The notes under the pieces: generated by a model
What the model was told of the DNA's origin: nothing
Databases searched by the model: none
What the model saw: the letters and a program-made list of their open reading frames with translations, nothing else
Shown here: piece after piece, positions 1 through 64,000 of the stretch
How the letters are laid out: each line of letters begins with the position of its first letter
How positions within the stretch are numbered: the first letter of the stretch is position 1
From: Candidatus Fibrimonadaceae bacterium
Lineage (GTDB): Bacteria; Fibrobacterota; Fibrobacteria; Fibrobacterales; Fibrobacteraceae
Direction: 5' to 3'
DNA length: 64,000 bases
NCBI GenBank assembly: GCA_031281275.1
Contig: JAITFP010000075.1
Coordinates: 18,056-82,055, forward strand
Program-made: the position numbers and the translations under genes

Positions 1-445
1 GCCAAGCCGTGCGAACTATCCAGTGAAGTTGGTTTGCCTGTGCAAGCAAGGCTTCGCCTTTGGCTTTTGCGCTGCCGTAGGCATTTATGGGGTTTATGGG
101 TGCATCTTCTGTTAGCGGCACGGGTGGAGAACCGCTTAAAACATAATCTGTGGAAATATGCACAACGCCTATGCCAGCTTTTGCAGCGCATTTACCCAGA
201 ACCTCTGGACCAAGGGCGTTTATTTTGTGGTTAAGCTCTGTTTGCATTTCTGCGTTATCAACGGCGGTATATGCTGCGCAGTTAATTATGATATCTGGTT
301 TGTTTGCGTGAATATAATCCATAACGGCATTTTCATCTGTTATATCCACTTCTTTATCGCTTTCAAAAACTTTAAAGCCTTGTTTTGCGAGAGCACACAA
401 ATCTTGCCCAAGCATACCGCCTTTGCCAGTAATCCAAAACGTCAT
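1..445 (-). CDS. rfbD: dTDP-4-dehydrorhamnose reductase, N-terminal ~148 aa (3' end runs off window)
   Basis: Reverse translation from ATG at 445: MTFWITGKGGMLGQDL...DITDENAV...PDIIINCAAYTAVDNAE...VVHISTDYVLSG...INAYGSAKAKGE...IVRTAW. This matches the RmlD Rossmann GxxGxxG, the YxxxK region and STDYVF motifs. ATGA overlap with the upstream gene stop (442-445). Confidence 0.8.
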   Translation of the reverse strand, partial: MTFWITGKGGMLGQDLCALAKQGFKVFESDKEVDITDENAVMDYIHANKPDIIINCAAYTAVDNAEMQTELNHKINALGPEVLGKCAAKAGIGVVHISTDYVLSGSPPVPLTEDAPINPINAYGSAKAKGEALLAQANQLHWIVRTAW

Positions 446-933
446 ATTCTTTTATTTAGGAATATAGAAATTTTGCTAAACGGCAAAGGGATAAAGGTTT
501 TGTCCCATGATTTTTTTAGCCTAAATGCGCGGCTATATTTTACATTAACCTCCACAAGCGGCACCAAAGCCTTGCGACAGAGCCACTCTGCACCGGGTTT
601 GGCTATGAGTGCCGGTCCCTTTGGACCATCTAAAGCCATGCCTGCCGAGCGACCCTCAGCCAAGGCTTTCAGCAAATGCCTAACCTCGCTTTGCCCCCTG
701 CTGCCCGAACCTCTAAAAACATCGTAGCCAAGGCTTTTAGAGAGTTTTGCGAATTTGCTTCCATCATCGCTTTTGCTTATCAAAACCGCTATATTCCTAC
801 GTTTAAAAGCCGCCAAGCAAGCAGGCAAATCTTGGTGCCACAAACCTATCACAACAGGCTCGCCTGCTGGCAAAGGCTTTTCAAATTTCACCCGCCAAGA
901 GAGGACGAGGAGTTTTAGGATTAGGTTTAGCAT
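442..933 (-). CDS. DUF374-type lysophospholipid acyltransferase-like protein
   Basis: 163-aa ORF. IGLWHQDL...ISKSDDGSKFA...RGSGSRGQ...ALDGPKGPA...G fits the DUF374/LPLAT pattern (GLWH..SxSxDG..RGSSxRGG..DGPRGP) as I remember it. Confidence 0.55.
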   Translation of the reverse strand: MLNLILKLLVLSWRVKFEKPLPAGEPVVIGLWHQDLPACLAAFKRRNIAVLISKSDDGSKFAKLSKSLGYDVFRGSGSRGQSEVRHLLKALAEGRSAGMALDGPKGPALIAKPGAEWLCRKALVPLVEVNVKYSRAFRLKKSWDKTFIPLPFSKISIFLNKRI

Positions 934-955
934 TTATAATCTAAATATAAATAAT

Positions 956-1046
956 GGGAGTGGCTAGTGGTAAGTAGTTAGTAGCCGTCCCAAAAATACT
1001 GGTTTCTGAGATTTTACCACTCCCCACTAGCCACTAACTACTAGCC
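956..1046. repeat. G-rich arm (956-986) and C-rich arm (1017-1046) made of three blocks that are each reverse-complementary but kept in the same order
   Basis: GGAGTGG 957-963 vs CCACTCC 1017-1023; GGCTAGTGG 962-970 vs CCACTAGCC 1024-1032; AGTAGTTAGT 973-982 vs ACTAACTACT 1033-1042. Intergenic, upstream of the TssF-like gene. Confidence 0.6.
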
Positions 1047-1063
1047 TAGCGATTAAATCAGCG

Positions 1064-1074
1064 TTTTCTATATT
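1064..1074 (+). promoter_or_regulatory. TTTTCTATATT element (putative extended -10)
   Basis: Exact match to the recurrent motif. Lies 71 nt upstream of the GTG at 1146, with an AAGAGG RBS in between. Confidence 0.3.
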
Positions 1075-1145
1075 AACCCACAAGGGAGCGACTTTATTAT
1101 ATCGGCAGGTAAAACTATTGTTTTATCTCAATTAAGAGGTTCTTT

Positions 1146-2504
1146 GTGAACCAAACAGAAATTTTGTCTGGGCTTGCTGCCCTAACCGCTAGGATTCGCC
1201 AAGAAATGGCGGAGACAGAGAATGAGATTGCACGGGATTTTGTGGAGAGCGTTGCGCCGGAATTGCTGCTCCCGTTGCCGTGCCGCTCGCTCGCAGAAAT
1301 TATACCCTCGCCAAACGACAACCAAAAAAGGGAAATTCCGTGCGGTGCCCTGCTATGCTCCAAAAGCAAGAACCCAAAGGAAAAACCATTCTTTTGGCGG
1401 GTTGCAGGCAGCCATATACTCAAGCCCGCACAAAAAATTATATCTGCCAAAACAGTGCAAGACTCTGGGGGCTTTGATTGCATTGAATTTGAAAGCAGCG
1501 GCAGCGGACCTTGGATCATTTATATTGCAGGAGAAAGTGAGTTTGCCTGGAATTTGTGGCATTTAATTTTGGAATACGCGAGCCATACCCCCAAGCCCTA
1601 TATCACCTCTAAACCGCAAAATCCTTGGGAACTTTGCAGGGACTTTTTTTGCTTTGAAGAAAAATTCCGATATATTTATATGGAAGAATTGCCCAGCAAA
1701 CTTCGCTTTTCAAAAAAAATCCCAAAAGAAATTTTCTCTAATATAAGCACAGAAAATTTCAAACTCAATGTTCTGCCAATAGAAAATACCTTTAAGCAAA
1801 ATCTGGAACCAATCCTAATAAACTTTAACGATATTGAAGCGAAAGTTCTTGCACTGGAAAAAAGACAAAGCATACTAAAACTGTGCAGCGTTTTGGCTGG
1901 GAATGCAGGAGAGGCAAATTTCAAAGAAATGGAATATCGCTATAATGGTTCCGAAAAAATAAGTTTTGCAAACCCCACCCCTAACACAGACACGCTCTCC
2001 ATCTCTGCCCTTGTTTGCGATGGCAACGAGGCTACCTCCTTGGAGCAAGGCTCTCCTTTGCAAGCAAAAAATTCTTCAATGCAAATGTGCGAAATTTATT
2101 CCGTGCTAAATGCAACTCCATTTTCACCTCCACTTGGTGGTAAATCTGCGGAATGGCAAATTCTAGCCCTGTTGCAAAAAAATTATCTGCAATTTTTTGA
2201 AGGCAACGCTCTAAAAAACGCACTTGAAACACAGCTTTGGAATGTACAGGGAAAAAGGAATTATCTAGTGCAGAGCATAAAAAGCCTTTCTTTGGAAAAC
2301 AAAAGCGCAGTGCACAAAGGCTGCCTTGTTCCTGCCGCAAGCATAAAAATAATTATGAATCTGGGTTCCATAGATAATCCGGGAATTTTAAAAGTATTTG
2401 GAGAAATGCTTTTTTACTTGTTCAAAAAAATTTTTATATGCAATATGCTGGTTGAACTCGTTTTGCGAATTGAACCCTTTGGAATGGAGTTGAAATGGGA
2501 ATAA
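1146..2504 (+). CDS. TssF-like (T6SS baseplate wedge, COG3519-like) protein with divergent or short N-terminus
   Basis: 452 aa. The C-terminal part AEWQILALLQKNYLQF...GCLVPAASIKIIMNLGSIDNPGILKVFGEMLFYLFKKIFICNMLVELVLRIEPFGMELKW parallels the remembered TssF C-terminus (AWRLISQLSLNYLSL...GRGLEITLDFDENAFRGTGVFLLGAVFERFLARYVSINSFTETVLR..GEVMRW). The N-terminal ~280 aa are not recognisable. Confidence 0.45.
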   Translation: MNQTEILSGLAALTARIRQEMAETENEIARDFVESVAPELLLPLPCRSLAEIIPSPNDNQKREIPCGALLCSKSKNPKEKPFFWRVAGSHILKPAQKIISAKTVQDSGGFDCIEFESSGSGPWIIYIAGESEFAWNLWHLILEYASHTPKPYITSKPQNPWELCRDFFCFEEKFRYIYMEELPSKLRFSKKIPKEIFSNISTENFKLNVLPIENTFKQNLEPILINFNDIEAKVLALEKRQSILKLCSVLAGNAGEANFKEMEYRYNGSEKISFANPTPNTDTLSISALVCDGNEATSLEQGSPLQAKNSSMQMCEIYSVLNATPFSPPLGGKSAEWQILALLQKNYLQFFEGNALKNALETQLWNVQGKRNYLVQSIKSLSLENKSAVHKGCLVPAASIKIIMNLGSIDNPGILKVFGEMLFYLFKKIFICNMLVELVLRIEPFGMELKWE

Positions 2505-3241
2505 AGAGTTCTTTTTTTGAATGGATATTTAATTTTTTAATGAAAAAAAGCGATAAAAAGCTGCGTATAATCGCAAGCAACTCGCTAAAACACCCGCTTG
2601 GGGATATAGATTTTGTTGAAACCAAAGAAGAGGAAGTTTTGCTAGCCGTAAACGAAATGAGTTTAACTGGTGCAGACTCTCCCCTGCCGGATAATTTTTT
2701 GAGAGGTATAAGGGTAGAAAATGAAAACTCCCTTGCTCTCTCGGAATTTTTAAATACATTGCAGCATCAAATATCAATGCTGAGGTTCGATGCCATTTTG
2801 GAGAGAAGTTCTTTTTTCTTGCAAAAGCTGGGAAATGAAAAATGGAAAAATCGTTTTGCCTCTTACAATGAGAGATTCTCGCCAGAATATTTGAGATGTT
2901 TTTTTTCAAAAATGTTTCCAAATGCCCAAGTATCCGTTCATTGTTTTGAGCCGCTTAGAATTGAAAACCCAAGCCCCATTGTTTTGGGCAAGGCGAATTT
3001 GAACAACTCGATGCTTTTAGGGAAATTTTGTACAAGCATAACTGAGGCTATGCGTGTGGACGTAAAAGACATTACATTAGAACAAAGCATTGAATTGAAG
3101 AGAAAAAAGAATTTTATCACAGAGAAATTTCCTTTCAAAATAAAAATAAAATTCAGTACAAAAGCAGAGAGTATTATTAGCAACAAATTATCTGAAAATT
3201 TTTGGCTTGGAAATTTTTTAAAATGGGAGATGTGGGTATGA
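2495..3241 (+). CDS. TssG-like (T6SS baseplate, COG3520-like) protein
   Basis: 248 aa. LRIIASNSLKHPLGDIDFV...LLAVNEMSLTGADSPLPDNFL...ALSEFLNTLQHQISMLRFDA tracks the TssG pattern (LRFRNSLSLAFPASEI...FFGLLGGQGALPLHYTE...AFLDVFNNRLTALFYEAW). 10-nt overlap with the preceding gene. Confidence 0.45.
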   Translation: MGIKSSFFEWIFNFLMKKSDKKLRIIASNSLKHPLGDIDFVETKEEEVLLAVNEMSLTGADSPLPDNFLRGIRVENENSLALSEFLNTLQHQISMLRFDAILERSSFFLQKLGNEKWKNRFASYNERFSPEYLRCFFSKMFPNAQVSVHCFEPLRIENPSPIVLGKANLNNSMLLGKFCTSITEAMRVDVKDITLEQSIELKRKKNFITEKFPFKIKIKFSTKAESIISNKLSENFWLGNFLKWEMWV

Positions 3242-3810
3242 AAAAAATGCTAGTGGCTGGTGGTTTGGTTTTAACCGCTTGCATGCAATTGGAATATGTG
3301 GAAATTCCTCTGGTTCAAGAGGAAATTTCTTCTAGTTCGGAAATGGAGGTTTCTTCTAGTTCTGAGGTAGAAATTTCTTCAAGTTCGGAAACCATTGTTC
3401 CAATTTTGCAAATTGGCAAACATGAGCTTTCGCATACGGGCATAAGTTATTACGATGCGATTCTCCTGTGTAATAAAATGTCGCTTGAAGAGGGCTTAGA
3501 TACTCTTTATCAATACGGCAAACCCGTGTTCACAGAAGATTCTCTTTTTTGGCTACCAAACATAAAAGTTTTGGAAAATCGCTCCGGCTACCGCCTGCCA
3601 ACCAAGGAAGAATGGCAGCAAGCAAAGGAAAACGGCGAAATAGAAAAATTAAACGATGATGTTGGCGAATGGCTTTATGGTGAGTCCAATTCCATGTATG
3701 CAAATTTTGAACTCGCTCCGCATTTTGTAAAGGCGGTGGGTTTGTATAGGGAAAAGGCTGGGAATCCTTTGTATGGAATGAGGGTGGTTAAACTGCTGGT
3801 CCAACAATAA
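3238..3810 (+). CDS. lipoprotein with Ser-rich linker and a SUMF1/FGE- or FISUMP-like (C-type-lectin-fold) motif
   Basis: MKKMLVAGGLVLTAC lipobox; EISSSSEMEVSSSSEVEISSSSE linker; SGYRLPTKEEWQQAKENGE...GEWLYGES. ATGA overlap (3238-3241) with the TssG-like stop. Confidence 0.5.
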   Translation: MKKMLVAGGLVLTACMQLEYVEIPLVQEEISSSSEMEVSSSSEVEISSSSETIVPILQIGKHELSHTGISYYDAILLCNKMSLEEGLDTLYQYGKPVFTEDSLFWLPNIKVLENRSGYRLPTKEEWQQAKENGEIEKLNDDVGEWLYGESNSMYANFELAPHFVKAVGLYREKAGNPLYGMRVVKLLVQQ

Positions 3811-5554
3811 ACACAAACGATAAAGTGGCGAAAACGAGCATACTTATGTATGAAAGTTTTCTCAGCCGTGAATTTGCCAAAATTTGAACTCCACGTGTGG
3901 AAAAATAAACAAGCGGGAACAACACGGGAAGTATATAACGAAATTCGTTTGAACATGAATATGGAACATTAGCCCGAAGGTAAATAAGCGCTACAAATAA
4001 AAATACTGTAAAAAGCATTTGTGGAATTTCTCTGTATTTTACATGTATCAAACCCCACAAAGCAAGAATAAAAATAAGCAAGGCTAAAATACATAACATT
4101 GAACACAAAAAATTACCAACAGGATGCTTCCATATTCCATTTTCTTTATATAGGCTTAGAGATGATTTTATGGTGTAATTCCAAAAATACTGCCTGCCGC
4201 CCTCATCTTGCCAAGCAGAAGTATAGGGAAAAAGCAAATAATCTTTTAAATCGAGATATAAATAATTGCCAACTGTACTTTGAACTCTTAACCCGCCGTG
4301 CAAACTGACAGCATTTGGAATAAATTCTACTCGATTTTTCTCAAAAATATCCACAATGGTTCTATAATTTGAAAGGCATACAGACAATGCCATTATGGAT
4401 ATGGAAATTAACAATACCCGCAAAGAACCTATTTTTAAAGAAAATAAAACTTTCAAGACATAAACAATAATCCAAACGCCCAAAATGACAAAACCGTTGG
4501 ATTTAGCGGCAACAGCAATGGATGCACCAATAGTAGCTAAGAGCATATCTGAGTTTTTGTGAAAATGCCAATATCTCTGAGCAAACAGCATACAAAATAA
4601 AGCACCAAAATAAAACAAACTGTCGTTGCCTATACGCGGAGCAGCCATCACAGAAATGGGCCAAAGCACCGATACAAGAGCCGTTAAATATGCTATGGCT
4701 CTGTTTCCAAATAGATTTATTATTAAGGCTACCCCAAAAATAACACAAGCAAAAGAGAGCAACATACTAAATTGCTGCTGAACTCTGTTAGTTAAACTAG
4801 GATCATAATTATCAGCAATTTTTTTTACCATTGCAGAAACAATGTAATATAACGGAGGCTGATAAGTAGCCCAGCCCTCATTTATTTTGGGTATGCGTTT
4901 TTCTTCTGCAACAATTTTTATATACTCTAAATGCGCATCTATATCGTAAGGATTTTGCATTGGACCGGTGTATGAATACACAACCAAACGCGCAATTATT
5001 CCCAGCAATATAATAGAAATAGCAATTAATTTAAATTTAAATTTTCTCAGAATTAATGCAACGGAAAATAAAAGGAACAAAGCAAAAACATATTGAATAA
5101 AATTTAAAGAATAAAAACCATTGAATAACGTTTCCATTCGCAACCCGCCAGGACCACCTGAATTTATTATTTTAAATTCAAAACTGTTCAAACCTTCTTG
5201 AACATATTTTGAAAAATCAAAGAATCTTCCGTTTGAATAATCGCAAAGACCATTAATGCCGTCAAGAGGGAATTGTTTTTCATTGATTAAAATTTCTTGA
5301 ATGCAATCATCTGGAACAATTTTAAATTTTGCATTTTTTTTGTTTTTAACTGATAAGTTTAAAGAAACCAAAAAAACCTCATCTTTTCCCATTTCTACCG
5401 AATATGGCAATTGTATAACTTCTGTTTTATTATCTCTCGTTACTTTTATATCTGATATTTCCATTTTTGTTGGAATTATCACAACATATAATGCCGCAAG
5501 CAAAATCAGCAAATAAAACAAAGGCTCACGCAAAATTTTTTTTATGATTCTCAT
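3788..5554 (-). CDS. polytopic GT-C-fold (ArnT/PMT-like) glycosyltransferase-type membrane protein with a paralogous N-terminal extracytoplasmic domain
   Basis: 588 aa. N-terminal TM anchor, then a beta-rich ~130 aa (PDDCIQEILINEKQFPLDGINGLCDYSNG..FDFSKYVQEGLNSFEFKIINSGGPGGLRM), then more than 10 hydrophobic helices including PRIGNDSLFYFGALFCMLFAQRYW. Confidence 0.55.
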   Translation of the reverse strand: MRIIKKILREPLFYLLILLAALYVVIIPTKMEISDIKVTRDNKTEVIQLPYSVEMGKDEVFLVSLNLSVKNKKNAKFKIVPDDCIQEILINEKQFPLDGINGLCDYSNGRFFDFSKYVQEGLNSFEFKIINSGGPGGLRMETLFNGFYSLNFIQYVFALFLLFSVALILRKFKFKLIAISIILLGIIARLVVYSYTGPMQNPYDIDAHLEYIKIVAEEKRIPKINEGWATYQPPLYYIVSAMVKKIADNYDPSLTNRVQQQFSMLLSFACVIFGVALIINLFGNRAIAYLTALVSVLWPISVMAAPRIGNDSLFYFGALFCMLFAQRYWHFHKNSDMLLATIGASIAVAAKSNGFVILGVWIIVYVLKVLFSLKIGSLRVLLISISIMALSVCLSNYRTIVDIFEKNRVEFIPNAVSLHGGLRVQSTVGNYLYLDLKDYLLFPYTSAWQDEGGRQYFWNYTIKSSLSLYKENGIWKHPVGNFLCSMLCILALLIFILALWGLIHVKYREIPQMLFTVFLFVALIYLRANVPYSCSNEFRYILPVLFPLVYFSTRGVQILANSRLRKLSYISMLVFATLSFVFIVGPAV

Positions 5555-5555
5555 A

Positions 5556-7316
5556 TCAAAACCCCGGCAATACTATAAACAAGAATGATAAAACTACAAA
5601 AATTAACATACTGAAATATATTCCTAAACGCAATCTAACATTTTGCAAAATTTGAGTTCCCTCAAAAGTAAATAACAGCATAGGAATGAGAATTGGGGCT
5701 ATGTAGCGAAAATCTTGCATACAGCTAACAGAATATCGTGCCCTTATGAAAATCAAACTGGCAATTAAAGCCGTAAAAAACAAAAAGCTTGGCAAATTCC
5801 GTATTTTCATATTCACAATTCCAAAAAAAATTAACAGAAAGAAGATTAAATTTATAAAATTCAATACGCTCGCAAAAATTTTTCCCAATTTGGAATTCCA
5901 AACCGAATATTCCCCAAATAACGTGGACTTTATGAAAAAATTCCAAAAATACTGCCTACCACCGGAGTCGGTCCAAGTACTTGTGTATGCCTCCATAAAA
6001 TAGTCTTTTGCATCAAAATAAAAAAAGCTCCCTAAAGAAGTTTTAACATTCAAACCAGAATTTACATTTACAACAGCCAAACTCGGTGCCTTGTCGCGGA
6101 AAAAATCCGAAACAATTCTATACTGAGAACCAATAGCAGAAAACAAAACTATAACAAAAATCCCCAATATAATTTTTAGCCGAGGCAACTCCCAAAAACG
6201 AAATATTCCGCATATAAACATAATAACTAAAGCTCCTAAAACAACAAAACCGGGTGATTTGAAAAGCACGGCAATGCCAGCACCTAAAAACGAAAGCAAT
6301 AAATACCTGCTTTTATGTTTGTTCCACCACATTTGAGCAAATAACATGCACATTAAGGCTCCAAGATAATAGGGTACGTCGTTCCCTATTCTAGGCGCGG
6401 TTATAACAAAACCGGGCCAAACCACAAAGAGCAAACTTGACAATATTGAGATTTTTTTGTCAACAAATAATCTGTACAGCAAAGCCACTCCAAATGCCAA
6501 AGAAACAAAGGAAAAAAGCATTGCTATTTGCTGCAAAAAACGAAGCGAGTAAAATGGATCCATTTTATTAAAAATGCTTATAATCCCAGCTCCTATCAAA
6601 TAATACAAAGGTGGGTGGTTGCAGCTCCAGCAAGCATCCGTTTGGGGAATTTGCTTATTTTCAATTATCATATTCATATATACAAAATGCCCGTATTCCA
6701 TATCGTAAACTCTTTCTGTTGGGCTGGTGTAGGAGAAATAAATTAACCGTATGCCAATTCCCAAAAGAACGAGTGACGTTGCAAAAATTCCAAATTTGAA
6801 TTTTCTCAAAATAAGAGCGGCAGTTATTAACAATAAAATTGAAAACAGAATATGTTTAAATCCAATAGAAGAAAAACCTTCATAAGGATAATCTATTCTA
6901 AGACCGCCAGGACCGCCATAGCTATTCTTTATTTTAACTTCTATTTTATTCAAACCTATTTGCACATATTTAGAGAAATCAATCATAGTTCCACTGCTGT
7001 AGTTGCAAGGTTCCTTTATCATTTCTTGCGGGAATACATCTCCATTTATTTCAATACTTAAAATGCAGTCATCGGGATGAAATTTATAAACAGCCTTTTT
7101 GTTTTCTTTAACATCTATATTAAAAGAAATTAAAAACTCTGAATCGTTTTTGATTTTATACGTTGAGATAGGAAAAGATTCCGAAGATGATACCCCATCT
7201 ATGGTTAACACAACATCGCTGATACTCGATTTTGTAGGAATAATCCAAAACCAAGCCAGAGCAAGCAAGGGCAGCAGGTAAAGCAGAGGCTCTCTTAAAA
7301 TTTTTCTTATTTTCAT
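5556..7316 (-). CDS. paralog of 3788..5554: GT-C-fold membrane protein with the same N-terminal domain
   Basis: 586 aa, collinear with its neighbour (HPDDCILSIEINGDVFP...IDFSKYVQIGLNKIEVKIKNSYGGPGGLRI; PRIGNDVPYYLGALMCMLFAQMWW). Confidence 0.55.
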   Translation of the reverse strand: MKIRKILREPLLYLLPLLALAWFWIIPTKSSISDVVLTIDGVSSSESFPISTYKIKNDSEFLISFNIDVKENKKAVYKFHPDDCILSIEINGDVFPQEMIKEPCNYSSGTMIDFSKYVQIGLNKIEVKIKNSYGGPGGLRIDYPYEGFSSIGFKHILFSILLLITAALILRKFKFGIFATSLVLLGIGIRLIYFSYTSPTERVYDMEYGHFVYMNMIIENKQIPQTDACWSCNHPPLYYLIGAGIISIFNKMDPFYSLRFLQQIAMLFSFVSLAFGVALLYRLFVDKKISILSSLLFVVWPGFVITAPRIGNDVPYYLGALMCMLFAQMWWNKHKSRYLLLSFLGAGIAVLFKSPGFVVLGALVIMFICGIFRFWELPRLKIILGIFVIVLFSAIGSQYRIVSDFFRDKAPSLAVVNVNSGLNVKTSLGSFFYFDAKDYFMEAYTSTWTDSGGRQYFWNFFIKSTLFGEYSVWNSKLGKIFASVLNFINLIFFLLIFFGIVNMKIRNLPSFLFFTALIASLIFIRARYSVSCMQDFRYIAPILIPMLLFTFEGTQILQNVRLRLGIYFSMLIFVVLSFLFIVLPGF

Positions 7317-7325
7317 TCCTGTTTT

Positions 7326-7336
7326 AATTTAGAAAT
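7326..7336 (-). promoter_or_regulatory. ATTTCTAAATT element (putative -10) 9 nt upstream of the ATG at 7316
   Basis: Minus-strand reading AATATTTCTAAATTAAAACAGGAATG; variant of the recurrent motif. Confidence 0.3.
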
Positions 7337-7341
7337 ATTTT

Positions 7342-7752
7342 TTATCTTTTCTTAAACACCACAAACCTCTGCCCCAGATAATTTAAACCCGTAAATAAGC
7401 ACATTCCAACAAATAAAGCTACATTTTCGCGAATATTTTGCGGTTCGCTATCTAAGAAATAGTTTATTAAAGGTTTTGCTAGCCCATAAGCAATAAAATA
7501 AGAAAGGACTATATTTAAAATAAATGCAACTATCATAAACAAACTCCATTTTTTTATGGTAAATGTGAAATATTTATTTAGAAAAAAACTTAAAATGCTT
7601 ACAAAAAAATAATTGCAGGCAGATGAAACCCAATAACTCAAATGAGCTATATTGTAAAGCAAAAACATTATAGCCGAACCTACAACGGTATTGATTATTC
7701 CAACGAGAATAAACTTAAAAAACTTTTCATCAAAAATCACTGCAAGTTTCAC
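7342..7752 (-). CDS. GtrA-family membrane protein
   Basis: 136 aa with 4 predicted TM helices. FKFILVGIINTVVGSAIMFLLYN...FFLNKYFTF is typical of GtrA-like proteins. Confidence 0.6.
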   Translation of the reverse strand: MKLAVIFDEKFFKFILVGIINTVVGSAIMFLLYNIAHLSYWVSSACNYFFVSILSFFLNKYFTFTIKKWSLFMIVAFILNIVLSYFIAYGLAKPLINYFLDSEPQNIRENVALFVGMCLFTGLNYLGQRFVVFKKR

Positions 7753-8478
7753 CTAAGCCTCTCTTGCACGAAGTTTACATATTGCCAAAAGAGATAGCCC
7801 CGGTAAATAAATATTAAATTTGGCAAAAAAAGCGCAAATGCGAAAATCAATGTTTAGAATAGCATAAATTAACCGAGTTATTATATGTTTGTCGCTAAAG
7901 TTCCAATTTCCAACAGCAGCTGGTTTTATTTTTTTAAATAAGAAACTGACCATACGTACAAAAAACAAGCTTGTGTAGAAATAATGAATTTTTTCTACGT
8001 TAAGATGTTGAGAATTCAACAAGGCAAGCAATCGTTTTTTATTGTATCTGCGGCTATGTTTTACGAATTTATCATGTTCAGAAAATAAAAACTGAAAAGC
8101 TGGAACCGTAATTAAAACAAAACCTCCTGCCGGCATTTTATCCAACACATCATTCAAAAAAGCCGTATCATTTTGAATATGCTCAAGAACATCCATAAAC
8201 AAAATAGTTCCATCGCAATTTAATTTTGGAAGTTTAGAAATATCATTAAAACAATGAATTCCATCTATAATTTTTGAGACTTCGTTATATCCTGTATCTA
8301 TTGCGTATATTGTACCAGAAACAAAAGGTAAAAGTTTTGAAGTAAAAAAACGATCTCCAGCACCAATATCGGCAACGTCGTTTATAATGTTTTTCTTAAG
8401 AATATTTAAAAGACATTGCGTTCTTGATAATTCCCAAGGATGACGGTTAACATTCGATGTTTTCTCAACTAAATCCAT
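7753..8478 (-). CDS. class I SAM-dependent methyltransferase
   Basis: 241 aa. Motif I VADIGAGDRFF, plus ILFMDVLEHIQND. Confidence 0.6.
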   Translation of the reverse strand: MDLVEKTSNVNRHPWELSRTQCLLNILKKNIINDVADIGAGDRFFTSKLLPFVSGTIYAIDTGYNEVSKIIDGIHCFNDISKLPKLNCDGTILFMDVLEHIQNDTAFLNDVLDKMPAGGFVLITVPAFQFLFSEHDKFVKHSRRYNKKRLLALLNSQHLNVEKIHYFYTSLFFVRMVSFLFKKIKPAAVGNWNFSDKHIITRLIYAILNIDFRICAFFAKFNIYLPGLSLLAICKLRAREA

Positions 8479-8480
8479 TA

Positions 8481-10529
8481 TTATTGTTCCATTCTATTTT
8501 TGCGAAAATACATTTTATAACGACCCATTTGCTGTTCCGTAAACTGTTCTGTTAGAATTTGATATGCTTGTGATGCAATTTGATCCCACATTTTTGAAAC
8601 TACCACAGCATCAGATTTTTCTATATTAGATATCAAAGAATCTCCAAAACCAGGAACTTCATTAAACCACCAAGATGCTTGTAAAAAATACGGACCCATA
8701 GGAGAATGTTTGGTATAACCGAAAATTCCTGGACCATTACTATTAAATTCATCTATGAAAGTGTATCTATCTATATTTAATTCATCCATTTTGGAATCTA
8801 AATAAATGGCTGCCTGTACTACTGGTTTCCTATTGTCATCCAAGTGTCTCTTTCGTCTATCATATTGAAAATCTGGCAAGTTTAACGTTGCTATTACAAG
8901 AAAAATAAAACTCACAAAACCCAATTTGGCAACCACAGAAATTTCTCCGTTCCAGTCTCTCTGCAAAAGTAAAACTAAAGCCATATAAAATGGCAAAGCA
9001 AATACATAGTGATGATTAAAAAATTCTCCGCCAACACCAACAGAATAAGTAGTCAAAAAGAAAGCGACTCCAAAAAGCAAAATTTTAGAAAAAATATTAT
9101 ATTCATCTTTTATTGAATTTATACTACGGAAAAATGGCATAGATAAAAGACCAAGCACTGCAATAGCAAGTCCCCACGAAAATGCATTCATATCATCATA
9201 TATACGAGAAAATTCCATAGCTCGACGAAATGGCGAACCATGTCTAAAAATATGGGTAGAAAACATAAAATTAAGGTAATGTAAGAAATCGAACAGCCAA
9301 CCGCAAATCAAAAGAATTAAAATCCCAAATAAAATAGCGATAGCCAAAGGCAAGGCAAAACGGTAAAGCCAACATTTTATGTTCCTGTACGCAATTAAAG
9401 ATACTCCCAAAAGTGGGAATAAAAATGGTTCTTTAAATCCGCAAGCTCCTAAAATTCCAATAATAGCAAGGGTTGTTGATAATATTTTCCCTTTTTCAAA
9501 ATTTGGCATTAGCATTCCAAACACAGCTATGCAACCAAAAGCTGCACCAAAAGATTCTACTTGAAATTCACCAGAACGTTCCGCAGAATACAAAGCAAGC
9601 AATAATCCAGCAAGCAGAGAAAAGGCAAGTTTTGAAACGGAACGATAATTTGATAGATAAAAATAGGTAATTACAGGAATCACAGCTGTTATCAGCAAAA
9701 CAAATGCTTGAAAGTATGACGTAAGAATAGAACTATCAGAAATTCTAAAAGAAATTGCACTCACAAGGAAAATTCCAAGGGGTTTAACATCCCAAAGCCC
9801 GCTCCAAGGACTAATCCCATTCACAATTCCTCTACCAATAGCATAATAAACCAGAGAATCCACAGTATATACATCTGTAAGTTCATAATCAATTCTAAGG
9901 CACAACTCCATAAAAGCATAAATCACAAAAGGAAACGCCAAAATGCAAGCAAAAATGGTCTCCTGATTTAATTTTACTTCCATCTTTTTTATAGTGAACA
10001 AGATTAAAAACAGAAAAAGCAGGAAAAAAATATGATATATTAACGAGAGAGAGCGAAATTCGTTGTAGAAAGGTACTTCAACCCGAAATCCACCAGGACT
10101 ACCATTATTCTTAATACGAAATTTAAAATGGTTCAAGCCTTCCTTAATATATTCTGAAAAATCAAAATCCACTCCTCTTATATAATCGCAAAGCCCCTGA
10201 ATACCCTCAAGCGGAATATTTTCGCCATTAATCCAAATTTCCTGTATGCAGTCATCCGGAATAACTTTATATTCCACAGTTTTTTTATTTTTAACCAATA
10301 AATTGTAAGATACTATAAACTCTTCACCGTTTGCCATATCAACAGAATAAGGCAATTCTATGTTTTCTGTTTTTCCGTCTCTTGTAACTTTTATATCTGA
10401 AAATTCCATTTTGGCAGGAATAAACACCAAATATAAAACAGCCAGCAATGGCAGCAAGCAAAACAAAGGTTTGCGCAATATGTTTTTTTTAACGCAGTTA
10501 AGCAATATTAAAATTCGTTCACGGTTCAT
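8481..10529 (-). CDS. membrane protein with the same N-terminal beta-rich domain as 3788..5554 and 5556..7316, but a different polytopic body and a C-terminal soluble tail
   Basis: 682 aa. IPDDCIQEIWINGENIPLEGIQGLCDYIRG..FDFSEYIKEGLNHFKFRIKNNGSPGGFRV, then many TM helices, then a ~120-aa hydrophilic C-terminus. Confidence 0.5.
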   Translation of the reverse strand: MNRERILILLNCVKKNILRKPLFCLLPLLAVLYLVFIPAKMEFSDIKVTRDGKTENIELPYSVDMANGEEFIVSYNLLVKNKKTVEYKVIPDDCIQEIWINGENIPLEGIQGLCDYIRGVDFDFSEYIKEGLNHFKFRIKNNGSPGGFRVEVPFYNEFRSLSLIYHIFFLLFLFLILFTIKKMEVKLNQETIFACILAFPFVIYAFMELCLRIDYELTDVYTVDSLVYYAIGRGIVNGISPWSGLWDVKPLGIFLVSAISFRISDSSILTSYFQAFVLLITAVIPVITYFYLSNYRSVSKLAFSLLAGLLLALYSAERSGEFQVESFGAAFGCIAVFGMLMPNFEKGKILSTTLAIIGILGACGFKEPFLFPLLGVSLIAYRNIKCWLYRFALPLAIAILFGILILLICGWLFDFLHYLNFMFSTHIFRHGSPFRRAMEFSRIYDDMNAFSWGLAIAVLGLLSMPFFRSINSIKDEYNIFSKILLFGVAFFLTTYSVGVGGEFFNHHYVFALPFYMALVLLLQRDWNGEISVVAKLGFVSFIFLVIATLNLPDFQYDRRKRHLDDNRKPVVQAAIYLDSKMDELNIDRYTFIDEFNSNGPGIFGYTKHSPMGPYFLQASWWFNEVPGFGDSLISNIEKSDAVVVSKMWDQIASQAYQILTEQFTEQQMGRYKMYFRKNRMEQ

Positions 10530-10933
10530 CTATGCGAAAATATATAAAATTGTTTACTAGTATAATTAAACACAAAAGCCACGCCGGTTCCGGCTATTTT
10601 TGAAAGCATTTTGTGAAAGCCCAAAATTTCCACGCAAAAGGCGGTCGTTCCCAAGTCAATGGCTAAACCTATTGCACCCACAAGAACTACCATCACAAAT
10701 TCAGTGCGTTTTTTTCTGCCTTCTTTGGATTTGAAAATAATTTTGCATAAAATAAAATTTACAGTTGCACTTATAAAAAAAGAGAACAATGCCGCAAGTA
10801 AATAGTACACTTCAAATTTAGAGTCTAAAAAATAAAAAACACTCCAATTCACAAATGCACAAAACAATCCGGCAAAAAAATATTGTATGAACATCGGTGC
10901 GAGCGATTTTAGAAAAGCCCTATTTACCCTCAT
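10526..10933 (-). CDS. GtrA-family membrane protein (second copy)
   Basis: 135 aa, 4 [24 protein letters not shown]...[13 protein letters not shown]...[13 protein letters not shown]. 4-nt overlap with the downstream gene. Confidence 0.5.
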
Positions 10934-12269
10934 GGTAATCCTCTTCGCTATTCACGCTCCAAATTGCAGATTTATCTTTTGAACCGTAACGAATGGCATT
11001 CACGGCTTCCTTTGCACTTAGCATTGAATGATCCATGTTGTTGTACTTGTGCATTCCGTTTCGCCCAATTAAAAATAAATTGTCAATGCCATCTAGCCAC
11101 GCTTTGAGTTCACCAAATTTATTGTAAGTTCCAAAATATGCCGGGTAGGCTTTTGGAACTTTTATCACCACAGAGTCCAAAACATTTTCTTTTTTTGCCA
11201 TGCCAATTTTTTCAAGTTCGCTTATGGCAAATTTTGAGAAAACTCTTTCACTCAAATTCCACAAATCATCGCCTTCGTTTGCAAAATATTCCATGCCAAG
11301 CCATATCTTGCTTTTATCCTTAACAAGATGCTCACTCCAATTATTGAAAATTTGCAACCTGCCCACTTTCACATCGCTTTCTTGAACATAAATCCAATTA
11401 TCTTTAATATCACCTACTTCAAGTTTTTCTAAAAGTACTCCAACCGTAATAAAATCCCTGTACACCAAGCCATTTGCAATTTCCTTAATGTTTGGCGGAA
11501 CATCTTCCAAAGCATTTATCAAATCTTTTATTGGCATTGAGCTTAGAACATAATCGTATTCTTTTAAATTCAATTTCTCTATTTTTGTGTTGAATTTAAT
11601 TTCGCCACCCATTTCCAAAATTTTATTTGCAACTCGTTGCCACAAATCGCCTGGACCAAGTTTGGGGTATAAAAATTCATCTATTAAACTTGTTTCTTTG
11701 GTGTTTTTAAAAAGAGCGTGCTTTATTGTTTTGGCAATGCTCAGTCCCTTTATTCTTTGCGCCCCCCATTCCGCACTTATTTGCTCGCATGGAATGCCCC
11801 ACACTTTTTCTGTGTAGTCTTTGAAAAATGTTAGATAGAGTTCTTTGCCAAAACGGTTCAGCATAAAATCTTGCAAATTTTTTTCTGTTTTAATTTGGAA
11901 TAAACTGGATTTTAAATAGCTTGTGCCTATTTTTGCCATTCTCCACAAGCCAAGACCTTTTATCGTATTTGCATTCAGCGATACTGGATAGTCAAAAAAT
12001 TTTCGCATATAAAGAATACGAGAGAGACGTGGGCGCAGCATCATATCTCCGTAAATTGTATTCCACCACTCCATAACCCAATTGTTCTTGCTGAAAAACC
12101 TGTGCCCGCCAATATCCATTCTATTGCCGTTGTGCTCCACCGTGCGGCTAATTCCGCCAACAAAATTTTCTTGCTCAACGACTGTCGGGTGAATATCGCC
12201 TTTTTTGAGAAATTCGAAAGCAGCAGTAAGCCCAGCTGGACCAGCGCCTATAATGAGGGCAGTTTTCAT
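10920..12269 (-). CDS. FAD/NAD(P)-dependent oxidoreductase (UDP-galactopyranose-mutase / amine-oxidase-like fold)
   Basis: 449 aa. N-terminal [17 protein letters not shown]...[14 protein letters not shown] dinucleotide-binding motif. First gene of the glycan operon. Confidence 0.6.
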
Positions 12270-12276
12270 GAGGTTT

Positions 12277-12287
12277 AATATAGAATT
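12277..12287 (-). promoter_or_regulatory. AATTCTATATT element 7 nt upstream of the ATG at 12269
   Basis: Minus-strand reading AAAATTCTATATTAAACCTCATG. Overlaps the plus-strand element by 2 nt inside a 38-bp divergent spacer. Confidence 0.4.
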
Positions 12288-12297
12288 TTTCTACATT
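12286..12297 (+). promoter_or_regulatory. TTTTTCTACATT element 10 nt upstream of the smc GTG
   Basis: Recurrent motif; there is no room for a separate SD leader. Confidence 0.4.
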
Positions 12298-12307
12298 AAC
12301 TTTCCCA

Positions 12308-15300
12308 GTGAAAATACAAAAGCTAAAAATTTTCGGTTTTAAATCCTTTGCGCAAAAGGTGGAAATCCAGTTGGAAGGAAATGGATTAACCGCCATAGTT
12401 GGTCCTAATGGCTGCGGAAAGTCCAATATAGTGGATGCTATTCGCTGGGTTATGGGCGAGCAGAGAGCCGGACTCCTCAGAATGGATAAAATGCAGGGGG
12501 TTATTTTTTCTGGAACAGAAGAAAGACCCGCAATGAGCATGGCAGAGGTTTCGCTTGTAATTGAAAACGATAGGGGGCTTTTGCCATCTGAATATGCAGA
12601 GGTTATGATAACCAGAAAAGCCTTTAGCGATGGTGAATCCAAATATTTGATAAATAATCAGGAGTGCCGCCTTGCAGATATAAAAAATCTTTTTGCAGAT
12701 ACAGGCATGGGCGCAGGCTCATATTCACAAATGGACCAAAGAATGGTAGATGCCCTGCTCAGCGACAAAGCAGACGAGCGCAGAACAATTTTCGAAGAAG
12801 CCGCTGGTGTTAGCAAATACAAAAAGCAAAAAAAAGAAGCTGTATCTCAGCTCGAGCGCGTTAGCGCAGATATGGAGCGCATAGCCATTGAACTGCAACA
12901 CGCCAAAAATCAGTTCAAGCAGCAAGAGAGAATGCTCGCCCGCGCCCAAGATTTGCGCACTTTGAAAAATCGCCTAAAAGAATTGGATGTCTCGGTTAGT
13001 ATTCATAAATACAAAGAAGGCAAGGAATCCCTACACGCCCTTTTAAAAGCAAAAACCACAGGCGAAACAGAACTCAGCGCACTCACTTCAAAGCAAACAG
13101 AGCTTGAAACCAAAATAGAAGAGAAACGGCTTTTGATTTCAAGCGAAGAAGAATATTTTAGGGAATGTGAAAAAGTTTATTACGATACCTCAGCAGAAAT
13201 AACAAAACTCAATTCAGATTACATAAATCTTCAAAATAGAGAAAAAGAGCTGGAAGAAAACAAAGCTCGCTGCGAACGCGAAATTAGCGAAAGCGAAAAG
13301 AAAATTTCGGAATTGAATGTGGAAATGCAAAGTTTGGGAAACGTTGAAGAGAAGGGCAAAAAAGAAACCGAAACATTGCTAAATCTGCGCGGCACGGTAG
13401 AAGACCTGCGCAAAAGGCACAGGGAACTTTCAGACAAAAGATTGCTATCTGTTCAAGAACAGGGAAAACTGCAAAGCCACTTGCAAATAATAAATGCCGA
13501 AATGAAAATGTTAAATGAACGGCAGCAACAAGCCGCAAAAGACATCCAAAACCTTGAGGCTCAAATACAAGAGCAAAAAACGCTAAAAAGCAGCAAAGAA
13601 AGTGAAAGCGAGGAGAGCAAAAAAAAGTCCGAAATGCTCGCAGAGAAAATAAGCGTTTTAACAAACGAAAAAGAGACTTTGAGCGAAACCCTTGAATCTT
13701 TGAAAAACCAAAGAATGGAAGCTCTTGGCAACAAAAATCGATTGGAAGCTAGGCTTGAAACCCTGCAAAGCATAAGTGAAAACATGGATAATTTAGAGGG
13801 CAACAAATGGCTCTTAAACCAAAAAACCGAGGAAGGAATTCTTTTGCTCTCCAATCAAATAGAAGTTCTGGAAAGCAAATTTGCATCCTTGGTTGAATTT
13901 TGCCTAGGTTCTTCTGTGCAAGCTCTTTTAATGCAAAATCAAGAGACTGTTTTGAACAGCGCAAAACTATTGAACAACGAAAACTTCGGTCGCGCTTTGC
14001 TTGCTTGGAACACAAATCTGTTTGAAGAAAAAATGAACATCGACGAGCCAGATGTTGCCCCGCTAGCCTCTCTTGTGAAATGCAACGAAAAATCCCTTGC
14101 CTTGCTAAACTCTCTGCTCTCAAAATATTTTTTGGCGAAAGATATTGAAACTGCGGCAGAACTCGCAAAAAAATATATCGGCAAGGATTTATGGTTTTGC
14201 ACCGAAAATTGCCAAGCAATAAGTGCTTTGGGCATTGCAAAAGTTGGAAGAGAGCAAAAAGAAAATTTGGGAATTTTGCAACAAAATGCGGAGATGAAAA
14301 ATTTAAAAACGGGCATAGATTCTCTAAAAGAAAAAGCAGAATCTGCAAATGCGCAAATTAACGCGGCAAGCGAAAAACTGCAAGAGCTTTCCATTTTAAT
14401 TTCAAATTCCCTAGAAGAAAAACAGGGCGCAGACACACACGCAACAAAAGCTAATTCAGAGGCAGAAATCGCAAATGCCAGCATTTTTGCCCTAAATGCC
14501 CAAAAAGAAAAAAACGAACAGGATATTTCAAAATTGGAAGCTCGCTTGCAAGAACTGAAAATTTCCAAAGAATCAAATGCCGAGCTTAATGCCGCAGGTC
14601 TTGAGCTGGAGCAGGCGGAACAGGAGTTTGCAAAAACAGATTCTGAATTGCAAAAACAAGAGCAGGCATTAAAAAACCAAGAAGATTTGGTTGCCAAGCT
14701 CGCCAACTCTCTGAACCGTTTGGATTCTGTTAGGGAGCAGATAAAAACCATCAACAACACCACTCATCTGCGGGCAAATGAGCTTGAAGAGATAAAAGAT
14801 AAAAAAGAATTTTTAAAAAGTGAGCTTGAAAGCAAAGCCATTAACATAGAAGAGCAAAACGAAATTTTGTCAAAAAAAGAAAAATTGAAGGATGCGGCTA
14901 GGGAAAAATACATGGCTATGGCTGGCGATATAGAAGAATGGCGGAGCGAACTTCGCGAAATAAACAATTCCCTGCGCGAAAAAGACAAAAATACCCACAC
15001 CTTGGAGCTTGCAATGCAAGATTCCACAAATGCGCTGGAAAGAATAAGAGAGCGTATTTTTCAGGAATATGAATTTGATTTGGAAAAAGAGCCTGCGGAG
15101 CAGGGTTTTGCCCCTGTGCCAATATATGAACGCGAAGCAAATGTTGAAATACACGATTTACGCGAAAAAATAAAGGCTATAGGTCCTGTGTCAATATCTG
15201 CCGCCGAAGATGTTGAAACGGAACGCGAAAGAGTATTTTCCATAGAGGCTCAATACAACGACTTGAGCAAAGCAAAAAACAGCTTGGTTGCCGTTATGGA

Positions 15301-15784
15301 AAGGCTAGACATAGTGGCTAGAGACCGTTTTGTGGACACTTTCCGCAAAATACAGCACAATTATCAGGAAGTTTTTGCGAGCTTAATGCGCGATGGCGAG
15401 GCTCTGTTAACCATGCAAAACGATTTAGATCCCTTAGAAGCCGAAATTGAAATAAATGCCCGCCCAACAGGCAAAAAAATGAGGGGAGTTAGAGCTTTGT
15501 CTGGAGGGGAACGAGCTTTAACCGCCACTGCCCTGCTTTTTGCCCTTTATATGGTAAAGCCCTCCCCATACTGTATATTAGACGAAATTGACGGTCCCTT
15601 GGACGATGCCAATATAGGGCGTTTTATGGCACTGTTGCGCCGTTTTAGCTCCCAAACCCAATTTGTCATTATTACTCACAATAAAAGAACAATGGCGGCA
15701 GCTGACAGGCTTTACGGCGTTACTCAAGAAGAAAAAGGCGTTAGCAAAGTAGGTTCGGTGCGTTTAGAAGACATAAATGAATGA
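12308..15784 (+). CDS. smc: chromosome partition protein Smc
   Basis: 1158 aa. N-terminal FKSF...IVGPNGCGKSNIVDAIRWVMGEQ Walker A, a long Glu/Lys/Leu coiled coil, and C-terminal LSGGERALTATALLFAL...ILDEIDGPLDDAN signature/Walker B. Confidence 0.95.
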   Translation: MKIQKLKIFGFKSFAQKVEIQLEGNGLTAIVGPNGCGKSNIVDAIRWVMGEQRAGLLRMDKMQGVIFSGTEERPAMSMAEVSLVIENDRGLLPSEYAEVMITRKAFSDGESKYLINNQECRLADIKNLFADTGMGAGSYSQMDQRMVDALLSDKADERRTIFEEAAGVSKYKKQKKEAVSQLERVSADMERIAIELQHAKNQFKQQERMLARAQDLRTLKNRLKELDVSVSIHKYKEGKESLHALLKAKTTGETELSALTSKQTELETKIEEKRLLISSEEEYFRECEKVYYDTSAEITKLNSDYINLQNREKELEENKARCEREISESEKKISELNVEMQSLGNVEEKGKKETETLLNLRGTVEDLRKRHRELSDKRLLSVQEQGKLQSHLQIINAEMKMLNERQQQAAKDIQNLEAQIQEQKTLKSSKESESEESKKKSEMLAEKISVLTNEKETLSETLESLKNQRMEALGNKNRLEARLETLQSISENMDNLEGNKWLLNQKTEEGILLLSNQIEVLESKFASLVEFCLGSSVQALLMQNQETVLNSAKLLNNENFGRALLAWNTNLFEEKMNIDEPDVAPLASLVKCNEKSLALLNSLLSKYFLAKDIETAAELAKKYIGKDLWFCTENCQAISALGIAKVGREQKENLGILQQNAEMKNLKTGIDSLKEKAESANAQINAASEKLQELSILISNSLEEKQGADTHATKANSEAEIANASIFALNAQKEKNEQDISKLEARLQELKISKESNAELNAAGLELEQAEQEFAKTDSELQKQEQALKNQEDLVAKLANSLNRLDSVREQIKTINNTTHLRANELEEIKDKKEFLKSELESKAINIEEQNEILSKKEKLKDAAREKYMAMAGDIEEWRSELREINNSLREKDKNTHTLELAMQDSTNALERIRERIFQEYEFDLEKEPAEQGFAPVPIYEREANVEIHDLREKIKAIGPVSISAAEDVETERERVFSIEAQYNDLSKAKNSLVAVMERLDIVARDRFVDTFRKIQHNYQEVFASLMRDGEALLTMQNDLDPLEAEIEINARPTGKKMRGVRALSGGERALTATALLFALYMVKPSPYCILDEIDGPLDDANIGRFMALLRRFSSQTQFVIITHNKRTMAAADRLYGVTQEEKGVSKVGSVRLEDINE

Positions 15785-15839
15785 TACGCAATTTTTTTTT
15801 CTAAATTAAGGGCTTAAATACATTTAATGGAGATGTTCG

Positions 15840-17126
15840 ATGAAAACTTTGCGTTTTGCTATTGTCGCAGCAGCCGTGGTCGGTAGCGTGTCTGTTTTTG
15901 CAACCAATGCTCGTGTAGAGTCTTTGGGAAAGAGTTCCACTTTTATTATGGACGACGTTTCAATTTTCGACAATCCTGCTAACATCAACCTTTATCCCAA
16001 TTTTTTAATAGGTGAGCTTGGCAACTATCTTTATCCCACAGGTAGCGTAGAGCCTGGGCAAAACCAAGACCCGCTTGATGCTTGGTTCGGTGGTATATTT
16101 TCGCTTAAAATTAGCCAAGATAATTCACTCTCCATTGCAGGTGTGTTAAACCGCAAAGAAGAAAGACTGTTGAAATATTTCCCAGATTGGATAGAGGGAA
16201 GCAACGGAATTAACAAAAAAACTCCAGCGCCTGTGACAAATTTTGATGGCTTTTTGGGTGCAAATCTAGACAACAAAGCCTTTGGTCTCCACATATATGT
16301 AGCTCATCAAGATGGCATTGACGGCGATGGTAACATTACCACAGACGGTTTTGTATCTGCTTTGCAATTAGACGCGGGCACGAATATTGAAATTTCAAGT
16401 AACTATTCCATAGAAGCTTCTATTGGTACTGCTCGCATGCAATATGGTCCTAGCAAGCGTAAATTTTTCGATACCGACCTACTTTCTCTATTTTTCGATG
16501 CCCGCATGTTTTCAAGAATTAGCGCTATAAATGGTCATTTGATTCCTGTGATTTCTTTTCGCAATATGAATGCACCAGGTCGTGATGAGCTAGATATTGG
16601 CGCAGGCGTGGGCGTGGATGCTGCCTTTGACAGAGGTTTCTTTTGGCTTGGCTTAAAAGGTTTCTATAATAAGCAACGCGCAGGAGACACATGGCAGCTT
16701 ATAAGCGGCGGTGAAACCGTATATATGGGCACGGGGGATGATACTTGGGGCAGAGATAGAACAACTCTGAAGCAAATTGGCGGCACAATTAGTTTTGGCA
16801 TTGAAAGAAATATTTGGTGGGATTGGTTTGTTCTCCGCGTTGGCGGTCAAAAAACCATTGCTTATGCAGACTACAAAGACAATGGCACTAATGTCAGCAG
16901 TATTTTGTGCCCAACTCAGGGAGGTTGCCCAACCAACGGAAATTACTTTGTAACCAACCCAGCTAACAATGGCACAAAAAGCGATAATGTTGGCTTTGGC
17001 TTTGGGATAAATATTGAAGAAAAGCTGAAAATAGATGCCGCCGTAGCCGAAGATGTTGTGTTCCGCAATCCATTCCAAGGTGAAGGTCGTTTAATAAGCA
17101 GAATTTCTGCAACTTATTCATTCTAA
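15840..17126 (+). CDS. outer-membrane beta-barrel (porin-like) protein
   Basis: 428 aa. Signal peptide MKTLRFAIVAAAVVGSVSVFA, alternating beta-strand pattern, C-terminal ...ISATYSF. Confidence 0.5.
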   Translation: MKTLRFAIVAAAVVGSVSVFATNARVESLGKSSTFIMDDVSIFDNPANINLYPNFLIGELGNYLYPTGSVEPGQNQDPLDAWFGGIFSLKISQDNSLSIAGVLNRKEERLLKYFPDWIEGSNGINKKTPAPVTNFDGFLGANLDNKAFGLHIYVAHQDGIDGDGNITTDGFVSALQLDAGTNIEISSNYSIEASIGTARMQYGPSKRKFFDTDLLSLFFDARMFSRISAINGHLIPVISFRNMNAPGRDELDIGAGVGVDAAFDRGFFWLGLKGFYNKQRAGDTWQLISGGETVYMGTGDDTWGRDRTTLKQIGGTISFGIERNIWWDWFVLRVGGQKTIAYADYKDNGTNVSSILCPTQGGCPTNGNYFVTNPANNGTKSDNVGFGFGINIEEKLKIDAAVAEDVVFRNPFQGEGRLISRISATYSF

Positions 17127-17130
17127 TATT

Positions 17131-17490
17131 TTGTGGTATAGGCTCTTAATTTTACTATCATTATTGCTGCTGGTCTCTTGCGCAGACCCAGCTTTTAGGG
17201 TCCACGAGCGTTTGGAAAAAACCTTGCAGCAAGATTTGGAAAGCATGGTGGCTCAAATAATCAAAGGCTCTGGCAAGCAAAATGTTTTAGATACTCCTTA
17301 TTTTGTAATCAAAGATTTAAGGGAATTTCATGGAGATACCGCAAAAGTTTACTCCGCTTATGCAGAGGTGGAGTTTTATTATTTAAAAGATATAAAGGTA
17401 GCCGAAAAACGCAAATTCCGCTACGATGCAAACCGCCATTACTGGGACAGGTATTTTAAAGAATTGTTCTATTACTCAACTGCGCCCTAA
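17131..17490 (+). CDS. small lipoprotein, unknown function
   Basis: 119 aa with a TTG start. LLLSLLLLVSCADP lipobox. Begins 4 nt after the preceding gene. Confidence 0.4.
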   Translation: MWYRLLILLSLLLLVSCADPAFRVHERLEKTLQQDLESMVAQIIKGSGKQNVLDTPYFVIKDLREFHGDTAKVYSAYAEVEFYYLKDIKVAEKRKFRYDANRHYWDRYFKELFYYSTAP

Positions 17491-17616
17491 CCTGCTCGGG
17501 ATATAATCCTAAAAAAGCCAATAAATACGGTTCATTCTGAAAATACTGTAAATTCTGATAATTCTGGTTCAGACAATATGGCAGAAGTGGGAATTTTTTT
17601 TATATTTACCAAAGGT

Positions 17617-18549
17617 ATGTCCATTTTAAGGAAATTCCATTTTTTGATAAACCCTATAAGCGGAGGAGGGCTAGGCAAGGAAGTATTTGATTTTTTGCCG
17701 GAAATCATGCGTTCTATGGATTTTAAGGAAGATGAGTGGAAACGGGAATTCACCGTTATTGACCTTTTTGAAGAACAGATTAGAGATGCCCTAGCAGGCT
17801 CGGAGTGCCTTATAGCGGTTGGAGGCGATGGCACAATGACGGCTGTGTTCAGCGTTCTTTTGCAGCACGAGGAATTTAGGCAAATAAAGATTGGGCTTAT
17901 ACCCCTTGGAACGGGGAACGACCTAGCAAGGGTTTTGAACCTCTATTCCGCACTTGTGGATAGGGGCTTGCTGTACATAGTTCGTAAACTTGTTGTGGCA
18001 AAACACAGGGAGCTTGATTTGTGGCAGGTAAATGGGAAATTCGCAATGGCAAACTATTTTTCCGCAGGCATAGATGCCCACATTGCCCACGATTTCAATA
18101 GAGACAGAAAAGAGGGGAAAATAGCGGGAAATTCCGTGCTTAAAAATAAATTGCATTATGTGAAAAGATTTTTTGCCAATAAAAACTATCGTTTAAAATC
18201 TGGAGAGCTGCATATAACAGATGAATTTGGCAAGAAGAGCATTTTTCCTCTGCAAAACAATTGTACGGTTATAGTGGGCAATATTCCCAGCTTTGCCGGT
18301 GGCAGCAATCCTTTTGGAAAATCCGATATGGCAGACGGCTTGCTGGAGGTTTTAAGAATCAAATCCATTAATAACTTTTTAAGAGCCATTTCAATTGGGG
18401 CAAGCGGCTATGTTATAAAAGCCAAGGAAATTGAAATTCACCTCGAAAAAGAGGAATTTATTCAAATAGACGGAGAAGACTTCAAAGACAAGCTAGAAAT
18501 GCCAATTTTCATTAAATTTGGCGGAAAAGTAAATATGTTGCATTTATAG
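17617..18549 (+). CDS. diacylglycerol/lipid kinase family protein (DAGK catalytic domain, YegS/BmrU-like)
   Basis: NPISGGG, IAVGGDGT and LIPLGTGNDLARVL motifs. I chose the start MSILRKF at 17617, preceded by TTTTTTTATATTT. Confidence 0.75.
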   Translation: MSILRKFHFLINPISGGGLGKEVFDFLPEIMRSMDFKEDEWKREFTVIDLFEEQIRDALAGSECLIAVGGDGTMTAVFSVLLQHEEFRQIKIGLIPLGTGNDLARVLNLYSALVDRGLLYIVRKLVVAKHRELDLWQVNGKFAMANYFSAGIDAHIAHDFNRDRKEGKIAGNSVLKNKLHYVKRFFANKNYRLKSGELHITDEFGKKSIFPLQNNCTVIVGNIPSFAGGSNPFGKSDMADGLLEVLRIKSINNFLRAISIGASGYVIKAKEIEIHLEKEEFIQIDGEDFKDKLEMPIFIKFGGKVNMLHL

Positions 18550-18600
18550 CTAAAGTTTTTCAGAAATCTGCCGATATAAAGAATGAGGTGTGATTTACTG

Positions 18601-19170
18601 ATGATTAGTGCTGTTTCTACTTCACAAAACGACTATTCTCTGATTGTAACCGCAGAAAATAGCAACAATGCCACAAATGAAGAGCCAAAACGCTCAGATG
18701 AAGAGAAATTTGGCTATAAACTTTCTTTATCAGATGAAAATTGGAAAACTTTGGGCAAAAAAGGGAAACTCAGCGAAGAAGACCAAAAAAAAGTGGAAGA
18801 ACTTAAAAAAATAGACCAAAAAGTTCACACTCACGAGCAGGCTCATTTAAGCGCGGCAGGGGGATATGCTCGCGGTGGTGCGCATTACGATTATGTGACC
18901 GGACCAGATGGCAATAGATACGCAAATTCAGGGCATGTAAATTTAGATACGGGCAAAGAAAAAACTCCAGAAGCAACCATAATAAAAGCAAATATAATTC
19001 AAAAAGCCGCCCTTGCCCCAGCAGACCCTTCCCCAGCAGACAATCAAATAGCAGCCAATGCAGCGAAAATGGCAGTAGATGCCCAAAAAGAGCTAGCAGA
19101 ACAAAAGAAAGGAACAAATGAGCCAGACAGCCCAGATGCACCTCAGGTAAATGTTAGCGAATCTAGCTAA
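18601..19170 (+). CDS. SprA-related / putative metalloprotease family protein
   Basis: HTHEQAHLSAAGGYARGGAHYDYVTGPDGNRYANSGHV...PADPSPADNQIAA resembles the SprA-related (PF12118-like) family as remembered. GAGGTG RBS before the ATG at 18601. Confidence 0.45.
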   Translation: MISAVSTSQNDYSLIVTAENSNNATNEEPKRSDEEKFGYKLSLSDENWKTLGKKGKLSEEDQKKVEELKKIDQKVHTHEQAHLSAAGGYARGGAHYDYVTGPDGNRYANSGHVNLDTGKEKTPEATIIKANIIQKAALAPADPSPADNQIAANAAKMAVDAQKELAEQKKGTNEPDSPDAPQVNVSESS

Positions 19171-20202
19171 TTATTTCTTTTTCTTTTTGTAATCAATTTC
19201 TGGACGCAAAACTTGACCGATGGTCACCAAAAGAGAAATTATGGGTTCTTTGTGGTCTCCAGAAATATCAAAAGCGGCAATTCCGCCATAGCCATTTGAT
19301 TTAACAGCCTCGGCAATAGCCTTAACAGAGGGAATTCCGTTGAAAACTATGGTTTCATTTTCACTAACTGCAACTTCGCTTTTTGAAGATTCGTCAAAAG
19401 ACACTTTGTAGGCTTCTTTTTTGTTGAATTTCTCCATAATCTCTTTATATTGCAAAACTCCATCATTGCCAGAGCCTGCCCCTTGGTGGGCGGAACCTAG
19501 TCCATTTGCTTTGTAAAATGTTCTGCCATAAAATGGTATTATTGGCACAAGTTTGTTTTTTGGAACGCCTGCGCTTGCAAAGGCGGCTAAAATTTTAATG
19601 TTAGCCTCGGTGTTTGAATTGGGTTTTACCTGCGGGTCGTTTGCAGATGCATCATCTGTGAACCACAATGAAAAATTATCTATTTTGCTCAAATCTACGC
19701 CAGAAACCGCACCTGCCAAAGATTCAATGCCTGGAACTGCAATGCTTATGCCAATGCCGGAATTTGCCAAATCCGCTGCTTGCTTCAATAATTTTGGCAA
19801 ATCTTCTGCGCTAATTGCGCCGCCGTCTAGTTCAAAAGCATCCACCCCGTATTCCTTTTGAAATTTTTTAACCGCTTCTTCTAAATTTGCTTCTTTCATA
19901 GCCGCTTCGCTGCCAATTCCCCCCACGGCAACCGAAAGCTTCACATTGGCAGCTTTTGCCTGGCTAACGAGAGCCAAAAAATTTTCCTTGTCCGATTCAT
20001 CGGCAAAAAGCAAATCCGAGCCAGAGGGCGTTAAATAGCCATAGCGAATATCCGTCACAAAATTATAACGCACATCCTTAGGAGTAAATTGCGAATATTG
20101 CGCCCAATGGGGAAAATAGGCTATTACCCTGTTTTGGGCAAAAAGCGTACCAGCGCATAACAAAACAAAAAACGGCAAAAATTTATTCATTGCAAACCTC
20201 AT
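19171..20202 (-). CDS. secreted GH18-like (chitinase-like TIM barrel) protein; canonical DxDxE not evident
   Basis: 343 aa, with a signal peptide. VIAYFPHWAQYS start of barrel; the expected DGxDxDWE position reads YGVDAFELDGG. Confidence 0.45.
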   Translation of the reverse strand: MRFAMNKFLPFFVLLCAGTLFAQNRVIAYFPHWAQYSQFTPKDVRYNFVTDIRYGYLTPSGSDLLFADESDKENFLALVSQAKAANVKLSVAVGGIGSEAAMKEANLEEAVKKFQKEYGVDAFELDGGAISAEDLPKLLKQAADLANSGIGISIAVPGIESLAGAVSGVDLSKIDNFSLWFTDDASANDPQVKPNSNTEANIKILAAFASAGVPKNKLVPIIPFYGRTFYKANGLGSAHQGAGSGNDGVLQYKEIMEKFNKKEAYKVSFDESSKSEVAVSENETIVFNGIPSVKAIAEAVKSNGYGGIAAFDISGDHKEPIISLLVTIGQVLRPEIDYKKKKK

Positions 20203-21026
20203 TTTACCACATATATCTTTTCGTTGGTTTTATCAAGGCAAAAAGTATATTTACCATAATCATAATAATAACCCTCTCTATTTTCTCGCCTAATTGCAAG
20301 ACTTTGAGTTTTTTCTACGCCATGTTCTTTATCACAATACTTGTAGGGTCTGCCATCGCTGCGACCAAAAAAATGATAATGCTGTTCAACAAGATATGGG
20401 TCAGGTTTAAAATTATTTAAATATTTTTTTGCCTCTTCCAGCGTTGTATCACGTACAAACAAGCACATAGCTTTAACTATGCCTAAATTATCTGATAAAG
20501 AATTTTTCAATTCACCCCAACCTCCGCTCAAGCAATTTTCTATAGCACACCCAGACGGATATTCCGTAGTTGTTATGTCTATTATCGTAATTGTTGTATC
20601 TCCTCTTGGCGTACCTGTTGAGTCAACTAACGTATATGTTGAGTCTCTTGTTGAATATGTTGTGTCTATAACAGGTTTGTTATAATTGCTGTTGTTGGCA
20701 TATTTTCCAGTGCATTTTTCCTTTTTGTCCCAGCCATCCACAGGGCACAGCAAATGATCCTCATAAATATATTTTGCAAAAGTCGAATCCGAAGAAAAAA
20801 TATTAACGCAATCTGTTATAGAATCTACTCCTTTTTTTGTTGTTTTAAGGTCTAGAATAATTTGGCTTTTAATCACATCGCCATTTATTTTGCCATATTC
20901 CACTGCGTCAAAATCAGCTGGCAAATCGGCTTTAACGGCTTCTTCTTCATTCACTGATAAATCTGCGCAAGAACCAAAAAACAGTGCTGCTGCCACGCAT
21001 AAAAAAACAAAAAATTCCTTTTTCAT
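20199..21026 (-). CDS. lipoprotein, unknown function (Cys-rich)
   Basis: 275 aa. FLCVAAALFFGSC lipobox. 4-nt overlap with the downstream gene. Confidence 0.4.
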   Translation of the reverse strand: MKKEFFVFLCVAAALFFGSCADLSVNEEEAVKADLPADFDAVEYGKINGDVIKSQIILDLKTTKKGVDSITDCVNIFSSDSTFAKYIYEDHLLCPVDGWDKKEKCTGKYANNSNYNKPVIDTTYSTRDSTYTLVDSTGTPRGDTTITIIDITTTEYPSGCAIENCLSGGWGELKNSLSDNLGIVKAMCLFVRDTTLEEAKKYLNNFKPDPYLVEQHYHFFGRSDGRPYKYCDKEHGVEKTQSLAIRRENREGYYYDYGKYTFCLDKTNEKIYVVK

Positions 21027-21036
21027 AAACTCCTCC

Positions 21037-23076
21037 CTAAAATTCCACCTTTACAGTGGCAGACATAATAGTTTTATCCAAATCATATTTTATACCATCG
21101 CCTTCAATTGAATTGGAAAGCAAGCCGCCTTGCAAATTGAAGTTTGCCCTTTCGCTTATTTTAACCTGCGGACCGCCTATAACCAAAAGCTCACCAACTT
21201 TATCTAATACACTATCTTCGAATTCCTTGCTCAACTGCTGGAAACCACCGAGCAAAGAAAGACCGCGCCAGATTCCCACTTTTAGCCCAGCCATAATGCG
21301 ATTTGTTTGAATGATGTTTTCCTGTTTGCTCTGCTCATAAGAACCAGAAATAGTCAAGGTTTTGCTCAGTCCTGCAAGACGTGCCACATTAACCTCTGCT
21401 CCGCCGCCAAAACGGATGTAATTGTCATATTCAGAGGAATACATTCCAAACACGCCACGCACATTTACCGCTTTGTTCCAAACAAAATTCAAATCCGCAT
21501 CACCACCGGTTCTATCTGGAGTGGCATAGCCATTCGGAAGCGCCAAATTAACAGAAGGGTCTAAACGTGAAGCTATGGAAGGCTCCCTGCGTTCCAAGCG
21601 GGTATAAGTTTGCTGCGTATAGGCATTGCGATAAAAATGAGAAAGTTTATAATTATTATCCAAACATGCTAATTGAGACAAGCGTGAACTTAATCTACAG
21701 AAGTAAAGATTTGGCTCTCCTTGTTTGCCGTCCACCACTGTCATAAAAGTCAAGGGCAAAGTATAATAAAGGGAATAATACATATTTTCCAAAGAACTCG
21801 TACGGAATTGCTGCAAATTCTGTTCCAAAGCAGCATCGCTGTTCAATATTGGCAAATTGGGCAAAAATGCAGGAGAAGCAGCAAGCTCGGATTCAAAATC
21901 CTTATCCGTTTTCAAAAAATGCCCTGATAGTTTTACTTCAAACGGTTTTTCGTTATAAGATACAAAGGCATTGCCGAGCAAAGCAACCTGATTATTAAAC
22001 TCTTCTTTTTCGGAAAGTACATGCTTAAAACGTTTATCACTAGGAGCCACGGTTTTGTAATATGCGTAATAGTTTTTATGCTCTTTACCATTCTTTTGAC
22101 CATCGGGCGCAACAACAGAAGGAATTGAGATGGAATCAAAAGCTAAAACTCTTACATAATCTGCTGAGTCTTTTTTGTATTTCCAATCACCCCAGTTAGA
22201 CAAAGCAAATTCCGCACCAGCACCAAAGTCTATGCCAGATATTGGCTTTTTGTTTTTATAGCCTAACTCAAAGCTCAACACATTATTTTTTTCGAAATCT
22301 ACAAGGGTATCTTTGCTTGGAGATTTTTTATCCAGCATGAAACTGCTAACTCTGTTAAAAGTGTAAACATCATTTATTCTAAAAGAAAAACCATAAGCTT
22401 CAGCACCAATGCGAGCCGCTGTTGAAAACCTGTCTTTATTTGGAGCAAAGTCAAAAAATATTCTGTCTGCTTCATCTGCTACTTTGCGCAAACGCACAAT
22501 GGTTCCCTGCAAAAAAATGTTGTCAAAAATACCAGCAGATATGGCGTATTCTGCATTCAATCCCTGCAAAAGCCTGCGGTTTGTGCCGTCTAAATATCTC
22601 TCTTCCATAGCTTCTTTTTTAAGGTTGGCAAAAATTTCCGGCTCCATAATTAGGTTTGGCTCTGGCAAATAAATTGTGAGCGGAGTGTAGGCAACTCGCA
22701 TGGTTCCCAAATTGAATTTTAATTTTTTATCCAACACACTGCCATCGTAGCTCCACCATCTAATTATGGGTTGGTTCATGCCCTCGCGATAGGCAGATTG
22801 CCAATCTTTATGAAAACGCAAATCAAAGGTCGCTCTTGTTTCGCTACTCGGACTCACAGAAAGTCTCAATAAAAAATCGCTGAAAGCCAAATATTCCGAA
22901 AATGATTCTTCATTTGCATCTAAAGTAGAAGACAACATTCCACCCTTAGCGCTGCCTCCTAGGGAAAATCCCACCACATTCTCTTCTATGCTGTCTAATG
23001 CAGAAATTATCCTTTCCTCAGCAAAAGAAAGGCTTGTAAGTAAAACCAAGGCTATTATTGCATATCTCATATTCAC
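21037..23076 (-). CDS. large outer-membrane beta-barrel protein (paralog of 23080..25185)
   Basis: 679 aa. Signal peptide, C-terminal ...ATVKVEF. Shares RVAYTPLTIYLPEPNLIMEPEIF...NRRLLQGLNAEY with its neighbour. Confidence 0.5.
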   Translation of the reverse strand: MNMRYAIIALVLLTSLSFAEERIISALDSIEENVVGFSLGGSAKGGMLSSTLDANEESFSEYLAFSDFLLRLSVSPSSETRATFDLRFHKDWQSAYREGMNQPIIRWWSYDGSVLDKKLKFNLGTMRVAYTPLTIYLPEPNLIMEPEIFANLKKEAMEERYLDGTNRRLLQGLNAEYAISAGIFDNIFLQGTIVRLRKVADEADRIFFDFAPNKDRFSTAARIGAEAYGFSFRINDVYTFNRVSSFMLDKKSPSKDTLVDFEKNNVLSFELGYKNKKPISGIDFGAGAEFALSNWGDWKYKKDSADYVRVLAFDSISIPSVVAPDGQKNGKEHKNYYAYYKTVAPSDKRFKHVLSEKEEFNNQVALLGNAFVSYNEKPFEVKLSGHFLKTDKDFESELAASPAFLPNLPILNSDAALEQNLQQFRTSSLENMYYSLYYTLPLTFMTVVDGKQGEPNLYFCRLSSRLSQLACLDNNYKLSHFYRNAYTQQTYTRLERREPSIASRLDPSVNLALPNGYATPDRTGGDADLNFVWNKAVNVRGVFGMYSSEYDNYIRFGGGAEVNVARLAGLSKTLTISGSYEQSKQENIIQTNRIMAGLKVGIWRGLSLLGGFQQLSKEFEDSVLDKVGELLVIGGPQVKISERANFNLQGGLLSNSIEGDGIKYDLDKTIMSATVKVEF

Positions 23077-23079
23077 CCC

Positions 23080-25185
23080 TTAAAACTCCACATTGATGGT
23101 TGCTTCAAGTATATTTCGCGAAAATTCATGTTTCAATTCTATTTCCTTACCAATTACGTTTACAACAGCGTAGCCTGGCATATTTGTTTCTGGCTTTATA
23201 GTAGTTAATTGATAAGTATTTTCAACACTCATAATTCCGTAATTTATGGAGAGCCAAGCATTTTTAGCCACGGTATAATCTAAACCAGCCATCCATTGAT
23301 TCTGCTTTGCTTTTATAATGGGCACAACGCTAATTTTTAAATTTAAATTATTCATCTGGTCATATAGAATATTTGCTCCAGATTCATTTAAATCGGAGTT
23401 TATTTGCTGGAACCCAAATGCCAACCCAAATCTCTTATAAAAGCGATAATATAAACCAGCATTTATAAAATCACTGGTATATTCTGCCGTGCCCTGTTCC
23501 TTAGCAGAACCCTTGTAACTGCCGCTCAACTCAACCCCCCAGAGGTCAACTTTTGCTCCACCGCCAAATTCTGTGTACTTTGCAATTTCCGCGGTGCCCG
23601 CAGCGAGTTGCTTATAGCTCGCAAACAAACCCTTAACCTCTGCTAATCCTTTCCAGTTCGCAGTTAAAACTTCTTGAAAGCCCATTCTATTAGGAGTTGC
23701 AAAACCTCCGGGCAATGCCATCTGTAAATTTAAATCGGAAAGGTTTTCTAAAAGAGCAAGCTCCGCACGTGTTAGAGTTGATGGGTTCCAAGAGGTTTTG
23801 GCATAAGGAGAATTGTTATAGCTCATATTTTGATCGCCAGCTTCTGGCAAGGTAGAATTAAAGGTAGAACGCATGGGTGAGTGTTTGGGCGTAAAGAAAT
23901 AAAGAGCATCAAAAGAGGAATAAAGCGGTGAATAAACCCCATATTTGCTCAAATTATAAGTTTGGTCTGTACAGGGACTTCTCCTGCAACCCAAATCTTT
24001 ATCTGAATTCAACACACGCCGAGCAAAGAAAGATGGCGACTGCGCCACATTGTTAAACCAAGAGGAATCGTTGCGAATAAATGAACTTGAAAGAACAATA
24101 TCTGTGTTTAAAATACCTTTATAACCCAAATCCATTTGCGCAAGGATGGCTTTGCCTTCTTCAAGCTCAGGAGATTCGTCTTTAGACATAGCAAATTCAG
24201 CAGTTAAATTTGCAACCAAGGAACTATTCCCAAGTATCCCTGCAATATCTGCCCCTGCCCTGCCAGCAATAATAGAAGTTTTTTGCGGAATGGAATCCAA
24301 TGTATTTATCAAAGAGTCTCTATCGCCAGGAGAGCGGCAAATGTTTTCTGGGCAGGAATATTTCTTAGAAGAATTTTCATCGTCAAAAATTGACAGATAA
24401 GTTCCGCCAATGAGCAGGTTTTTATTGAGTGGCAAGAGTTCAAGATTGCCAGCAAGCAAAAACTTGTCAAAACGCCCTGCCTGAGTGGCTCCTGGAATGC
24501 CCTCATTTGGAAGCATATTGCCCATGGCGCCGCTCGCATCTAAATAACCTGCGCGGCGAAGCCGTGCCCCCAAAGCTTCAACTCGCAATTCGCCCAATTT
24601 CTCTCCCAACTGCGGACGATATTGCAAATTGAAGCCCTGCAAATTCCTCTGATTGCCTTGAATCAAGGCTTCTTTCTGAGCCATTTCCCTTTTGCGAGCA
24701 AAAGCCGTTGGCTCGTACATGATGTCTATGCCAGGCATATAAAGGGTTAAAGGCGAATAAGACTGCCTGAAATCACCCACAACCCAGTAAAAATTCTCCG
24801 TCAAGTTCCCCTCTATATTCATCCAGGGAACGCTTACCATTGTGGCAGCAGCAGCAAAGTATTCCTGCGCACCTGCACCTAAACGCAATTTCAAGTTAGC
24901 GCTTATCACATCCCAAGGGCGAAATTTGAAATCCAAATCTAACTGCAAAAACTCAGAAATCTCGTGGTTTGGCATTTTATTCGTATAAGTCCCAGTGCTA
25001 TCTGGTTTTTCGTTCCGAGATTCAAAATAAGAATTAAAAGAAGCACTGCGAACGGTTCCGCTTATTTCAAGTCCCTTTTTAGCATTAAGAATTTCAACTC
25101 TATTCTCTATTTCTTGCTCAGAATTTTCAGTTGCAAAAATCAAAGAGCAAGAGGCTAAAACGGCAAAAATCAATTTTTTATTCAT
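23080..25185 (-). CDS. large outer-membrane beta-barrel protein (paralog of 21037..23076)
   Basis: 701 aa. Signal peptide MNKKLIFAVLASCSLIFA, C-terminal ...ATINVEF. RQSYSPLTLYMPGIDIMYEPTAF...QRNLQGFNLQY. Confidence 0.5.
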   Translation of the reverse strand: MNKKLIFAVLASCSLIFATENSEQEIENRVEILNAKKGLEISGTVRSASFNSYFESRNEKPDSTGTYTNKMPNHEISEFLQLDLDFKFRPWDVISANLKLRLGAGAQEYFAAAATMVSVPWMNIEGNLTENFYWVVGDFRQSYSPLTLYMPGIDIMYEPTAFARKREMAQKEALIQGNQRNLQGFNLQYRPQLGEKLGELRVEALGARLRRAGYLDASGAMGNMLPNEGIPGATQAGRFDKFLLAGNLELLPLNKNLLIGGTYLSIFDDENSSKKYSCPENICRSPGDRDSLINTLDSIPQKTSIIAGRAGADIAGILGNSSLVANLTAEFAMSKDESPELEEGKAILAQMDLGYKGILNTDIVLSSSFIRNDSSWFNNVAQSPSFFARRVLNSDKDLGCRRSPCTDQTYNLSKYGVYSPLYSSFDALYFFTPKHSPMRSTFNSTLPEAGDQNMSYNNSPYAKTSWNPSTLTRAELALLENLSDLNLQMALPGGFATPNRMGFQEVLTANWKGLAEVKGLFASYKQLAAGTAEIAKYTEFGGGAKVDLWGVELSGSYKGSAKEQGTAEYTSDFINAGLYYRFYKRFGLAFGFQQINSDLNESGANILYDQMNNLNLKISVVPIIKAKQNQWMAGLDYTVAKNAWLSINYGIMSVENTYQLTTIKPETNMPGYAVVNVIGKEIELKHEFSRNILEATINVEF

Positions 25186-25203
25186 ATTTCACAGCCTCGC
25201 TTA

Positions 25204-27555
25204 TTAAAACCAAACCTTTGTTTCGGCTTGAACATAGTGAACATTCCAATCATTCTGCGGCAAATTTTCATCTTTGCTGGTCAAATATTTATAACGGAAA
25301 TGCAAACCCGCACGTGAGGCAAAATCCCAGTCAAAGCCAAAGCCAAGAGATGTATGCCTAATATTTATAGGAGATAGCTTATAATCGTAAATTATACCTT
25401 TTTTGTACAATTCACCATAAGAACTTGGAGGAGCAATAGCACCGAGGTTATCCGGTGATGCAGTTGGGTTTAATACAAGTTCGGCATAAGCCTTTTCTGC
25501 ACGGAACATTTCAATTCCAAGAATTAAAATCGCATGGAATTTAGGAGTAATGGCTATTGCCGGCTCGGATTGCGCAAACCAATTCCACATAAGCATATCG
25601 TTATCGTATTTATCTGTGTAAGCCACCGGAATAAAGGATTTTGAAACACCAGAAAGAGCAGTGTATAATTGCAACATTATATTTCTATCCGTGCCAAACC
25701 AATGCCCTATATCGTAACCCATGTCCACGGCTACCGAAGAATTCCATTTTACATTAGTTGGCATATTGCAAGGCACCTGCCCATTTATCCTTGCAGAATC
25801 ATTGAAGTAACTGAACTGAGCGCAATAAAAGGCATCTTGAGCATTATCGTAAGCAGCAAAGGCATCCCAAGTTTCAGCATAGCCGCTGCGCAGTCCTCCT
25901 GATTGATCGCTGAGTTTGAACTTGGGCGAAGCCGGACCTCTGGCAAGTCTGTAAGTATAGCGTCTGAGTTTATCATCATAACCCGAATCTGCATTAAAGA
26001 AAGGCTTATGTTTGGTCCAACTGGTGGAGGTTTCCCATATATACCGCCCCACTAAATTATATTTGTAATTTATTATATCTGCACCTTCTTCCACTTGCCT
26101 GTGAATTCCATATTGTACATCAAAACGACCTCGGTCAAATTCAGGTTCCAATTTGAGATTTGCTCCAACCATATTTGGTCCATAACGGAAAGTTCCAGCT
26201 CCAACATAAAATTGGTCTTTGCGCCAAGATGCAACTCTATCTGGGTTTGCCATTGAATATGGAGAATAAAAATCTTTTGGCAAATAAATGAGTTCCAAAG
26301 TTATTGGTTCCCAATGCTTATCTTGCGCTTTTACATAAAGACCAAAAGCAGGCGTGGAAGGCGAAGAACTATATTTGCTCGCATCATAACATTTAGCATT
26401 AACATAATTAAATAAAGATGGATTTGTACTTAGACAAGAGGGATCGGAAGGGCGGAATGAGGTGGTATCGTCCCAACTTAAAGCTAAATCAAAAGACAAA
26501 AAGAATTGCGGGTTAAGATTGCCTTTTAAATCTATGGTGGCTACACGCAAATTTTCAAATTTCACGCTGCTATCGGGATAAATAACATAGGGAAAAACAT
26601 TAGTTTCGTATATCTGTTCAGGGTCAAAAGTAATTCCCATGTAATTTGCGCCAATAGTTAAACTAGCTTGATCAAAATCAATTTTTTCCTTTGCAAAACG
26701 CCCACCTATAACCGAGCCGCGATAGTCGTAAGTACCTATCATTGCTAGTTCGCTGTTATCTCTGGTGTTTAAACGGAGTCCGTCTCTGGTTCCAATGTCC
26801 ACGCTGTTGGGTTGGGAAAGCATTAATTGCCCTTTAAAGTTCCAAGGCAATGTGTGCACATCCAAAAGCATTCCGCCAAAAGAACGGTTTGTCCAGAATG
26901 CCCTGCCCCCTTCTTTCACTGGCTTAAAACCTTTTTCTTTGTAATAGGTGCTCACAACCTTTTCTTCTTCGTAAAGTTCGTATTGAGAAATAAAGCGCGG
27001 GCTGGTTTCACGTTCCCACACTGTGAGCGGGCTTTGAGTGGTCCAAATAACTCCGCCCATAAAAAGCGTTGCTCCAAACTGCCCACCGCGCATATCCAAG
27101 CCGGCAAGCATGTTTTCGTTTATGGAAGCTCCATAAAAATCAGCGGATGGATGGAACCACTGCACCCTTTCGCCCGTACCGCCAATATTTCCTGGATTAG
27201 GAGTGAATGCCTGTTCATTTGTGTAAAATCCGCTAAAATCAAAAGGCAAATAAAGATTAGAGAATAAGGTTAAAAAAGAAGCTGGAGAAACCACAATAGT
27301 AGCGGTTAAAGCAGAATTAATAAAAGTGCGCAAGTTTTCGCTGCCTTGCAAGGTAGCGGTCTTTGTATAGTCAGTATGGGCAAAACGCACCACAAAGTCA
27401 CCGGAAACAGCAACGGGAGAATCATCTTTGCCTATAACTGTGGAGCCAGCATATTCTCCAAGCGAATCCAAACGAGCCTCTATATCAGAGAGGTCGCTTT
27501 GAGCATACACAAAAGATACGAAAAAAAACAAACTGAATAAAATTTTTATTCTCAT
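25204..27555 (-). CDS. very large outer-membrane beta-barrel protein
   Basis: 783 aa from MRIKILFSLFFFVSFVYAQ (the track ORF extends to 27615). Aromatic-rich beta pattern, C-terminal ...AETKVWF. Confidence 0.5.
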   Translation of the reverse strand: MRIKILFSLFFFVSFVYAQSDLSDIEARLDSLGEYAGSTVIGKDDSPVAVSGDFVVRFAHTDYTKTATLQGSENLRTFINSALTATIVVSPASFLTLFSNLYLPFDFSGFYTNEQAFTPNPGNIGGTGERVQWFHPSADFYGASINENMLAGLDMRGGQFGATLFMGGVIWTTQSPLTVWERETSPRFISQYELYEEEKVVSTYYKEKGFKPVKEGGRAFWTNRSFGGMLLDVHTLPWNFKGQLMLSQPNSVDIGTRDGLRLNTRDNSELAMIGTYDYRGSVIGGRFAKEKIDFDQASLTIGANYMGITFDPEQIYETNVFPYVIYPDSSVKFENLRVATIDLKGNLNPQFFLSFDLALSWDDTTSFRPSDPSCLSTNPSLFNYVNAKCYDASKYSSSPSTPAFGLYVKAQDKHWEPITLELIYLPKDFYSPYSMANPDRVASWRKDQFYVGAGTFRYGPNMVGANLKLEPEFDRGRFDVQYGIHRQVEEGADIINYKYNLVGRYIWETSTSWTKHKPFFNADSGYDDKLRRYTYRLARGPASPKFKLSDQSGGLRSGYAETWDAFAAYDNAQDAFYCAQFSYFNDSARINGQVPCNMPTNVKWNSSVAVDMGYDIGHWFGTDRNIMLQLYTALSGVSKSFIPVAYTDKYDNDMLMWNWFAQSEPAIAITPKFHAILILGIEMFRAEKAYAELVLNPTASPDNLGAIAPPSSYGELYKKGIIYDYKLSPINIRHTSLGFGFDWDFASRAGLHFRYKYLTSKDENLPQNDWNVHYVQAETKVWF

Positions 27556-27562
27556 GCAATCC

Positions 27563-28297
27563 TCACAAAATATTGCGGAAAGGATAACCCTCCGGTCCTT
27601 TGTATTCTTCGCCAACTTTTTTGATTACTATATCGTCTATCCAAACTTTGAAATATTGATTTTCATCTTTGCGAACTTCTATTCTAAATCCCTTTACATT
27701 ATTCCAAGAGAAAGGCATAAACACTTCTCTGCGGTTTTTGGCATCCCAATAAACGCCCATAGTCCCAAAGAGTTTAAGAGGGATGCTTATTCTTTGCCAC
27801 TCAGTTGTTAAATCTCCAAAACTTTTGGAACCTATCTTCACCTGCAAAGATTCGCCGCCGCTTTTCACCCCATCGTCAACAAGCACGTATTGAGCAACTT
27901 CGCCACCTTTGTCGCTCTTAATCCAAAATTCCAAAACTCCCTCTTCAAGATATGGAGTTATATCTTTAGAACCAGCAATACATATTGCAACGCCGGAATA
28001 ATCGCTTGCAATTAGCTCTATTTCCATAGATAAATCGCCTTCCATAGCATATTTGTCTGTCATAAAAGGTTCTGGGTTTTCACGCGGATATTGGTAGGTG
28101 TAGCCTCCACCTCTGGGTATTCTTTCGCGCATAATAACAACCAGCACGTCTTGGTCTGCTTTGAAGGGTTTAACGGTTTTTTTCAAAAATCGCTCGGAAT
28201 CGCGGTTTTTGTAATCGTCAAAGGCGGCGAAAGCATTTATAGAACACAACGCCGCAAATAGAACTACAAATCTGGAAATCATATCCATAATATACAT
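27563..28297 (-). CDS. secreted CBM-like beta-sandwich protein
   Basis: 244 aa, with a signal peptide. ...VLEFWIKSDKGG...WQRISIPLKLF...VKGFRIEVRKDENQYFKVWIDDIVI resembles CBM11/CIA30-type carbohydrate-binding modules. The true start may be an internal Met. Confidence 0.4.
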   Translation of the reverse strand: MYIMDMISRFVVLFAALCSINAFAAFDDYKNRDSERFLKKTVKPFKADQDVLVVIMRERIPRGGGYTYQYPRENPEPFMTDKYAMEGDLSMEIELIASDYSGVAICIAGSKDITPYLEEGVLEFWIKSDKGGEVAQYVLVDDGVKSGGESLQVKIGSKSFGDLTTEWQRISIPLKLFGTMGVYWDAKNRREVFMPFSWNNVKGFRIEVRKDENQYFKVWIDDIVIKKVGEEYKGPEGYPFRNIL

Positions 28298-28314
28298 TTT
28301 TTTAACACAAAAGA

Positions 28315-29517
28315 TTATTTTTTAACAATTTTCATGCTTTTTGTTTGAGAACCCTGTTTCAAGAGCAAAATGTATATACCCTTGTTCAAATTAGAAAGAG
28401 AATTTCCCATTTTTTTGCCCTGCAAAGAGAAAATTTCAAAAGAAGTATCTCCATTAATGGCTAAATTTTCCGCCTCAATCGGTTTTATGGGAGTTTGTCC
28501 AGACCTCCAAGGTGCGGATTTGGCATATTCGTTCAATTTGTTAAATACATATTGCCCCTCTTGTGTCATTTTGGTTTTGTCTGTCCAGCTTTGCATATCG
28601 AATTTCTTTGCCGCGTCCTGAATTCCAAAAAAAGCGGAACCTGCGTATTTATCGTTTACCTCCCAAGCTGCCGAAGATATTTTATTCTGGTCCATAAAGG
28701 CAAACCATTTGTCTGTTTCTGTTGGATTATGTGTATCGTAATGATTCTTATCGCTCTGCCCGCCATCCGAATGAGTTGTGCCCCATTCGGTTACGAAAAT
28801 GGGCAAGCCGCTGTTAAGCGCGGTATTTATGTTATTCTGAAAATTGCTCAAAGGATGGGAAGAGGCATAAAAATGCACAACATAACCTACATTTGCATCG
28901 TTGATTGCATTGCCCACAACTTTTTCTACCTGTTGAGAATAGAAGGGAGTGCCAACAAGAATAAGGTTAGAGGAGTGGGCGCGTATTACGGGAATAATTT
29001 GTTCGGCATAGGCTTTTATATCTGCCCAGGGCGTGTTGATTGGCTCGTTGTATATCTCAAAAATCACATTCTCATAAGAGCCATATTTGCTCGCCATGTA
29101 TTCAAAAAAATCTTTTGAATTTTCCACTTCAGTATGAGCATTATGCGAATGCCAGTCTATAATGAAATAAACATCGTTTGCTATGGCAGCATCTGATAAT
29201 ATCTCTACCCTAGCGCGGTTTTGAACAATGGGTGAACCGGCGGCAGAACCAGTGGCGCCATAAGCGGCTCTAACAACTTCCGATTTCCAGTCTCTCACCA
29301 TTGCATCCACAGCATCGGCTCTATAAAAACGCGCGCTTTCCCAGTTTGTTGTTGTCCAGCCAAAGCTAACACCTCTAACCTGAACTGCCGTGCTACCCGT
29401 TTTTGAACCGACTATCTTGTTTCCGCTGGCTTGAAGTTTGCCGTAATAAGAAACGGGACCATTGCCAGCAAAGGAAAAGGCAAAAAATAAAGCAAATATC
29501 AAGAATATATTTTTCAA
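28315..29517 (-). CDS. GH5 endoglucanase (cellulase) with T9SS-type C-terminal sorting domain
   Basis: 400 aa, with a signal peptide. GVSFGW...IIDWHSH...IFEIYNEP...HFYA...FVTEWGT are GH5 motifs. C-terminus FEIFSLQGKKMGNSLSNLNKGIYILLLKQGSQTKSMKIV. Confidence 0.8.
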   Translation of the reverse strand: MKNIFLIFALFFAFSFAGNGPVSYYGKLQASGNKIVGSKTGSTAVQVRGVSFGWTTTNWESARFYRADAVDAMVRDWKSEVVRAAYGATGSAAGSPIVQNRARVEILSDAAIANDVYFIIDWHSHNAHTEVENSKDFFEYMASKYGSYENVIFEIYNEPINTPWADIKAYAEQIIPVIRAHSSNLILVGTPFYSQQVEKVVGNAINDANVGYVVHFYASSHPLSNFQNNINTALNSGLPIFVTEWGTTHSDGGQSDKNHYDTHNPTETDKWFAFMDQNKISSAAWEVNDKYAGSAFFGIQDAAKKFDMQSWTDKTKMTQEGQYVFNKLNEYAKSAPWRSGQTPIKPIEAENLAINGDTSFEIFSLQGKKMGNSLSNLNKGIYILLLKQGSQTKSMKIVKK

Positions 29518-31739
29518 TTTACAACCCTCAATGTTTTAACCTGTGAACCCTGGCTTAAACGCAAAATATAAACACCTTTTTGCAAATTAAGGCTACTGAG
29601 CGAAACCTCTTTTGAACCAGCGTTTTGATGCCCGTTCATCAAGCTCCCCAGTTTTTTCCCAGAAAGTGAATAAACATCCAGTTTTGCAACACCGCTACTG
29701 GCAAGATAAAGTTGTACTTTGCCAAAACCAACAGGAGCAAGCCCTATGCTTTTAGCAGCGTTGAATTGATATGCAATCGCATCTGGCTCAATGGGTTCTG
29801 GGTCTATAACTCCTGGTATTGATGTTGGCGGTGTCACATTAATTTCTGTGCCACTTCCATCAAGCGTTATGTTTGCCCTGCCAGTAGGCGAAGACAATGA
29901 ACCATCTGTTATCACTGCCAAAAATGTGACTTTGCCTATTTTGCCAGCCTCTGGATAATACATATATTCATCGTCCTTCACCTTTTCCAATCTTCCGGGA
30001 TACTGCGAGTCTAGGTACATTTTAGAGAATGTTATAGGGTCTCCGTCTGCATCTTTGCCGCTAAATCTTTCCATATCAATCTTTACAGGCTCTGTGTTTG
30101 GCACCTTTGGTGAAAATGTATTGGTCATGTTTCTAATTTCGGGCGCAAAATTTTTAATATTCAAAACAACGCTCCCTTGTCTGTTTCCATTTTCATTTTT
30201 AACGGTGTATTTAAGCGTTGCCTGAGAACCATCTGTATTATGTTGAGAAGCATCTGGAGTGAAAGCAATGTCGGTACCTGAAACGGTAGCCGTTCCCATA
30301 CCAGATGGTTCAACAGAAGCCGATACCAATTGGACTCCCTTTCCGAGAGGATCTTCTGCTGAGAGATGAGTGATAATATTCAAAGTGGTTTTGGCTCTGC
30401 GGCTCACATCAATGGGGGCTTTGTCTGGTACAACCGGAAGCCTCTTATTCAAGTTCACTGTGATTTTGCTCTGAGTGGTGACACTGCCCTTGGTCACTTT
30501 GTATATAAGCACAACTTTACCTGTTTTGGAACCATCGGCTTTATATGTGATGCTGTTAGCGGTATTCGTAACTTCTACAGGAATTGATGCGTCACGAGAT
30601 TTAACCTCTGTGATATCACCGGATAAACCGAGCTGGGTGGCAGTCCACGTTACCGTTTCTCCATCATTAGCGCTAAATACAACATCGTTGCCTTTGGGGT
30701 GGTCGGTTGGTATATACGAAGTCCATTTTTTTGAATCCATATATGTTCTAAAATGCCCACCGGAAGTTGAAAAATTGCTTGTTGAAAGATTTGCAACGGT
30801 GGTTCCATTTTTAAATATGGAAGATTCTTCAAAATTTGATGCACTCCAATTGCAGCTGCTTATGTTGGCTCCATCCATCCACGTTATCCATTTGCTTGCA
30901 TTATTGAGATTGCCTTTGCCATTTGCTTCTGTGAAACCAAATTCAGAGCCAAAAACTGCATATCCGTTTGTTCTCGCACTGTTTGCACTGGTCATTACGT
31001 TATCGTGCCCGCTTCCTCCACCTTGTGCTGCGTAAAAATGGAAGGTAAAAGCAACGTTTTTTGATTGGGCTTGTTCTTTGGTACCAAAATTGCTAGCCTG
31101 GTCCGAAGGGTTTTGAGACCACTGACGGCTGCCTATCAACACCAAGTTGTTGCTGCCAGCATTACGAATTACGTTTATAACTGCGTTAGCATACGAGGTT
31201 ATTTGAGCTGTGCCAGTATTAATAGGTTCGTTATATACTTCCCAGATTATATTCGGCACGTCTTTGTATTCTCTAGCCATTTCGCCAAAAAACGAAACTG
31301 CATCTGACTGCTCGGCATCGGCATTGTGGGAATGCCAGTCCACTATCACGTATATATCGTTTGCTATGGCAGCATCAATCACTTTTCTTATGTAATTCTT
31401 TTGACCTTCCTTGTTATTTTGCAAGTATCCAGCAACTCCGCCGGGTTTGTTCACCGGTTCGGTGTTGTCTCCATACCACTTTATTGCCATTGCTGCGCGA
31501 ATAATGCCTATTTGCATATTATCAACAAACCAATCCACGGTTTCTAGATTGTAAAAGGGAGTGCCAGAGCCATCGCTCCAATAGAGGCTTGGACCTTTGA
31601 GCATAACCGCCGAATTGGTCCCTGAAACGGAGCCGCAAATATTATTATTGTTGCAAACTTTTAACATACCAAAATGGCTAACCGGACCAGCCAAAGCCTG
31701 AGTCACAAGCAACAGAAATGCCAACGCAAGGATTTTCAT
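29514..31739 (-). CDS. GH5 endoglucanase with Ig/cadherin-like repeats and T9SS-type C-terminal sorting domain
   Basis: 741 aa from MKILALAFLLL. IVDWHSH, WEVYNEP, HFYAA and GSEFG are GH5 motifs. The middle is beta-rich; C-terminus LDVYSLSGKKLGSL...LQKGVYILRLSQGSQVKTLRVV. Confidence 0.8.
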   Translation of the reverse strand: MKILALAFLLLVTQALAGPVSHFGMLKVCNNNNICGSVSGTNSAVMLKGPSLYWSDGSGTPFYNLETVDWFVDNMQIGIIRAAMAIKWYGDNTEPVNKPGGVAGYLQNNKEGQKNYIRKVIDAAIANDIYVIVDWHSHNADAEQSDAVSFFGEMAREYKDVPNIIWEVYNEPINTGTAQITSYANAVINVIRNAGSNNLVLIGSRQWSQNPSDQASNFGTKEQAQSKNVAFTFHFYAAQGGGSGHDNVMTSANSARTNGYAVFGSEFGFTEANGKGNLNNASKWITWMDGANISSCNWSASNFEESSIFKNGTTVANLSTSNFSTSGGHFRTYMDSKKWTSYIPTDHPKGNDVVFSANDGETVTWTATQLGLSGDITEVKSRDASIPVEVTNTANSITYKADGSKTGKVVLIYKVTKGSVTTQSKITVNLNKRLPVVPDKAPIDVSRRAKTTLNIITHLSAEDPLGKGVQLVSASVEPSGMGTATVSGTDIAFTPDASQHNTDGSQATLKYTVKNENGNRQGSVVLNIKNFAPEIRNMTNTFSPKVPNTEPVKIDMERFSGKDADGDPITFSKMYLDSQYPGRLEKVKDDEYMYYPEAGKIGKVTFLAVITDGSLSSPTGRANITLDGSGTEINVTPPTSIPGVIDPEPIEPDAIAYQFNAAKSIGLAPVGFGKVQLYLASSGVAKLDVYSLSGKKLGSLMNGHQNAGSKEVSLSSLNLQKGVYILRLSQGSQVKTLRVVN

Positions 31740-31766
31740 TCGAGCCTCCATATATAGATACATATA

Positions 31767-31777
31767 ATATAGATAAT
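31767..31777 (-). promoter_or_regulatory. TTATCTATATT element upstream of the GH5 operon (27 nt before the ATG, GGAGG RBS between)
   Basis: Minus-strand reading AATTATCTATATTATATGTATCTATATATGGAGGCTCGAATG. Confidence 0.35.
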
Positions 31778-31881
31778 TTTAAACTGAAATAACATAAAAT
31801 CGGGTTATTTTCCAAAAAAATACGTTTTTACGTGATTTTTACTATATTATTTTTATACTAAATTCCCTAGGAGGTTGCTTT

Positions 31882-32724
31882 ATGTTCAAAAAAATACTTG
31901 CGGCAGGTGTCGCACTTGCTCTTTTTGCCTGTTCTCCAGATAAAGGAGAAGATAATACCCCCACCAATTCTTCGAAAGGTGGCGGCACCATTAGCTCCAG
32001 CAGTGCTGTGGTTGTTCCAATTCAAATAGCTGAAAATGGCGAGCAACCCTCTATATTGCTTCAAACTTTTTACTATACTTATGCCTTGAAAGCAAACGAG
32101 CCAGAAGATTTAACGCCATATTGGAGTTGCTCAGTTGAAAAACAAGATGATAAGCCAGATACTGCTTGCCAAAAAGATATGACAAATGCAGTTCTGCAAC
32201 ATAAGCTCACAAATCAATATTCCCCTCTTCATTACGACCGTGTGCTTACTCGCATAAATCCACTTACTAGAGGCATTACATTGAAGGAATGGAACTTAAC
32301 GGGAAATGGAGACGAGGCTGCATTTGGATTAAATGTTTACACAGATGAGGCAAATATCCAAAATATAGGGGAACGTGGACTTACCAATTTAAATAGAATT
32401 GTTTCTTTTGAATACAAATATGTGGGCGGTGCTCATGAATTCCGCGTTGGTTCCAAAACAGAAGCCGATTTTTGGTATTATGACGTTCCAGCAACCGCAG
32501 GTGAAATAACATTCGATCCCCGTCCCGAAGAAAGTGAATACAGAACAATAACAATTCCCATAAAAGACCTAAAAGGCATGGGTTCGTTTGCTACAAACAA
32601 CACTCCTTTTGATATTTCAAAAGCCGCAAAATTCCTGTGGGCTGTGAAATACAAAGCTGGAAACGCGCAAAACAACAAAAACTCGCTTATACTTTATGAT
32701 TTTATGGGATACGTAGAGCAATAA
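31882..32724 (+). CDS. lipoprotein, unknown function (possible carbohydrate-binding beta-sandwich)
   Basis: 280 aa. LALFACSPD lipobox; AGGAGG RBS; TTTACTATATT element at 31838-31848. Confidence 0.45.
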   Translation: MFKKILAAGVALALFACSPDKGEDNTPTNSSKGGGTISSSSAVVVPIQIAENGEQPSILLQTFYYTYALKANEPEDLTPYWSCSVEKQDDKPDTACQKDMTNAVLQHKLTNQYSPLHYDRVLTRINPLTRGITLKEWNLTGNGDEAAFGLNVYTDEANIQNIGERGLTNLNRIVSFEYKYVGGAHEFRVGSKTEADFWYYDVPATAGEITFDPRPEESEYRTITIPIKDLKGMGSFATNNTPFDISKAAKFLWAVKYKAGNAQNNKNSLILYDFMGYVEQ

Positions 32725-32735
32725 AATAGAGAAAT

Positions 32736-32772
32736 AAAAAAGCCCCCGTTTGCAAGAAACGGGGGCTTTTTG
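32736..32772. terminator. bidirectional rho-independent terminator
   Basis: AAAAAA GCCCCCGTTT gcaag AAACGGGGGC TTTTTG. A 10-bp GC-rich stem flanked by A- and T-tracts, between convergent genes. Confidence 0.85.
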
Positions 32773-32787
32773 TTTCAATGGATTATA

Positions 32788-33996
32788 TTATTTCAATACT
32801 ATCCTGCTGGTGTAGCCAAGCGAAGGAGAGCGAACCATATAAATGCCAGTGGGCAGGTTGCTGAGGTTCATTTTGCCATCTGGTGTTAATGTTTGGGACT
32901 TTACAATTGCACCCTGCAAGCTGTAAATTTGAACCATAGCGGGTTTAGAAATAGAAGCCGAGAGCATTCTGCCATTCAGAGTAAAGTTCACGTTTTGGAT
33001 ATTCTTGCCCGAAACAATTGGGTTTGGATTTGTTATTGTACCATCGCATGTACCCTTGGGACCAAATGCGTAGAGCTTAAAGTTCACTGTTTTTGGTTCG
33101 TATGATGATAGGTTAATTTTAACCGACATCATTTCTTTGATAGCTTTTGTTATTTCTTGCGCATTGGCTTTGCTCCATCCTTCCTGCTCAAAATCACCGC
33201 AAACTCTGGGTTCTGTGCCAGCGCAGGAGGTACTCCATGTAAAATCTTTAACTACTGGAGCGCCTGATGTTGGTGGAATAAGAGCATAATAAGGATCGTA
33301 AAAATTTCTACCCGGTGAATTTTCAGCATCGGTCTCGTCCCAACCCAATATAAGGGAAAGCTGACCACCGCTTGCCTTATCCTGTGCCGGATCATTATTG
33401 CTTTCGTATTTCAGGCAAAAACCATCACCATATTTGGTCATATCTCTCTTCACAAATACAGGAGGAGTAGTACCTTTATCGCCACCAGCAGGGGTGCTAA
33501 AATTAGTAGCAAGCGCTGCTATGCTAGGTTCCCACACATCAGGTCCGTTAATACCGGCGCCAACTGAAAGTTCAACGTCGAGAACACCATTTAAAAAACT
33601 TGTGCCATCTGCCCTATTTGTGACATCTGGACCTTGGCAATCTGGGTAATCTGGTCCCACAAAAGATTTTGCTTCCCCACTTATTTTAGCTTTTACATAG
33701 TTATCGGCTGTGCTTTGACCGGGCGTTTTGCCTGCCATATCTACTCTACAATTATTAGCGTTGCCTCCTATGACTGGTCCGGCTATATAACCAAACCACC
33801 AGCCGCCCATCTTTTTAAAGCAATCGTTATCTGGATTTTGTTCGTCAAATACTGAATCGTCATCTTTGCAATCCACTACCCAAGGAAATGCCACCTGACC
33901 ATGTGGCGCGCTTGGAGTCCACCACGGTGAACCCGCCGCAAAAACCATGCCGGAAGCAAAAACCATTGCTAATCCGACTTTTTGAAATCTATTCAT
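32788..33996 (-). CDS. secreted protein of unknown function with T9SS-type C-terminal sorting domain
   Basis: 402 aa, with a signal peptide. C-terminus VQIYSLQGAIVKSQTLTPDGKMNLSNLPTGIYMVRSP. GGGAGG RBS. Confidence 0.5.
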   Translation of the reverse strand: MNRFQKVGLAMVFASGMVFAAGSPWWTPSAPHGQVAFPWVVDCKDDDSVFDEQNPDNDCFKKMGGWWFGYIAGPVIGGNANNCRVDMAGKTPGQSTADNYVKAKISGEAKSFVGPDYPDCQGPDVTNRADGTSFLNGVLDVELSVGAGINGPDVWEPSIAALATNFSTPAGGDKGTTPPVFVKRDMTKYGDGFCLKYESNNDPAQDKASGGQLSLILGWDETDAENSPGRNFYDPYYALIPPTSGAPVVKDFTWSTSCAGTEPRVCGDFEQEGWSKANAQEITKAIKEMMSVKINLSSYEPKTVNFKLYAFGPKGTCDGTITNPNPIVSGKNIQNVNFTLNGRMLSASISKPAMVQIYSLQGAIVKSQTLTPDGKMNLSNLPTGIYMVRSPSLGYTSRIVLK

Positions 33997-34129
33997 AAGG
34001 ACCTCCCAAAATATGTTATCCTATAAATATATAAAAAAAATGACAAAAAGGTGTTAAAATATGGTTAAAAATGACAAAAAGATTAAAAATATGTGATTTT
34101 TAACCAGAATTTAACAGGAATTTTGGGAA

Positions 34130-34139
34130 TTTCTATATT
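34130..34139 (+). promoter_or_regulatory. TTTCTATATT element 10 nt upstream of the ATG at 34150
   Basis: GGAATTTCTATATTAATACTGATTATG. Confidence 0.35.
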
Positions 34140-34149
34140 AATACTGATT

Positions 34150-35850
34150 ATGAACAAAGTTCTGTTTTTTTTAGTTTTATTATTGCTGTCTTTAGTTTTT
34201 GCCCAAGAAGGAGCTATAAGAATTAAAATTCCTTTGGATTCCACAGGTATGCTTATAGGCTCGCCAAAGTCTGAAACACAGCCACAAAAACTTGGGCTTT
34301 CTGGCAACAGACCTCTCAACTTGGCAGAACTTTCTGCCAAAGACACAGCCAGCTATGAAACCTATTCCCGCAGGCTTGCGCTTGTGCAAGACAGCATAGC
34401 CGCTATGCAAAAAGAAATTGAAACCTCAAAAAAAAGAACTGCAGCACAAATGCCTCCTTTGGAACCAAAGGATGAATACGAAAAACAATCCGAGTTCGAA
34501 TATCGCAAGGAAAAAAGGGAAAGAGAGCTTGGCGAAAGAATGTTACGCGACTACAAGCCCTTTGCAGATAGGCTTTTCGAGCTTGAGAAAACAAAAAAGA
34601 AAATAGAAGATAACAGATCCACACTCTATTGCATCGTAGAAATAAACACCAATCCGGTGGCTTCCATTTACATAAATAACGAAGAAATTGGCACAAGCCC
34701 AGCTAAATACGACCGTGTGTTGCCGGGCAATACAGTGATAAAAGTACAAAAGGAAAACTACGAACCTTGGGACACAACCATAACATTGCAACCAATGCAA
34801 AAGATAAAACTGAGCGCAACATTGCAGGAAAAAAGCATTTTCAGCAAAGAGGGCGAAATAGACTTTCCAAAAATCATTGCAAGCGACACCACCGTGAAAG
34901 GCTATCTCGCTAGAATGAATAGAGTCAAAGCCAGAATGAAGCAGATTGACGAAGAGATAAAAATTATCCTTGCAGATGAACATCAAAAAAAAGACGAAGC
35001 TACTCAAAATTTATTGAAACATAAGCACGAGGCATACACTAGTCAGCTGGTGCGTACGCTAAACGTCCTTGAAAACAACATAATAGCCACAGAAAGCCAA
35101 CTCATAGCAGAAACGTCCTCAAACGCCAGCATAACGCTAGGTACCTATGATGTGGAAAATGAGGTTTTTGAACTAGAAGTGCAAGACACGGCAAATACCA
35201 AAAGCCCGTTCCATTTCACCGGTTGGGTTGGCATACCGCGCGACACGGCAAAAGCCATGAATCGCAGCACAGACGGCTTTTTGGTAGGCGTGAACTATCT
35301 TAACTATCCCTTTGTTTCAGACGCTTCCTCTTTTAACCTAGCGATGAAGGAACTTTCTCTCTCACGCAAGGCAGTTCCTCTCCAAGTGGAGGGCGATTTT
35401 AAGCCGAGCAAATTTGGACTTATGGAAGGCTACAGCAAATGGCGCCCTCATGCGGATTCCCTTTTGAACGGCACGCTAAAAGCAAATAGCTGTCTTGATT
35501 TGGATTATGTAATTGGCAAAAAAATATGCGATGCGAGCGGCATTGCCACCACTGAACTCCCTCCCCAGTCCGAATCAGCAAGCCTAGGCTGGCGCAACTG
35601 GACAAGAATTTTAACATTCTCCACAGCAGCAGTGCTAGGAGGGTTTGCAGTTGTAAAGTATTTTGATCAAGTAAAGTACGTAAACAGAGCAAATGAACAG
35701 CGAGATGAGATAGCTAAAAATCCAGGCTATCCAGAAGATCTCTATAATACTTACTCGGATAAGGCGAAAAAAAGTGGGGATTCAAAGATTATTTTTGGCG
35801 TAGGTGTAGGTGTTTTTGCCGTAGCTGGGGCATTGACTTTCGTTTTTTAA
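34150..35850 (+). CDS. PEGA-domain protein with coiled-coil region and C-terminal TM anchors
   Basis: 566 aa from MNKVLFFLVLLLLSLVFAQ. VEINTNPVASIYINNEEIGTSPAKYDRVLPGNTVIKVQKENYEPW is a PEGA motif. Two hydrophobic C-terminal segments. Confidence 0.5.
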   Translation: MNKVLFFLVLLLLSLVFAQEGAIRIKIPLDSTGMLIGSPKSETQPQKLGLSGNRPLNLAELSAKDTASYETYSRRLALVQDSIAAMQKEIETSKKRTAAQMPPLEPKDEYEKQSEFEYRKEKRERELGERMLRDYKPFADRLFELEKTKKKIEDNRSTLYCIVEINTNPVASIYINNEEIGTSPAKYDRVLPGNTVIKVQKENYEPWDTTITLQPMQKIKLSATLQEKSIFSKEGEIDFPKIIASDTTVKGYLARMNRVKARMKQIDEEIKIILADEHQKKDEATQNLLKHKHEAYTSQLVRTLNVLENNIIATESQLIAETSSNASITLGTYDVENEVFELEVQDTANTKSPFHFTGWVGIPRDTAKAMNRSTDGFLVGVNYLNYPFVSDASSFNLAMKELSLSRKAVPLQVEGDFKPSKFGLMEGYSKWRPHADSLLNGTLKANSCLDLDYVIGKKICDASGIATTELPPQSESASLGWRNWTRILTFSTAAVLGGFAVVKYFDQVKYVNRANEQRDEIAKNPGYPEDLYNTYSDKAKKSGDSKIIFGVGVGVFAVAGALTFVF

Positions 35851-35860
35851 TTTCTACATT
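35851..35860 (+). promoter_or_regulatory. TTTCTACATT element 7 nt upstream of the ATG at 35868
   Basis: TTAATTTCTACATTTTCTAATATG. Confidence 0.35.
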
Positions 35861-35867
35861 TTCTAAT

Positions 35868-36785
35868 ATGGTTAGCTTTCGTTATTCCGCACCTATAGCA
35901 GCAATGATTGGTATGTTGCTTTTCTCTTGTGCTCCTGAAATTAAGCCTTTGCCATCAGAAGATGAACTAAAAAGTTCCTCCTCTGTTATTCCAACTCCTC
36001 CAATTTCTTCTTCATCTAGCAAGGCAACGCAAGGAGGTGGGCAGCTAGCTCAATTGGATGTGATAATCCGCGATTTCTCAGCTCCAGCTAACAGTCTTGG
36101 AGAAAGACAGGCTGCTGGTTATACCGGCTATTATGGCTTTCAAGAATTTGACTACAGCAAAAGTACTCAACAAAGAGAATGCAACGCCAACGGAGCCACA
36201 AAAGGCATGGTTAAATATACATTGGATTACAGTCAGTGCAAAGCAGGAGAAGAGAGACGTAATTGCGCAAGACCCATACCTGCAGACCCACCTCCAGAAA
36301 AAATGTGCTATGGAAAAGATTTGCAAAACTGGTACACCGATGGCGAGCATACAAAAACCTTTCACGAAATAATAACCTTAACACTCAAAAATGGACTTTA
36401 CGAAATAGATACTGCCGGATATTTTCCCTTGGATAAATATCCAGATAGCGAGACTTTCGGTAAGCAGAATTCAGATGGCAATGGAGTGAGGCATAATTTT
36501 GGATTTACGGTTGCTGGCTCGGCGGAATTTAAGTATATGGAAGGCAATAACGATAACTTCTTTGCCTTTAGAGGCGATGATGATATGTGGATGTTTATAG
36601 ATGGAGAGTTGGTAATGGATTTAGGCGGTGTTCATCAGGCTTTATCAGATTCAGTTAACATAGATGCCGTAGCAAGCAAAAGAGGTTGGGAAGATGGTTC
36701 TAACCATACAATAAACTTTTTCTATGCAGAAAGGCAAACTGCGGCATCAAATTTAATGCTTCGTTTTAGGCTTACTGGTCTTTAA
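35868..36785 (+). CDS. fibro-slime domain lipoprotein (PA14-like)
   Basis: 305 aa. LLFSCAPE lipobox. FGFTVAGSAEFKY...FAFRGDDDMWMFIDGELVMDLGGVHQA is the fibro-slime (TIGR02148-type) signature. Confidence 0.75.
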   Translation: MVSFRYSAPIAAMIGMLLFSCAPEIKPLPSEDELKSSSSVIPTPPISSSSSKATQGGGQLAQLDVIIRDFSAPANSLGERQAAGYTGYYGFQEFDYSKSTQQRECNANGATKGMVKYTLDYSQCKAGEERRNCARPIPADPPPEKMCYGKDLQNWYTDGEHTKTFHEIITLTLKNGLYEIDTAGYFPLDKYPDSETFGKQNSDGNGVRHNFGFTVAGSAEFKYMEGNNDNFFAFRGDDDMWMFIDGELVMDLGGVHQALSDSVNIDAVASKRGWEDGSNHTINFFYAERQTAASNLMLRFRLTGL

Positions 36786-39700
36786 GCAGCCAAAAAACTC
36801 CCGTCAAGTTTTTCTATTGAATCTGCAATATCCTTTCCGCCCGAAAAATAAATTCCATCGGAATTTTCTTCATTTACACCTCGTATAAAAATATAATAAA
36901 CTCCGCCAAATTTTTCTTTGAAATTGAAGTTTTCGTATATTTGCTCTAACCAGCGTTTTAGTGCGGCTGCGTAGATATAATATTGCAAATGATAAGCACT
37001 ATTACGCATAGCTTCTTCCATTCCAGCATTTGAAAAATCGCCGAGGCTGTTTGATTTCCAGTCTAGAATATAATATTTTCCGTCTTTGCCCAAAAATACC
37101 AAATCCATTGCACCTTTTATGTATTTTGCGAGCAATTCCTCATTTTCAAAATTCAAGATTTTTTCTTTCATTATTTCTTTTATTTTTTTCAAATCCAAAT
37201 TCTCTGCTTTCATAAAAAAATTCAATTCCGCTGCCCTGTTGCTAGCTTCTATTTCACAAAGTTTTCCGGCTTCGCCTAAATTTTTATTCAAAATTAGTTT
37301 AACCCGTTTTTCAACCCAGGCTTTTCTTTTTTCTCCCTCAGCCGTATTTTTGGAAAATTCCTTAAAGCCGCCCAATTTGCTTTCCACCAAATTGCGAATT
37401 TCATTTTCGTTTGCATCAAAATCCACATTCTCAAAAATACTGTGCAAAAGAGTTCCCATCACTTTGCCAGCTGGAATTTTTATCTCTGCCTCTTGCAAAA
37501 TGTGAATATGGTCTTTATGTTCCAAATTTAGCGAAATTGATGAGAAACTCGTATGTTGCCAAGCTGGAACTATTTGGAAATTTTTCGATTTAGGCGGTTT
37601 TAACTGCTGGTCTTGCTCGTTTTCTGAATTTAATTTGGAACTTTTTGGATATTCAATATCTGCAAAGCTATTCACTATCTGTATATTTTCATCTTCAGAT
37701 ATTTTGCTGCAAATTTTTTGCCCCGTAGAATAGATTTCTTTATAAGCATATACTATATATAATCTGTAAATAGGGCGCGTAACTGCTACATAAAAATTTC
37801 TTGCAGATTCTTGCAGAATTTCCTTTTGTTCTTTTGATTTTGCATTATCACTACCTTTGATTATTTTTCTATTGGAAATTTCATATTCCACAATAATATC
37901 ATTTTCATTTTCGTTATGATAAACTGGTGGCGATTTTTCATAAATAGATTTACCTGGCATTTCACCAGCAAGCATTATGTCTGGAACAAAAACTACTGGG
38001 AATTCCAAGCCTTTTGAAGTATGAATAGTCATAATTTGAACCGCATCATCGTCTGTTTCCAATTTTTCCTCAATTTCTTCGCCGCTCGCACTTTCAATCA
38101 ATTCTGCAAATCTCCTCAACATTCTTTCGGGAACTCTGCCAAATAGCGTTTCTTCTTCATTTAAAATCCATATAAGCTGCCTTAAATTTGTTGCATTTCT
38201 CTCGCCATTTTTTGCCTTTCGTATTTTTCCCCAAAGATTGCAAGAATCAAAAAACGAATTTATAGCCCGCATTATTCCATAACGCTTCCATGTATCAAAT
38301 GCCTCCGCAAAAGGTTTTATGTCTTCTATGGATAATTCTTTTGTGGATACGTCTCTTGTTTCCATCAGTGCTGCTTTTACTTGGCTCTCCTTTTGGCAGT
38401 GCACAAAAGCCCTTAACAGGCGTACAATATAATCTGCGGCATTGCTTTTGAATACGCTATCTGAGCGGCGAATAATTGCAGGAATGTTTTTTTTGTTTTT
38501 TCTAAGGGCATCTCTATATTCTCTTGCCTCTACATTTGTTCTTGTTAAAATTGCTATATCTCTTGCCTTTATCCTTCTAGTTTTATTCGTATCTTTATCA
38601 GATATTTCCGTATTGGTTGAATACAGCAAGCGAGCTATTTCTTGTACAATTTCCGGTTTAATGGAATTAAACTCCTGAGTTTCTTTGCTCTTATATTCTA
38701 CCTTTCGCACTACAAGCGGTTTTTGCTCTTTGCCGTTTATTGTAAGTTCTGGCAGATTTTTTTTCCCAGATTCAATAATTTTGTACTCTATTTTTTCATT
38801 TCCAAAAGGATTTTCTATATCAAAAATTTTATTCAATGCGTATAATAATCTTTTTTGCGTACGAAAATTTTCCCCTAATGGATATTGGAATTTTGCTTCT
38901 TTTTTTGCGTGTAAGTAGGTATCAATATCTCCGCCTCTAAATCTGTAAATAGCTTGCTTTGGGTCTCCAATCATAAAAAACGATTTGCCCTTAAACAGAT
39001 AACTGAATATTTCGAATTGCATTTTATCTGTGTCTTGAAATTCATCTATCAAAATTGCTTTATATTTTTTTTGCACGGCTTCAAAAAGTTTTTTTTCGCT
39101 ATCTTTATCTTTTTTCACCGCTTTATATGCATTTATTATTAAATCGTTATAACCCATAACTCTTAATTTTTTCTTTTCCACTTGCAAGGTTTCCAAAAAC
39201 TCCTTCCCCATTTTATACTGCAACTTCGCAACTAAATTTTCTTCATTTTTCCCAAGTTCTTTAAATTTTTCAAGGTTATTATTATATTCTTGGAATAAAG
39301 GATTTTTGTCTATATATCTTTTCCCAATTTCACCGCCCTTATTAAATATCACATTTTCTTTCTCTACCGCCGCTTTAAGCCGCAAATAATTTTCTGTTAT
39401 ATAACTCACATCTTCATATTTTATTTTTGCAGCGGGAAAATTGATGACGTTCTCTATTCCCGTTTTTAAAATGTCTGGAGAAAATTTTGAAGGCAAATCT
39501 TTTATTTCTTCATTTTCTAATTTTTCAATTTCCTTTCGCCAAAAATCTGCTACTATTCTATCTTCTATACCTCTTTGATTTTGAACAAATTCCATTTCTT
39601 CAAAATTTCCAATTTCAAAATCAAATTCACTGAGCAACCTTCTGCAAAAGCCGTGAATGGTGAAAACAGGCATTTCGTCTATGCGAGCAATGGCATCTAA

Positions 39701-39961
39701 CAAATTTGCTTTTTGTTCCAGAGTTAAACTTTCGCCGCTACTTGAGGTATATTCCTCTCTAATCCTTTCAGCGGTCTTTTTTTTAAGTTCTGCGGTAGCA
39801 GCTTCCGTGAAAGTGATCAAAACTATTTTTTCTATAGGCAAAAGCTCTTTCAAAAGACGAAAAACTATTAACCCTATGGTATATGTTTTGCCTGTCCCAG
39901 CACTAGCTTCTATGAGGACTTTTTCGTTTAGCGGCAGGGCGTTGATGTTAAGAGGTTGCAT
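36782..39961 (-). CDS. recB: exodeoxyribonuclease V beta subunit (RecB-type helicase-nuclease)
   Basis: 1059 aa. VLIEASAGTGKTYTI Walker A, ILIDEFQDTD, UvrD-type helicase motifs, and a C-terminal nuclease GAMDLVFLGKDGKYYILDWKSN. Confidence 0.85.
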   Translation of the reverse strand: MQPLNINALPLNEKVLIEASAGTGKTYTIGLIVFRLLKELLPIEKIVLITFTEAATAELKKKTAERIREEYTSSSGESLTLEQKANLLDAIARIDEMPVFTIHGFCRRLLSEFDFEIGNFEEMEFVQNQRGIEDRIVADFWRKEIEKLENEEIKDLPSKFSPDILKTGIENVINFPAAKIKYEDVSYITENYLRLKAAVEKENVIFNKGGEIGKRYIDKNPLFQEYNNNLEKFKELGKNEENLVAKLQYKMGKEFLETLQVEKKKLRVMGYNDLIINAYKAVKKDKDSEKKLFEAVQKKYKAILIDEFQDTDKMQFEIFSYLFKGKSFFMIGDPKQAIYRFRGGDIDTYLHAKKEAKFQYPLGENFRTQKRLLYALNKIFDIENPFGNEKIEYKIIESGKKNLPELTINGKEQKPLVVRKVEYKSKETQEFNSIKPEIVQEIARLLYSTNTEISDKDTNKTRRIKARDIAILTRTNVEAREYRDALRKNKKNIPAIIRRSDSVFKSNAADYIVRLLRAFVHCQKESQVKAALMETRDVSTKELSIEDIKPFAEAFDTWKRYGIMRAINSFFDSCNLWGKIRKAKNGERNATNLRQLIWILNEEETLFGRVPERMLRRFAELIESASGEEIEEKLETDDDAVQIMTIHTSKGLEFPVVFVPDIMLAGEMPGKSIYEKSPPVYHNENENDIIVEYEISNRKIIKGSDNAKSKEQKEILQESARNFYVAVTRPIYRLYIVYAYKEIYSTGQKICSKISEDENIQIVNSFADIEYPKSSKLNSENEQDQQLKPPKSKNFQIVPAWQHTSFSSISLNLEHKDHIHILQEAEIKIPAGKVMGTLLHSIFENVDFDANENEIRNLVESKLGGFKEFSKNTAEGEKRKAWVEKRVKLILNKNLGEAGKLCEIEASNRAAELNFFMKAENLDLKKIKEIMKEKILNFENEELLAKYIKGAMDLVFLGKDGKYYILDWKSNSLGDFSNAGMEEAMRNSAYHLQYYIYAAALKRWLEQIYENFNFKEKFGGVYYIFIRGVNEENSDGIYFSGGKDIADSIEKLDGSFLAA

Positions 39962-39969
39962 TTGTGTAT

Positions 39970-39981
39970 AAGGTAGAAAAA
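39970..39981 (-). promoter_or_regulatory. TTTTTCTACCTT element 8 nt upstream of the recB ATG
   Basis: Minus-strand reading AAATTTTTCTACCTTATACACAAATG. Confidence 0.35.
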
Positions 39982-40026
39982 TTTACTATTTTACAAATAT
40001 GTCTCCAGCAGTTAAAGACTTTTTAG

Positions 40027-40037
40027 TTTACTATATT
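40027..40037 (+). promoter_or_regulatory. TTTACTATATT element 18 nt upstream of the ATG at 40056
   Basis: The same variant as upstream of recC and of 31882. AGAGG RBS between. Confidence 0.3.
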
Positions 40038-40055
40038 AACAAATAGAGGTTATTT

Positions 40056-40313
40056 ATGCAAGAATACGACAGGGAAAAGCATTTGAGAGACCTTGAATAT
40101 TTCAAGGAAAATCAAAATGAACTTTGTAAGAAATACAAAGGGCTTGTTTTGCTTTTGCAGAATGCTGCAGTTGTAAATGCTTTTAATAGTTTAAGAGAAG
40201 CATCTGACAAAGGCAAAGAAATGTTTGGTTATGGGAATTATTCAATACAGCCTTGTGTGGAAGGTGAGCCGGCGTATTCTATGGACTGTTATTCTCGAAG
40301 GATTAAATTTTAA
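40056..40313 (+). CDS. small hypothetical protein (85 aa)
   Basis: ORF with RBS. No family recognised with confidence. Confidence 0.4.
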   Translation: MQEYDREKHLRDLEYFKENQNELCKKYKGLVLLLQNAAVVNAFNSLREASDKGKEMFGYGNYSIQPCVEGEPAYSMDCYSRRIKF

Positions 40314-40468
40314 TGACAAACAATGCGATTACGTACAGATTTAATTTTACGGACGAAGTAAAAAAATATGTTTATGATTATCAAAAAGGTCTAGATAAAA
40401 GTGATAGCCCAAATACTAGACGTTTGGGTAGAATACTATTTGATTATTTGAATGAAGATGAGAAATAG
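40313..40468 (+). CDS. small hypothetical protein (51 aa), TAATG-coupled to the preceding ORF
   Basis: MTNNAITYRFNFTDEVKKYVYDYQKGLDKSDSPNTRRLGRILFDYLNEDEK. Below the ORF-track cutoff; read by hand. Confidence 0.25.
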   Translation: MTNNAITYRFNFTDEVKKYVYDYQKGLDKSDSPNTRRLGRILFDYLNEDEK

Positions 40469-40478
40469 GGAGGTTAAT

Positions 40479-40604
40479 ATGAAACAAATAACTTGTGAAT
40501 TGCTAAACGACAATGAAACAGTTTTTTCACTTATGTTCCACAGGATTTGGCAGAACGGGAAAGCATACCTAGTAGGTAGTGTTAGCCCTGATAGCCCTTT
40601 TTAA
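40479..40604 (+). CDS. small hypothetical protein (41 aa)
   Basis: GGGAGG RBS 5 nt upstream. MKQITCELLNDNETVFSLMFHRIWQNGKAYLVGSVSPDSPF. Confidence 0.25.
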   Translation: MKQITCELLNDNETVFSLMFHRIWQNGKAYLVGSVSPDSPF

Positions 40605-40615
40605 TTTTCTATATT
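40605..40615 (+). promoter_or_regulatory. TTTTCTATATT element 6 nt upstream of the ATG at 40622
   Basis: Exact consensus copy. Confidence 0.35.
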
Positions 40616-40621
40616 TAAGCT

Positions 40622-40729
40622 ATGACCCCAAACCCTAAAACCCATTTCGCCCCTCTTGCAGAAGATCTAGGTAAGAGTTTGGCTATTTGTATTGCTATTG
40701 AACAAATAGCAAAGGGTTTGGCAAGGTGA
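40622..40729 (+). CDS. possible 35-aa leaderless ORF (or 5' leader of the following gene)
   Basis: MTPNPKTHFAPLAEDLGKSLAICIAIEQIAKGLAR. Supported only by the motif position. Confidence 0.15.
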   Translation: MTPNPKTHFAPLAEDLGKSLAICIAIEQIAKGLAR

Positions 40730-40757
40730 ACAAAAATGGAGAAAGGAGAAAGATAAA

Positions 40758-41231
40758 ATGGAAATTCATAGATCAGATTTTCGTCCCAAAAGAATTATTT
40801 CTGTTAATTATGAATCATTTGAATGGTTTATAAACTGCCTTATAATTCTTAGCATTGCTCTTGCCGTTATAGAGTTTATATCGGCAGAATCTTATCAGTC
40901 ATTTATTTATATCCAATGTTCAATTTTGGGCATTTTTATATCAGAAATGGTTATAAAATATATTGCATTTGGCAAAGGGCTTTTCAAAAGTTGGAATCTT
41001 TTTGATTTTTTATCAGTGGTTTTAATTGTTATTTGCGAGATATTATTTATTTATGGAGGTTTAGCAACTATTTTACGAATTGTCCGAATAATTTTACGTT
41101 CTTTGCGATTTTTATTAAAAGCTAAACAAAATAAAGAGTATCTAGCAAAATTGGAAGAATCTTATAAGCAAATTCAAGAGGGGAAGAAAAGAACTCTTAC
41201 TATGGAAGAATTGGAGGATTTAGAAAAATGA
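40758..41231 (+). CDS. voltage-sensor-domain (S1-S4 of Ion_trans family) membrane protein with a YefM/Phd-like C-terminal tail; sits in the antitoxin position upstream of yoeB
   Basis: 157 aa. S2-S3 GIFISEMVIKYIAFGKGLFKSWNLFDFLSVVLIV (compare NaChBac-type F..E...R..A....FF+S.WNWFDFLIV). S4 LRIVRIILRSLRFLLK. No S5-P-S6. Tail NKEYLAKLEESYKQIQEGKKRTLTMEELEDLEK. ATGA overlap with yoeB. Confidence 0.55.
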   Translation: MEIHRSDFRPKRIISVNYESFEWFINCLIILSIALAVIEFISAESYQSFIYIQCSILGIFISEMVIKYIAFGKGLFKSWNLFDFLSVVLIVICEILFIYGGLATILRIVRIILRSLRFLLKAKQNKEYLAKLEESYKQIQEGKKRTLTMEELEDLEK

Positions 41232-41488
41232 AACCTATTTTTTCCGAAAAAGCTTGGCAAGAATATACTGAATGGCAAAATCAGGATAAAAAAACTATTA
41301 AACGGATAAATGAACTTATAAAAGATATTCGAAGAAATGGCTTTAGCGAAGGCATTGGCAAGCCAGAACCTTTAAAACACAAAGGGGTTTGGAGCCGCAG
41401 AATTGACGATTATAATAGATTTGTTTATACTGGCAACGAAAATAGAGATTTGGAAATAATATCCTGCAAGGGTCATTACGATTCCTAA
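41228..41488 (+). CDS. yoeB: type II toxin YoeB/Txe family mRNA interferase
   Basis: 86 aa. FSEKAWQEYTEWQNQDKKTIKRINELIKDIRRNGFSEGIGKPEPLKH...WSRRIDDYNRFVY...ISCKGHY closely follows E. coli YoeB as remembered. Confidence 0.85.
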   Translation: MKPIFSEKAWQEYTEWQNQDKKTIKRINELIKDIRRNGFSEGIGKPEPLKHKGVWSRRIDDYNRFVYTGNENRDLEIISCKGHYDS

Positions 41489-41523
41489 GTAACTTCATTC
41501 AACAATAGGAAAACAAATCAACA

Positions 41524-41535
41524 TTTTTCTATATT
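41524..41535 (+). promoter_or_regulatory. TTTTTCTATATT element 6 nt upstream of the ATG at 41542
   Basis: Exact consensus copy. Confidence 0.4.
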
Positions 41536-41541
41536 CCCAAT

Positions 41542-42150
41542 ATGGAAAAATACCAGATTATGATACAAAAACATCTAAAAAAATTAGACGAAAAAATTGA
41601 AATATTTATCAAATCGGGAAAACATTTACGAAATATCGCATTGATAGGCGTGGTATTTGCTGTAATAATAACAGTGAAAATTATAAATGCAATATTTGGG
41701 CAAACTTATGGTTCCGCAACAATCTATGGCAAAACATATAAAACCATTGTTATAGGCAACAAAACCTGGATGGCAGAGAATTTGAATCACGAAACACGAT
41801 TTTCAAAATGTTATGATAACGAATTCAGAAACTGCTACAAATATGGCAGATTATATAATTGGTACACAGCCCAAAAAATATGCCCTGAGGGTTGGCATTT
41901 GCCAGCAAATAACGAATGGGATGGGTTCTTTGCATCCTTGCTTGGTGGCATCGGTGTTCCCTATCCTACCGGCGACAGCACTATAGGTGCCAAATACTAC
42001 AATATTGACCATAGCGGCTATTGGTGGACTTCCACAAATTACGATATGGAAAATGCCATTGCCCGTAATATATACATAGATGAAGAACGCATTAAATGGG
42101 ACAAATTCGATAAAATAGGCTTGTTCAGTGTGCGGTGTGTTAAGAATTAA
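41542..42150 (+). CDS. membrane-anchored 'Fibrobacter succinogenes major paralogous domain' (FISUMP, TIGR02145-type) protein
   Basis: 202 aa with an N-terminal TM. IGNKTWMAENLN...YGRLYNWYTAQKICPEGWHLPANNEWD...GYWWTST. The 3' end overlaps the recC 3' end by 11 nt. Confidence 0.7.
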   Translation: MEKYQIMIQKHLKKLDEKIEIFIKSGKHLRNIALIGVVFAVIITVKIINAIFGQTYGSATIYGKTYKTIVIGNKTWMAENLNHETRFSKCYDNEFRNCYKYGRLYNWYTAQKICPEGWHLPANNEWDGFFASLLGGIGVPYPTGDSTIGAKYYNIDHSGYWWTSTNYDMENAIARNIYIDEERIKWDKFDKIGLFSVRCVKN

Positions 42151-45100
42151 AATACCCCCCAAACAACCTCTCAGAGCAACTCACAAATTCCCGTTCCACC
42201 CCCAAATCCTTCAAAGACTTTGCACTCCCTAAAACTTTTTTCGCATATTGAGAAAATTCTGCGAGTTCCCCATTAAAACCATTGCCGAAAATTTTTCCTT
42301 CCGCAACTTTTATTTTTTCTTCTTCGCTTTTATCAGATTTTAAATATTCCCAAGCAGCATCTGGGAAAATCGGCAACATTCTTTTTTCCAATTCCTGTTT
42401 TAGCTCCCATAATTTATTTAAAATTTCATTTGCTTCTTCTTTTGACATACCTCGCAATTCTATTACTGCATCTTTTAAAAATATTTTCGTATTTTGATTT
42501 TCATTCTTGGCATTTAAATTCAAATGATATAACCAATGTTTTAAACGATATTTGCCTTTATCTTTGTTCGGATAAATCCAATATGTTCCTTCCTTTTCAT
42601 TTTTTGCCTTTTCCTTTAACTCTTCCATTTCAATTGCCGTGCTGTCTATAATTTTGCTTGCAAATTTGCCGCTTGGCAAACTGCCTTTTAATTGGGAAAT
42701 TTTAACTTCTTCCATATATTTGTCGCGATTTTCATTTTTTAAAATCAAATCCGATAATTTCCACTTATCCAGCGCACTCTCTACAATGAAAGGTTCCTTA
42801 TTTTCCAATAGCTCAATAGGTTCTGGCAATTCTATTTTGCATACATATTTTAAAAAATACTTTGGAGCATCAGATAAAATTCTAAATAAAATATCAATAT
42901 CTCTTTTTTCTTCTGCTTCTTTGAATGAGGGTTTCCATTCCCAAATATTGCAATCAAAATTTTCAGAACTATGCCACCTATCATCATAAGTGCTCAATGT
43001 TCCGTTGAAATATTTTCTTGAAAAAGGTTGCAATGGATGTTTTACTATTAAATCTTTTTGTTCTATTCCATATTGTTCTTTCAAATTTTTCAAAAACATA
43101 ATCACTACGCTGGAAGGTTCAAGGTCTTCTGCAGTTTTTTCGCTTTGACCAATCCAACTTATGTAAAGTTTTTCCCTTGCACTGCAAATTAGCTCCAAAA
43201 ACATCAAGCGTTCCTCATTTGCCACATCTTTGTCGCCCTGTTTGTATTCTGTCATAAGGCTAATATCTTTGATTTGTCTTTGACGCGGAAATTCTTTGCT
43301 GTTCATTCCAATGCAGCAAATAACCTTGTGCGGAACAGCTCGTATTGTTTCAAAATTTGAAAAAGATACTTTGCCTGTCATAGAATATGATGATTTTGTG
43401 CTTGATTCCATTTTTCTCTGCAAAGCATTTTTCATCGTTGAAAAGCTAATTTGTACTTTTGAATTATTGCCAAAGCCTATGCATATTTCCTCTTTTAAAG
43501 AATTCCAAACATCTATGACTTTTTGGTAAGGGTCATCTTGGTCCTCGTTAAAATCAGTTGCATCATCGCCAAAAAATGCTGGCAAATTTTCCTTTAAAAA
43601 AACATCCCAGCCTTCTATTGATTTTTCCTTTTTGCTCTCAACATCAAATTTTTCCAAGGTTTTTACAAAATGCGCAAACTCGCCTAAAATATAAGCAGAA
43701 TTTCCCTCTATATCTGGATAGCAATAATCGCCAAGTTCAGAAAATCCATTTTCCGAAATCATAAAAAAACCCGCTTTCAACTGTTCAAATCCACCTGCAA
43801 AAGAATAATTAGGTGCTGGATCCGAGCTGTTAAGGCTATGCCGAATAGCATTTTCTTTAACCCATTTTTCCAAACGATCCCTATCGTTTGAATCCAACTC
43901 CCTGCCTTGCACGAACATTGAGTATTCAAACAAAGCGAGAATTTCTGGAGCTTCGTACCTACCGTCAATTTGAGAAAAGAGCAAATTCAAAAGTTGTGCG
44001 GTTTTATCGTATTTTTTTATATCTCTGTCTGCTATTTGAAATGGAATATCGTACCTGCGAAAAACGCTTTCTATTGAACTTGCATAAGTTTCAATGTTTG
44101 GAGAAACAACGGCTATATCGCTTGGCTTCAATGTTTTTTCCTCTGCAAATAAATCAAGCAAATAATCGCATAAAACTTCGATTTCTCTTAAAGGGGAAAA
44201 GCAACTGTTGAATGTTAGTCCTGTGTTTAAGGTACAAGGGACAAGGGATAAGGTATAAGATTTGTTGTTGTCTTGAATTATGTCATTTTGAATTTTTGAA
44301 AGCAAGGTTTCACTTGAATTCTTTTTTTCTGAGTTCAAAAATTCACAGGATATTTTTCCTTGTTCTTCGTACTGCGATATTTGCTCATAAATTACCTGCG
44401 CGCTTCTACCTAAATTTGCTATCAGTCTGTTGCCTAAATCCCAATATAGTTCATTTTCATTTGCAATTTTATTATTTGCCCAAGCCTCTTTTCGCATTCT
44501 TGCAATTTTCTTATCGCTAACAGAAGCCCCGATATATTCCTCGCTAACCTGAAGCAAATATAAATTCACTTTGCTGCCAGCCTTCGATAAATGGATTAAT
44601 GTTGATAGGTGAATTGGAGCAATTGACAAAGGGGCAAAAATGAAAATTTGTTTGGGCAAAAACTTTTTTTCGTTTTTTAATTCACTTTCAATAGATTTAT
44701 AAAGCTCATATATATTTTGTTCGTCTTTATATTTTTCTTTGAGTTCAAGCCAAAGTTTTTTTTGCCATTCTTCGTTTTTTGTAATGCTCTCATCTGGTTT
44801 ATTCTCTGTCCATTTTTCAATTAACTCTGGTCTGTAAATTTGATATGCAAAAAAGAGAGAAGCCAATTCACTAGCAAATAAGAATGTTTTTTTTTCGCCT
44901 TCCAGCAAAGCGTAAATTGCCCATACCAAATTGTGTGGGTTGTATATATTTTCTTTTTCGTCTTTTTTGTTTTGAGATAAATTGTAGGCACATTGCATTA
45001 AAAGCCCAACTAAGGGTTTGAAAGGCAATGCAGTCCATATTCCATATTTGTCTGCACAGGTTTTTTTCAAATATTCCTGCAAACCTTTTGATTCGCAAAT

Positions 45101-45226
45101 TATCAAACTACCACCAGTTAAAAATCCGCCTTTGGCGGCAGTTGCACCAAAGTTGCTTTTGGATAAAATATCTTCTAAAAACTTGTTAGCAAGCGTTTCT
45201 ATGTTTGTATGGAGGTATGTTTGCAT
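42140..45226 (-). CDS. recC: exodeoxyribonuclease V gamma subunit (RecC-like)
   Basis: 1028 aa. Size, the N-terminal MQTYLHTNIETLANKF (compare M..V.HSN.L..L...) and synteny with recB. Assignment is weaker than for recB. Confidence 0.65.
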   Translation of the reverse strand: MQTYLHTNIETLANKFLEDILSKSNFGATAAKGGFLTGGSLIICESKGLQEYLKKTCADKYGIWTALPFKPLVGLLMQCAYNLSQNKKDEKENIYNPHNLVWAIYALLEGEKKTFLFASELASLFFAYQIYRPELIEKWTENKPDESITKNEEWQKKLWLELKEKYKDEQNIYELYKSIESELKNEKKFLPKQIFIFAPLSIAPIHLSTLIHLSKAGSKVNLYLLQVSEEYIGASVSDKKIARMRKEAWANNKIANENELYWDLGNRLIANLGRSAQVIYEQISQYEEQGKISCEFLNSEKKNSSETLLSKIQNDIIQDNNKSYTLSLVPCTLNTGLTFNSCFSPLREIEVLCDYLLDLFAEEKTLKPSDIAVVSPNIETYASSIESVFRRYDIPFQIADRDIKKYDKTAQLLNLLFSQIDGRYEAPEILALFEYSMFVQGRELDSNDRDRLEKWVKENAIRHSLNSSDPAPNYSFAGGFEQLKAGFFMISENGFSELGDYCYPDIEGNSAYILGEFAHFVKTLEKFDVESKKEKSIEGWDVFLKENLPAFFGDDATDFNEDQDDPYQKVIDVWNSLKEEICIGFGNNSKVQISFSTMKNALQRKMESSTKSSYSMTGKVSFSNFETIRAVPHKVICCIGMNSKEFPRQRQIKDISLMTEYKQGDKDVANEERLMFLELICSAREKLYISWIGQSEKTAEDLEPSSVVIMFLKNLKEQYGIEQKDLIVKHPLQPFSRKYFNGTLSTYDDRWHSSENFDCNIWEWKPSFKEAEEKRDIDILFRILSDAPKYFLKYVCKIELPEPIELLENKEPFIVESALDKWKLSDLILKNENRDKYMEEVKISQLKGSLPSGKFASKIIDSTAIEMEELKEKAKNEKEGTYWIYPNKDKGKYRLKHWLYHLNLNAKNENQNTKIFLKDAVIELRGMSKEEANEILNKLWELKQELEKRMLPIFPDAAWEYLKSDKSEEEKIKVAEGKIFGNGFNGELAEFSQYAKKVLGSAKSLKDLGVEREFVSCSERLFGGYFNS

Positions 45227-45232
45227 TGTAAG

Positions 45233-45243
45233 AATATAGTAAA
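45233..45243 (-). promoter_or_regulatory. TTTACTATATT element 6 nt upstream of the recC ATG
   Basis: Minus-strand reading AACGTTTACTATATTCTTACAATG, directly after the stop of the preceding gene. Confidence 0.35.
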
Positions 45244-45246
45244 CGT

Positions 45247-46263
45247 TTAAACCTTCCTAAAATACCCTTCCTTCTCTGGCAAAAGAGAATCGGGGATTAA
45301 TTCTCTTGGAATTAGAACTGTCATTTTGTATTCGGCAACTTTAGGATGTTCTCCCGCCTGTAAACATAAAACGCCAGCTTTTATTATTGATGCTAATATT
45401 TTTTCGTAATAAGCAACAGAATTGTTGCAGTTTGTTTCTATCCAAGAATCTATATATTTTTCTACTATTTCTCTCTGCATTCCGTCAACCGCCATCTGTA
45501 TGCCAGTTTCTAAAAAATCTTTTTTCAAAAGTTTTTCTTTATCTATAAAGTTTTCCAAAGCAAGTATGCCCTCTCTACGGGCTATTTCGCAAAGTTTAAT
45601 TAACTTAATACATATTCTCTCGGCTTCCATTTCAAAAATTTTCTTCATTCCTATTTCCAAAACAGATTCATACTTGTAACGTGTTCTTGTTGCTCCACCC
45701 TGTACTTCTGTTGCTTCTATAACTTGTTCTTTAAGAGATTCTGGCACCAGCATAAACAGCCAGTCTTCCTGTTTAACCGCTTCAATGTACATATCTATGG
45801 TCTTAAATTTTTCTGGTACTTTAGTAAGCAACCACGCTGTCTTTTTAACCGCTTCAAACCAGAATTCTGCCGTTCTGATTTTTTCTGGCACCTCAGCGAG
45901 CAACCACTCATCTTTTTTAACCACTTCAAGCCAGAGTTCGGTTGTTCTAAATTTTTCTGGTATATATTCTTGTACCAATTCCCACGAATGCCTTTTAACT
46001 ATTTCAATATATAGTTCCACAGTCTTAGCATTTTCTGGTATGTATTCAAGTTCAAGAAAAACGCACCGGACTTTAATCGCTTCAAGACATACTTCCGTAG
46101 TTCTAAGTTCTTCTGGTACATAACGAAGTGCATAACGGTTTTCCTTTACTACTTTAAGAGCCTGCGCAACTGTTTTAATTTTTTTCTTCGGTTTGACTCT
46201 TTGGTAGTCTAATAAATTCTCTGTGAGCAAATCTATTTCTTCTTTGCTTAATATATCACCCAT
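45247..46263 (-). CDS. soluble protein: ~5 DUF4116-type 24-aa repeats followed by a TM-less MotA-cytoplasmic-domain-like region
   Basis: 338 aa. Repeats VPEKIRTAEFWFEAVKKTAWLLTK and similar. C-terminal ARREGILALENFID...FLETGIQMAVDGMQREIVEKY...IIKAGVLCLQAGEHPKVAEYKMTVLIP. No TM-length hydrophobic stretch. Confidence 0.55.
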   Translation of the reverse strand: MGDILSKEEIDLLTENLLDYQRVKPKKKIKTVAQALKVVKENRYALRYVPEELRTTEVCLEAIKVRCVFLELEYIPENAKTVELYIEIVKRHSWELVQEYIPEKFRTTELWLEVVKKDEWLLAEVPEKIRTAEFWFEAVKKTAWLLTKVPEKFKTIDMYIEAVKQEDWLFMLVPESLKEQVIEATEVQGGATRTRYKYESVLEIGMKKIFEMEAERICIKLIKLCEIARREGILALENFIDKEKLLKKDFLETGIQMAVDGMQREIVEKYIDSWIETNCNNSVAYYEKILASIIKAGVLCLQAGEHPKVAEYKMTVLIPRELIPDSLLPEKEGYFRKV

Positions 46264-47323
46264 TTTTCACCTCCAACTCTTCTTGATACACCGCCTCAAA
46301 AACTTCATTTTTCAAAGATTCCGGTATATCATCGTCAAGCAAATCTTTTAGACGAATTGTTACAAAATCTTCTCCCCACCATTTGCGCTTAGATTTGACT
46401 ACCTCAATGTAAAGCTCAACTGTTTTTAGGCGTTTTGGCACATCTTTAATTGCGAATGGGCTATTCTTAACCGCTTCAAGGCAAAGTTCTTTTGTCTTAA
46501 ATTCTTTTGGCACAAATTCAAGTGCACAACCGTAGTGCTCGGTTGCCTCGGCACAGAGTTCTTGTGTCTTAAATTTTTCTGGCACATATTTAAGTGCCCA
46601 ACCATTCTGCTTAACTGCTTTAACACAGAGCTCTTCTGTTTTGAATTCTTCTGGTACAAATTCAAGCGCGCAGCCGTCTTGTTCAACTGCTTTGCGGCAA
46701 AATTCTTCTGTTTTGAATTCTTTTGGCACAAATTCAAGCGCACAGCCGTATTGCTCGGTTGCTTCTGTGCAAAGTTCTTTGGTTTTGAATTTTTCTGGTA
46801 CATATTCAAGCATAATACCGCAATTTTTTATTGCATTGCAACATATTTCTTCTGTTCTAAATGCTTCTGGTATAAATTGAATCAGCCAACCATATTGTTT
46901 AATTCCTTCGGGGTAGAATTCTGTCCAAGTTGGTAGCAGTTCCATAGGAATAATGGATTTTATAAAAATATCAGTCATGCGAGGGTTTTCACCTGACTGA
47001 AGGCTTAAAATTCCAGTTTTGATAACCGAGAACAATATTTTATTGTAGTACTCGCAATGACCGGAACTATTTGCTCCTATCCAGAAATCTAAATATTCTT
47101 CTATTTTTGCGTTCTCCATTCCATCAACCACCATCTGCAAAGCAAATTCCAAAGGGTCTCCGTTTGGGTCTTTTTCTTTGTCTATAAACTTTTCAATGGA
47201 CAAAAGCCCTTCTCTTCTACACATCATAGCGGCAAAGCATATACGAAAGTGTATCCTCTCGTATTCTTTTTTGAAAGCCTCCACAGTAGCTTTTTCTACG
47301 GCTGATTCATATTTGATAGTCAT
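46256..47323 (-). CDS. soluble protein: MotA-cytoplasmic-domain-like region followed by ~7 DUF4116-type repeats
   Basis: 355 aa from MTIKYESAV (AGGAGG RBS; the track ORF extends to 47368). CRREGLLSIEKFID...LEFALQMVVDGMENAKIEEY...VIKTGILSLQSGENPRMTDIFIKSIIP, then VPEKFKTKELCTEATEQYGCALEF repeats. Confidence 0.55.
   Translation of the reverse strand: MTIKYESAVEKATVEAFKKEYERIHFRICFAAMMCRREGLLSIEKFIDKEKDPNGDPLEFALQMVVDGMENAKIEEYLDFWIGANSSGHCEYYNKILFSVIKTGILSLQSGENPRMTDIFIKSIIPMELLPTWTEFYPEGIKQYGWLIQFIPEAFRTEEICCNAIKNCGIMLEYVPEKFKTKELCTEATEQYGCALEFVPKEFKTEEFCRKAVEQDGCALEFVPEEFKTEELCVKAVKQNGWALKYVPEKFKTQELCAEATEHYGCALEFVPKEFKTKELCLEAVKNSPFAIKDVPKRLKTVELYIEVVKSKRKWWGEDFVTIRLKDLLDDDIPESLKNEVFEAVYQEELEVKNG
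46430..46900. repeat. 72-nt-period in-frame tandem repeat array (DUF4116 units)
   Basis: TT(T/C)TGG(C/T)ACA(A/T)ATT(C/T)AAG recurs near 46505, 46575, 46647, 46719 and 46791. The units at ~46505 and ~46719 are near-identical. Confidence 0.7.
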
Positions 47324-47348
47324 TTTTTCACCTCCTTTCTGCTTATTT

Positions 47349-47969
47349 TTAGAAGGGCAGTTCGCCATTGAAGCATTTTCCCTCGTTTTCTAAGGCTCGT
47401 TTTGCTATCTCTATAGGCTCAATGCACCACTGAACAATTTCTGGAACAGCCACTTTAAGCTCTGCAATAGCCTTGCTAAAATATTCATCGTCATAATTAA
47501 TACTTTTGCAAAGATACGCTCGCGCCCGCCATATTCGAGCTTCAAGGCAGTCTGGATCTTTTTCAAGCGCAGCGGTGTAGCTTGTTATTGCTTCGTCATA
47601 GTCTTCATTGACAAAATATTCATCGGCTTTGGTTAGGAATTTAAGAATATGAATTGGTTTTTGTGCGAAATAACCGTTTTCAAAAACTAAAGTCTCGTAG
47701 CTTGCCTGTTTTGTGTTAGCTGCAATGAGTGCTTTTGCTTCTGCAGCATCTACATTGTATTGCAAGAATAAAGTTTCGGCAACCGTTTTCCAATCGGTTT
47801 CGCTGCTTGCTACGCTGTCAAATTTGCAAACACCGTCAATTTTGACTGTTATTGAGCGAAGCATCGCTACTGCTTCTTTTTCAATGGCGTTCAAAATTTT
47901 CTGGTCTGAGCGCAGGTCATAGATTCTGCTTGCTATGGCTTTTGCTTCTTGTTTTATTGTATCACCCAT
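47349..47969 (-). CDS. TPR-containing protein
   Basis: 206 aa. ADEYFVNEDYDEAITSYTAALEKDPDCLEARIWRARAYL is a TPR signature. AGGAGA RBS. First gene of a 3-gene operon. Confidence 0.55.
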   Translation of the reverse strand: MGDTIKQEAKAIASRIYDLRSDQKILNAIEKEAVAMLRSITVKIDGVCKFDSVASSETDWKTVAETLFLQYNVDAAEAKALIAANTKQASYETLVFENGYFAQKPIHILKFLTKADEYFVNEDYDEAITSYTAALEKDPDCLEARIWRARAYLCKSINYDDEYFSKAIAELKVAVPEIVQWCIEPIEIAKRALENEGKCFNGELPF

Positions 47970-48007
47970 ATTTTTCTCCTATTAGGCCATAATAGCCATT
48001 TATTAGT

Positions 48008-48032
48008 ATATAACATACAATATCCAAAAATG
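48008..48032. repeat. 25-bp sequence ATATAACATACAATATCCAAAAATG, identical to 52387-52411
   Basis: Exact match read in both places. In both cases it lies just upstream (minus-strand sense) of the first gene of a DUF4116 block and is followed by a TTTTTCTATTTT element. Confidence 0.85.
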
Positions 48033-48040
48033 GGGTTATT

Positions 48041-48052
48041 TTTTTCTATTTT
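48041..48052 (+). promoter_or_regulatory. TTTTTCTATTTT element 9 nt upstream of the ATG at 48062
   Basis: Variant of the recurrent motif. Confidence 0.35.
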
Positions 48053-48061
48053 ATAAAAATT

Positions 48062-48487
48062 ATGTCCGCAAAAGACCACAAAGCAAAAGAGAAAAAAGAA
48101 ATTGCTCAAATGCTTGCAAAGCAGCTCAGGGCTGGTACTTATTTTGCCAAGAAGGAAGAAGACGGATATGCGATATTTTCCAAGGAAGGCAATATTAAAA
48201 TCGGTAGCCTTGTTATCAATAGAAGATACGGTACTCGCATATTCAAATCTTTTGTATATGAAAAAGGAATGAAGCCTAAAGGCATCCCTACGGAATTTAC
48301 AACTTCATTGCTCAGTCCAGTCTGGGACTTTTGCTATAAAAACTTAGGTCCCATAGAAGGCTTTGAAAAACCAGAAAAACCAGATTTATACGGCAAAAGA
48401 TTTTGGAAACATGCAACTAGGGAAGAACGACGTGCAGCCATAGAAGAATATATAGAATGTTTGGATCGCCAGGTGTTTTCCAGCTAA
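48062..48487 (+). CDS. hypothetical basic protein (141 aa)
   Basis: ORF with an upstream promoter-like element. No family recognised. Confidence 0.4.
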   Translation: MSAKDHKAKEKKEIAQMLAKQLRAGTYFAKKEEDGYAIFSKEGNIKIGSLVINRRYGTRIFKSFVYEKGMKPKGIPTEFTTSLLSPVWDFCYKNLGPIEGFEKPEKPDLYGKRFWKHATREERRAAIEEYIECLDRQVFSS

Positions 48488-48488
48488 C

Positions 48489-50054
48489 TCAACACCCAAA
48501 AACTGTTATTTTATCATATTCTCTAACATACAATTTCTCTTCCCAGCTCTTGCTCACATCCCTGTCAAAAACAACAAGCCAGCCTCTTTTCGTTCCGCAT
48601 CTCTCCATATAAGCAGAAAGCTGAACCAAGCCTTCTGGAATGGTTTGCTCATTCTTTAATATCTTAAGCTCAATAGGATATTTTTTGCCTTCCCATTCTA
48701 TGCAAATATCAGCACGTTTTTTACCCAAAGCCATCTCTCTGGATATGCTGCCGCCGCCGTTTAGAACCCGCTGCAAAAAAGCTTGTATAACCAAATGCGG
48801 AGCGGCTTCATCGTACTGGTAAAAATTCTCTTTGTAACGCTTTATCCATATTTCGCTATTCTCACGCCAAAAAAACTGAAACTCGCGTAACAGAGTATCT
48901 ATATCTATTTTATCATCTTTCACATATTTGGGCAGGTTATCATCAGGTCTTTCAAGTTTAATGCTATCTTGCAACGAATAATTCAAGGCTCTTACTATCA
49001 CTTCAGCGTAAATCGGATTCGCAGGCTCAACAACGCCATTCTCGGAATCTCTTATCAAACCCAAATCCCTTGTGTATAGATAATCATCAGAACTTTTATC
49101 TATAAACATCTCGCCTAGTATAAGTGGTTCTATTATATTACGAACCCTATTTTCCTTTAGCCTCTCCATTAAACTGTCAAAATGCGTGCCCCTAGCTAAA
49201 ATTATGTTGTTGATTGCGGTTTTTGCCATTTCTATCGTTATGGGAATCGCGTAATCTTTTTTACAGATTTTTTCCACACATTCACGAGCTACTGCGTTTA
49301 CCAACCAGGGATGCCCTTGGGTTTGTTCATAAATGTAATCCGTTGCCTGTGCCTCAAAAACTTGCTTCGTTTCTTGTGTGTGTTGGTTGTAAAGCTCGGT
49401 CACATTTTCTTTCGTGAAATTTCTCAAATTCAAACTTTCGGTCACAATATTAAACGGGCTTGAACTGCCTAGCGTTTCGCTGTCACTCCTGATGTGGGCT
49501 TTATAGTCTCTTATATTCCTCATTCCAACAAGAGCAATGCTGTGAACAAATGGAGTTCTTGCACGGGAAACAAAACCATTCCGCAATTGTCTTAAAAAAG
49601 TGATTAAGGTTCCGTTGCTGAGGCAATCCGCTTCGTCAAAAAGTATAATCAAAGGCTTATCCAAAGAGCGGCAATAGTCCACAAGCGCAATGTTTAGCAC
49701 ATTTGACACTCTGCTACAATCCGCCTCCTTTGCAAAATCTGGTGGCAGACCTTGGATTTTTATGCAATCCTCTATATTTCTAACAATTTCGGGTATTCCC
49801 CTTTCTGGTTCGGTAAATGATTGCACTCCTTCTAAAGAACAATACAAAGCATGGTATTTGCCTTCTGCGTTTATTTTATCCGCAAGCTCCAGCAAGAGAG
49901 TTGTCTTTCCGCTCTGTCTTGAGGCATGGATAACGAAATATTGTTTTGAATCTATCAAATCCATTAATTCTTTGCAAATGCCACGCAAAGGGTCGAGCAT
50001 ATAATGTTCGTTTGTATTACAAGGACCTGCTATGTTGAAGTATTTTTGAGGCAT
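48489..50054 (-). CDS. AAA-type ATP-binding protein with C-terminal PD-(D/E)XK-like nuclease domain
   Basis: 521 aa from MPQKYFNIAGPCNTNEHYML (the track ORF extends to 50147). Walker A HASRQSGKTTLL, Walker B LIILFDEAD. C-terminal RADICIEWEGKKYPIELKILK (D..E.K). Confidence 0.6.
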   Translation of the reverse strand: MPQKYFNIAGPCNTNEHYMLDPLRGICKELMDLIDSKQYFVIHASRQSGKTTLLLELADKINAEGKYHALYCSLEGVQSFTEPERGIPEIVRNIEDCIKIQGLPPDFAKEADCSRVSNVLNIALVDYCRSLDKPLIILFDEADCLSNGTLITFLRQLRNGFVSRARTPFVHSIALVGMRNIRDYKAHIRSDSETLGSSSPFNIVTESLNLRNFTKENVTELYNQHTQETKQVFEAQATDYIYEQTQGHPWLVNAVARECVEKICKKDYAIPITIEMAKTAINNIILARGTHFDSLMERLKENRVRNIIEPLILGEMFIDKSSDDYLYTRDLGLIRDSENGVVEPANPIYAEVIVRALNYSLQDSIKLERPDDNLPKYVKDDKIDIDTLLREFQFFWRENSEIWIKRYKENFYQYDEAAPHLVIQAFLQRVLNGGGSISREMALGKKRADICIEWEGKKYPIELKILKNEQTIPEGLVQLSAYMERCGTKRGWLVVFDRDVSKSWEEKLYVREYDKITVFGC

Positions 50055-50061
50055 TAGGGGT

Positions 50062-50072
50062 AAAATAGAATT
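50062..50072 (-). promoter_or_regulatory. AATTCTATTTT element 7 nt upstream of the ATG at 50054
   Basis: Minus-strand reading TTCAAAATTCTATTTTACCCCTAATG. Supports the shorter start. Confidence 0.35.
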
Positions 50073-50285
50073 TTGAATCGCTCGTATAAGAGTGAGCTGG
50101 AAAAAAACGATTTTCGCAATATCTGCATAAATAGTGATATTCATCACAAATAATAAAAAAATTGCAAAAATAACTTAGCTTTTTGCATATCGCATGTTAT
50201 ATAGAGAAATCAAACTACAAAGTTTCTGGTGACGAGTGTCATGAAATTTAATTGTAGTTAAATGCCAAAAATAGGAGATTATATT

Positions 50286-50489
50286 ATGGCAATAGCATCA
50301 GTAATACAAAAAAACGGTCAGATAACAGCTTATGACGAAAACAACCGAATGCTTTTTCAAAAGTTTGCTCCCACTGGTGGGAACACCGAACTTATGGGTT
50401 ACACATCATCAACGGTTACTATTAAGCGAGCTCATGAGATAATCGTTTATGATGACCGCGGCAATACAAAATCCCAAAGGTTTGCATAG
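50286..50489 (+). CDS. small hypothetical protein (67 aa)
   Basis: AGGAG RBS before the ATG at 50286. MAIASVIQKNGQITAYDENNRMLFQK... Confidence 0.35.
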   Translation: MAIASVIQKNGQITAYDENNRMLFQKFAPTGGNTELMGYTSSTVTIKRAHEIIVYDDRGNTKSQRFA

Positions 50490-50604
50490 TATCTGACAGA
50501 AGAATTATTTGGTTTTTCGTATTTAACAATAATTTGTATCTTTCGCTATGATTTTAGCATAGTGCAAATTATGTATATAGTTCCCCTCCTTAGATTTGAA
50601 ATTG

Positions 50605-51273
50605 CTACGATGAAGAGATTTTTTCAATAATTTTTTTCCATCCGTTTTTTGGATTGTCTAAGCAATTCTCAATATTTTTTTTTGATATAGAAACATTCCG
50701 CCAATTGTTCAGAAAAAGTATGTTTTTGTATGTTTTTAATTCTTCAATCTGGGAAAACAACTGCTTTCTCATTACAATAAATAATTTTCGCTCGGTTATG
50801 GCTTTTTCAATTAGAGCTTGATTGTATTCCTGAGATGGAATACATACTTTTCCGCTAGTCCATTTATTGGAATGATAAGGAAAATATTCTACGCAAAATA
50901 CATTATTGGCAACTTTTTTAATGCCACATTCTTCTATAAGTTCTTTTAATCTCTGTCTCCACCATTTGCCGCCATTTGTTTCTTTTAAATTATCATTCAA
51001 ATAATAAAATGGGCATTTATGTCTATAATTTTTGAAAATATAATTTTTAAGATCTTCCATATCCTCTTTATCTGCCTCGTTAAACCCTGGATTTAAATTT
51101 AATAAATAAACTTGAGCTTCAGGATTTCCTATAAATGGTTCAGGAAACAATTCTAAGTTTAACTTATTTCGTAATTTATCTATATGTGCTCTATCAATGT
51201 CTAAAATATATTCGCCATTAGCATCAGACGAATTTTTCATTTTTTCCCATGGATTTGGAGTATCCGTTTTCAT
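50605..51273 (-). CDS. hypothetical protein (222 aa); weak resemblance to uracil-DNA-glycosylase-superfamily motifs
   Basis: GAGGAAAA RBS. PFIGNPEAQVYLLNLNPG and VEYFPYHS loosely recall UDG motif A (G..PxAxhhhhGExPG) and motif B (HPS). Speculative. Confidence 0.35.
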   Translation of the reverse strand: MKTDTPNPWEKMKNSSDANGEYILDIDRAHIDKLRNKLNLELFPEPFIGNPEAQVYLLNLNPGFNEADKEDMEDLKNYIFKNYRHKCPFYYLNDNLKETNGGKWWRQRLKELIEECGIKKVANNVFCVEYFPYHSNKWTSGKVCIPSQEYNQALIEKAITERKLFIVMRKQLFSQIEELKTYKNILFLNNWRNVSISKKNIENCLDNPKNGWKKIIEKISSS

Positions 51274-51310
51274 TTTTCCTCACTTGGGCTTTGCCCGGTT
51301 AATTGTTTGG

Positions 51311-51655
51311 TTATAATATAGAAACTCCTTCATCATCATTATCTGCCATATATTTTTTCATTACAATCTTGATTTTTGGAGTTATGAGTTCCTTGGGCAC
51401 AAATTCAATCGCATCGCCAGTTTGCTTTACCGCAGCAAGGCAAATCTCCGAGATTTTTAGTTCTACAGGCACATATTGAAGCGCACAGCCGTTTCTCTTC
51501 ACCGCAGCAAGGCAAAGTTCTGGGGTTTTGTGTTTAGATGGTACGTAAGCCAGTTCATAGCCCCATTGCTTTACAACGGCAAGGCATAATTCATAAGTTT
51601 TGAATTTTGTGGGAACGAATTTAAACGTATCGGAGTTATTTTTCACCATAATCAT
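51311..51655 (-). CDS. DUF4116-type repeat protein (~4 units)
   Basis: 114 aa from MIMVKNN. ATGA overlap with the upstream stop (51652-51655). VPSKHKTPELCLAAVKRNGCALQY repeats. Confidence 0.55.
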   Translation of the reverse strand: MIMVKNNSDTFKFVPTKFKTYELCLAVVKQWGYELAYVPSKHKTPELCLAAVKRNGCALQYVPVELKISEICLAAVKQTGDAIEFVPKELITPKIKIVMKKYMADNDDEGVSIL

Positions 51656-52380
51656 TTCCCCTTCACCAACAATTTCTCCACTTCTAACCTCATACTCTCT
51701 GGAACCCAATTTCTATTATAAGGATATGCTTTGCACGCCTCAAAGCACAATTCCACTGTTTTCAGATTTTCTGGAACCCTACTAAGAGCATCGCCGCAGC
51801 TTGTTACGAATGCTTTGCAAAATTCTGGAGTTATCAAGTCTTTTGGAACTAAGTTCAAGCTCATAATACTCCCAAGAGCATCGTCACTTTGCAGAACGGC
51901 GGCAAGGCACATTTCTGTTGTTCTCAAATTTTCTGGAACAGCTTCAAGATTACGCCAGTCTTTTTTCACAGCGGTTAGGCACAATTCCGACGTTTTCAAA
52001 TTTTCTGGAGTGCAATAAAAATCATTTAGACCGGAGTATTTTACATTTTTTACATTCCTTTTAATTATACGCTCCAAGCCTTCTTTGCGACTTATCAAGT
52101 CTTTTCGTTCTATGCGCAATTTAGAGTTTTCTTTAAGTAAATAATCAATTATGTCTGCCAAGCCATTGGGTAAAACGTAAAGAGGGTTTGCTGGCTCATT
52201 TCTGTGTTCATAATGCTCTTTATAATCCAGCAAAGCCTTTCTCATATTTATTTTCCAACTTATATTTTGCAGAATGTCTATTTTCTGCTCCATTGTGGTT
52301 CTATTATATTCATCGCAATAAGGGTCTAAACATTCCCTTAATTTGCCCAAAAGCTCGTTTAAATCTAAAGTTTCACTCAT
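51652..52380 (-). CDS. protein with N-terminal helical region and ~4 DUF4116-type repeats
   Basis: 242 aa from MSETLDL. I prefer this start because the 5 upstream codons of the track ORF fall inside the duplicated 25-bp promoter-region repeat. TPENLKTSELCLTAVKKDWRNLEA repeats. Confidence 0.5.
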   Translation of the reverse strand: MSETLDLNELLGKLRECLDPYCDEYNRTTMEQKIDILQNISWKINMRKALLDYKEHYEHRNEPANPLYVLPNGLADIIDYLLKENSKLRIERKDLISRKEGLERIIKRNVKNVKYSGLNDFYCTPENLKTSELCLTAVKKDWRNLEAVPENLRTTEMCLAAVLQSDDALGSIMSLNLVPKDLITPEFCKAFVTSCGDALSRVPENLKTVELCFEACKAYPYNRNWVPESMRLEVEKLLVKGK

Positions 52381-52386
52381 ATTTAC

Positions 52387-52411
52387 ATATAACATACAAT
52401 ATCCAAAAATG
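52387..52411. repeat. second copy of ATATAACATACAATATCCAAAAATG
   Basis: Identical to 48008-48032. Followed by GGTATTTTT...TTTTTCTATTTT as in copy 1, with a ~16-nt indel. Confidence 0.85.
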
Positions 52412-52448
52412 AGGTATTTTTGGCAAAAAAATTTTATTTTTCTATTTT

Positions 52449-53642
52449 TTAGCTTTTTATGGCATTTTTCACCTCTCTTTTAATATATGCTGGCACATAT
52501 TTAAGCACATAGCCATTTTGTTTAACCGCTTCAATGCAAAGTTTAGCAGTTTTGAAGGCTTTAGGAACATATTTGAGCATATAACCATCTTGCTTAACCG
52601 CTTCAAGGCACATTTCCGCAGTCTTTAAGTTTTCTGGCACATATTGAAATGCCCAGCCACACCGCAGCTTTACCGCTTCATTGCAGAATTTAGCCGTTTT
52701 TATAGTTTCTGGCACATAGTTAAATGCATAGCTATTTTGCTTAATCGCTTCAAGATAGATTTTGGCAGTTTTGAGATTTTCTGGCACATATTCAAGCATT
52801 TTGCCCTCATTGCCTTGCATTGCTTTAAAACAGATTTTGGGAGTTTTTAGGGATTCTGGCACGTATTTAAATGCAGAGCAATTACTTTTAACCGCCTCAA
52901 GGCAGAGTTCCTCTGTTTTTAAATTTTCTGGCACATATTCAAGCCAGCAGCCGTTCTTTTTAACTGTTTCAAAATACATTTCCGCAGTCTTTAAGTTTTC
53001 TGGCACGTGTTTAAGCACATCAACTCCATTCATAACTGCTTCAAAGCAAAGTTCTGCGGTCTTGAGATTTTCTGGCACATATTCAAGCATCATCCCATCG
53101 CGCTTAACCGCTTCAAGGCAAAGTTCAGCGGTTTTTAGATTTTCTGGCACATATTTAAGGGCATCGCTATCTTGTTTAACTGCTTCAAGGCAGAGTTCAG
53201 CGGTTTTCAAATTTTCTGGCACATATCTAAGTATCCAGCCTTCGTGCTTAATCGCTTCAATGTAGAGTTCAGCGGTTTTTAAGTTTTCTGGCAATTCAAG
53301 CCAATCAACCCAACGGTATTTGGTGGAAATAGGCTTAGGCTCGGCAAGATTATGCAATGAGTTTATAAAATTCTTTATAGATTCTTGGGCGTGAGCAATA
53401 AATCTAGTTCCATCACAAGGAAATGTTTCTATGGCTTTAATTAAACCCTTTGTTCCTGCTTTCACAAGATGCTGCATAGGCGCTCTGTCTTTATATCTCA
53501 TTGCAATTTTCAAAACATAATTCATATTTGCGTCTATTAATTTTTTTCGCGCAGCACGGTCTTTTTTATTTTCCAATAAATGATATTCCTCTTCCATTGT
53601 TAAAGCTGGAATATCTTTGTATTTGTATTTTTCTTCATTCAT
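52449..53642 (-). CDS. sigma-70 region-2-like N-terminal module fused to 11 DUF4116-type repeats (no region 3/4)
   Basis: 397 aa from MNEEKYKYK (the ATG lies 1 nt after the trkA stop). LTMEEEYHLL...ARKKLIDANMNYVLKIAMRYKDRAPMQHLVKAGTKGLIKAIETFPCDGTRFIAHAQESIKNFI, then 11 copies of VPENLKTAELCLEAVKQxGxxLxY. Confidence 0.55.
   Translation of the reverse strand: MNEEKYKYKDIPALTMEEEYHLLENKKDRAARKKLIDANMNYVLKIAMRYKDRAPMQHLVKAGTKGLIKAIETFPCDGTRFIAHAQESIKNFINSLHNLAEPKPISTKYRWVDWLELPENLKTAELYIEAIKHEGWILRYVPENLKTAELCLEAVKQDSDALKYVPENLKTAELCLEAVKRDGMMLEYVPENLKTAELCFEAVMNGVDVLKHVPENLKTAEMYFETVKKNGCWLEYVPENLKTEELCLEAVKSNCSAFKYVPESLKTPKICFKAMQGNEGKMLEYVPENLKTAKIYLEAIKQNSYAFNYVPETIKTAKFCNEAVKLRCGWAFQYVPENLKTAEMCLEAVKQDGYMLKYVPKAFKTAKLCIEAVKQNGYVLKYVPAYIKREVKNAIKS
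52480..53300. repeat. 72-nt-period in-frame tandem repeat array (11 units)
   Basis: TTTTCTGGCACATAT(T/C) recurs at roughly 72-nt spacing (near 52631, 52777, 52923, 52995, 53067, 53147, 53209, with degenerate copies between). Several units share stretches of more than 20 nt identity. Confidence 0.75.
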
Positions 53643-53643
53643 A

Positions 53644-54303
53644 TTACATCCTATCCAAGGCTTCGTTTGGTCCAAATAAAAATAATGCATCTCCATCACT
53701 AAATTCATATTGTGCTTTTGGAACAGCGTTTAGCTTTCCTGTTTTTGCATCTTTAATGGCAATAACCTGAACTCCATATTTGTTTATCAAATTAGCATCC
53801 ATCAATGTTTTGCCCACCAAGTTTTTGGGGCATTTCCATTCCATAACAGAATAACCGTCCATAAGCGGCATAAAATCCAAAATGTTGGGGCGACCTATTT
53901 TATCCAGTTTGTTTGCGAGTTCAACAGCCATATCACGTTCTGGTTGGAATATGTATTCTGGAAGCAAACCCATTTTTTCAAGTATTGCGCAATGAGCGGT
54001 ATCGTTTGCTTTTGCCATTATGTTCATCACACCCATTTCCTTTAAATTTAAAATTGTGATAAGCGAACTTTCAAGAGAGCCTATGCACACTATCACAAAA
54101 TCTGCTTTGGCAAGCGGAAATCTTTGCAGCATATTTTTTCTTAAAGAATCTGCAACTGCCGCCTGCGAAGCAAAAGGCGTTATGTCTTGGACAATTTCTG
54201 CTTCCTTATCTACGGCAAGCACCGAATGCCCAAGCTCCGACAAACGCTTCACTAAAAGAATGCCTGTATTTCCAAGCCCTATCACTATGAATTGTTTAGA
54301 CAT
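53644..54303 (-). CDS. trkA: Trk/Ktr potassium uptake NAD-binding subunit
   Basis: 219 aa. FIVIGLGNTGILLVKRLSELGHSVLAVD Rossmann motif plus a TrkA-C-like C-terminus. Confidence 0.85.
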   Translation of the reverse strand: MSKQFIVIGLGNTGILLVKRLSELGHSVLAVDKEAEIVQDITPFASQAAVADSLRKNMLQRFPLAKADFVIVCIGSLESSLITILNLKEMGVMNIMAKANDTAHCAILEKMGLLPEYIFQPERDMAVELANKLDKIGRPNILDFMPLMDGYSVMEWKCPKNLVGKTLMDANLINKYGVQVIAIKDAKTGKLNAVPKAQYEFSDGDALFLFGPNEALDRM

Positions 54304-54304
54304 A

Positions 54305-55651
54305 TCAACCCACCATCACGTTTTCCTCTGAATAATAAGCATCCGAATGCGGTTGCAGAACCACAGCTTGAACCAAAACCAAAGGACCAAGCCTGCCTAC
54401 AAACATAACCACAGATAGCAAAATTTTTCCAGATGTTGTTAAATATTCCGTTATTCCCATGCTCAAGCCACAAGTTGAAAACGCACTCACGGTTTCAAAC
54501 AATAATTCCAAAAAACGATCCTGCCCCGCTTGTACAGACAAATTTGCAGTTTCAAAATTCAAAAGCAAAATACAAGTAATGGCTATAAATATAACAGATA
54601 GAACAAAAATTCGCACAGCGCGAGATACAGTTTCTTCAGGTATTGTGCGGTTGAAAGCCTGCGTTTTTTTGCGACCTAAAAATCTATTTATGCCAAGCAA
54701 CACTATTATCGCAGCAGTTGTTGTTTTTATGCCGCCGCCGCAGCTTCCAGGGCTTGCCCCTATGAACATGAGCAAAATCATAGTGAAAAGCAGAGGAGCG
54801 CCAAGGAGCGCAAAATTCACCGTGCTATAACCACCGGAACGCGCGGTCACGGATTGAAAAACGCTTATCAAAGCTTTATCGAAAAAAGAGTAGCCTTTCA
54901 AAACGCCATCCCATTCCATATTCAGCATCAAAAGCATTCCAAAAATTATCAGCGTAACTGTCATAAGCAAAACGAGTTTTGTGTGCAAAGTCAAATATTT
55001 GCCCGGTATTTTATTTTTTTTTGACGACACAAATTCAGACAAAGCCAAAAAACCAAAACCTCCACAGATTATTAAAAATATCAATGTTATATTCACCACC
55101 ACATTTGTGGAAAAACCTTGCATAGAATTATCTAGCAAGGAAAAACCCGCATTGCAGAATGCGCTTATGGCGTGAAAAGCCGAGAAAAACAAACGCTCCC
55201 AGATTGGCATATCCGAAAATTGCGTGAAAAGCATTATGGCACCGCATAGTTCAATTGCCAATGTAATTATCACCACTTTCATTACAACATAAGCGGTACT
55301 TGAGTTATCGTCTGCGGAATAACTGCTGCTCAAAGCCGATAATTGACCAAAACTCATTTTGGAATGCAGAATAAGCATTATTATGGTTGAAATAGCCATT
55401 ATCCCTATGCCGCCCACCTCTATTAAACTGAGTAATATGAACTGCCCTGCAAAACTGAGTTCGTGCCCAATAGACACAACAGCAAGCCCATTTACACAAG
55501 AAGCGGATGTTGCCATAAAAAGCGCATCTGAAAATGTCAAGCCAGAGTTTGAACTAAAAGGCATTAAGAGCAAAATTGTGCCAAGCGAAATCAAAGCTAG
55601 AAATCCTGCCACAGGGTAAAGCATTGGATGGCGGCTAATGTAACTTGACAT
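54305..55651 (-). CDS. trkH: Trk/Ktr potassium transporter membrane subunit
   Basis: 448 aa, polytopic. Repeated pore-loop-like motifs (SASCVNGL, CNAGFS, TARSGGY, STCGLS). Ends 1 nt upstream of trkA. Confidence 0.8.
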   Translation of the reverse strand: MSSYISRHPMLYPVAGFLALISLGTILLLMPFSSNSGLTFSDALFMATSASCVNGLAVVSIGHELSFAGQFILLSLIEVGGIGIMAISTIIMLILHSKMSFGQLSALSSSYSADDNSSTAYVVMKVVIITLAIELCGAIMLFTQFSDMPIWERLFFSAFHAISAFCNAGFSLLDNSMQGFSTNVVVNITLIFLIICGGFGFLALSEFVSSKKNKIPGKYLTLHTKLVLLMTVTLIIFGMLLMLNMEWDGVLKGYSFFDKALISVFQSVTARSGGYSTVNFALLGAPLLFTMILLMFIGASPGSCGGGIKTTTAAIIVLLGINRFLGRKKTQAFNRTIPEETVSRAVRIFVLSVIFIAITCILLLNFETANLSVQAGQDRFLELLFETVSAFSTCGLSMGITEYLTTSGKILLSVVMFVGRLGPLVLVQAVVLQPHSDAYYSEENVMVG

Positions 55652-55659
55652 TTATTTAC

Positions 55660-56412
55660 CTAATCCTGTTGCGCAGGCAACTTTGCCAAAGCCTCGGCGG
55701 CAGATTTTATGTTTTCCGTTGGGGTATCGCTAAAAAGCCTCCCGTCTTTTAATTTTATTGTGCGATTGCTGAATTCCGTGATTTCTGGATTGTGGGTCAC
55801 AAAAACTATGGTTTTCCCTTGCTTGTTCAATTCCTGAAACAAAACCATAATTTCATAACCAGTGCGTTCATCCAATGCTCCAGTTGCTTCGTCTGCCAAA
55901 ATCATAACGGGGTTATTCACAAGCGCGCGCGCTATGGCAACCCTCTGCTGCTGCCCACCAGAAAGCTGGCTTGGCAAATGGTCGCTACGATTCACAAGCC
56001 CAACTCTTTCCAAACAGGACATTGCCATTTTTCTGCGTTTTTTGGAAGATACTTCTGAATTGTAAAGCAGGGGTAATTCAACCTGTTCAAGTGCGCTGGT
56101 ACGTGGCAAAAGATTAAAGCTCTGAAACACAAAACCTATTTTTCTGTTTCTGAGTGTTGCAAGAGCATCTTTTTTTAACTTGTATGTTGGCTTGCCGTCC
56201 AAAATATATTCGCCGCTTGTTGGTTTATCTAGCAAGCCAAGTGTATTTAGGAGCGTTGTTTTTCCGCTGCCGCTTGCACCCATTATTGTTACAAATTCTC
56301 CTGCAAATATTGAAAAACTAACACTGCGCAAGGCGTGTATTGTTTCTGCGCCCATATAAAAATCACGCTTAACGTTTCTTATATCTAAAATTGCTGTTCT
56401 ACTCTCATTCAC
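55660..56412 (-). CDS. ABC transporter ATP-binding protein (MacB/LolD/FtsE-type)
   Basis: 250 aa. [38 protein letters not shown]. No FtsX-type permease gene adjacent. Confidence 0.85.
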
Positions 56413-57770
56413 AAAGTACCCAATATTTCAATTATTGTTTCTCTAACAATTCCAGTAGTTTGGCTGGCTACCGTGGAAAGAACTTTACGCGCTTCGGGCG
56501 TGTTTATGGTGCCAAGGGCAAGAACAGCTTCTCTTGAAATGGATTCATTTGAATTGTCTGCAACTATGCTGCCCAAAGGCTCTAAAAAAATCGGGTCGGG
56601 GAAATGGCTCATAATGCGAATGGCAGCAATTCTGTTGTCTGCTGCGAGGATTCTATTTTTTGCTTCTCTAATAAGAAATCTTTTTGCTACCTCTCCCCTT
56701 TCTATAAAAATCTGCTCTTTTGCCTGCAATGAATCTGGGTTGAATTCGTCTGCTCTATAACCTGCAACAATTTCCTTGAAATTTTTTTGCATATCCACCA
56801 TATAATCGCCACTTGTATTTGGATCTATTTCAAAGTAATAGAGCATTTCAAGGTTATCTAATTTCGCACGTAAATTGATTAAATCCATATTTTGAACTGC
56901 AAGTTGGTTTTTTAAACTGTCAATCTCATGTTTTCTGCTTTGAATGTTTTCGCTAAATCCGCCATTAATGGCAATGGACATATAAACTCCAGGAGCGCGA
57001 TATCCGTTGTATGCGCCAGGATTTTTGATTCTAAAGCCAAAATGTTCGTCTTTATTAAAGAAATATCTGTAAAAATCGCTTGCACCTGCACTTATTTGCA
57101 AATATTTAATAGGCTTCAAAGATAATCCCGCATTGTGATGCGAAAATCCGTATCTAAAAAATCCCTCATAAGTGATGCTCAATTTCTGCGTACCCAAACC
57201 CTGCTCAAAGCCCCAAAAAGGCGCTATATCATCTGATTTCATAAAAGGAAAGATCGATACTCCACCTAAGAGCTTCCACCAGTCATTGCCCCACTCCGCA
57301 ACTGCGTAAAATTCTCCGGTTTGTTCTTTGCGCTCGGTTTTGGGAACGGAATAGAAATATGCTTCAGGGCTTTGCACAAATGCTCTTGCCCCAATCGCAA
57401 TGGCAGGCACAACCAAAAAGGCTTTGTTAACCCGGTCTTTTACATCTAAAGAAATGGTGCTACCAAACTGAAGACCCAGCTCCAAAGAGTTCAAAAAACC
57501 AAAACGAAGCGAACTCACAAAGGGATGCCTATCGCACATATAATTGCTAACGCAGCTTGACTGGTGATAGCCAATGGTTCCGCGAACCTGAAAAGCCTTA
57601 TCGCCCAAAACTTCCGCAGAAGGCACAACCAAAAAATCGCTACCATCGCTAAGAGCAAAAACAGAACCTTGCGCAAGCACAAAGAATAGGAAAAATAATT
57701 TTAACCGAGCAAAAAACACTCTACCTATCATAGCAAGATTCTCTATCTTTCTTAAAAAAGATGTTTGCAT
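56409..57770 (-). CDS. secreted protein: beta-rich N-terminal half, coiled coil, C-terminal HEAT/PBS-lyase-like repeats
   Basis: 453 aa. Hydrophobic signal region; IDSLKNQLAVQNMDLINLRAKLDNLE; AAIRIMSHFPDPIFLEPLGSIV...REAVLALGTINTPEARKVL. Confidence 0.4.
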   Translation of the reverse strand: MQTSFLRKIENLAMIGRVFFARLKLFFLFFVLAQGSVFALSDGSDFLVVPSAEVLGDKAFQVRGTIGYHQSSCVSNYMCDRHPFVSSLRFGFLNSLELGLQFGSTISLDVKDRVNKAFLVVPAIAIGARAFVQSPEAYFYSVPKTERKEQTGEFYAVAEWGNDWWKLLGGVSIFPFMKSDDIAPFWGFEQGLGTQKLSITYEGFFRYGFSHHNAGLSLKPIKYLQISAGASDFYRYFFNKDEHFGFRIKNPGAYNGYRAPGVYMSIAINGGFSENIQSRKHEIDSLKNQLAVQNMDLINLRAKLDNLEMLYYFEIDPNTSGDYMVDMQKNFKEIVAGYRADEFNPDSLQAKEQIFIERGEVAKRFLIREAKNRILAADNRIAAIRIMSHFPDPIFLEPLGSIVADNSNESISREAVLALGTINTPEARKVLSTVASQTTGIVRETIIEILGTL

Positions 57771-57776
57771 ATTCTG

Positions 57777-57787
57777 AATATAGAAAA
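57777..57787 (-). promoter_or_regulatory. TTTTCTATATT element 6 nt upstream of the ATG at 57770
   Basis: Minus-strand reading AAATTTTCTATATTCAGAATATG. Exact consensus. Confidence 0.4.
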
Positions 57788-57824
57788 TTTCTGGAGTTCC
57801 TTACGTAGAGGCTCTAGTTGGGAA

Positions 57825-57835
57825 TTTTCTATTTT
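57825..57835 (+). promoter_or_regulatory. TTTTCTATTTT element 6 nt upstream of the ATG at 57842
   Basis: Divergent partner of the element at 57777-57787. Confidence 0.35.
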
Positions 57836-57841
57836 TATTAT

Positions 57842-58144
57842 ATGACAAGTGAATTTATGGGAAAAATCCCTATAAAATATCGAGAAGATATTGAAAAAAC
57901 AACTAATTTGCTCAAGAATGAGGGCTGTAGCGTTTTTCTATTCGGTTCTATGGTAACAGGGGAAATAAATAAAAATTCCGATATAGATATTGGAATATCA
58001 GGACTACCTCCGAAAAAATTTTTTAGAATATATGCAAAATTAGATAAAGCGGCATCAAATAAAATAGACCTAGTTGATTTTGATACTCAGAAAGATTTTT
58101 ACAACCTTCTAGATTCACTAGGTGAGGTAGTAAAAATTGGATAA
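57842..58144 (+). CDS. minimal nucleotidyltransferase (MNT) antitoxin-type protein
   Basis: 100 aa. FLFGSMVTGEINKNSDIDIGI (GSx10DxD). Confidence 0.7.
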   Translation: MTSEFMGKIPIKYREDIEKTTNLLKNEGCSVFLFGSMVTGEINKNSDIDIGISGLPPKKFFRIYAKLDKAASNKIDLVDFDTQKDFYNLLDSLGEVVKIG

Positions 58145-58592
58145 AAAGTTAAAGATAAAATTATCTTTTGAAATTTCTCAAATAGATAAATTGATTAATG
58201 ACGGCAAACCTTTATTGAAATTATGTGAAGAAAAAATCCCGAACTATATTGAAATATCCGCAGCAGCGTTGTTATTGCATTCTTTTTATAATGGGATAGA
58301 AAATATTTTGATTTTAATATTCAAAAATAGTAAAGAAGAAGTTACTGGTGAAAAATGGCACTCAGAATTGTTGAGCAAAGCATTTGTTTCAGTTGCAAGC
58401 AGAAAGCAAATATTCAATGATGAATTAAGTGAACCTCTGGAAGAATATTTGAAGTTCAGGCATTTTATTAGACACGCTTACGGATTTCAGTTAGAATGGC
58501 TGGCAATGGAAGATTTAGTGAAAAGAATAGAGAATATTTGGAATAAAGTAAAAGAAGACCTAAATGAATTTATGTTAGACCCACAGTTGTGA
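58137..58592 (+). CDS. HEPN-domain (HepT/DUF86-like) toxin-type protein
   Basis: 151 aa with a TTG start overlapping the MNT stop by 8 nt. KFRHFIRHAYG contains Rx4HxY. Confidence 0.6.
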   Translation: MDKKLKIKLSFEISQIDKLINDGKPLLKLCEEKIPNYIEISAAALLLHSFYNGIENILILIFKNSKEEVTGEKWHSELLSKAFVSVASRKQIFNDELSEPLEEYLKFRHFIRHAYGFQLEWLAMEDLVKRIENIWNKVKEDLNEFMLDPQL

Positions 58593-58680
58593 ACGCTAAA
58601 CAAGTAGTCCTTACCGTCGTAGCTGTAGTTGGCGTATTTATTTGACTTGATAGCTCAAAATGTAGAAAATGTGAACGGCA

Positions 58681-58693
58681 TTTTTTCTAAATT
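58681..58693 (+). promoter_or_regulatory. TTTTTTCTAAATT element 10 nt upstream of the ATG at 58704
   Basis: Variant of the recurrent motif. Supports the MKSIKF start. Confidence 0.35.
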
Positions 58694-58703
58694 AAATTAT
58701 TGT

Positions 58704-59444
58704 ATGAAATCCATCAAATTTTTGCCTTTTTTAGTTGCCACTGGCTTTTTTGTCGCCTGCGCTCCATCAGAGAAATCCATTCCCACCGGTGTTGATATAT
58801 ACAAGGTAGAGGCAACGGCAAACGAAGCTCTCAAGCTTGCAAAGTTAGATTCCTCAAACATAGTCTCCATTTCACGTTATTTGGAACATTTGTCTAGACG
58901 AATAGACCTGTTAGATAGTTTATCTTTAACGGCACCTTTGGCTATGACAACCGAAAACCAATTGCAATTAGCTCTTTTAAGAGAAGAGGTTATATTTTTA
59001 CGTAAATTTTTGGAAAACCAAAATAAAGTTCCATTGATAAATCCTAGCCGCGAGCAAGCTCCCTCGGCTCCAAGCCCCTTGCCTCCAGAATATGAGCAAG
59101 CCCAGTACCTGTTTTCTCAAAAAAAATACAGCGATGCCGCAAAAGGTTTTGAAAAGGTCACCGTTCTTTACCCTAGAGGCGACTGGGCAGATGCCGCTTG
59201 GTACTGGGCTGGCGAATCGCAAATGGCACTTGGCAACTATGCGCAGGCAATTTCCGCTTTTGAAAAGGTTTTCTTTTATGCAGAATCCATTAAACAACCA
59301 GATGCGCAATTTCAAATAGGTATGTGTTTGCTTAAAATGGGAAGCAAAGACCTTGCAAAGGTAGCTCTGCGCAAGGTTCAGGAATTTTATCCGAAAAGCC
59401 CAAGAGCCTTGCAAGCACAATCCGAGTTAAATAAAATTAGATAG
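58704..59444 (+). CDS. cpoB: Tol-Pal-associated TPR protein YbgF/CpoB-like lipoprotein
   Basis: 246 aa. FFVACAP lipobox, coiled-coil N-terminus, C-terminal TPRs YEQAQYLFSQKKYSDAAKGFEKV...AWYWAGESQMALGNYAQAISAFEKV...QFQIGMCLLKMG. Confidence 0.6.
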   Translation: MKSIKFLPFLVATGFFVACAPSEKSIPTGVDIYKVEATANEALKLAKLDSSNIVSISRYLEHLSRRIDLLDSLSLTAPLAMTTENQLQLALLREEVIFLRKFLENQNKVPLINPSREQAPSAPSPLPPEYEQAQYLFSQKKYSDAAKGFEKVTVLYPRGDWADAAWYWAGESQMALGNYAQAISAFEKVFFYAESIKQPDAQFQIGMCLLKMGSKDLAKVALRKVQEFYPKSPRALQAQSELNKIR

Positions 59445-59446
59445 CT

Positions 59447-60319
59447 TTAATTCCTAAATGTCGAGGAATGTTGTCTGCGGAACTGGTTTTGCTTTGCCTT
59501 ATTGCTTTCGCGTTCTCTGCGGCGAAGTTCGGTATCGTCTGGGAAAAGCTCTTCAAACGCAAAACCTATGCCCACACCAAATACAACTCCAACTGGTGGA
59601 ATGCCTCCTTTACCATTATTTTCTTCTACTAAGGAAATATATTTCTCACCTGTTCCGGTGTTATATCTCCAAGACGGATTAGACCTTCCAAATGAGTCAA
59701 ATGAATCGTCCCTATTTTTAATCCCTTTAGCTTTGATTCCGTTGCCTATGGTATAAACACCAACTATTGCCTGCAAAAAATACCACTGGTCGCTCAAATA
59801 AGAAACTGCCGCATCGAATTCATAACCGTAGCAAAGCAAAATTGAACGAACATTGCCTTTGGATGGTTCTGATACATGATCGTAGAAAACGGTTCCATAA
59901 GAAACCTGAAAACTTAAATGTATTGGATCTTTTGGAAATAGGTAATACGCAAAGCCCAAACGCCACCCCAAACCACCGTCTAAAGTATATTGCTCAAAAA
60001 CTGGGTCGTCGTGAGAAAGTATAAAACCTAAGGTTAAGAAACCCGAAGCATGCCACTTGGTTATATATTCTGCTCCAGCACCAAAGCCAAACCAGTTAGC
60101 ACCCATAGTGGGGAATTTGGTTCCCATTCCCATTTCCAAAATAAGACGGTCTTTAAGCCAATCGCGGCGGCGCAGGGAGTTTGCATATTCGTCTGCACGT
60201 TGGTCTTCTTCCCATTGCTTGCGCGCTGCTCGGTCGTCTAATATAACGGATCTCTGTGCCCAAACAATATTTGCGCAAAGCAATAGCAAAATAAGAAAAA
60301 TGGAGATTTGCTTAACCAT
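59447..60319 (-). CDS. probable outer-membrane protein with a basic C-terminal tail
   Basis: 290 aa. Signal peptide ISIFLILLLLCANIVWAQ, Gly/aromatic-rich beta pattern. Confidence 0.4.
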   Translation of the reverse strand: MVKQISIFLILLLLCANIVWAQRSVILDDRAARKQWEEDQRADEYANSLRRRDWLKDRLILEMGMGTKFPTMGANWFGFGAGAEYITKWHASGFLTLGFILSHDDPVFEQYTLDGGLGWRLGFAYYLFPKDPIHLSFQVSYGTVFYDHVSEPSKGNVRSILLCYGYEFDAAVSYLSDQWYFLQAIVGVYTIGNGIKAKGIKNRDDSFDSFGRSNPSWRYNTGTGEKYISLVEENNGKGGIPPVGVVFGVGIGFAFEELFPDDTELRRRERESNKAKQNQFRRQHSSTFRN

Positions 60320-60365
60320 AGTTCTCTAAAAATACATTTTTTTTTGCTACATAGCTAATTTTAGG

Positions 60366-62990
60366 CTATCTTTTTTCCAAATTATTGAGCATTTCTTCGT
60401 CCACAAGCATTTTTCTGGGCTTGCTGCCGTTTTGTTTGCCACAAATGCCCTCTGCCGTTAATTGATCCATCAACCTGCCTGCACGAGAAAAACCTAAGCT
60501 GAGCCGCCTTTGCAGGGTACTTATTGAAAGTTCCCCCGCTTCCAAGCCTATGCGTGCAGCTTCCCAGAACTTGGGGTCTTTGCTCTTAACAGGGGTAATA
60601 TTGGCTTCATCTTCGCCGTCAGCCTCCCCTGCTAAATCAAAAGATTCTATGCGCTCATAGTTCACATTCTGGCTTGAGCAAGCATTTGCAAGGGTTTCTA
60701 CCTCAGAATCCTTTAAAAATGCCCCGTGAATGCGCACAGGTTCGGGATTATCGTTGGAACGGAACAACATATCGCCTTTTCCAAGCAGTTTTTCTGCTCC
60801 CACACCGTCTAAAATGGTTTTAGAGTCCACATAAGAGGCTACCTTGAAACTTATGCGAGAAGGTAAATTTGCCTTTATAACGCCTGTTATCACATTTACA
60901 GAGGGTCTTTGGGTTGCTAAAACCAAATGAATTCCCACTGCCCTCGCTTTTTGCGCTATTCGTGCAATGCTCGTCTCTATTTCCTTGCCAGCCGTCATCA
61001 TAAGGTCTGCAAGTTCGTCTATTATCACAACAATAAAGGGCATAAGTTTTCGCTCTTCTTCTGGAACCTCTTCGCCCAGCTCCGATGCCTTGAATTTATC
61101 GTTGAAACCCTCTATGTTCCTCACCCTTGCCGTTGCCAAAACCTCGTATCTCCTGTCCATTTCAACGCAAAGCCATTTTAAAGCCTGCATTGCTACCTCT
61201 GGCGAAGTTATAACTGGGTGCAAGAGATGCGGAATGTCTTTGTACATAGCAAGCTCTACTACCTTTGGGTCAACCAAAATAAGGCGAACTTCATCGGGTG
61301 TTTTGCTGAAAAGAATACTTGCCAAAAGAACATTTATGCAAACAGATTTTCCAGCTCCGGTCTGTCCGGCAATTAGCAGATGCGGGGTTCTGGTTAAGTC
61401 TGTAACATAAGAATCACCCATAATGTCTTTGCCAAGCACCACTTGGATTTTCTTTGGGTCTTTGGTGAATTTCGCAGATTCAAGTATTTCACGCCCAAAA
61501 ACAATTTGGGGCTTGCGGTTTGGTATTTCTATTCCAACCGCGCTTTTGCCAGGTATTGAAGCTATAACTCTAACCGAGGCTGTTCTAAGCGTTAAAGCCA
61601 AATCGTCTGCCAAACTTTCAAACCTAGATACCTTTACCCCAGGACCAGGTTCTATTTCAAAGCGGGTAATTACGGGTCCGGTCATTATGCCTGTCACTTT
61701 GCCTTTTACCTTGAAATTATCCAATTGAGATTCTATGTCTTTGCCTATTTTTTGCAATTCTTCTTCTGTGTAATCTATGGTTTGGTCCGGAACAGGAGAG
61801 AGAATTTCTTGGATTAAGGGAATGCGGTATTCATCGTATTGTGTTAGAGCGCTTATGCTTGTTTCTAGTTGAGAGTTGAGAGTCGAGAGTTGAGAGTCTA
61901 TTTCTGGAAGTTGAGAGTTGTTTTCTATTGGAATTTCGATTGGTATTTCTTCATTATCACGCTTGCTCAGTAAACCCTCTATCTTAAGCTCTCCACCTTT
62001 TACGTCTTCCCATTTATTCATTTCTTCTATGCGTTTGTATTCGGCAAGTTCATCGCGCAAACGGCGAACTTGGCGTGGGTCTGTGGCACGTTCAAGTTCG
62101 CGGTTTATTTTTTCTATTGCATTTGCGGGAGTTTCTTCTACTGAAAGAATTTGAGTCTCCGTAGCAGGATTAAAAGGCTCTTTGTTTATAGGCAAATCTT
62201 CTTTTTCTTGTTTCCCAAAAGGCGAACCTTTAGCAGGTTTAACCGCTCCAAGCCTAACGGCAACAAAATCACCGGTATCGGGTTGCCTAATATATATGGT
62301 CACTTTTGGTTTTTCTCTTGCAAAATCAAAATTATAAAGCACTGTTTGAATACCAAATTTTATTTTTCTTGCTATTTCTGGCAAATGCCTCGGTTTTAAA
62401 CCAAAGCAAAAAGCGGTCATAACAATGCCAAGATATGAACAGAACAAAAGCCCGCCCGTATCTTGCCCAAAAATAGGCGGAAATATTCTTTTTGCCAAAA
62501 ACAAACCGATGAGACCCGCATATTCCCGCGAAACCATTTTAATATTCAGCGGAACATTTTTTAAAATATCTGGCATTATTATAGCCAAAATTACGCTGAA
62601 AAAAACATAAAGAAGCACAAAGCCAAAAGCATAATGACCGTAAGAAATAGTGCTTTCTTTTGGTGGATTGGAAACTTTTTTCAAAAAAAGCCAAATAATA
62701 AGGCAAAAGCAAGACAAAAGCAAAAATGTAAGGGGAAGAGGTCCAAATAAACACAACTCTATGTCTGCGAATTTTGCGGCATAAGGTCCAAAGAGATTTC
62801 TGTTTGTGTCTGGTTCTGAAAATAAGTCTCCAATTAAAAAAAGAACTGAAAAAACAAGGAATAGCGACAAAGAAACAAATAGCACCATAAGTTTCTCTCT
62901 GCCGCTACCATGAATTTTAGGCTCAACGGGAGAAGCTATGGTTCTAGTTCTTGCTTTGGATTTTTTTCTTTTTAAAGCTGTTCTGTGCAT
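60366..62990 (-). CDS. ftsK: DNA translocase FtsK/SpoIIIE
   Basis: 874 aa. N-terminal TM helices, linker with SQL repeats, motor domain LLIAGQTGAGKSVCIN, VVIIDELADLMM, and a C-terminal gamma winged helix LQRRLSLGFSRAGRLMDQL. Confidence 0.95.
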   Translation of the reverse strand: MHRTALKRKKSKARTRTIASPVEPKIHGSGREKLMVLFVSLSLFLVFSVLFLIGDLFSEPDTNRNLFGPYAAKFADIELCLFGPLPLTFLLLSCFCLIIWLFLKKVSNPPKESTISYGHYAFGFVLLYVFFSVILAIIMPDILKNVPLNIKMVSREYAGLIGLFLAKRIFPPIFGQDTGGLLFCSYLGIVMTAFCFGLKPRHLPEIARKIKFGIQTVLYNFDFAREKPKVTIYIRQPDTGDFVAVRLGAVKPAKGSPFGKQEKEDLPINKEPFNPATETQILSVEETPANAIEKINRELERATDPRQVRRLRDELAEYKRIEEMNKWEDVKGGELKIEGLLSKRDNEEIPIEIPIENNSQLPEIDSQLSTLNSQLETSISALTQYDEYRIPLIQEILSPVPDQTIDYTEEELQKIGKDIESQLDNFKVKGKVTGIMTGPVITRFEIEPGPGVKVSRFESLADDLALTLRTASVRVIASIPGKSAVGIEIPNRKPQIVFGREILESAKFTKDPKKIQVVLGKDIMGDSYVTDLTRTPHLLIAGQTGAGKSVCINVLLASILFSKTPDEVRLILVDPKVVELAMYKDIPHLLHPVITSPEVAMQALKWLCVEMDRRYEVLATARVRNIEGFNDKFKASELGEEVPEEERKLMPFIVVIIDELADLMMTAGKEIETSIARIAQKARAVGIHLVLATQRPSVNVITGVIKANLPSRISFKVASYVDSKTILDGVGAEKLLGKGDMLFRSNDNPEPVRIHGAFLKDSEVETLANACSSQNVNYERIESFDLAGEADGEDEANITPVKSKDPKFWEAARIGLEAGELSISTLQRRLSLGFSRAGRLMDQLTAEGICGKQNGSKPRKMLVDEEMLNNLEKR

Positions 62991-63004
62991 TTCTCTCGCT
63001 AGGA

Positions 63005-63016
63005 AAGATAGAAAAA
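63005..63016 (-). promoter_or_regulatory. TTTTTCTATCTT element 14 nt upstream of the ftsK ATG
   Basis: Minus-strand reading CAAATTTTTCTATCTTTCCTAGCGAGAGAAATG. Confidence 0.3.
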
Positions 63017-63027
63017 TTTGACAGTGA

Positions 63028-63040
63028 TTTTTTCTACATT
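63028..63040 (+). promoter_or_regulatory. TTTTTTCTACATT element 7 nt upstream of the rlmN ATG
   Basis: Same variant as upstream of smc. Confidence 0.4.
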
Positions 63041-63047
63041 CCCCCTA

Positions 63048-64000
63048 ATGAAATTTCAAGATATAAAATCTCTTTCGCAAGAAGAATTGCGCCAGTTTCT
63101 TTTGGAAAATGGGCACAAGCCTTATAGAGCAGAGCAGATTCGCACTTGGGTTTTCAAGCAAAAAATGCAAACTTACGAAGGTTTAAATGTTCCAGCAGAG
63201 CTTTGCCACTTGCTGGAAAACAGTTTTAGCATAAAATCGCTCAGAGAAGAATTAAAAATGCAGTCTGCGGACGGTACCATAAAATGGCTTTACAAAACAA
63301 CAGATAATTTACCCGTTGAAACGGTTATGATACCAACAGAAACAAGAGCCTCTGTTTGCGTATCCACTCAATCTGGCTGTGCTATGGGTTGTGCTTTTTG
63401 CCGCACTGGAAGCATGAAACTTAACCGTTCTCTTGAAGCAGGTGAAATTTTGGAACAGATAATAAATGCCATGAGAGAAAAAACGGTTACAAATGTGATT
63501 TTTATGGGTATGGGCGAGCCTCTTATGAATTTGGAGGCGGTTCACAGGGCTTGCGTTTGCCTGCACGACCAAAAAACTTTCTCAATGGGCAAAGGACGCT
63601 TAACTATTAGTACCAGCGGCATTGTTCCAAAAATAGCGGAACTTTTGGATAGAGGCACGCCTTGCCAACTGGCTGTGAGCCTTGTTGCAGCAGACAATGA
63701 AACCAGAGGAAGCCTTATGCCTGTGAACAAAACTTGGGACTTAACTGAGCTTTTGAAAGCCATAGATAATTATATGGAAAAAAGCGGCGAATGGGTAACC
63801 CTTGAATATATTTTGATAAAAGATAAAACTTGCACAAAAACTGCGGCAAAAAATTTAACTCGCATAGTTAAACCCAGAAGATGCAAAGTTAATGCAATTG
63901 TTTTAAACGATAATGAGAATCCTGAATTGCAAGCTCCTTCCGAACAAGAGGTGAATGAATTTCTAAATTTAGTAAGAGCAGAGTCCGTGCAAATAAATAT
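63048..64000 (+). CDS. rlmN: 23S rRNA/tRNA (adenine-C2) methyltransferase RlmN, radical SAM (3' end runs off window)
   Basis: Hand translation: MKFQDIKSLSQEELRQFLLENGHKPYRAEQIRTWVF...VCVSTQSGCAMGCAFCRTG...NVIFMGMGEPLMN...TISTSG. Open to the window end, so absent from the ORF track. Confidence 0.9.
   Translation, partial: MKFQDIKSLSQEELRQFLLENGHKPYRAEQIRTWVFKQKMQTYEGLNVPAELCHLLENSFSIKSLREELKMQSADGTIKWLYKTTDNLPVETVMIPTETRASVCVSTQSGCAMGCAFCRTGSMKLNRSLEAGEILEQIINAMREKTVTNVIFMGMGEPLMNLEAVHRACVCLHDQKTFSMGKGRLTISTSGIVPKIAELLDRGTPCQLAVSLVAADNETRGSLMPVNKTWDLTELLKAIDNYMEKSGEWVTLEYILIKDKTCTKTAAKNLTRIVKPRRCKVNAIVLNDNENPELQAPSEQEVNEFLNLVRAESVQIN

Follow-up and report, generated by a model that had tools for sequence, protein, structure and literature searches.

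The window, by which we mean the whole stretch of 64,000 nucleotides that was analysed, contains a pair of small adjacent genes in the same direction:

40758..41231, + strand: VSD-antitoxin fusion gene (VSD, voltage-sensor domain), ORF of 157 aa
41228..41488, + strand: yoeB toxin gene, ORF of 86 aa (PF06769, TIGR02116 and PDB alignments)

The stop codon of the fusion gene and the start codon of yoeB share the four nucleotides ATGA at 41228-41231, and this 4-nt overlap was kept in every locus read. The ORF listing reproduced exactly the coordinates, lengths and overlap given in a preliminary description of this DNA; the canonical, translationally coupled YoeB named there was also borne out, by Pfam and TIGRFAM matches and by the ATGA overlap. 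The pair has the layout of a toxin-antitoxin (TA) module: two small co-directional genes lie side by side, the antitoxin comes first, the two are coupled, and the unit has been inherited across varied contexts. FISUMP genes lie near the pair, one of them downstream at 41526.

The 86-aa protein matched PF06769 over profile positions 1-80/80 (E 4.5e-29, 100.7 bits, cutoff 27), TIGR02116 (E 7.7e-23, 80.5 bits, cutoff 51.8) and E. coli YoeB 2A6Q (E 1.9e-22), and by these matches it is a member of the YoeB/Txe family. The catalytic residues of E. coli YoeB are Glu46, Arg65, His83 and Tyr84. Their equivalents in the alignments with 2A6Q_E, 8YXV and 6L8E are E47, R64, H83 and Y84, which were kept in all full-length YoeB copies (7/7), and from these residues the toxin is predicted to be catalytically intact.

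The larger part of the 157-aa protein was assigned to a voltage sensor with the following segments:

40806..41117, + strand: VSD, residues 17-120 (Ion_trans profile, PDB matches, AF2, Foldseek and BacNaV-like alignment)
40818-40880, + strand: S1, residues 21-41
40896-40970, + strand: S2, residues 47-71
40992-41048, + strand: S3, residues 79-97
41064-41117, + strand: S4, residues 103-120

Residues 20-126 matched PF00520 Ion_trans (E 3.3e-11, 43.3 bits, cutoff 25), and the match covered only profile positions 3-116 of 241, that is, S1-S4 without S5-P-S6. The pore domain is absent; S4 is followed by 37 residues of antitoxin sequence, and then the protein ends. Through phmmer the voltage sensors of CaV2.1, NaV1.5 and bacterial NaV channels were matched in PDB. 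AlphaFold on the 10-sequence family alignment alone gave a model too poor to use (pLDDT 51). With channel and antitoxin rows added to the alignment, a model of medium confidence was obtained (pLDDT 66, pTM 0.47), in which helices span residues 18-41, 47-76, 79-95 and 100-140. In a Foldseek search with this model, the best 50 of 200 matches all contained a VSD (TM 0.45-0.57, with weak E of 0.05-0.5), and NaChBac, NavAb, NavMs, TPC1 and the SLC9C1 VSD were at the top. The profile, the four modelled helices and the listed Foldseek matches agree on the four-helix VSD fold, and the S1-S4 sensor lacking a pore, which had been proposed before, is confirmed by the truncated Ion_trans match together with the PDB and Foldseek matches. 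As judged from its domain content, the 157-aa protein is not a voltage-gated ion channel.

Alignment to BacNaV-like proteins placed an outer polar cluster at E39 and Q53, a hydrophobic constriction at F60 and an inner negative cluster at E63 and D83. A charge-transfer centre is present, with the aromatic F60 and the acidic E63 in S2 and the acidic D83 in S3, all of them invariant. We take F60, E63 and D83 to be the counterparts of F56, E59 and D80 in NavAb-type sensors. Part of the NavAb numbering and the descriptions of the outer cluster, the constriction, the inner cluster and R1-R4 follow PMC13095418, and the voltage-sensing residues of the fusion protein align with all four of these elements. 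S4 carries the charges R107, R110, R114, R117 and K121, with no variation across the family. An insertion of one residue relative to channels, where every third residue is charged, gives these basic residues an unusual 3-4-3-4 spacing; by alpha-helix geometry all five lie inside an 80-degree arc. Considering E39 (or D in its place), Q53, F60, E63, K67, D83, R107, R110, R114, R117 and K121 together, 10/11 were strictly invariant vs 57/107 (53%) over all VSD positions (hypergeometric P 0.008). As the family has little depth (74-94% identity, a single 50% cluster), the lack of variation in the charged residues counts only modestly in favour of a working sensor. Lys and Arg residues were confined to the N-terminus, the loop between S2 and S3, and the tail, with 0 in the outer loops; the predicted topology is N-in/C-in, which would place the tail on the cytoplasmic side. 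AF2 predicted one helix, 100-140, running through S4 and into the tail.

The C-terminal part of the protein is of a different origin:

41106..41228, + strand: YefM-type toxin-neutralising tail, predicted by homology, residues 117-157, RFLLKAKQNKEYLAKLEESYKQIQEGKKRTLTMEELEDLEK (hhalign)

The junction between S4 and tail is inside 'LKAK' (residues 120-123), at the point where S4 ends on the cytoplasmic side and a channel would begin its S4-S5 linker. Through hhalign, residues 117-157, and only these, were aligned with positions 38-78 of a 78-aa YefM-like family (98.6%, E 5e-16, 63% identity, 41 columns), and the YefM/Phd-like tail of the preliminary description holds on this alignment. The 78-aa family itself matches S. 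aureus YefM 6L8E/6L8F (E 1.4e-8) and includes PF02604-annotated members. The tail stretch alone (profile positions 114-157) also matched a 74-aa antitoxin with E 8e-8 in an exhaustive search of 1.84e9 proteins. It keeps 8/10 invariant residues of the 78-aa family (N, Y, L, G and EELE); as for the other two, A75 is replaced by D154 and Y37 falls within the replaced part. The tail is thus homologous, through the 78-aa family, to the toxin-binding alpha3(end)-alpha4-beta4 of YefM. PF02604 did not match the 157-aa protein, and no Phd/YefM fold for dimerising and binding an operator was found at its N-terminus, in agreement with the loss of this domain suggested earlier. Because PF02604 gave no match and an Ion_trans VSD takes up residues 1-116, the protein is, by its domains, a carrier of the Phd/YefM C-terminal module only and not a Phd/YefM family member. 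In S. aureus, YefM residues 1-40 bind DNA, and the C-terminal domain alone forms a U-shaped wrap that blocks the catalytic face of YoeB (PMC7544224); a 38-residue antitoxin chain is found with the S. aureus YoeB chain in entry 6L8G. Considering the homology of the tail and the maintenance of an intact toxin beside it, we infer that the tail neutralises its cognate YoeB by direct binding.

The VSD could instead be the effector, so that the pore-less sensor conducts protons or ions (Hv1-like, or through a gating-pore 'omega' leak) and the 157-aa protein is a second membrane toxin or depolariser regulated by YoeB on its tail. VSD-only proteins such as Hv1 can conduct, and omega currents arise when the constriction lacks an S4 arginine (PMC13095418); the register shift of one residue from R110 to R114 might leave the constriction unoccupied in some state. 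However, all four S4 arginines are kept, the gene order, overlap and tail homology are of the antitoxin type, and similarity of the Hv1 type was not found, since the matches in sequence and fold were all to NaV/CaV-type sensors (for Foldseek, among the matches listed). We consider a conducting effector unlikely.

The fusion gene was found in 11 loci besides the window, all from termite-gut metagenomes, and an overlapping yoeB followed it in 10/10 loci with sequence past the end of the fusion gene. Nine database homologues of the fusion protein showed 74-94% identity. Among 1.84 billion representative proteins, no VSD-antitoxin architecture was found outside one 50%-identity cluster, and a scan of GTDB species-representative genomes with the family alignment gave no relatives; the family was seen in termite-gut samples only. 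In the literature searched, nothing relevant was found on voltage sensors with antitoxins, membrane-anchored antitoxins or pore-less prokaryotic sensors. Flanks were unrelated among the loci compared, apart from short matches between L001 and L003 and a 28-nt leader match. Five loci look like two shared contexts (L013 and L015 with the neighbours of L001; L007 and L008 with the same YoeB sequence). By these comparisons, the gene pair has reached several genomic contexts that are unrelated to each other. A contig, X2, in which 40023 is joined to 41525, hints at an empty site. In most pairs with dS>0.4, dN/dS was 0.12-0.25 in the VSD, 0.02-0.25 in the tail and 0.1-0.3 in YoeB, indicating that all three are under purifying selection. 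A metatranscriptome contig of 155 nt covers the stretch from S3 into the tail with two mismatches; as a single low-depth contig, for which DNA carry-over is possible, it is a weak sign that the module is transcribed.

These data bear on the suspicion that a truncated channel gene was fused by accident to a yefM-like 3' end and that the product is inert or decaying. Such a rearrangement must have stood at the beginning of the architecture, and the family is rare, being one 50% cluster from termite-gut samples only. Against decay, the ORFs are intact in 8/8 copies for which the full sequence was read, the 4-nt overlap is kept, dN/dS is well below 1 in all three parts for most well-diverged pairs, flanks are unrelated in most loci, and the toxin, whose catalytic residues are intact, would be lethal without a working antitoxin. 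A non-functional product is therefore highly improbable. The database search for VSD proteins beside yoeB, proposed in the preliminary description, returned the 11 further loci, and with intact ORFs and dN/dS of ~0.1-0.25 the juxtaposition is not a decay product unique to this strain. Of the two findings that the preliminary description had named as speaking against it, a tail without antitoxin similarity and a juxtaposition confined to this strain, neither was observed. The same description had offered a domain-swap fusion and a genuine membrane antitoxin as two options; we do not regard them as true alternatives, the first being the origin and the second what selection has kept.

The closest YoeB relatives (68-72% identity) came from Fibrobacter-like termite-gut contigs, where YoeB is partnered by a YefM-like antitoxin of 78 aa whose final 38 residues are those of the fusion protein. 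One 78-aa antitoxin comes from a 'Fibromonadales bacterium' MAG. In the NJ tree, VSD-partnered YoeBs were monophyletic and sister to the clade with the 78-aa YefM-like partner. Since the closest YoeB relatives are paired with the normal 78-aa antitoxin, the comparison indicates a single domain swap, in which the DNA-binding and dimerisation head of a YefM-like antitoxin (~37-40 residues) was replaced by a complete S1-S4 VSD; since the VSD-partnered clade is monophyletic and sister to the other, the fusion arose once. By the same evidence its immediate ancestor is a 78-aa YefM-like antitoxin pair of the same bacterial lineage. No close donor channel for the VSD was found, the best single-domain score being ~49 bits. 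Four-domain eukaryote-type channels ranked top by whole-protein score, but this rank is an artefact of four summed repeats; per-domain best scores of 44-49 bits were common to short fragments, bacterial single-domain channels and four-domain channels. Horizontal transfer from a eukaryote may have taken place but gains no support from these scores.

The following elements were located in the leader of the module:

40606..40615, + strand: promoter-like box TTTCTATATT, candidate promoter by motif enrichment, function inferred
40676..40723, + strand: leader element with palindrome TTGGCTATTTGT/ACAAATAGCAAA (40679-40690 / 40702-40713) and flanking GTTTGGC[TA]A boxes (inverted repeat I11, direct repeats D1/D2)
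40745..40748, + strand: Shine-Dalgarno GGAG of the VSD-antitoxin gene (GGAGAAAGATAAAATG conservation across loci)

The box TTTCTATATT is ~140 nt upstream of the VSD-antitoxin start. Its motif occurred 8 times in the window vs 0.57 expected, and in the cases checked it was located 6-20 nt before start codons (FISUMP at 41526, the 78-aa antitoxin of L009 and VapB of L001). Repeated GTTTGGCA boxes are also present in the leader, and related inverted TTGCCAAAC...GTTTGGCAG boxes were found in the leaders of L001, L003 and L012. The palindrome is a possible operator or RNA hairpin; RNAalifold gave -3.7 kcal/mol with two compensatory pairs, a weak covariation support. The sequence GGAGAAAGATAAAATG was exact in 4/8 loci with close variants in the rest, and its ATAAAATG end was near-invariant. 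A 35-aa upstream ORF (40622-40729) was rejected as a gene because its frame was not kept in other loci, though the DNA was partly conserved.

No third conserved gene around the module was seen among the loci compared. None of the 6 local proteins matched the PADLOC defence models and no copy of the module was found on viral contigs, so that a phage-defence role is pure conjecture.

We propose, with not quite an even chance of being right, that the pair is a working type II TA module with an integral-membrane antitoxin built by domain swap, in which movement of S4 controls YoeB binding. The fusion protein would insert N-in/C-in and expose its tail to the cytoplasm, where it would bind YoeB 1:1; YoeB is thus probably held at the membrane by the fusion antitoxin, away from ribosomes and with its active site blocked. 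If S4 and the toxin-binding helix are one continuous helix, the sensor would have a direct mechanical link to the binding site. As long as the cell is polarised, S4 would be 'down', the tail fully exposed and YoeB neutralised. When the membrane potential collapses, by phage lysis or holin proteins, membrane-damaging agents or energy loss, YoeB may be released: S4 would move ~1 nm outward and pull N125 and Y128, where the binding helix starts, up to the membrane interface, and YoeB would be freed or the antitoxin destabilised, so that ribosome-bound mRNA would be cleaved and translation stopped. Neither classical YefM-type autoregulation nor conditional cooperativity would be expected for this module, because the DNA-binding domain is absent. 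That the pair is a natural voltage-gated TA switch, in which depolarisation moves S4 so that YoeB leaves the membrane and translation is shut down, in response to infection (abortive infection) or to a loss of energy, is suggested more tentatively, and we would rather doubt than expect it.

Alternatively, the VSD may only be a stable four-helix anchor that sequesters YoeB, and membrane potential plays no part; antitoxin turnover would then possibly depend on a membrane protease such as FtsH and not on Lon/Clp, and YoeB would be released by proteolysis or by dilution after loss of the module (addiction). The evidence for a functional membrane antitoxin fits such an anchor equally well, the family is too shallow for charge conservation to decide, and the irregular 3-4-3-4 spacing in S4 could mean that the sensor no longer moves. 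However, one or two hydrophobic helices would do for an anchor, and four intramembrane arginines with counter-charges and an aromatic constriction are costly, yet they never vary (10/11 vs 53%). The junction at the S4-S5 linker position and the continuous S4-tail helix are also the coupling geometry of channels, voltage-sensing phosphatases (VSP) and Hv1. We regard the anchor as a serious possibility and lean against it.

Compared with YefM-YoeB, the module shares the toxin family with its catalytic residues, the gene order, the translational coupling and the homologous C-terminal wrap of the antitoxin, whereas the N-terminal Phd/YefM fold is replaced here by a four-helix membrane domain and the antitoxin is predicted to be membrane-integral instead of soluble. 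Only functional analogy connects it with the epsilon antitoxin of omega-epsilon-zeta, which has no operator binding of its own and leaves regulation to a separate gene (omega), and with membrane-tethered anti-sigma factors, which hold a cytoplasmic effector inactive until a signal leads to regulated proteolysis. With these systems there is no homology, and among the loci compared the module has no conserved third gene.

On the sensor side, NaChBac, NavAb and NavMs were the single-domain proteins that best matched the VSD in sequence and fold (for the fold, among the matches listed), and they share with it both charge clusters, outer and inner, the Phe of the constriction and the four arginines of S4; the identity is ~25-35%, and the fusion protein differs from them in its one-residue S4 insertion and in having no S4-S5 linker, pore or C-terminal bundle. 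The eukaryotic non-pore VSD proteins, a class reviewed in PMC13095418 (e.g., SLC9C1), also have an S1-S4 without its own pore that is joined, where S4 ends on the cytoplasmic side, to a functional element in the cytoplasm. In these proteins an enzyme or transporter domain of the same polypeptide acts as effector, whereas the protein described here is bacterial and its 'effector' is a 38-residue peptide that would bind a separate toxin, with no homology beyond the VSD. Hv1 and TMEM266 are similar in size and layout, with S1-S4 followed by a cytoplasmic helical extension of S4 (PMC13095418; AF2 helix 100-140), but their extension is a dimerising coiled coil and not an antitoxin segment; with Hv1 no specific sequence similarity was found, and conduction is not expected here.

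The trigger of chromosomal TA modules is a long-standing open question. An antitoxin with a recognisable physical sensor points to a specific trigger, the loss of membrane potential, which can therefore be tested directly with uncouplers and gating-charge mutants. If the proposed switch is true, it would be, as far as we found, the first prokaryotic voltage sensor coupled to a non-pore output and the first TA module with its trigger written in its architecture. Next to pores, phosphatases and a transporter, this would be a fourth type of output for voltage sensors and also the smallest, a 157-residue sensor with a 10-kDa binding partner; it would therefore be attractive for studying electromechanical coupling in minimal form, and could perhaps be used to engineer voltage-controlled protein release. 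Should the sensor serve as an anchor only, a type II antitoxin that is integral to the membrane and lacks a DNA-binding domain would still be unusual for the YefM-YoeB system.

The module is made of two overlapping open reading frames, encoding 157 and 86 aa and joined by an ATGA overlap, exactly as the preliminary description gave them.

40758-41231, plus strand, VSD-antitoxin fusion gene (157 aa; VSD, S1-S4 voltage-sensor domain)
41228-41488, plus strand, yoeB (86 aa)

The ATG of yoeB overlaps the stop of the 157-aa gene, and a GGAG is located 9 nt 5' of the first ATG of the latter. The 86-aa protein is a full-length YoeB, matching PF06769 (E 4.5e-29), TIGR02116 (E 7.7e-23) and E. coli YoeB 2A6Q (E 1.9e-22). 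Its residues E47, R64, H83 and Y84 aligned with Glu46, Arg65, His83 and Tyr84 of E. coli YoeB, the catalytic roles of which are established. Transcription is supported by a single low-depth metatranscriptome contig, spanning S3 to the tail.

Judged from sequence, the first three quarters of the 157-aa protein are a voltage sensor and nothing else. Positions 3-116 of the 241 in Ion_trans (Pfam) matched residues 20-126 above the curated cutoff, indicating S1-S4 without S5-P-S6, and the earlier reading of a pore-less sensor is thereby borne out. The PDB matches by phmmer were voltage sensors only, including CaV2.1 (1.7e-10), NaV1.5 and the bacterial NavCt, NavMs and NaChBac. An AlphaFold model from a mixed alignment (pLDDT 66, pTM 0.47) contained helices at 18-41, 47-76, 79-95 and 100-140. 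All 50 Foldseek matches listed contained voltage sensors (among them NaChBac, NavAb, NavMs, CatSper, TPC1 and the SLC9C1 sensor), with TM-scores of 0.45-0.57 and weak E-values (0.05-0.5), which are usual for small helical bundles. Through alignment with BacNaV-like proteins, the following NavAb equivalents were assigned.

E39 and Q53: outer polar cluster
F60: hydrophobic constriction
E63 and D83: inner negative cluster
R107, R110, R114 and R117: R1-R4

Part of the NavAb numbering is what we take it to be from the NavAb sequence. The other part follows a review (PMC13095418).

S4 has one extra residue between R110 and R114 and thus an unusual 3-4-3-4 spacing, which on an alpha-helix places all five basic residues inside an 80-degree arc. 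Ten of the eleven voltage-sensing residues were invariant in the family and the eleventh was E/D, compared with 57 invariant among all 107 sensor positions (P 0.008); the positions between the S4 arginines were variable. Lys and Arg were confined to the N-terminus, the S2-S3 loop and the tail, with none in the two outer loops, and the positive-inside rule therefore predicts the canonical N-in/C-in topology, which places the tail on the cytoplasmic side, where YoeB is. By every sequence and fold test this part classed as a voltage-sensor domain, and by the channel test it did not class as a channel.

The tail by itself gave weak matches only, to DUF2683 (E 0.006) and a RelB-like NCBIfam model (E 0.09), and the decisive evidence for its antitoxin nature came from comparison with the relatives of the toxin. 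YoeB proteins 68-72% identical to that of the window were found on Fibrobacter-like termite-gut contigs, each preceded by an overlapping gene for a 78-aa YefM-like antitoxin, and the last 38 residues of this antitoxin (LKAKRNAEYLAKLDKSFKQIKEGKKTTFTIEELEAMSK) and the window tail (LKAKQNKEYLAKLEESYKQIQEGKKRTLTMEELEDLEK) belong to one sequence family. In profile-profile comparison, residues 117-157 matched residues 38-78 of the 78-aa family with 98.6% probability (E 5e-16, 63% identity). The 78-aa family grades into carriers of PF02604 (Phd/YefM), and its profile matched S. aureus YefM (6L8E/6L8F) at 1.4e-8. In S. aureus YefM, residues 1-40 bind DNA and the C-terminal domain (alpha3, alpha4, beta4) wraps YoeB in a U shape and blocks its catalytic face (PMC7544224). 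The window tail is the counterpart of the end of alpha3, alpha4 and beta4, and it keeps eight of the ten invariant residues of the antitoxin family (N125, Y128, L129, G142 and E150-E153); of the missing two, A75 is changed to D154 and Y37 is in the replaced part. These alignments indicate a genuine antitoxin segment, and the "YefM-like tail" first proposed was correct. The antitoxin similarity starts at "LKAK" (residues 120-123), three residues past the last S4 arginine, where the S4-S5 linker of channels starts. S4 and the toxin-binding helix formed one unbroken helix in both AlphaFold runs (103-140 and 100-140), with low-to-medium confidence.

Nine database homologues of the 157-aa protein were found (74-94% identity), all from termite-gut metagenomes, and fetched contigs revealed the fusion gene in eleven further loci, with an overlapping yoeB next in all ten that continue past the gene end. 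The flanking DNA was unrelated between most loci, indicating that the pair moves as a unit; the exceptions were short matches between contigs L001 and L003 and one 28-nt leader match. Contigs L013 and L015 had neighbours in common with L001, and L007 and L008 carried identical YoeB sequences. For most pairs with dS above 0.4, dN/dS (Nei-Gojobori) was 0.12-0.25 in the sensor, 0.02-0.25 in the tail and 0.1-0.3 in YoeB, and all copies compared were intact. In a neighbour-joining tree (no bootstrap), the sensor-partnered YoeBs formed one clade, sister to the YoeBs partnered by the 78-aa antitoxin, indicating one fusion event followed by spread. A decaying accident, raised at first as a decay product unique to this strain, is hardly credible beside eleven further loci, intact copies and low dN/dS; by these comparisons the fusion is a maintained gene family. 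When 1.84 billion representatives were searched exhaustively with the profile, the whole family fell within a single 50% cluster and no other protein joined a sensor to this tail; GTDB representative genomes and viral contigs yielded no copies. The profile search also returned P0238 and P0249 (137 aa each), seen on several 5-6-kb metagenome contigs, which end straight after S4 of a NaV/CaV-like sensor and have no antitoxin-like tail; each may be an exon of a eukaryotic channel gene or a stand-alone sensor.

The module is located in a 2.2-kb plus-strand block, composed of small ORFs, the module and a FISUMP-domain gene, that splits recC from recB.

36782-39961, minus strand, recB
40056-40313, plus strand, 85-aa ORF upstream of the module
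40313-40468, plus strand, 51-aa ORF upstream of the module
40452-40604, plus strand, 50-aa ORF upstream of the module
41542-42150, plus strand, FISUMP-domain gene downstream of the module
42140-45226, minus strand, recC

At its 3' end the FISUMP gene shares 11 nt with the stop end of recC, and the overlapping small ORFs (40056-40604) had no family match in Pfam, NCBIfam or PADLOC. Region 40028-40340 was up to ~160-fold deeper than the module in X2, a termite-gut metagenome run, and about equal in depth in X4, another such run; it looks like a multi-copy family, in X2 at least. In one X2 contig, 40023 is linked to 41525 across 16 unrelated bases; the contig may come from a related strain in which this site is "empty", lacking the 1.5-kb stretch of small ORFs and module. 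Another joins 42151 back to 40042, indicating that the 85-aa ORF follows FISUMP genes elsewhere too. Past the recC 5' end, two adjacent minus-strand genes (45247-47368) encode DUF4116 repeat proteins (338 and 370 aa). In L001, a VapB/PIN (VapC) toxin-antitoxin pair (3989-4569) lies 1.3 kb downstream of the module, and in L001 and L015 a TM2-domain membrane protein gene overlaps the yoeB stop.

461-470, 1065-1074, 8618-8627, 34130-34139, 40606-40615, 41526-41535, 51315-51324 and 57777-57786: copies of the 10-mer TTTCTATATT
40676-40723, upstream of the VSD-antitoxin gene: leader element (palindrome 40679-40690 / 40702-40713 and GTTTGGCA boxes)
L001 1836-1890, L003 790-845 and L012 1-70: leader counterparts on other contigs

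The eight copies of TTTCTATATT against 0.57 expected represent a 14-fold enrichment. In the cases checked the 10-mer lay 6-20 nt 5' of start codons, in L001, L009 (a contig with the 78-aa antitoxin) and L015 as well. We regard it as the probable -10/-7 promoter box of this lineage, which would leave several genes with very short leaders, and the copy at 40606-40615, some 140 nt 5' of the module, may be the module promoter. The GTTTGGCA boxes recur in other loci as an inverted repeat, TTGCCAAAC...GTTTGGCAG, and a second palindrome, GCACCAnnnTGGTGC, was found in leaders of other loci. The leader element may be an RNA hairpin or an operator to which a different protein binds. A 35-aa ORF across it (40622-40729) was rejected, its frame being lost in other loci.

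The module resembles the YefM-YoeB type II system in toxin, tail, gene order and mobility, but its antitoxin has no defining N-terminal feature of Phd/YefM, so we class it as a variant instead of a family member. Closest in function are the voltage-sensing phosphatases and SLC9C1, in which the sensor drives a non-pore output, while Hv1 and TMEM266, in which S4 is prolonged as a cytoplasmic helix, are alike in layout; these proteins are all eukaryotic. A conducting role for the sensor, like that of Hv1, we consider improbable. Full-text literature searches turned up neither a voltage sensor fused to an antitoxin nor a YefM integral to the membrane, and we know of no such fusion; considering also the exhaustive search, the sensor-antitoxin fusion appears new. 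In a recent review, the sensor-bearing proteins listed are channels, Hv1, TMEM266, VSPs and SLC9C1 and no others (PMC13095418).

The protein is chimeric, of single origin and conserved together with an intact toxin. It would insert with the tail in the cytoplasm, where the tail would bind one YoeB and keep it blocked at the membrane. The sensor might be a mere anchor, the main rival reading, which we regard as doubtful but possible; the present data fit both this and electromechanical control, in which sensor movement controls YoeB binding. The latter, to which we give close to an even chance, is favoured since the sensor has retained its elements and S4 leads directly into the binding helix. 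Under electromechanical control, S4 would be "down" and the tail exposed at normal negative potential, and depolarisation would displace S4 towards the outside by about a nanometre, as happens in NavAb (PMC13095418). The first of the conserved toxin-binding residues, N125, follows R117 by only eight positions, and this shift would pull it to the membrane surface, where YoeB would no longer fit; the released YoeB would then cleave ribosome-bound mRNA.

Follow-up and report, generated by a model that had tools for sequence, protein, structure and literature searches.

Soluble proteins joining a MotA-like domain to DUF4116 repeats: a conserved three-gene unit and its wider family

A three-gene unit conserved under purifying selection

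Three genes on the minus strand form a unit within the window, the whole 64-kb stretch of DNA analysed here. The first encodes a 206-aa TPR protein (47349..47969). It is followed, after a 25-nt spacer (47324..47348) with the ribosome-binding site AAAGGAGGTG, by gene A (46256..47323, 355 aa) and then by gene B (45247..46263, 338 aa). The sequence AAAGGAGGTGAAAAAATG lies before the start of gene A, upstream of 47323. The A stop and the B start overlap in ATGGGTGA (46256..46263), where the ATG of B overlaps the TGA of A, and GGAGGTG occurs 5 nt upstream of the B ATG. The coupling described in the initial annotation is confirmed by this overlap and by ribosome-binding sites before A and B, as are the ORF positions and strand; the peptide strings that it quoted are found in the A and B translations. 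An alternative 370-aa start of A (ATG at 47368) was rejected, being without a ribosome-binding site and overlapping the TPR gene, and the NCBI call for the A protein is likewise 355 aa (P0277). Scans for promoters and terminators gave matches no more than in shuffled sequence. The gene neighbours of the unit encode RecC, an AAA_35 ATPase and DUF4116 proteins.

The TPR protein has a conserved N-terminal domain (residues 1 to ~105), a TPR segment (~108-170) and a C-terminus ending in a conserved G-E-L-P-F. The Pfam matches fall in one region, residues 112-153 (TPR_16, 34.0 bits against a cut-off of 32.7; TPR_19, 25.8 against 25). No significant match to the N-domain was found in Pfam, PDB or PHROG, and the best PDB matches, to ATP synthase gamma (E 0.016) and the YefM antitoxin (E 0.11), were judged to be due to chance.

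The TPR-A-B unit is conserved under purifying selection. A close relative, locus L008, retains the TPR, A and B proteins at 85, 76 and 85% identity, respectively, and dN/dS relative to this locus is 0.23-0.29 for the unit genes, with the TPR gene at 0.23. In L008, B and recC are separated by a further gene, a paralogue of the AAA_35/STAND-like ATPase adjacent to the unit, and recC was rejected as part of the unit for this reason. Elsewhere the components are rearranged. The N-domain and TPR half are separate ORFs that flank B-like genes at L009 and L018, A-like and B-like genes adjoin in either order at L017 and L019, and in the natural fusion P0011/L010 both ends carry a MotA-like domain. A putative assembly of A with B is plausible.

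A MotA cytoplasmic domain without membrane segments

Residues 1 to ~140 of A (46904..47323, minus strand) and 200-325 of B (45289..45666, minus strand) each constitute a MotA cytoplasmic domain without transmembrane (TM) segments. The motifs occur in the order CRREGLLSIE, VVDG and GILSLQSGENPR in A, and ARREGILALE, AVDG and GVLCLQAGEHPK in B; RREGxLxLE, with the equivalents of MotA R90 and E98, is present in both. NCBIfam MotA/MotP/PomA equivalog models cover MotA positions ~62-140 in their matches to residues 201-277 of B (E 1.2e-10) and 34-98 of A (E 2.8e-7), with full-length NCBIfam MotA scores of 25-41 bits (including 40.8 and 29.9) that lie below the cut-offs of 237-394. Against PDB sequences, phmmer matched MotA/PomA chains only. 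B aligned to B. subtilis MotA 6ysl (E 2.2e-5) over the loop, 61-134, and, in a second, weak stretch (B 289-320), over the C-terminal tail, 217-248; these two stretches reproduce the B. subtilis loop and tail strings named in the initial annotation. For A, the loop and tail are likewise both aligned to MotA 6ysf/8ucs (E 3e-3). A family HMM scores B at 209 bits and A at 175 bits.

The AF2 model of the B domain is compact (pLDDT 90.5, pTM 0.83), and its best 20 Foldseek matches in the PDB are all MotA/PomA (probability 1.00, TMq 0.55-0.60). The Foldseek E value is modest (2e-3) because the match spans the deleted hairpin: in B, a 12-residue link (277-288) stands in place of MotA ~135-216, which comprises TM3, a loop and TM4. 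Profile, sequence and structure matches are to MotA, PomA or MotP only, and never to ExbB/TolQ. Four TM helices are absent from A and B, as their 19-residue Kyte-Doolittle maxima (B 1.37, A 0.77) do not reach the threshold of 1.6, in agreement with the earlier remark that neither protein has a TM-length hydrophobic segment. PF01618, the MotA_ExbB channel domain spanning TM3-TM4, has no Pfam match in A or B at E ≤ 1. There is no motB or pomB gene beside A and B, and no OmpA/MotB-type gene among the annotated ORFs of the window.

The A and B domains are homologous to the cytoplasmic, rotor-facing domain of MotA, and they are soluble. NCBIfam profiles, PDB sequences, the AF2 model and Foldseek bear out the resemblance, and sequence, profile and fold agree that the cytoplasmic loop and C-terminal tail are retained. 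A short link takes the place of the TM3-TM4 hairpin, and the loop packs against the tail as one contiguous domain. The domain shares with MotA/PomA (PDB 6ysl, 6ysf, 8ucs, 6ykm, 8brd) a homologous loop and tail and the motifs ARREGxLxLE, VDG and GxLxIQxGxNPR. Unlike MotA/PomA, A and B have no TM helices (TM1-TM2 are absent too), ion channel or MotB partner, are fused to DUF4116 repeats, and cannot convert ion flow into torque.

DUF4116 repeats are present in both proteins. A carries seven 24-aa repeats (VPExFKTxELCxEAVxQxGxALEF) at residues 151-318 (46370..46873, minus strand; Pfam E 4.4e-43, 145 bits against a cut-off of 24.9). B carries five and one partial repeat at residues 49-180 (45724..46119, minus strand; E 3e-17, 62.4 bits against 24.9), modelled as helical hairpins with pLDDT 85-96. 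Repeat counts of ~7 and ~5 had been proposed, and the stacking of the B repeats adds only the partial one. The MotA-like domain precedes the repeats in A and comes after them in B, a permuted order noted earlier and now established from Pfam domains and repeat stacking; in the full-length B model, with a pTM of 0.48, the domain arrangement is uncertain. A and B have in common with other DUF4116 (PF13475) proteins 24-aa helical-hairpin repeats well above the Pfam threshold. The family is uncharacterised and rarely mentioned in the literature, and its pairing with a MotA domain is not described.

B alone begins with a peptide that resembles the N-terminus of FliM. Residues 1-15, MGDILSKEEIDLLTE (46219..46263, minus strand), are of the EIDAL type, and the start, MGDILSKEEIDLL, is identical at 10 of 14 positions to the CheY-P-binding N-terminus of E. 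coli FliM, MGDSILSQAEIDALL (bioRxiv 10.1101/781468). The EIDAL motif of FliM binds CheY-P and FlhG (PMC6946799, bioRxiv 2022.04.21.489128). As in FliM, the peptide (MGD-ILSKEEIDLL) starts at Met1, and it is predicted to be a short flexible helix, modelled with low confidence over residues 7-21. It differs in reading EIDLL rather than EIDAL (L, not A, as the fourth residue), and B has neither the CheC-like middle domain nor the SpoA domain of FliM, with no FliM or FliMN_C match in Pfam or NCBIfam. The first 30 residues of B, too short a query for phmmer, gave no match in the PDB. The EIDAL-type motif is kept in the B-like proteins P0039, P0045, P0054 and P0011 and at L009 and L018. Among 297 family proteins there are 12 occurrences, compared with a mean of 0.2 in shuffles, and the motif recurs at the termini of members with unrelated architectures. 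Neither this N-terminus nor the size of the wider family featured in the initial annotation.

The wider family and its FliG_C partners

The soluble MotA domain defines a family of >1,000 clusters that is apparently undescribed. Word-index searches with single domains returned a handful of matches; the family emerged only by exhaustive profile search, in which 2,779 representatives passed E ≤ 1e-3 and 1,108 passed E ≤ 1e-10, and by a search with an alignment as the query. No Pfam model covers it, a literature description of a soluble MotA-domain family was not found, and soluble forms are not mentioned in a 2025 survey of MotA homologues (PMC12505986). Its members are annotated as “hypothetical protein”, “DUF4116 domain-containing protein” or, misleadingly, “flagellar motor component MotA” (JGI). 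None of the best 150 representatives has the four-TM layout of MotA, and they contain one to five tandem copies of the domain, never more than five; a stator has five MotA subunits. FliG_C is found in 48 of the best 100 representatives, LRR in 26, DUF4116 in nine and FliG_M in three. A and B fall, with P0011, P0021, P0024 and others, in the architecture class with a TM-less, contiguous loop-plus-tail domain.

Association with FliG_C also extends to adjacent genes. At several Treponema/Spirochaetia loci (L003/L046, L005/L006, L033, L037), a standalone ~125-aa gene lies directly downstream of a FliG_C-only gene, and the FliG_C-only proteins retain the torque-helix motif MSxRAAxMLKEDME. The gene pairs of termite-gut Treponema lie among metabolic genes, outside flagellar operons. 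These pairs, and fusions of five MotA domains to FliG_C, belong to the same soluble family as A and B, at 25-35% identity. A and B, in contrast, have DUF4116 arrays and a TPR partner, and no FliG_C in cis or adjacent; FliG_C was not found in the operon or in any ORF of at least 40 aa in the window.

MotA R90 and E98 contact FliG, and form part of a cytoplasmic “torque-generating interface” (TGI; PMC12505986). Of 415 soluble domain copies, 342 have R at the R90 equivalent and 384 have E or D at the E98 equivalent. Judged by sequence, the two FliG-contacting charges of MotA are conserved in the soluble domains.

Family members named so far are from Treponema, Spirochaetia and Fibromonadales, all of them flagellated lineages, and the family is concentrated in termite-gut spirochaetes and Fibromonadales. 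A scan of GTDB species genomes with the B domain gave no match. A DNA search for the pattern FEYG..VDGT gave ~30 chance matches, and its only true members came from four Treponema/Spirochaetia MAGs.

Host lineage and a possible role at the flagellar motor

A Fib_succ_major domain protein and GH5 cellulases assign the window to the Fibrobacterota. The initial annotation held that a free MotA domain was unexpected, as Fibrobacter is non-flagellated. Its account of homology, missing TM segments, permuted domains and coupled genes stands, but this premise is not supported. RecC of the window falls with proteins of Fibromonadales MAGs in one 90% cluster, RecB also clusters with proteins from such MAGs, and the annotation of B-like proteins assigns them to Fibromonadales and Fibromonadaceae MAGs. 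Examined Fibromonadaceae all encode flagellar and chemotaxis genes, and loss is confined to Fibrobacteraceae (PMC4704652). The host is presumably a flagellated member of the Fibromonadales, a placement that draws on this family-level literature. No flagellar genes occur near the unit or in the window. Since Fibromonadaceae encode flagella and chemotaxis, the soluble domain is not “orphaned” from a flagellum.

So, what might a soluble stator domain do? We favor, at a probability of about 0.5, that A and B are soluble, FliG-binding, chemotaxis-linked motor accessory proteins. Both would be cytoplasmic, and each combines a soluble MotA torque-generating interface with a DUF4116 alpha-solenoid, B alone adding a peptide that mimics the FliM N-terminus. 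The MotA-like domain may bind the C-terminal (torque-helix) domain of FliG in trans, with the C-ring FliG of the host or a FliG_C paralogue as the candidate target. The EIDAL peptide of B could dock CheY-P (or FlhG), and the solenoids and the TPR protein could scaffold the A/B complex. The likely effect would be on flagellar motor output, which A and B would modulate: under the control of chemotaxis, they could act as a brake, clutch or adaptor, either by competing with membrane stators for the rotor or by taking the place of those stators there. The presence of a soluble family member on a myovirus-like contig (P0007/L056) fits a domain that acts in trans.

The many relatives fused to LRR or TPR arrays fit a generic interaction module equally well. 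The MotA-like domain and FliG_C may have been co-opted as a generic heterodimerisation pair with no flagellar role, in which case A and B would scaffold signalling, the regulation of surface or polymer-degradation functions, or a conflict system, and the DUF4116, LRR and TPR arrays would give specificity. Frequent fusion to LRR (26 of 100), TPR and DUF4116 arrays and the non-flagellar gene neighbourhoods are consistent with this, as is the massive paralogy of DUF4116 genes in these genomes, where they are interleaved with Fib_succ_major paralogues. Further, the head of one DUF4116 protein encoded nearby resembles sigma-70 region 2 (Sigma70_r2 E 4.9e-4, below cut-off), which suggests that DUF4116 arrays display borrowed interaction domains. 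However, conservation extends to the charges that contact FliG and to the torque-helix motif of FliG, a predicted CheY-docking peptide of FliM type recurs in the family, and all taxa named so far are from flagellated lineages. Moreover, as the operon has no FliG_C partner, a self-contained heterodimer pair cannot operate here. We consider a purely generic pairing possible, if somewhat unlikely.

It is highly improbable that the proteins serve a mobile or phage-related conflict function, in which a soluble stator mimic stops flagellar rotation, for example against adsorption of flagellotropic phage or superinfection, with the cellular copies as domesticated versions. P0007, the closest relative of the A domain outside Fibromonadales, does lie on a contig with tail sheath, tail tube, HNH and YopX genes, the AAA_35/STAND-like ATPase that adjoins the unit, with its paralogue in L008, has a nuclease-like tail, and DUF4116 segments match PHROG families. 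Against this, TPR, A and B have no matches to PADLOC defence families (including Zorya ZorA), IMG/VR scans with A4, P0007, P0227 and P0008 gave no relatives, and the unit is syntenic, under purifying selection and in a chromosomal context. Re-use of a free MotA domain for a non-flagellar purpose in a non-flagellated Fibrobacter, as first proposed, accommodates the Fib_succ_major protein, the cellulases and the lack of flagellar genes in the window, but is very hard to sustain given that RecC, RecB and the B-like proteins point to Fibromonadales, that Fibromonadaceae are flagellated (PMC4704652), and that the GC content is 38%. Decay of stator genes into functionless remnants, for which nothing speaks beyond loss of the membrane part, is effectively refuted by intact ORFs with ribosome-binding sites, dN/dS of 0.28-0.29, thousands of related TM-less proteins with precise hairpin excision, and the confident, compact domain model (pLDDT 90.5).

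The preferred reading of A and B as motor accessory proteins could be extended to the soluble family as a cytoplasmic “stator-rotor interface” system. Proteins with five copies would each form a pseudo-pentamer from a single chain, imitating the MotA5 cog and engaging a FliG_C of their own or a neighbouring one, and EIDAL peptides would put the system under CheY-P control. Motor behaviour might be set or biased in spirochaetes and Fibromonadales; the asymmetry of the two polar motors of spirochaetes, for example, is unexplained and could be such a case. In Fibromonadales, A and B would represent this system, with DUF4116 solenoids and the TPR protein taking the place of a cis FliG_C and the real C-ring as the target. 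The family may also bear on the origin of the torque-generating interface. We regard this extension as rather doubtful.

Soluble regulators that act at the stator-rotor interface include EpsE and MotI/DgrA, proposed to bind FliG and/or MotA. YcgR is likewise a cytoplasmic protein proposed to bind FliG and/or MotA and so to alter motor output on a signal (PMC10140304). The likeness of these proteins to A and B lies in being cytoplasmic and in a motor-modulating role, which for A and B is putative. Their folds are unrelated (PilZ, glycosyltransferase) and, unlike A and B, none is stator-derived; their input is c-di-GMP or biofilm state, not a CheY-docking peptide.

Ion flow is converted into rotation at the contact between MotA R90/E98 and the FliG torque helix, and to our knowledge this contact has so far been known only within the membrane complex. 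If A and B act as we suggest, a soluble version of the stator side that is widespread, often occurs in five tandem repeats, is joined to the rotor side by fusion or pairing, and in some cases bears the CheY-docking peptide of FliM, would represent a new class of motor regulator. It would also offer a naturally soluble reagent for study of the stator-rotor interface. For the termite-gut spirochaetes and Fibromonadales that carry the family, motility in the viscous gut is ecologically central.

A MotA-like domain in a conserved gene unit

The minus-strand unit comprises a TPR gene (47969..47349, 206 aa), gene A (47323..46256, 355 aa) and gene B (46263..45247, 338 aa). AAAGGAGGTGAAAAA precedes the ATG of A at 47323, and NCBI's call for the A protein is also 355 aa; an alternative start at 47368 was rejected, as it lacks a ribosome-binding site and would make A overlap the TPR gene. 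As initially annotated, the genes are coupled: the ATG of B overlaps the TGA of A in ATGGGTGA, with GGAGGTG upstream of B.

Pfam matches in A and B are to DUF4116 only. A has seven of these repeats, which have a 24-aa period, and B has five and a further partial one, close to the initial counts of about seven and five. NCBIfam MotA, MotP and PomA models match residues 201-277 of B with an E-value of 1.2e-10 and residues 34-98 of A with one of 2.8e-7, both at MotA positions ~62-140, and phmmer searches of PDB sequences returned MotA/PomA chains only. The TM2-TM3 loop of B. subtilis MotA (61-134) aligns to B 200-276 and the tail past TM4 (217-248) to B 289-320, so 12 residues stand in for the ~82-residue TM3-loop-TM4 segment; A shows the same pattern. 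The AlphaFold model of B's MotA-like domain (51-sequence alignment) has a pLDDT of 90.5 and a pTM of 0.83. Its first 20 Foldseek matches in the PDB, the comparison proposed in the initial annotation, are all MotA/PomA (probability 1.00, TMq 0.55-0.60), after which probabilities drop below 0.2. In the model of full-length B (pLDDT 81.7, pTM 0.48), an N-terminal helix of low confidence is followed by a solenoid of helical hairpins, and a disordered linker (189-201) leads from there to the MotA-like domain. The proposed resemblance of A and B to the flagellar stator subunit MotA is thus real, with profile, sequence and fold in agreement, and neither protein has a transmembrane-length hydrophobic stretch, again as first described.

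The recC gene starts 20 nt past B. On a 184-kb metagenome contig from a close relative (L008), the order orf141(reverse)-TPR-A-B is kept, with TPR, A and B identities of 85, 76 and 85%. There another gene separates B from recC, so the conserved unit is TPR-A-B. Against this relative, dN/dS is 0.23 for TPR, 0.28 for A and 0.29 for B (RecC, 0.09), and by this measure the three are working genes. A-like and B-like genes are adjacent in four loci, A then B in the window and L008 and B then A in L017 and L019, and in the fusion P0011 (locus L010) a single protein carries a MotA-domain, EIDAL, DUF4116 and a second MotA-domain. In L009 (942-1247 and 5758-6120) and L018 (6607-6840 and 8389-8787), the TPR protein is split between two ORFs, one with its N-domain and one with its TPR half, and these flank B-like genes. 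Adjacency, fusion and split ORFs together support a functional connection between the products of the three genes. The TPR halves in L009 and L018 share a C-terminal G-x-[LF]-P-F.

A large family of soluble MotA domains

In an exhaustive profile search with the domain, 2,779 representatives passed E<=1e-3 and 1,108 passed E<=1e-10. A broader alignment, used as the query of a word-index search, matched at least 3,460 clusters at E<=1e-5, mostly ~125-aa proteins. The MotA transmembrane layout is absent from the top 150 representatives and from 117 newly listed cluster proteins. Among the top 150, 65 proteins have one copy of the domain, 65 two, ten three, one four and six five; none has more. 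A Pfam scan of 100 representatives detected FliG_C in 48, LRR arrays in 26, DUF4116 in nine, and TPR and FliG_M in three each. Five-copy proteins (P0012, P0013, P0014, P0016 and P0020; 820-1,700 aa) have exactly five tandem soluble MotA domains and terminate in one or two FliG_C domains, P0012 additionally carrying TPR and FliG_M; the set includes the Treponema sp. MAG proteins MCL2233222.1 and MCL2231746.1. Five is also the number of MotA subunits per stator.

Named sources are Treponema sp., Breznakiellaceae, Spirochaetia MAGs and Fibromonadales, and the proteins are annotated as 'hypothetical protein' or, automatically by JGI, as 'flagellar motor component MotA'. We found no Pfam family covering the MotA-like domain and no literature description of soluble MotA domains or MotA-FliG_C fusions, and the word 'soluble' is absent from a 2025 survey of MotA homologues (PMC12505986). 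The family is large, apparently undescribed and uncharacterised.

Links to FliG and FliM

In five distinct Treponema/Spirochaetia loci (L003 7456-8372, L005 7471-8375, L033, L037 and L046), a FliG_C-only gene (171-182 aa) is directly followed by a gene for a ~124-aa soluble MotA-domain protein; the two genes overlap or are 14 nt apart, and the FliG_C-only protein retains the torque-helix motif MSxRAAxMLKEDME. This two-gene module is conserved, is carried by termite-gut Treponema/Spirochaetia and has metabolic genes as neighbours. The E. coli MotA R90 equivalent is R in 342 of 415 soluble domain copies, and 384 copies have E or D at the E98 equivalent, both residues being placed on RREGxLxLE using what we take to be the E. 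coli MotA sequence. In MotA, R90 and E98 contact FliG D288/D289 and R281 (PMC12505986). From gene fusion, neighbourhood and these conserved contact residues, we infer that the soluble domain would bind a FliG_C domain.

The N-terminus of B, MGDILSKEEIDLLTE, is identical from Met1 at 10 of 14 positions to that of E. coli FliM, MGDSILSQAEIDALL (bioRxiv 10.1101/781468). This EIDAL peptide is a high-affinity CheY-P site and also binds FlhG (PMC6946799; bioRxiv 2022.04.21.489128). The motif is kept in B-like proteins (P0039, P0045, P0054 and those of L009 and L018), at the junction of the P0011 fusion, and at the extreme C-terminus of several standalone ~145-aa proteins and of five-copy P0012, which ends in VLSKAEIDALLNA. 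The 297 family proteins contain it 12 times; in 300 shuffles it turned up 0.2 times on average and at most twice, and background ORFs (248,000 residues) gave only one unrelated match. We infer from the peptide that B is probably tied to CheY-P or FlhG. A Spirochaetia contig (L007) encodes a two-copy soluble MotA-domain protein (P0158; 1344-2582, minus strand) and, ~5 kb from it, a FliM paralogue with no such motif at its N-terminus.

Host, genomic setting and possible roles

The initial annotation was right about MotA and mistaken in its premise of a non-flagellated Fibrobacter host. The window RecC falls in the same 90%-identity cluster as Fibromonadales MAG proteins, and MAGs of Fibromonadales and Fibromonadaceae are the annotated sources of B-like proteins. 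According to Abdul Rahman et al. (PMC4704652), every Fibromonadaceae genome examined carries genes for flagella and chemotaxis, and flagellar loss is restricted to Fibrobacteraceae. No flagellar genes occur within the 64-kb window, which encodes T6SS TssF/G (baseplate; 1146-3241, plus strand, at its left end), two adjacent GH5 cellulases and a GH18 enzyme (28315-31763 and 19171-20202, minus strand), SMC, FtsK, RecB/RecC and TrkAH. Three large ORFs at 21037-27615 have no Pfam match. Between the recB-like gene (39961..36782) and recC (45226..42140), in the region 36782-45226, lie plus-strand genes for an ion-transport-domain protein and a Fib_succ_major protein.

So, what might A and B do? Homology, solubility, conservation and family context are what the data show; the roles below go beyond them. 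The operon encodes no FliG_C, and the simplest target would be FliG in the C-ring of a host with flagella, so that A and B are candidates for motor accessories linked to chemotaxis, perhaps a brake, clutch or adaptor. A generic interaction module with no flagellar role remains a rival, in keeping with the fusions to LRR, TPR and DUF4116, the non-flagellar neighbourhoods and a neighbouring protein (52449-53708, minus strand, 419 aa) with eleven near-identical DUF4116 repeats (VPENLKTAELCLEAVK) behind a sub-threshold Sigma70_r2 head (E 4.9e-4, 20.3 bits, cut-off 24). This protein, initially called sigma-like, points to DUF4116 arrays as carriers on which borrowed interaction domains are displayed. 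Paralogues of it abound in related loci, and a neighbour of 247 aa (51652-52395, minus strand), which has three DUF4116 repeats and an N-terminal half without assignment, is kept beside it in L008 at 84% identity.

A conflict or phage role also remains. P0007, a 223-aa soluble MotA-domain protein (L056 8001-8672), lies among small ORFs on a 90-kb myovirus-like contig (Ga0072941_1005105; tail sheath, tail tube, HNH endonuclease, YopX, DNA methylase) and may be a phage-borne stator mimic; however, PADLOC was negative and IMG/VR scans gave no matches. PADLOC likewise had no match for the 552-aa AAA_35/STAND-like ATPase upstream of the unit (48489-50147, minus strand), whose tail weakly matches a restriction-endonuclease fold (Tox-REase-9, E 0.013) and which has a 24%-identical paralogue between B and recC in L008 (8401-10035). 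Gene decay is effectively excluded.

The finding is of greater interest than the initial annotation gave it, since a large uncharacterised family opens up behind A and B, one that recombines three flagellar switch/stator modules, the MotA torque-generating interface, FliG_C and FliM_N, as soluble proteins.

Follow-up and report, generated by a model that had tools for sequence, protein, structure and literature searches.

Between trkA and recC, the window (64,000 nucleotides of Candidatus Fibrimonadaceae DNA) carries an accessory island in which five soluble proteins share the DUF4116 repeat, and each of these consists of a rigid run of repeats with an intact interface module, copied from a large cellular machine, at one end or both. 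Since the docking modules copied from a sigma factor and from the flagellar motor are intact, the proteins probably dock onto RNA polymerase or flagellar motor machinery. The reading that we prefer, and to which we give a probability of about 40%, is that they serve as soluble alpha-solenoid adaptors and mimic the interfaces of cellular machines, with one gene block supplying a CheY-P-linked stator mimic that would act on FliG.

A strain-variable island between trkA and recC

The interval from trkA (53644-54303) to recC (42140-45226) holds six closely packed ORFs, all on the minus strand, and their coordinates bear out an earlier sequence-only reading that divided them into two blocks, 53642-51311 (block 1, G1-G3) and 47969-45247 (block 2, G4-G6; Table 1). 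The ATG of G1, at 53642, lies 1 nt past the trkA stop, the start of G3 overlaps the stop of G2 at the ATGA (51652-51655) that the same reading had pointed out, and the 8-nt overlap that it gave for G5 and G6 (46256-46263) follows from the ORF coordinates. No transmembrane (TM) segment or signal peptide is predicted in G1-G6.

Table 1. Features of the accessory island, with positions in the window and dN/dS against congeners
Feature	Position	Strand	Description	Matches	dN/dS
Entire accessory island	45227..53643	.	Occupies the trkA-recC spacer (8 bp in L009)		
G1	52449..53642	-	397 aa; sigma head, disordered linker, repeats	Pfam DUF4116 1.1e-62	0.07-0.09
G2	51652..52395	-	247 aa; N-terminal head, 4 DUF4116 repeats	Pfam DUF4116 1.2e-10	0.29-0.32
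G3	51311..51655	-	114 aa; solely DUF4116 repeats (3-4)	Pfam 2.6e-23	0.23 (vs L005, part in common only)
Brig1-related protein	50605..51273	-	222 aa; distantly related, hypervariable	NCBIfam NF047634	
75-aa ORF	50262..50489	+	Conserved in L005	84% identical to L005 ORF 6692-6910	
AAA_35-type ATPase	48489..50147	-	552 aa	Pfam AAA_35 1.4e-10	
141-aa ORF	48062..48487	+	Conserved in L005	~86% identical	0.24
G4	47349..47969	-	206 aa; N-domain without assigned family, TPR repeats	Pfam TPR_16, PDB TPR	0.23
G5	46256..47368	-	370 aa; soluble MotA cytoplasmic domain, then 7 DUF4116 repeats	Pfam DUF4116 4.4e-43	0.28
G6	45247..46263	-	338 aa; EIDAL-type peptide, repeats, linker, soluble MotA cytoplasmic domain	Pfam DUF4116 3e-17	0.27

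The island is not a fixed feature of its genus. In the congener L009, which is as close as the island carriers (identity 94% for TrkA and 86% for RecC), only 8 nt separate the trkA stop from the recC ATG, with both flanking genes intact and the whole cluster absent. Two other congeners, L005 and L008, carry the island with different numbers of genes and repeats: L005 has an extra 441-aa, 14-repeat gene after a longer G3 (259 aa, 7 repeats), L008 has the ATPase gene between G1 and G2, and the location of the ATPase gene differs in every island-bearing genome. Gene order is conserved in L005 and partly in L008, and the orders G1-G2-(G3) and G4-G5-G6, with their overlapping stop and start codons, are retained at dS ~0.3. 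More distant relatives (L002, L003, L030, L034, L036) hold DUF4116 arrays of other composition at other loci, and among the distant long contigs (L002, L003, L034, L036, L037) the two blocks were not seen together outside this species group.

The sequence-only reading had proposed one dedicated six-component system with functions linked to the surrounding genes (envelope, K+ homeostasis, cellulose adhesion) and had looked to synteny among relatives to support it. Tight packing, a shared strand, translational coupling and the order kept in L005 and in part of L008 are what such a system would predict; however, the loss of the cluster from L009, its changing composition in L005 and L008, the fact that the two blocks were not seen together beyond the species group and the confinement of the repeat to five genes make this proposal very improbable. 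Nothing points to a link with K+ transport, because a genome can dispense with the island beside trkA. The locus is instead a tandem array of genes for paralogous DUF4116 alpha-solenoid proteins of the cytoplasm, and it varies between strains. That L009 lives without the entire island also speaks against assigning its products to the motor and to RNA polymerase.

Purifying selection acts on every G gene, with dN/dS of 0.07-0.32 at dS ~0.3-0.46 (trkA and recC, 0.09). These values already refute the notion, to which we give almost no credence, that the genes are non-functional remnants, either decaying duplicates, a possibility that the sequence-only reading had itself raised, or spurious ORFs. 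The repetitive DNA does yield long opposite-strand shadow ORFs, such as 52762-53265 and 46535-46936, as the spurious-ORF account would have it, but none of the six ORFs is broken in any of three genomes, the AlphaFold2 (AF2) models of G1 and G6 are confident, and the Pfam scores are very high.

The DUF4116 scaffold and its heads

The 24-aa repeat, with the consensus VPExLKTxELCLEAVKxxGxxLxY and visible in the DNA as a 72-bp tandem periodicity, is DUF4116 (PF13475), as the sequence-only reading had named it. It had been assigned to all six genes and is present in five, at 207.7, 41.2, 81.7, 145 and 62.4 bits, far above the Pfam cut-off of 24.9 bits (E 1e-10 to 1e-62); the exception is G4 (47349-47969), which has TPR repeats only. 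The AF2 models agree with a published mention of the family as a predicted all-helical solenoid (PMC8078820). Our literature search on DUF4116 found this structure-prediction mention only, with no biochemistry or experiment on the family, and combinations of the repeat with a sigma2 head, a soluble MotA domain or an EIDAL peptide were absent from the searched literature that mentions DUF4116.

The earlier suggestion that one scaffold is joined to modules from unrelated machines holds well beyond the island and is a general DUF4116 trait (sigma2, alpha-CTD, FliG, FliM, FtsZ, MotA, DarT). Heads across 960 relatives include FliG, FliM, RNAP alpha-CTD, FtsZ and DarT fusions, and the FliG_C, FliM plus FliG_M, alpha-CTD and FtsZ heads keep their functional motifs. 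Other heads (DarT, resolvase, peptidase C80, ADP-ribosylglycohydrolase, Fib_succ_major) lie off the motor and transcription theme and count against the adaptor reading.

Such breadth raises the alternative, which we regard as unlikely, that DUF4116 is a generic protein-binding repeat comparable to ankyrin or TPR, shuffled onto unrelated domains, and that the neighbours are paralogues without a common mechanism. Non-repeat extensions differ in 92 of 115 relatives and are mostly unannotated, the heads come from transcription, motility and division as well as from DNA enzymes, close relatives differ in how many genes and repeats they have, and other loci hold arrays of at least 10 tandem paralogues. 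Against it stand the preserved order and codon overlaps within each block, the recurrence in a more distant relative (L004) of a group combining TPR, MotA-type and EIDAL-type genes, and a striking enrichment of heads in flagellar rotor and stator interfaces (MotA domain, FliG_C, FliG_M, FliM, EIDAL).

Block 2: soluble copies of a stator interface

The two MotA-cytoplasmic-like domains recognized by the sequence-only reading are confirmed by NCBIfam and by PDB MotA. In G5 the domain spans ~46919-47320 (NCBIfam MotA models, 2.8e-7, profile positions 72-133; the conserved start is probably at 47323), and in G6 it spans 45253-45663 (NCBIfam MotA, 1.2e-10), residues 200-276 and 289-320 matching residues 61-134 and 217-248 of Bacillus subtilis MotA (6ysl) in a match that skips TM3/TM4. 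The best Foldseek matches of the G6 AF2 model (pLDDT 89.9) are MotAB stators. Alignment with real MotA proteins reveals an exact loss of TM3/TM4, leaving the TM2-TM3 loop and the C-terminal tail, and an invariant RREGxLxxE motif whose charged pair is kept in both proteins (CRREGLLSIE in G5). We take this pair to be R90...E98 in E. coli MotA numbering, the residues that Zhou and Blair reportedly identified as FliG contacts; in MotA they touch the torque helix of FliG.

Compared with the MotA5B2 stator, G5 and G6 are soluble and repeat-fused and lack transmembrane helices, a proton channel and a MotB partner; they are not stators, and belong instead to a large family of soluble MotA-domain proteins. 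This family comprises 1074 clusters, is not covered by a dedicated model in Pfam or NCBIfam, and is without predicted TM segments in ~140 of the 150 members listed. Because its domain is repeatedly fused to FliG_C, FliG_M, LRR, TPR and DUF4116, and because five of the listed proteins carry five tandem copies, the same number as in the MotA pentamer, we argue that the FliG-facing role has been retained.

G6 additionally begins with a FliM-type EIDAL peptide that the earlier reading had missed, MGDILSKEEIDLLTE (46222-46251), followed by 5-6 repeats at ~45748-46161. The motif sits at residue 5; that it spans just 10 residues and departs from EIDAL at the 'A' (EIDLL) counts against the adaptor reading. 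It shares its N-terminal position with the E. coli FliM peptide, which we take to be MGDSILSQAEIDALLN, although neither a FliM middle nor a SpoA domain follows. An EIDAL-like motif occurs at the equivalent N-terminal position in the L005 orthologue of G6 and in P0012, P0267 and P0215, and two further soluble proteins with a MotA domain (P0030, P0083) also have it; a scan of the N-terminal 60 aa in 270 proteins gave 8 hits, against 0.015 expected from shuffles. EIDAL in FliM is the CheY docking site (PMC6946799), making the G6 peptide a putative CheY-P site.

The third member of block 2, G4, matches TPR_16 narrowly (34.0 bits vs a cut-off of 32.7) and a consensus TPR in the PDB strongly (8e-19), and has neither a Pfam DUF4116 match nor the repeat motif. 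Its earlier designation as a TPR partner is strengthened by L004, where small TPR genes are interleaved with MotA-type and EIDAL-type DUF4116 genes, so that the association is seen in two species-level contexts (the window and L005; L004).

For the host family (Ca. Fibrimonadaceae / Fibromonadaceae), flagella and chemotaxis have been predicted (PMC4704652). In our preferred reading as docking adaptors, the island proteins would bind the natural partners of their head modules, and block 2 would act at the rotor-stator interface of the host motor. The N-terminus of G6 would be recruited by CheY-P, or would titrate it, and both G6 and G5 would compete with genuine stator units by occupying FliG C-domains, with a brake-, clutch- or speed-modulating effect; the solenoid would serve as spacer and assembly surface. 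The flagellar brakes and clutches YcgR, EpsE and MotI are soluble and act at the FliG-stator interface upon a signal. Block 2 may share this mode of action, although its proteins have no sequence or fold relation to these three, and it would act through a duplicate of the domain by which the stator itself binds the rotor and take its input from a CheY-P docking peptide.

Block 1: a sigma2 head that cannot read promoters

The head of G1 (~53343-53642), which had been described as sigma region-2-like, corresponds to sigma-70 regions 1.2-2.3 and precedes 11-12 repeats (52449-53294). It matches RpoS/SigK/RpoH region-2 models (NCBIfam E 5e-10) and RpoS sigma2 in the PDB (5h6x, E 5.4e-11), and in the AF2 model (pLDDT 90.8) it superposes on the SigE N-domain (8b3z) with an RMSD of 1.4-1.6 A over 72 aa. 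The nearest known counterparts are the sigma2 domain of the sigma-70 family and the minimal or split sigma proteins, such as T4 gp55 and SigO-RsoA of B. subtilis. With these the head shares the sigma2 fold and regions 1.2, 2.1 and 2.2, but regions 2.4, 3 and 4 are missing and region 2.3 is degenerate, with IAHAQESI in place of YATWWIRQ; G1 cannot act as a sigma factor that recognises promoters. Block 1 would dock on the RNA polymerase core, at the beta-prime clamp helices, through a sigma2 head incapable of directing promoter recognition. However, four residues that matter for core binding in sigma70 region 2.2 (D403, Q406, E407, N409) are H, K, A and T in G1, and these substitutions together with the degenerate region 2.3 make docking of G1 uncertain.

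G2, which probably starts at the second ATG (giving 243 aa), has a head of ~128 aa with no match in Pfam, NCBIfam, PDB or PHROGs; the protein shares 84% identity with its L005 orthologue and 83% with that of L008.

Genes between the blocks and the immune-decoy alternative

The '3.2-kb insert' that was thought to separate the blocks is not a single insertion: the Brig1-like, 75-aa and 141-aa genes are common to the window and a syntenic relative, and only the ATPase gene (48483-50128, 1.65 kb) is a recent single-gene insertion. The ATPase is absent at the matching L005 site and has an 87.7%-identical copy in L008, and a 24%-identical paralogue sits between G6 and recC in L005; its C-terminus appears PD-(D/E)XK-like, the candidate nuclease motif having been read from the sequence. 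The 75-aa ORF has no family match in Pfam, NCBIfam, PADLOC or PHROGs, and neither does the 141-aa ORF in our searches (87% identical to L005 by BLASTP, 86% by global alignment). Brig1 is an anti-phage DNA glycosylase (PMC11078745), and the 222-aa protein, which is outside the DUF4116 repeat family, matches its model over ~115 residues (E 4e-10) at 39.6 bits against a cut-off of 230, so that it can be no more than a distant relative. A global alignment gives just 57% identity with the L005 copy, and BLASTP gives 37% with the L008 copy; its dS is 1.09 vs ~0.3 in neighbouring genes. The Brig1-like gene and the mobile ATPase would also suit a conflict or defence role, which counts against the motor and polymerase reading.

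The principal rival to the adaptor reading, unlikely in our judgement, is that the proteins are immune baits or decoys in a defence island, their heads mimicking targets attacked by phage (sigma/RNAP, alpha-CTD, FtsZ, flagellar motor), such that a phage factor binding a decoy-solenoid might trigger or block a response, by analogy with the integrated decoys of plant NLRs. An accessory, hypervariable island with a mobile ATPase and a Brig1-like gene exchanged for very divergent alleles would suit this model, as would the off-theme fusions to enzymes in the family, the SocA_Panacea and AbiEii genes that adjoin some arrays, and weak matches of the G1 head to MzaA (PADLOC/NCBIfam). Closely similar repeats in MAGs named Treponema, Desulfovibrionaceae, Spirochaetia and Fibromonadaceae suggest horizontal spread, also in keeping with decoys. 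However, PADLOC found no system, the Brig1 match is well under its family cut-off, G1-G6 lack a fused effector, NTPase switch or nuclease, and the arrays in L002, L034 and L031 have no defence neighbours. The dN/dS of 0.07 in G1 is a housekeeping-level constraint unexpected for an arms-race sensor, and the combination of EIDAL peptide and MotA domain has a simple physiological reading.

Implications for the host

The accessory status and fast turnover of the island would fit niche-specific tuning to life in the termite gut better than a core function.

Gene organization and repeat architecture

The interval between trkA and recC (45227-53643) encodes five soluble DUF4116 solenoid proteins and one TPR protein, all of them constrained, and the ends of the proteins carry three kinds of module as intact copies: a sigma2 domain, a MotA cytoplasmic domain (present in two of the proteins) and an EIDAL-like peptide, EIDAL being the FliM-type motif that docks CheY-P. 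The six tightly spaced genes (G1-G3 in block 1, G4-G6 in block 2) sit in an accessory, rearranging island that also holds a Brig1-like gene, an ATPase gene and genes for 75-aa and 141-aa proteins.

Features of the trkA-recC interval (window coordinates)
Feature	Coordinates	Strand	Content
recC	42140-45226		flank of island
G6	45247-46263	minus	EIDAL-like peptide, 5-6 DUF4116 units, C-terminal soluble MotA domain
MotA-like stretch of G6	45253-45663		
G5	46256-47368	minus	N-terminal soluble MotA domain, 7 DUF4116 units
MotA-like stretch of G5	46919-47320		
G4	47349-47969	minus	TPR matches only, no DUF4116
AAA_35-type ATPase	48489-50147 (insertion 48483-50128)	minus	PD-(D/E)XK-like C-terminus; between the 75-aa and 141-aa genes
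Brig1-like gene	50605-51273	minus	distant homologue of anti-phage DNA glycosylase
G3	51311-51655	minus	3-4 DUF4116 units
G2	51652-52395	minus	~128-aa head, 4 DUF4116 units
G1	52449-53642	minus	sigma2 head, about 11 DUF4116 units
trkA	53644-54303		flank of island

Membership in DUF4116 (PF13475) was defined by the Pfam gathering score of 24.9 bits together with tandem units of ~24 residues. G1, G2, G3, G5 and G6 score 207.7, 41.2, 81.7, 145 and 62.4 bits, respectively (E 1e-62 to 1e-10), and show a strict 24-residue period in a motif scan, mirrored by a 72-bp periodicity of the DNA; they belong to a known Pfam family that is wholly uncharacterised. The sequence-only reading had counted six repeat genes, but G4 gave zero DUF4116 matches in Pfam and zero repeat units in the motif scan, leaving five. 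G4 is a TPR protein, with TPR_16 at 34.0 bits against a Pfam cut-off of 32.7 bits and matches to consensus TPR structures in the PDB at 8e-19. The modular logic proposed earlier, in which one repeat scaffold bears diverse heads (non-repeat modules at the protein ends), is borne out. Likewise confirmed are the G2/G3 ATGA overlap (51652-51655), read directly in the sequence, and the 8-nt G5/G6 overlap (46256-46263), taken from the ORF coordinates; G1 starts 1 nt past the trkA stop, also read directly. A promoter/terminator scan counted 50 promoter-like sites where 40.7 were expected; on the minus strand it found no terminator within the island.

None of G1-G6 has a hydrophobic segment or signal peptide, with TrkH as the positive control, and the rest of the 64-kb window holds no other DUF4116 or MotA-like motif. 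No relatives were detected for the G2 head (Pfam, NCBIfam, PDB, PHROGs) or the G4 N-domain (Pfam, NCBIfam, PDB). Two plus-strand ORFs, 52762-53265 (167 aa) and 46535-46936 (133 aa), lie wholly within the G1 and G5 repeats; these are not genes but shadow ORFs that the repeats generate.

Conservation and rearrangement of the island

Four sibling genomes lie about 0.3-0.6 apart in dS at trkH, trkA and recC, and the island differs among them. The congener locus L005 keeps the same order, with a G3 of 259 aa, an extra 441-aa gene with 14 repeats and no ATPase between the 75-aa and 141-aa genes; L008 retains it in part, reading trkA, G1, a 99-aa gene, the ATPase, G2 and the Brig1-like gene before the contig ends; and in L009 the island is absent, recC starting 8 nt past the trkA stop. 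No DUF4116 gene adjoins trkA in more distant relatives (TrkA 74-79%) or in Fibrobacter species. The linkage that the sequence-only reading proposed to check thus holds in L005, partly in L008 and, for the TPR/MotA/EIDAL group, in the more distant relative L004, and fails in L009. L004, from the same metagenome as the L002 and L003 arrays described below, carries one gene like G6, of which the contig includes just the C-terminal part, and one like G5, besides a TPR gene (210 aa), an EIDAL-DUF4116 gene and a second TPR gene (186 aa); therefore the association of TPR, MotA-type and EIDAL-type genes recurs, at 58-64% identity. The proposal of a dedicated system was an over-interpretation: a fixed set of six components acting together is very improbable, given L009 without the island and a make-up that varies between genomes. 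A functional tie to trkA is rejected by L009 as well, where trkA is present without the island. By a TrkA-based scan the window falls in Candidatus Fibrimonadaceae, Fibrobacterota MAGs that come from samples of termite-gut type, and a contig of run SRR14710904 matches a portion of the island identically.

Between the window and L005 or L008, dN/dS of G1 is 0.07-0.09, the same as for trkA and recC, and that of G2-G6 is 0.23-0.32. The island genes are under purifying selection; decaying duplicates or pseudogenes, which had been raised in non-expressed form as what would undo the earlier reading, are excluded by this constraint. Since dS is about 0.3-0.46 throughout in the same comparisons, with the Brig1-like gene as the exception, island and flanks have descended together in the window, L005 and L008.

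The middle of the island had been read as a single 3.2-kb insert. This we reject: the segment is composite, most of its genes (Brig1-like, 75-aa and 141-aa) being common to the window and L005, and the ATPase gene alone is inserted, as a 1.65-kb unit with an 87.7%-identical copy elsewhere in L008, between G1 and G2; in L005 a 24%-identical ATPase paralogue adjoins recC. The ATPase gene behaves as a single-gene mobile cassette, and neither a transposase nor flanking repeats were seen at it. A mobile element with target-site duplication is likewise rejected for the island, no repeat being visible at the trkA/recC junctions. The Brig1-like gene is a distant homologue only of Brig1 DNA glycosylase (NF047634, 39.6 bits vs a 230-bit cut-off, E 4e-10, partial coverage). 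It is 57% identical to the L005 copy and 37% identical to the L008 copy, with dS of 1.09 vs ~0.3 in its neighbours, a divergence suggestive of alleles being replaced at a fixed position. Immediately past recC the sequence varies too: a Fib_succ_major-type protein is encoded at 41542-42150 (plus) in the window, an extra 401-aa ATPase-like gene lies ahead of such a protein in L005:15101-17003, and a 999-aa gene directly follows recC in L009.

Variability of this kind, the Brig1-like gene and mobile ATPase within the island, and the toxin-type heads of DUF4116 proteins elsewhere would suit an immune-decoy role. We nonetheless consider that role unlikely: there is no effector or switch, G1 is strongly constrained, and PADLOC found no system, its matches being weak, partial and confined to G1 (MzaA and Tmn, 1.4e-4 each), with nothing for the nine remaining proteins.

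A soluble MotA cytoplasmic domain in G5 and G6

The G5 N-terminus (2.8e-7) and the G6 C-terminus (1.2e-10) match full-length MotA/PomA/MotP models of NCBIfam at the cytoplasmic loop only, over profile positions ~62-135. On the solved MotA 6ysl, G6 residues 200-276 correspond to residues 61-134 and G6 residues 289-320 to residues 217-248, segments that form the TM2-TM3 loop and the C-terminal tail but leave out TM3 and TM4. Aligned to two real MotA proteins, the G5 and G6 domains have TM3/TM4 deleted and TM1/TM2 absent. For an AlphaFold2 model of G6 (pLDDT 89.9), Foldseek ranks MotAB stator structures first, at probability 1.0, including 6ysf and the FliG-bound 8ucs. Whereas the MotA stator (MotA_ExbB proton channel) has four TM helices that form a channel with MotB, G5 and G6 have none; no hydrophobic 19-mer exceeds 1.6 and Pfam gives no PF01618 match. 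Homology to the FliG-facing cytoplasmic domain of MotA is accompanied by retention of its Arg/Glu pair. Across the aligned MotA-domain sequences the motif RREG(I/L)L(A/S)(L/I)E is kept without exception, and its first Arg and last Glu, which by our own alignment we take to be E. coli MotA R90 and E98, reportedly contact the FliG torque helix (as found by Zhou and Blair). FliG binding by G5 and G6 is predicted.

This domain has no model of its own in Pfam or NCBIfam, where full-length MotA models match it below their cut-offs. A profile search of 1.84 billion representatives (clusters at 50% identity) matched 1074 proteins, 183 of them at 1e-10 or better, and almost all of the 150 matches listed are without predicted TM segments. 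Among the architectures are stand-alone proteins of 120-150 aa, proteins with two to five copies in a row, and others in which the domain is fused to FliG_C/FliG_M, LRR, TPR or DUF4116. Among the matches listed, five proteins (P0007, P0010, P0014, P0019, P0021) have five tandem copies, as many as there are subunits in the MotA ring, and FliG_C forms the end of at least two of them (P0007, P0010); such proteins resemble a MotA pentamer mimicked in one chain and joined to its rotor partner. One stand-alone protein (P0102) comes from a contig of 585 bp. A scan of genome contigs with the MotA-like domain and a search of phage GenBank records with a stand-alone protein of this family gave no match.

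A FliM-like N-terminus in G6

G6 starts with MGDILSKEEIDLLTE, a pattern as in the FliM N-terminus, which in E. coli we take to be MGDSILSQAEIDALLN. Residues 5-14 of G6 (LSKEEIDLLT) fit an N-terminal LSxxEIDALL-like pattern, and the motif starts at residue 5 also in the L005 orthologue and in three remoter homologues, P0012, P0267 and P0215; two other soluble MotA-domain proteins, P0030 and P0083, carry it as well. There were eight matches in N-termini vs 0.015 expected from shuffles. The EIDAL motif of the FliM N-terminus binds CheY (PMC6946799), and by motif the G6 N-terminus is a candidate FliM-type CheY-P docking peptide. The 30-aa N-terminus, a very short query, had no match in the PDB.

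A sigma2 head on G1

Residues 10-95 of G1 match sigma regions 1.2-2.3 in many NCBIfam sigma models (best 5e-10), with RpoS, SigK and RpoH models at 5e-10 to 1e-8 on residues ~30-115 of the 419-aa ORF, and in the PDB the head matches the RpoS sigma2 fragment 5h6x at 5.4e-11. The AlphaFold2 model, for which database homologues served as input (pLDDT 90.8), has a head of four helices, a linker that is disordered (103-109) and an unbroken solenoid, the head superposing on the SigE N-domain 8b3z at an RMSD of 1.4-1.6 A over 72 residues. Pfam Sigma70_r2 reaches 17.5 bits in G1, under the 24-bit cut-off, and 31.3 bits in the paralogue L002:15098-16771. A word-indexed protein search with the head alone gave no match.

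G1 has in common with sigma-70 factors, by sequence and fold, the sigma2 domain (regions 1.2-2.2), but not the promoter-recognition regions 2.3/2.4, 3 and 4. The head stops at about residue 100, followed by the linker and DUF4116; neither Pfam nor NCBIfam matches Sigma70_r3 or r4, and region 2.3 reads IAHAQESI in G1 where paralogues of a related genome and RpoS have YA(x)WWIRQ. With no region 3 or 4 and a degenerate region 2.3, G1 cannot be a sigma factor: the sigma2 domain is present, yet the protein is not a sigma factor. Several sigma70 region-2.2 positions are important for core binding, and several of these are substituted in G1, which weakens any suggestion that it docks on RNA polymerase (RNAP).

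DUF4116 proteins beyond the island

A search with G1 found 960 DUF4116 relatives, and 92 of 115 carry a non-repeat extension of at least 90 aa. Heads confirmed by hmmscan are FliG_C (two copies), FliM with FliG_M, RNAP alpha-CTD, FtsZ (GTPase and C-domain), DarT, BRCT, resolvase and peptidase C80 (proteins P0161, P0173, P0192, P0207, P0252, P0176, P0256 and P0226). As read in the sequences, the fusions retain what we take to be the DNA-contact residues of alpha-CTD and the tubulin signature of FtsZ. Source names of the relatives (Treponema, Spirochaetia, Desulfovibrionaceae, Fibromonadaceae MAGs) fall in several phyla, and the family therefore crosses phyla. PHROGs returned a weak sigma match and otherwise repeat families of unknown function, and a phage record search with G1 found a few DUF4116-like stretches in seven records. 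In the literature searched, DUF4116 is mentioned only as a predicted alpha-solenoid and the architectures of G1-G6 and the soluble MotA-domain family are described nowhere; the domain libraries searched hold no dedicated model for either.

Five loci from metagenome Ga0268262 (L002, L003, L034, L036 and L037) have arrays of differing make-up that bring DUF4116 together with sigma heads, Fib_succ_major, ADP-ribosylglycohydrolase and the MotA domain, in some cases with all of these in a single protein. In all but L036, a separate array, this second variable locus (e.g. L002:7224-16771) lies upstream of a Peptidase_S49 (SppA-like) gene and differs in gene number from genome to genome. Among the proteins of these arrays are a sigma head that stands alone (107 aa) and a 901-aa protein that combines DUF4116 and a MotA domain with a sigma-like head and two Fib_succ_major domains; neither has an N-terminal signal peptide. 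At L030:1-17707 (JGI Ga0672845_0000590), a tandem array of at least ten DUF4116 paralogues, each 550-600 aa long, surrounds a SocA_Panacea (antitoxin-type) gene, and another DUF4116 copy lies near AbiEii and SbcCD-like genes. That the family is a heterogeneous repeat expansion with no common mechanism is an account we hold to be improbable.

A docking model and its implications

We favor a model, at a probability of roughly 0.4, in which the modules would keep the binding partners they have in their parent machines, so that the proteins act as docking mimics. Block 2 is its most specific case. The rigid spacer of G6 would connect a peptide that docks CheY-P with a stator domain that faces FliG, G5 would offer a second stator domain, and the TPR protein is their recurrent neighbour. 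Flagella and chemotaxis are predicted for Candidatus Fibrimonadaceae, in contrast to Fibrobacter (PMC4704652). In such a host, G6 and G5 could act where rotor and stator meet, as a soluble competitor or adaptor linked to a signal, with a brake- or clutch-like action built from the stator's own domain. A far-reaching extension, which we regard as rather doubtful, is that DUF4116 proteins form an unrecognised class of soluble machine-mimic adaptors, alpha-solenoids displaying sigma2, RNAP alpha-CTD, MotA cytoplasmic, FliG, FliM and FtsZ modules; that G6, G5 and the TPR protein make up a CheY-P-recruited stator mimic competing with MotA for FliG, a flagellar brake or clutch of a new kind; that G1 docks on RNAP in competition with sigma; and that the soluble MotA-domain family (>1000 clusters) is an unnoticed layer of the motor.

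DUF4116 is a large cross-kingdom family for which this locus gives testable partners, namely FliG, CheY-P and the RNA polymerase core, and the soluble MotA cytoplasmic domain is a large family that no domain database covers, repeatedly fused to the partner FliG and to repeat scaffolds. If the rotor docking is true, these proteins would represent a new class of motor regulators and ready-made soluble reagents for studies of the stator-rotor interface; if they are decoys instead, bacteria would have in them an equivalent of the decoys integrated in plant immune receptors. Both readings would account for the fact that termite-gut Fibrobacterota, spirochaetes and Desulfovibrionaceae have these genes in common and diversify them.
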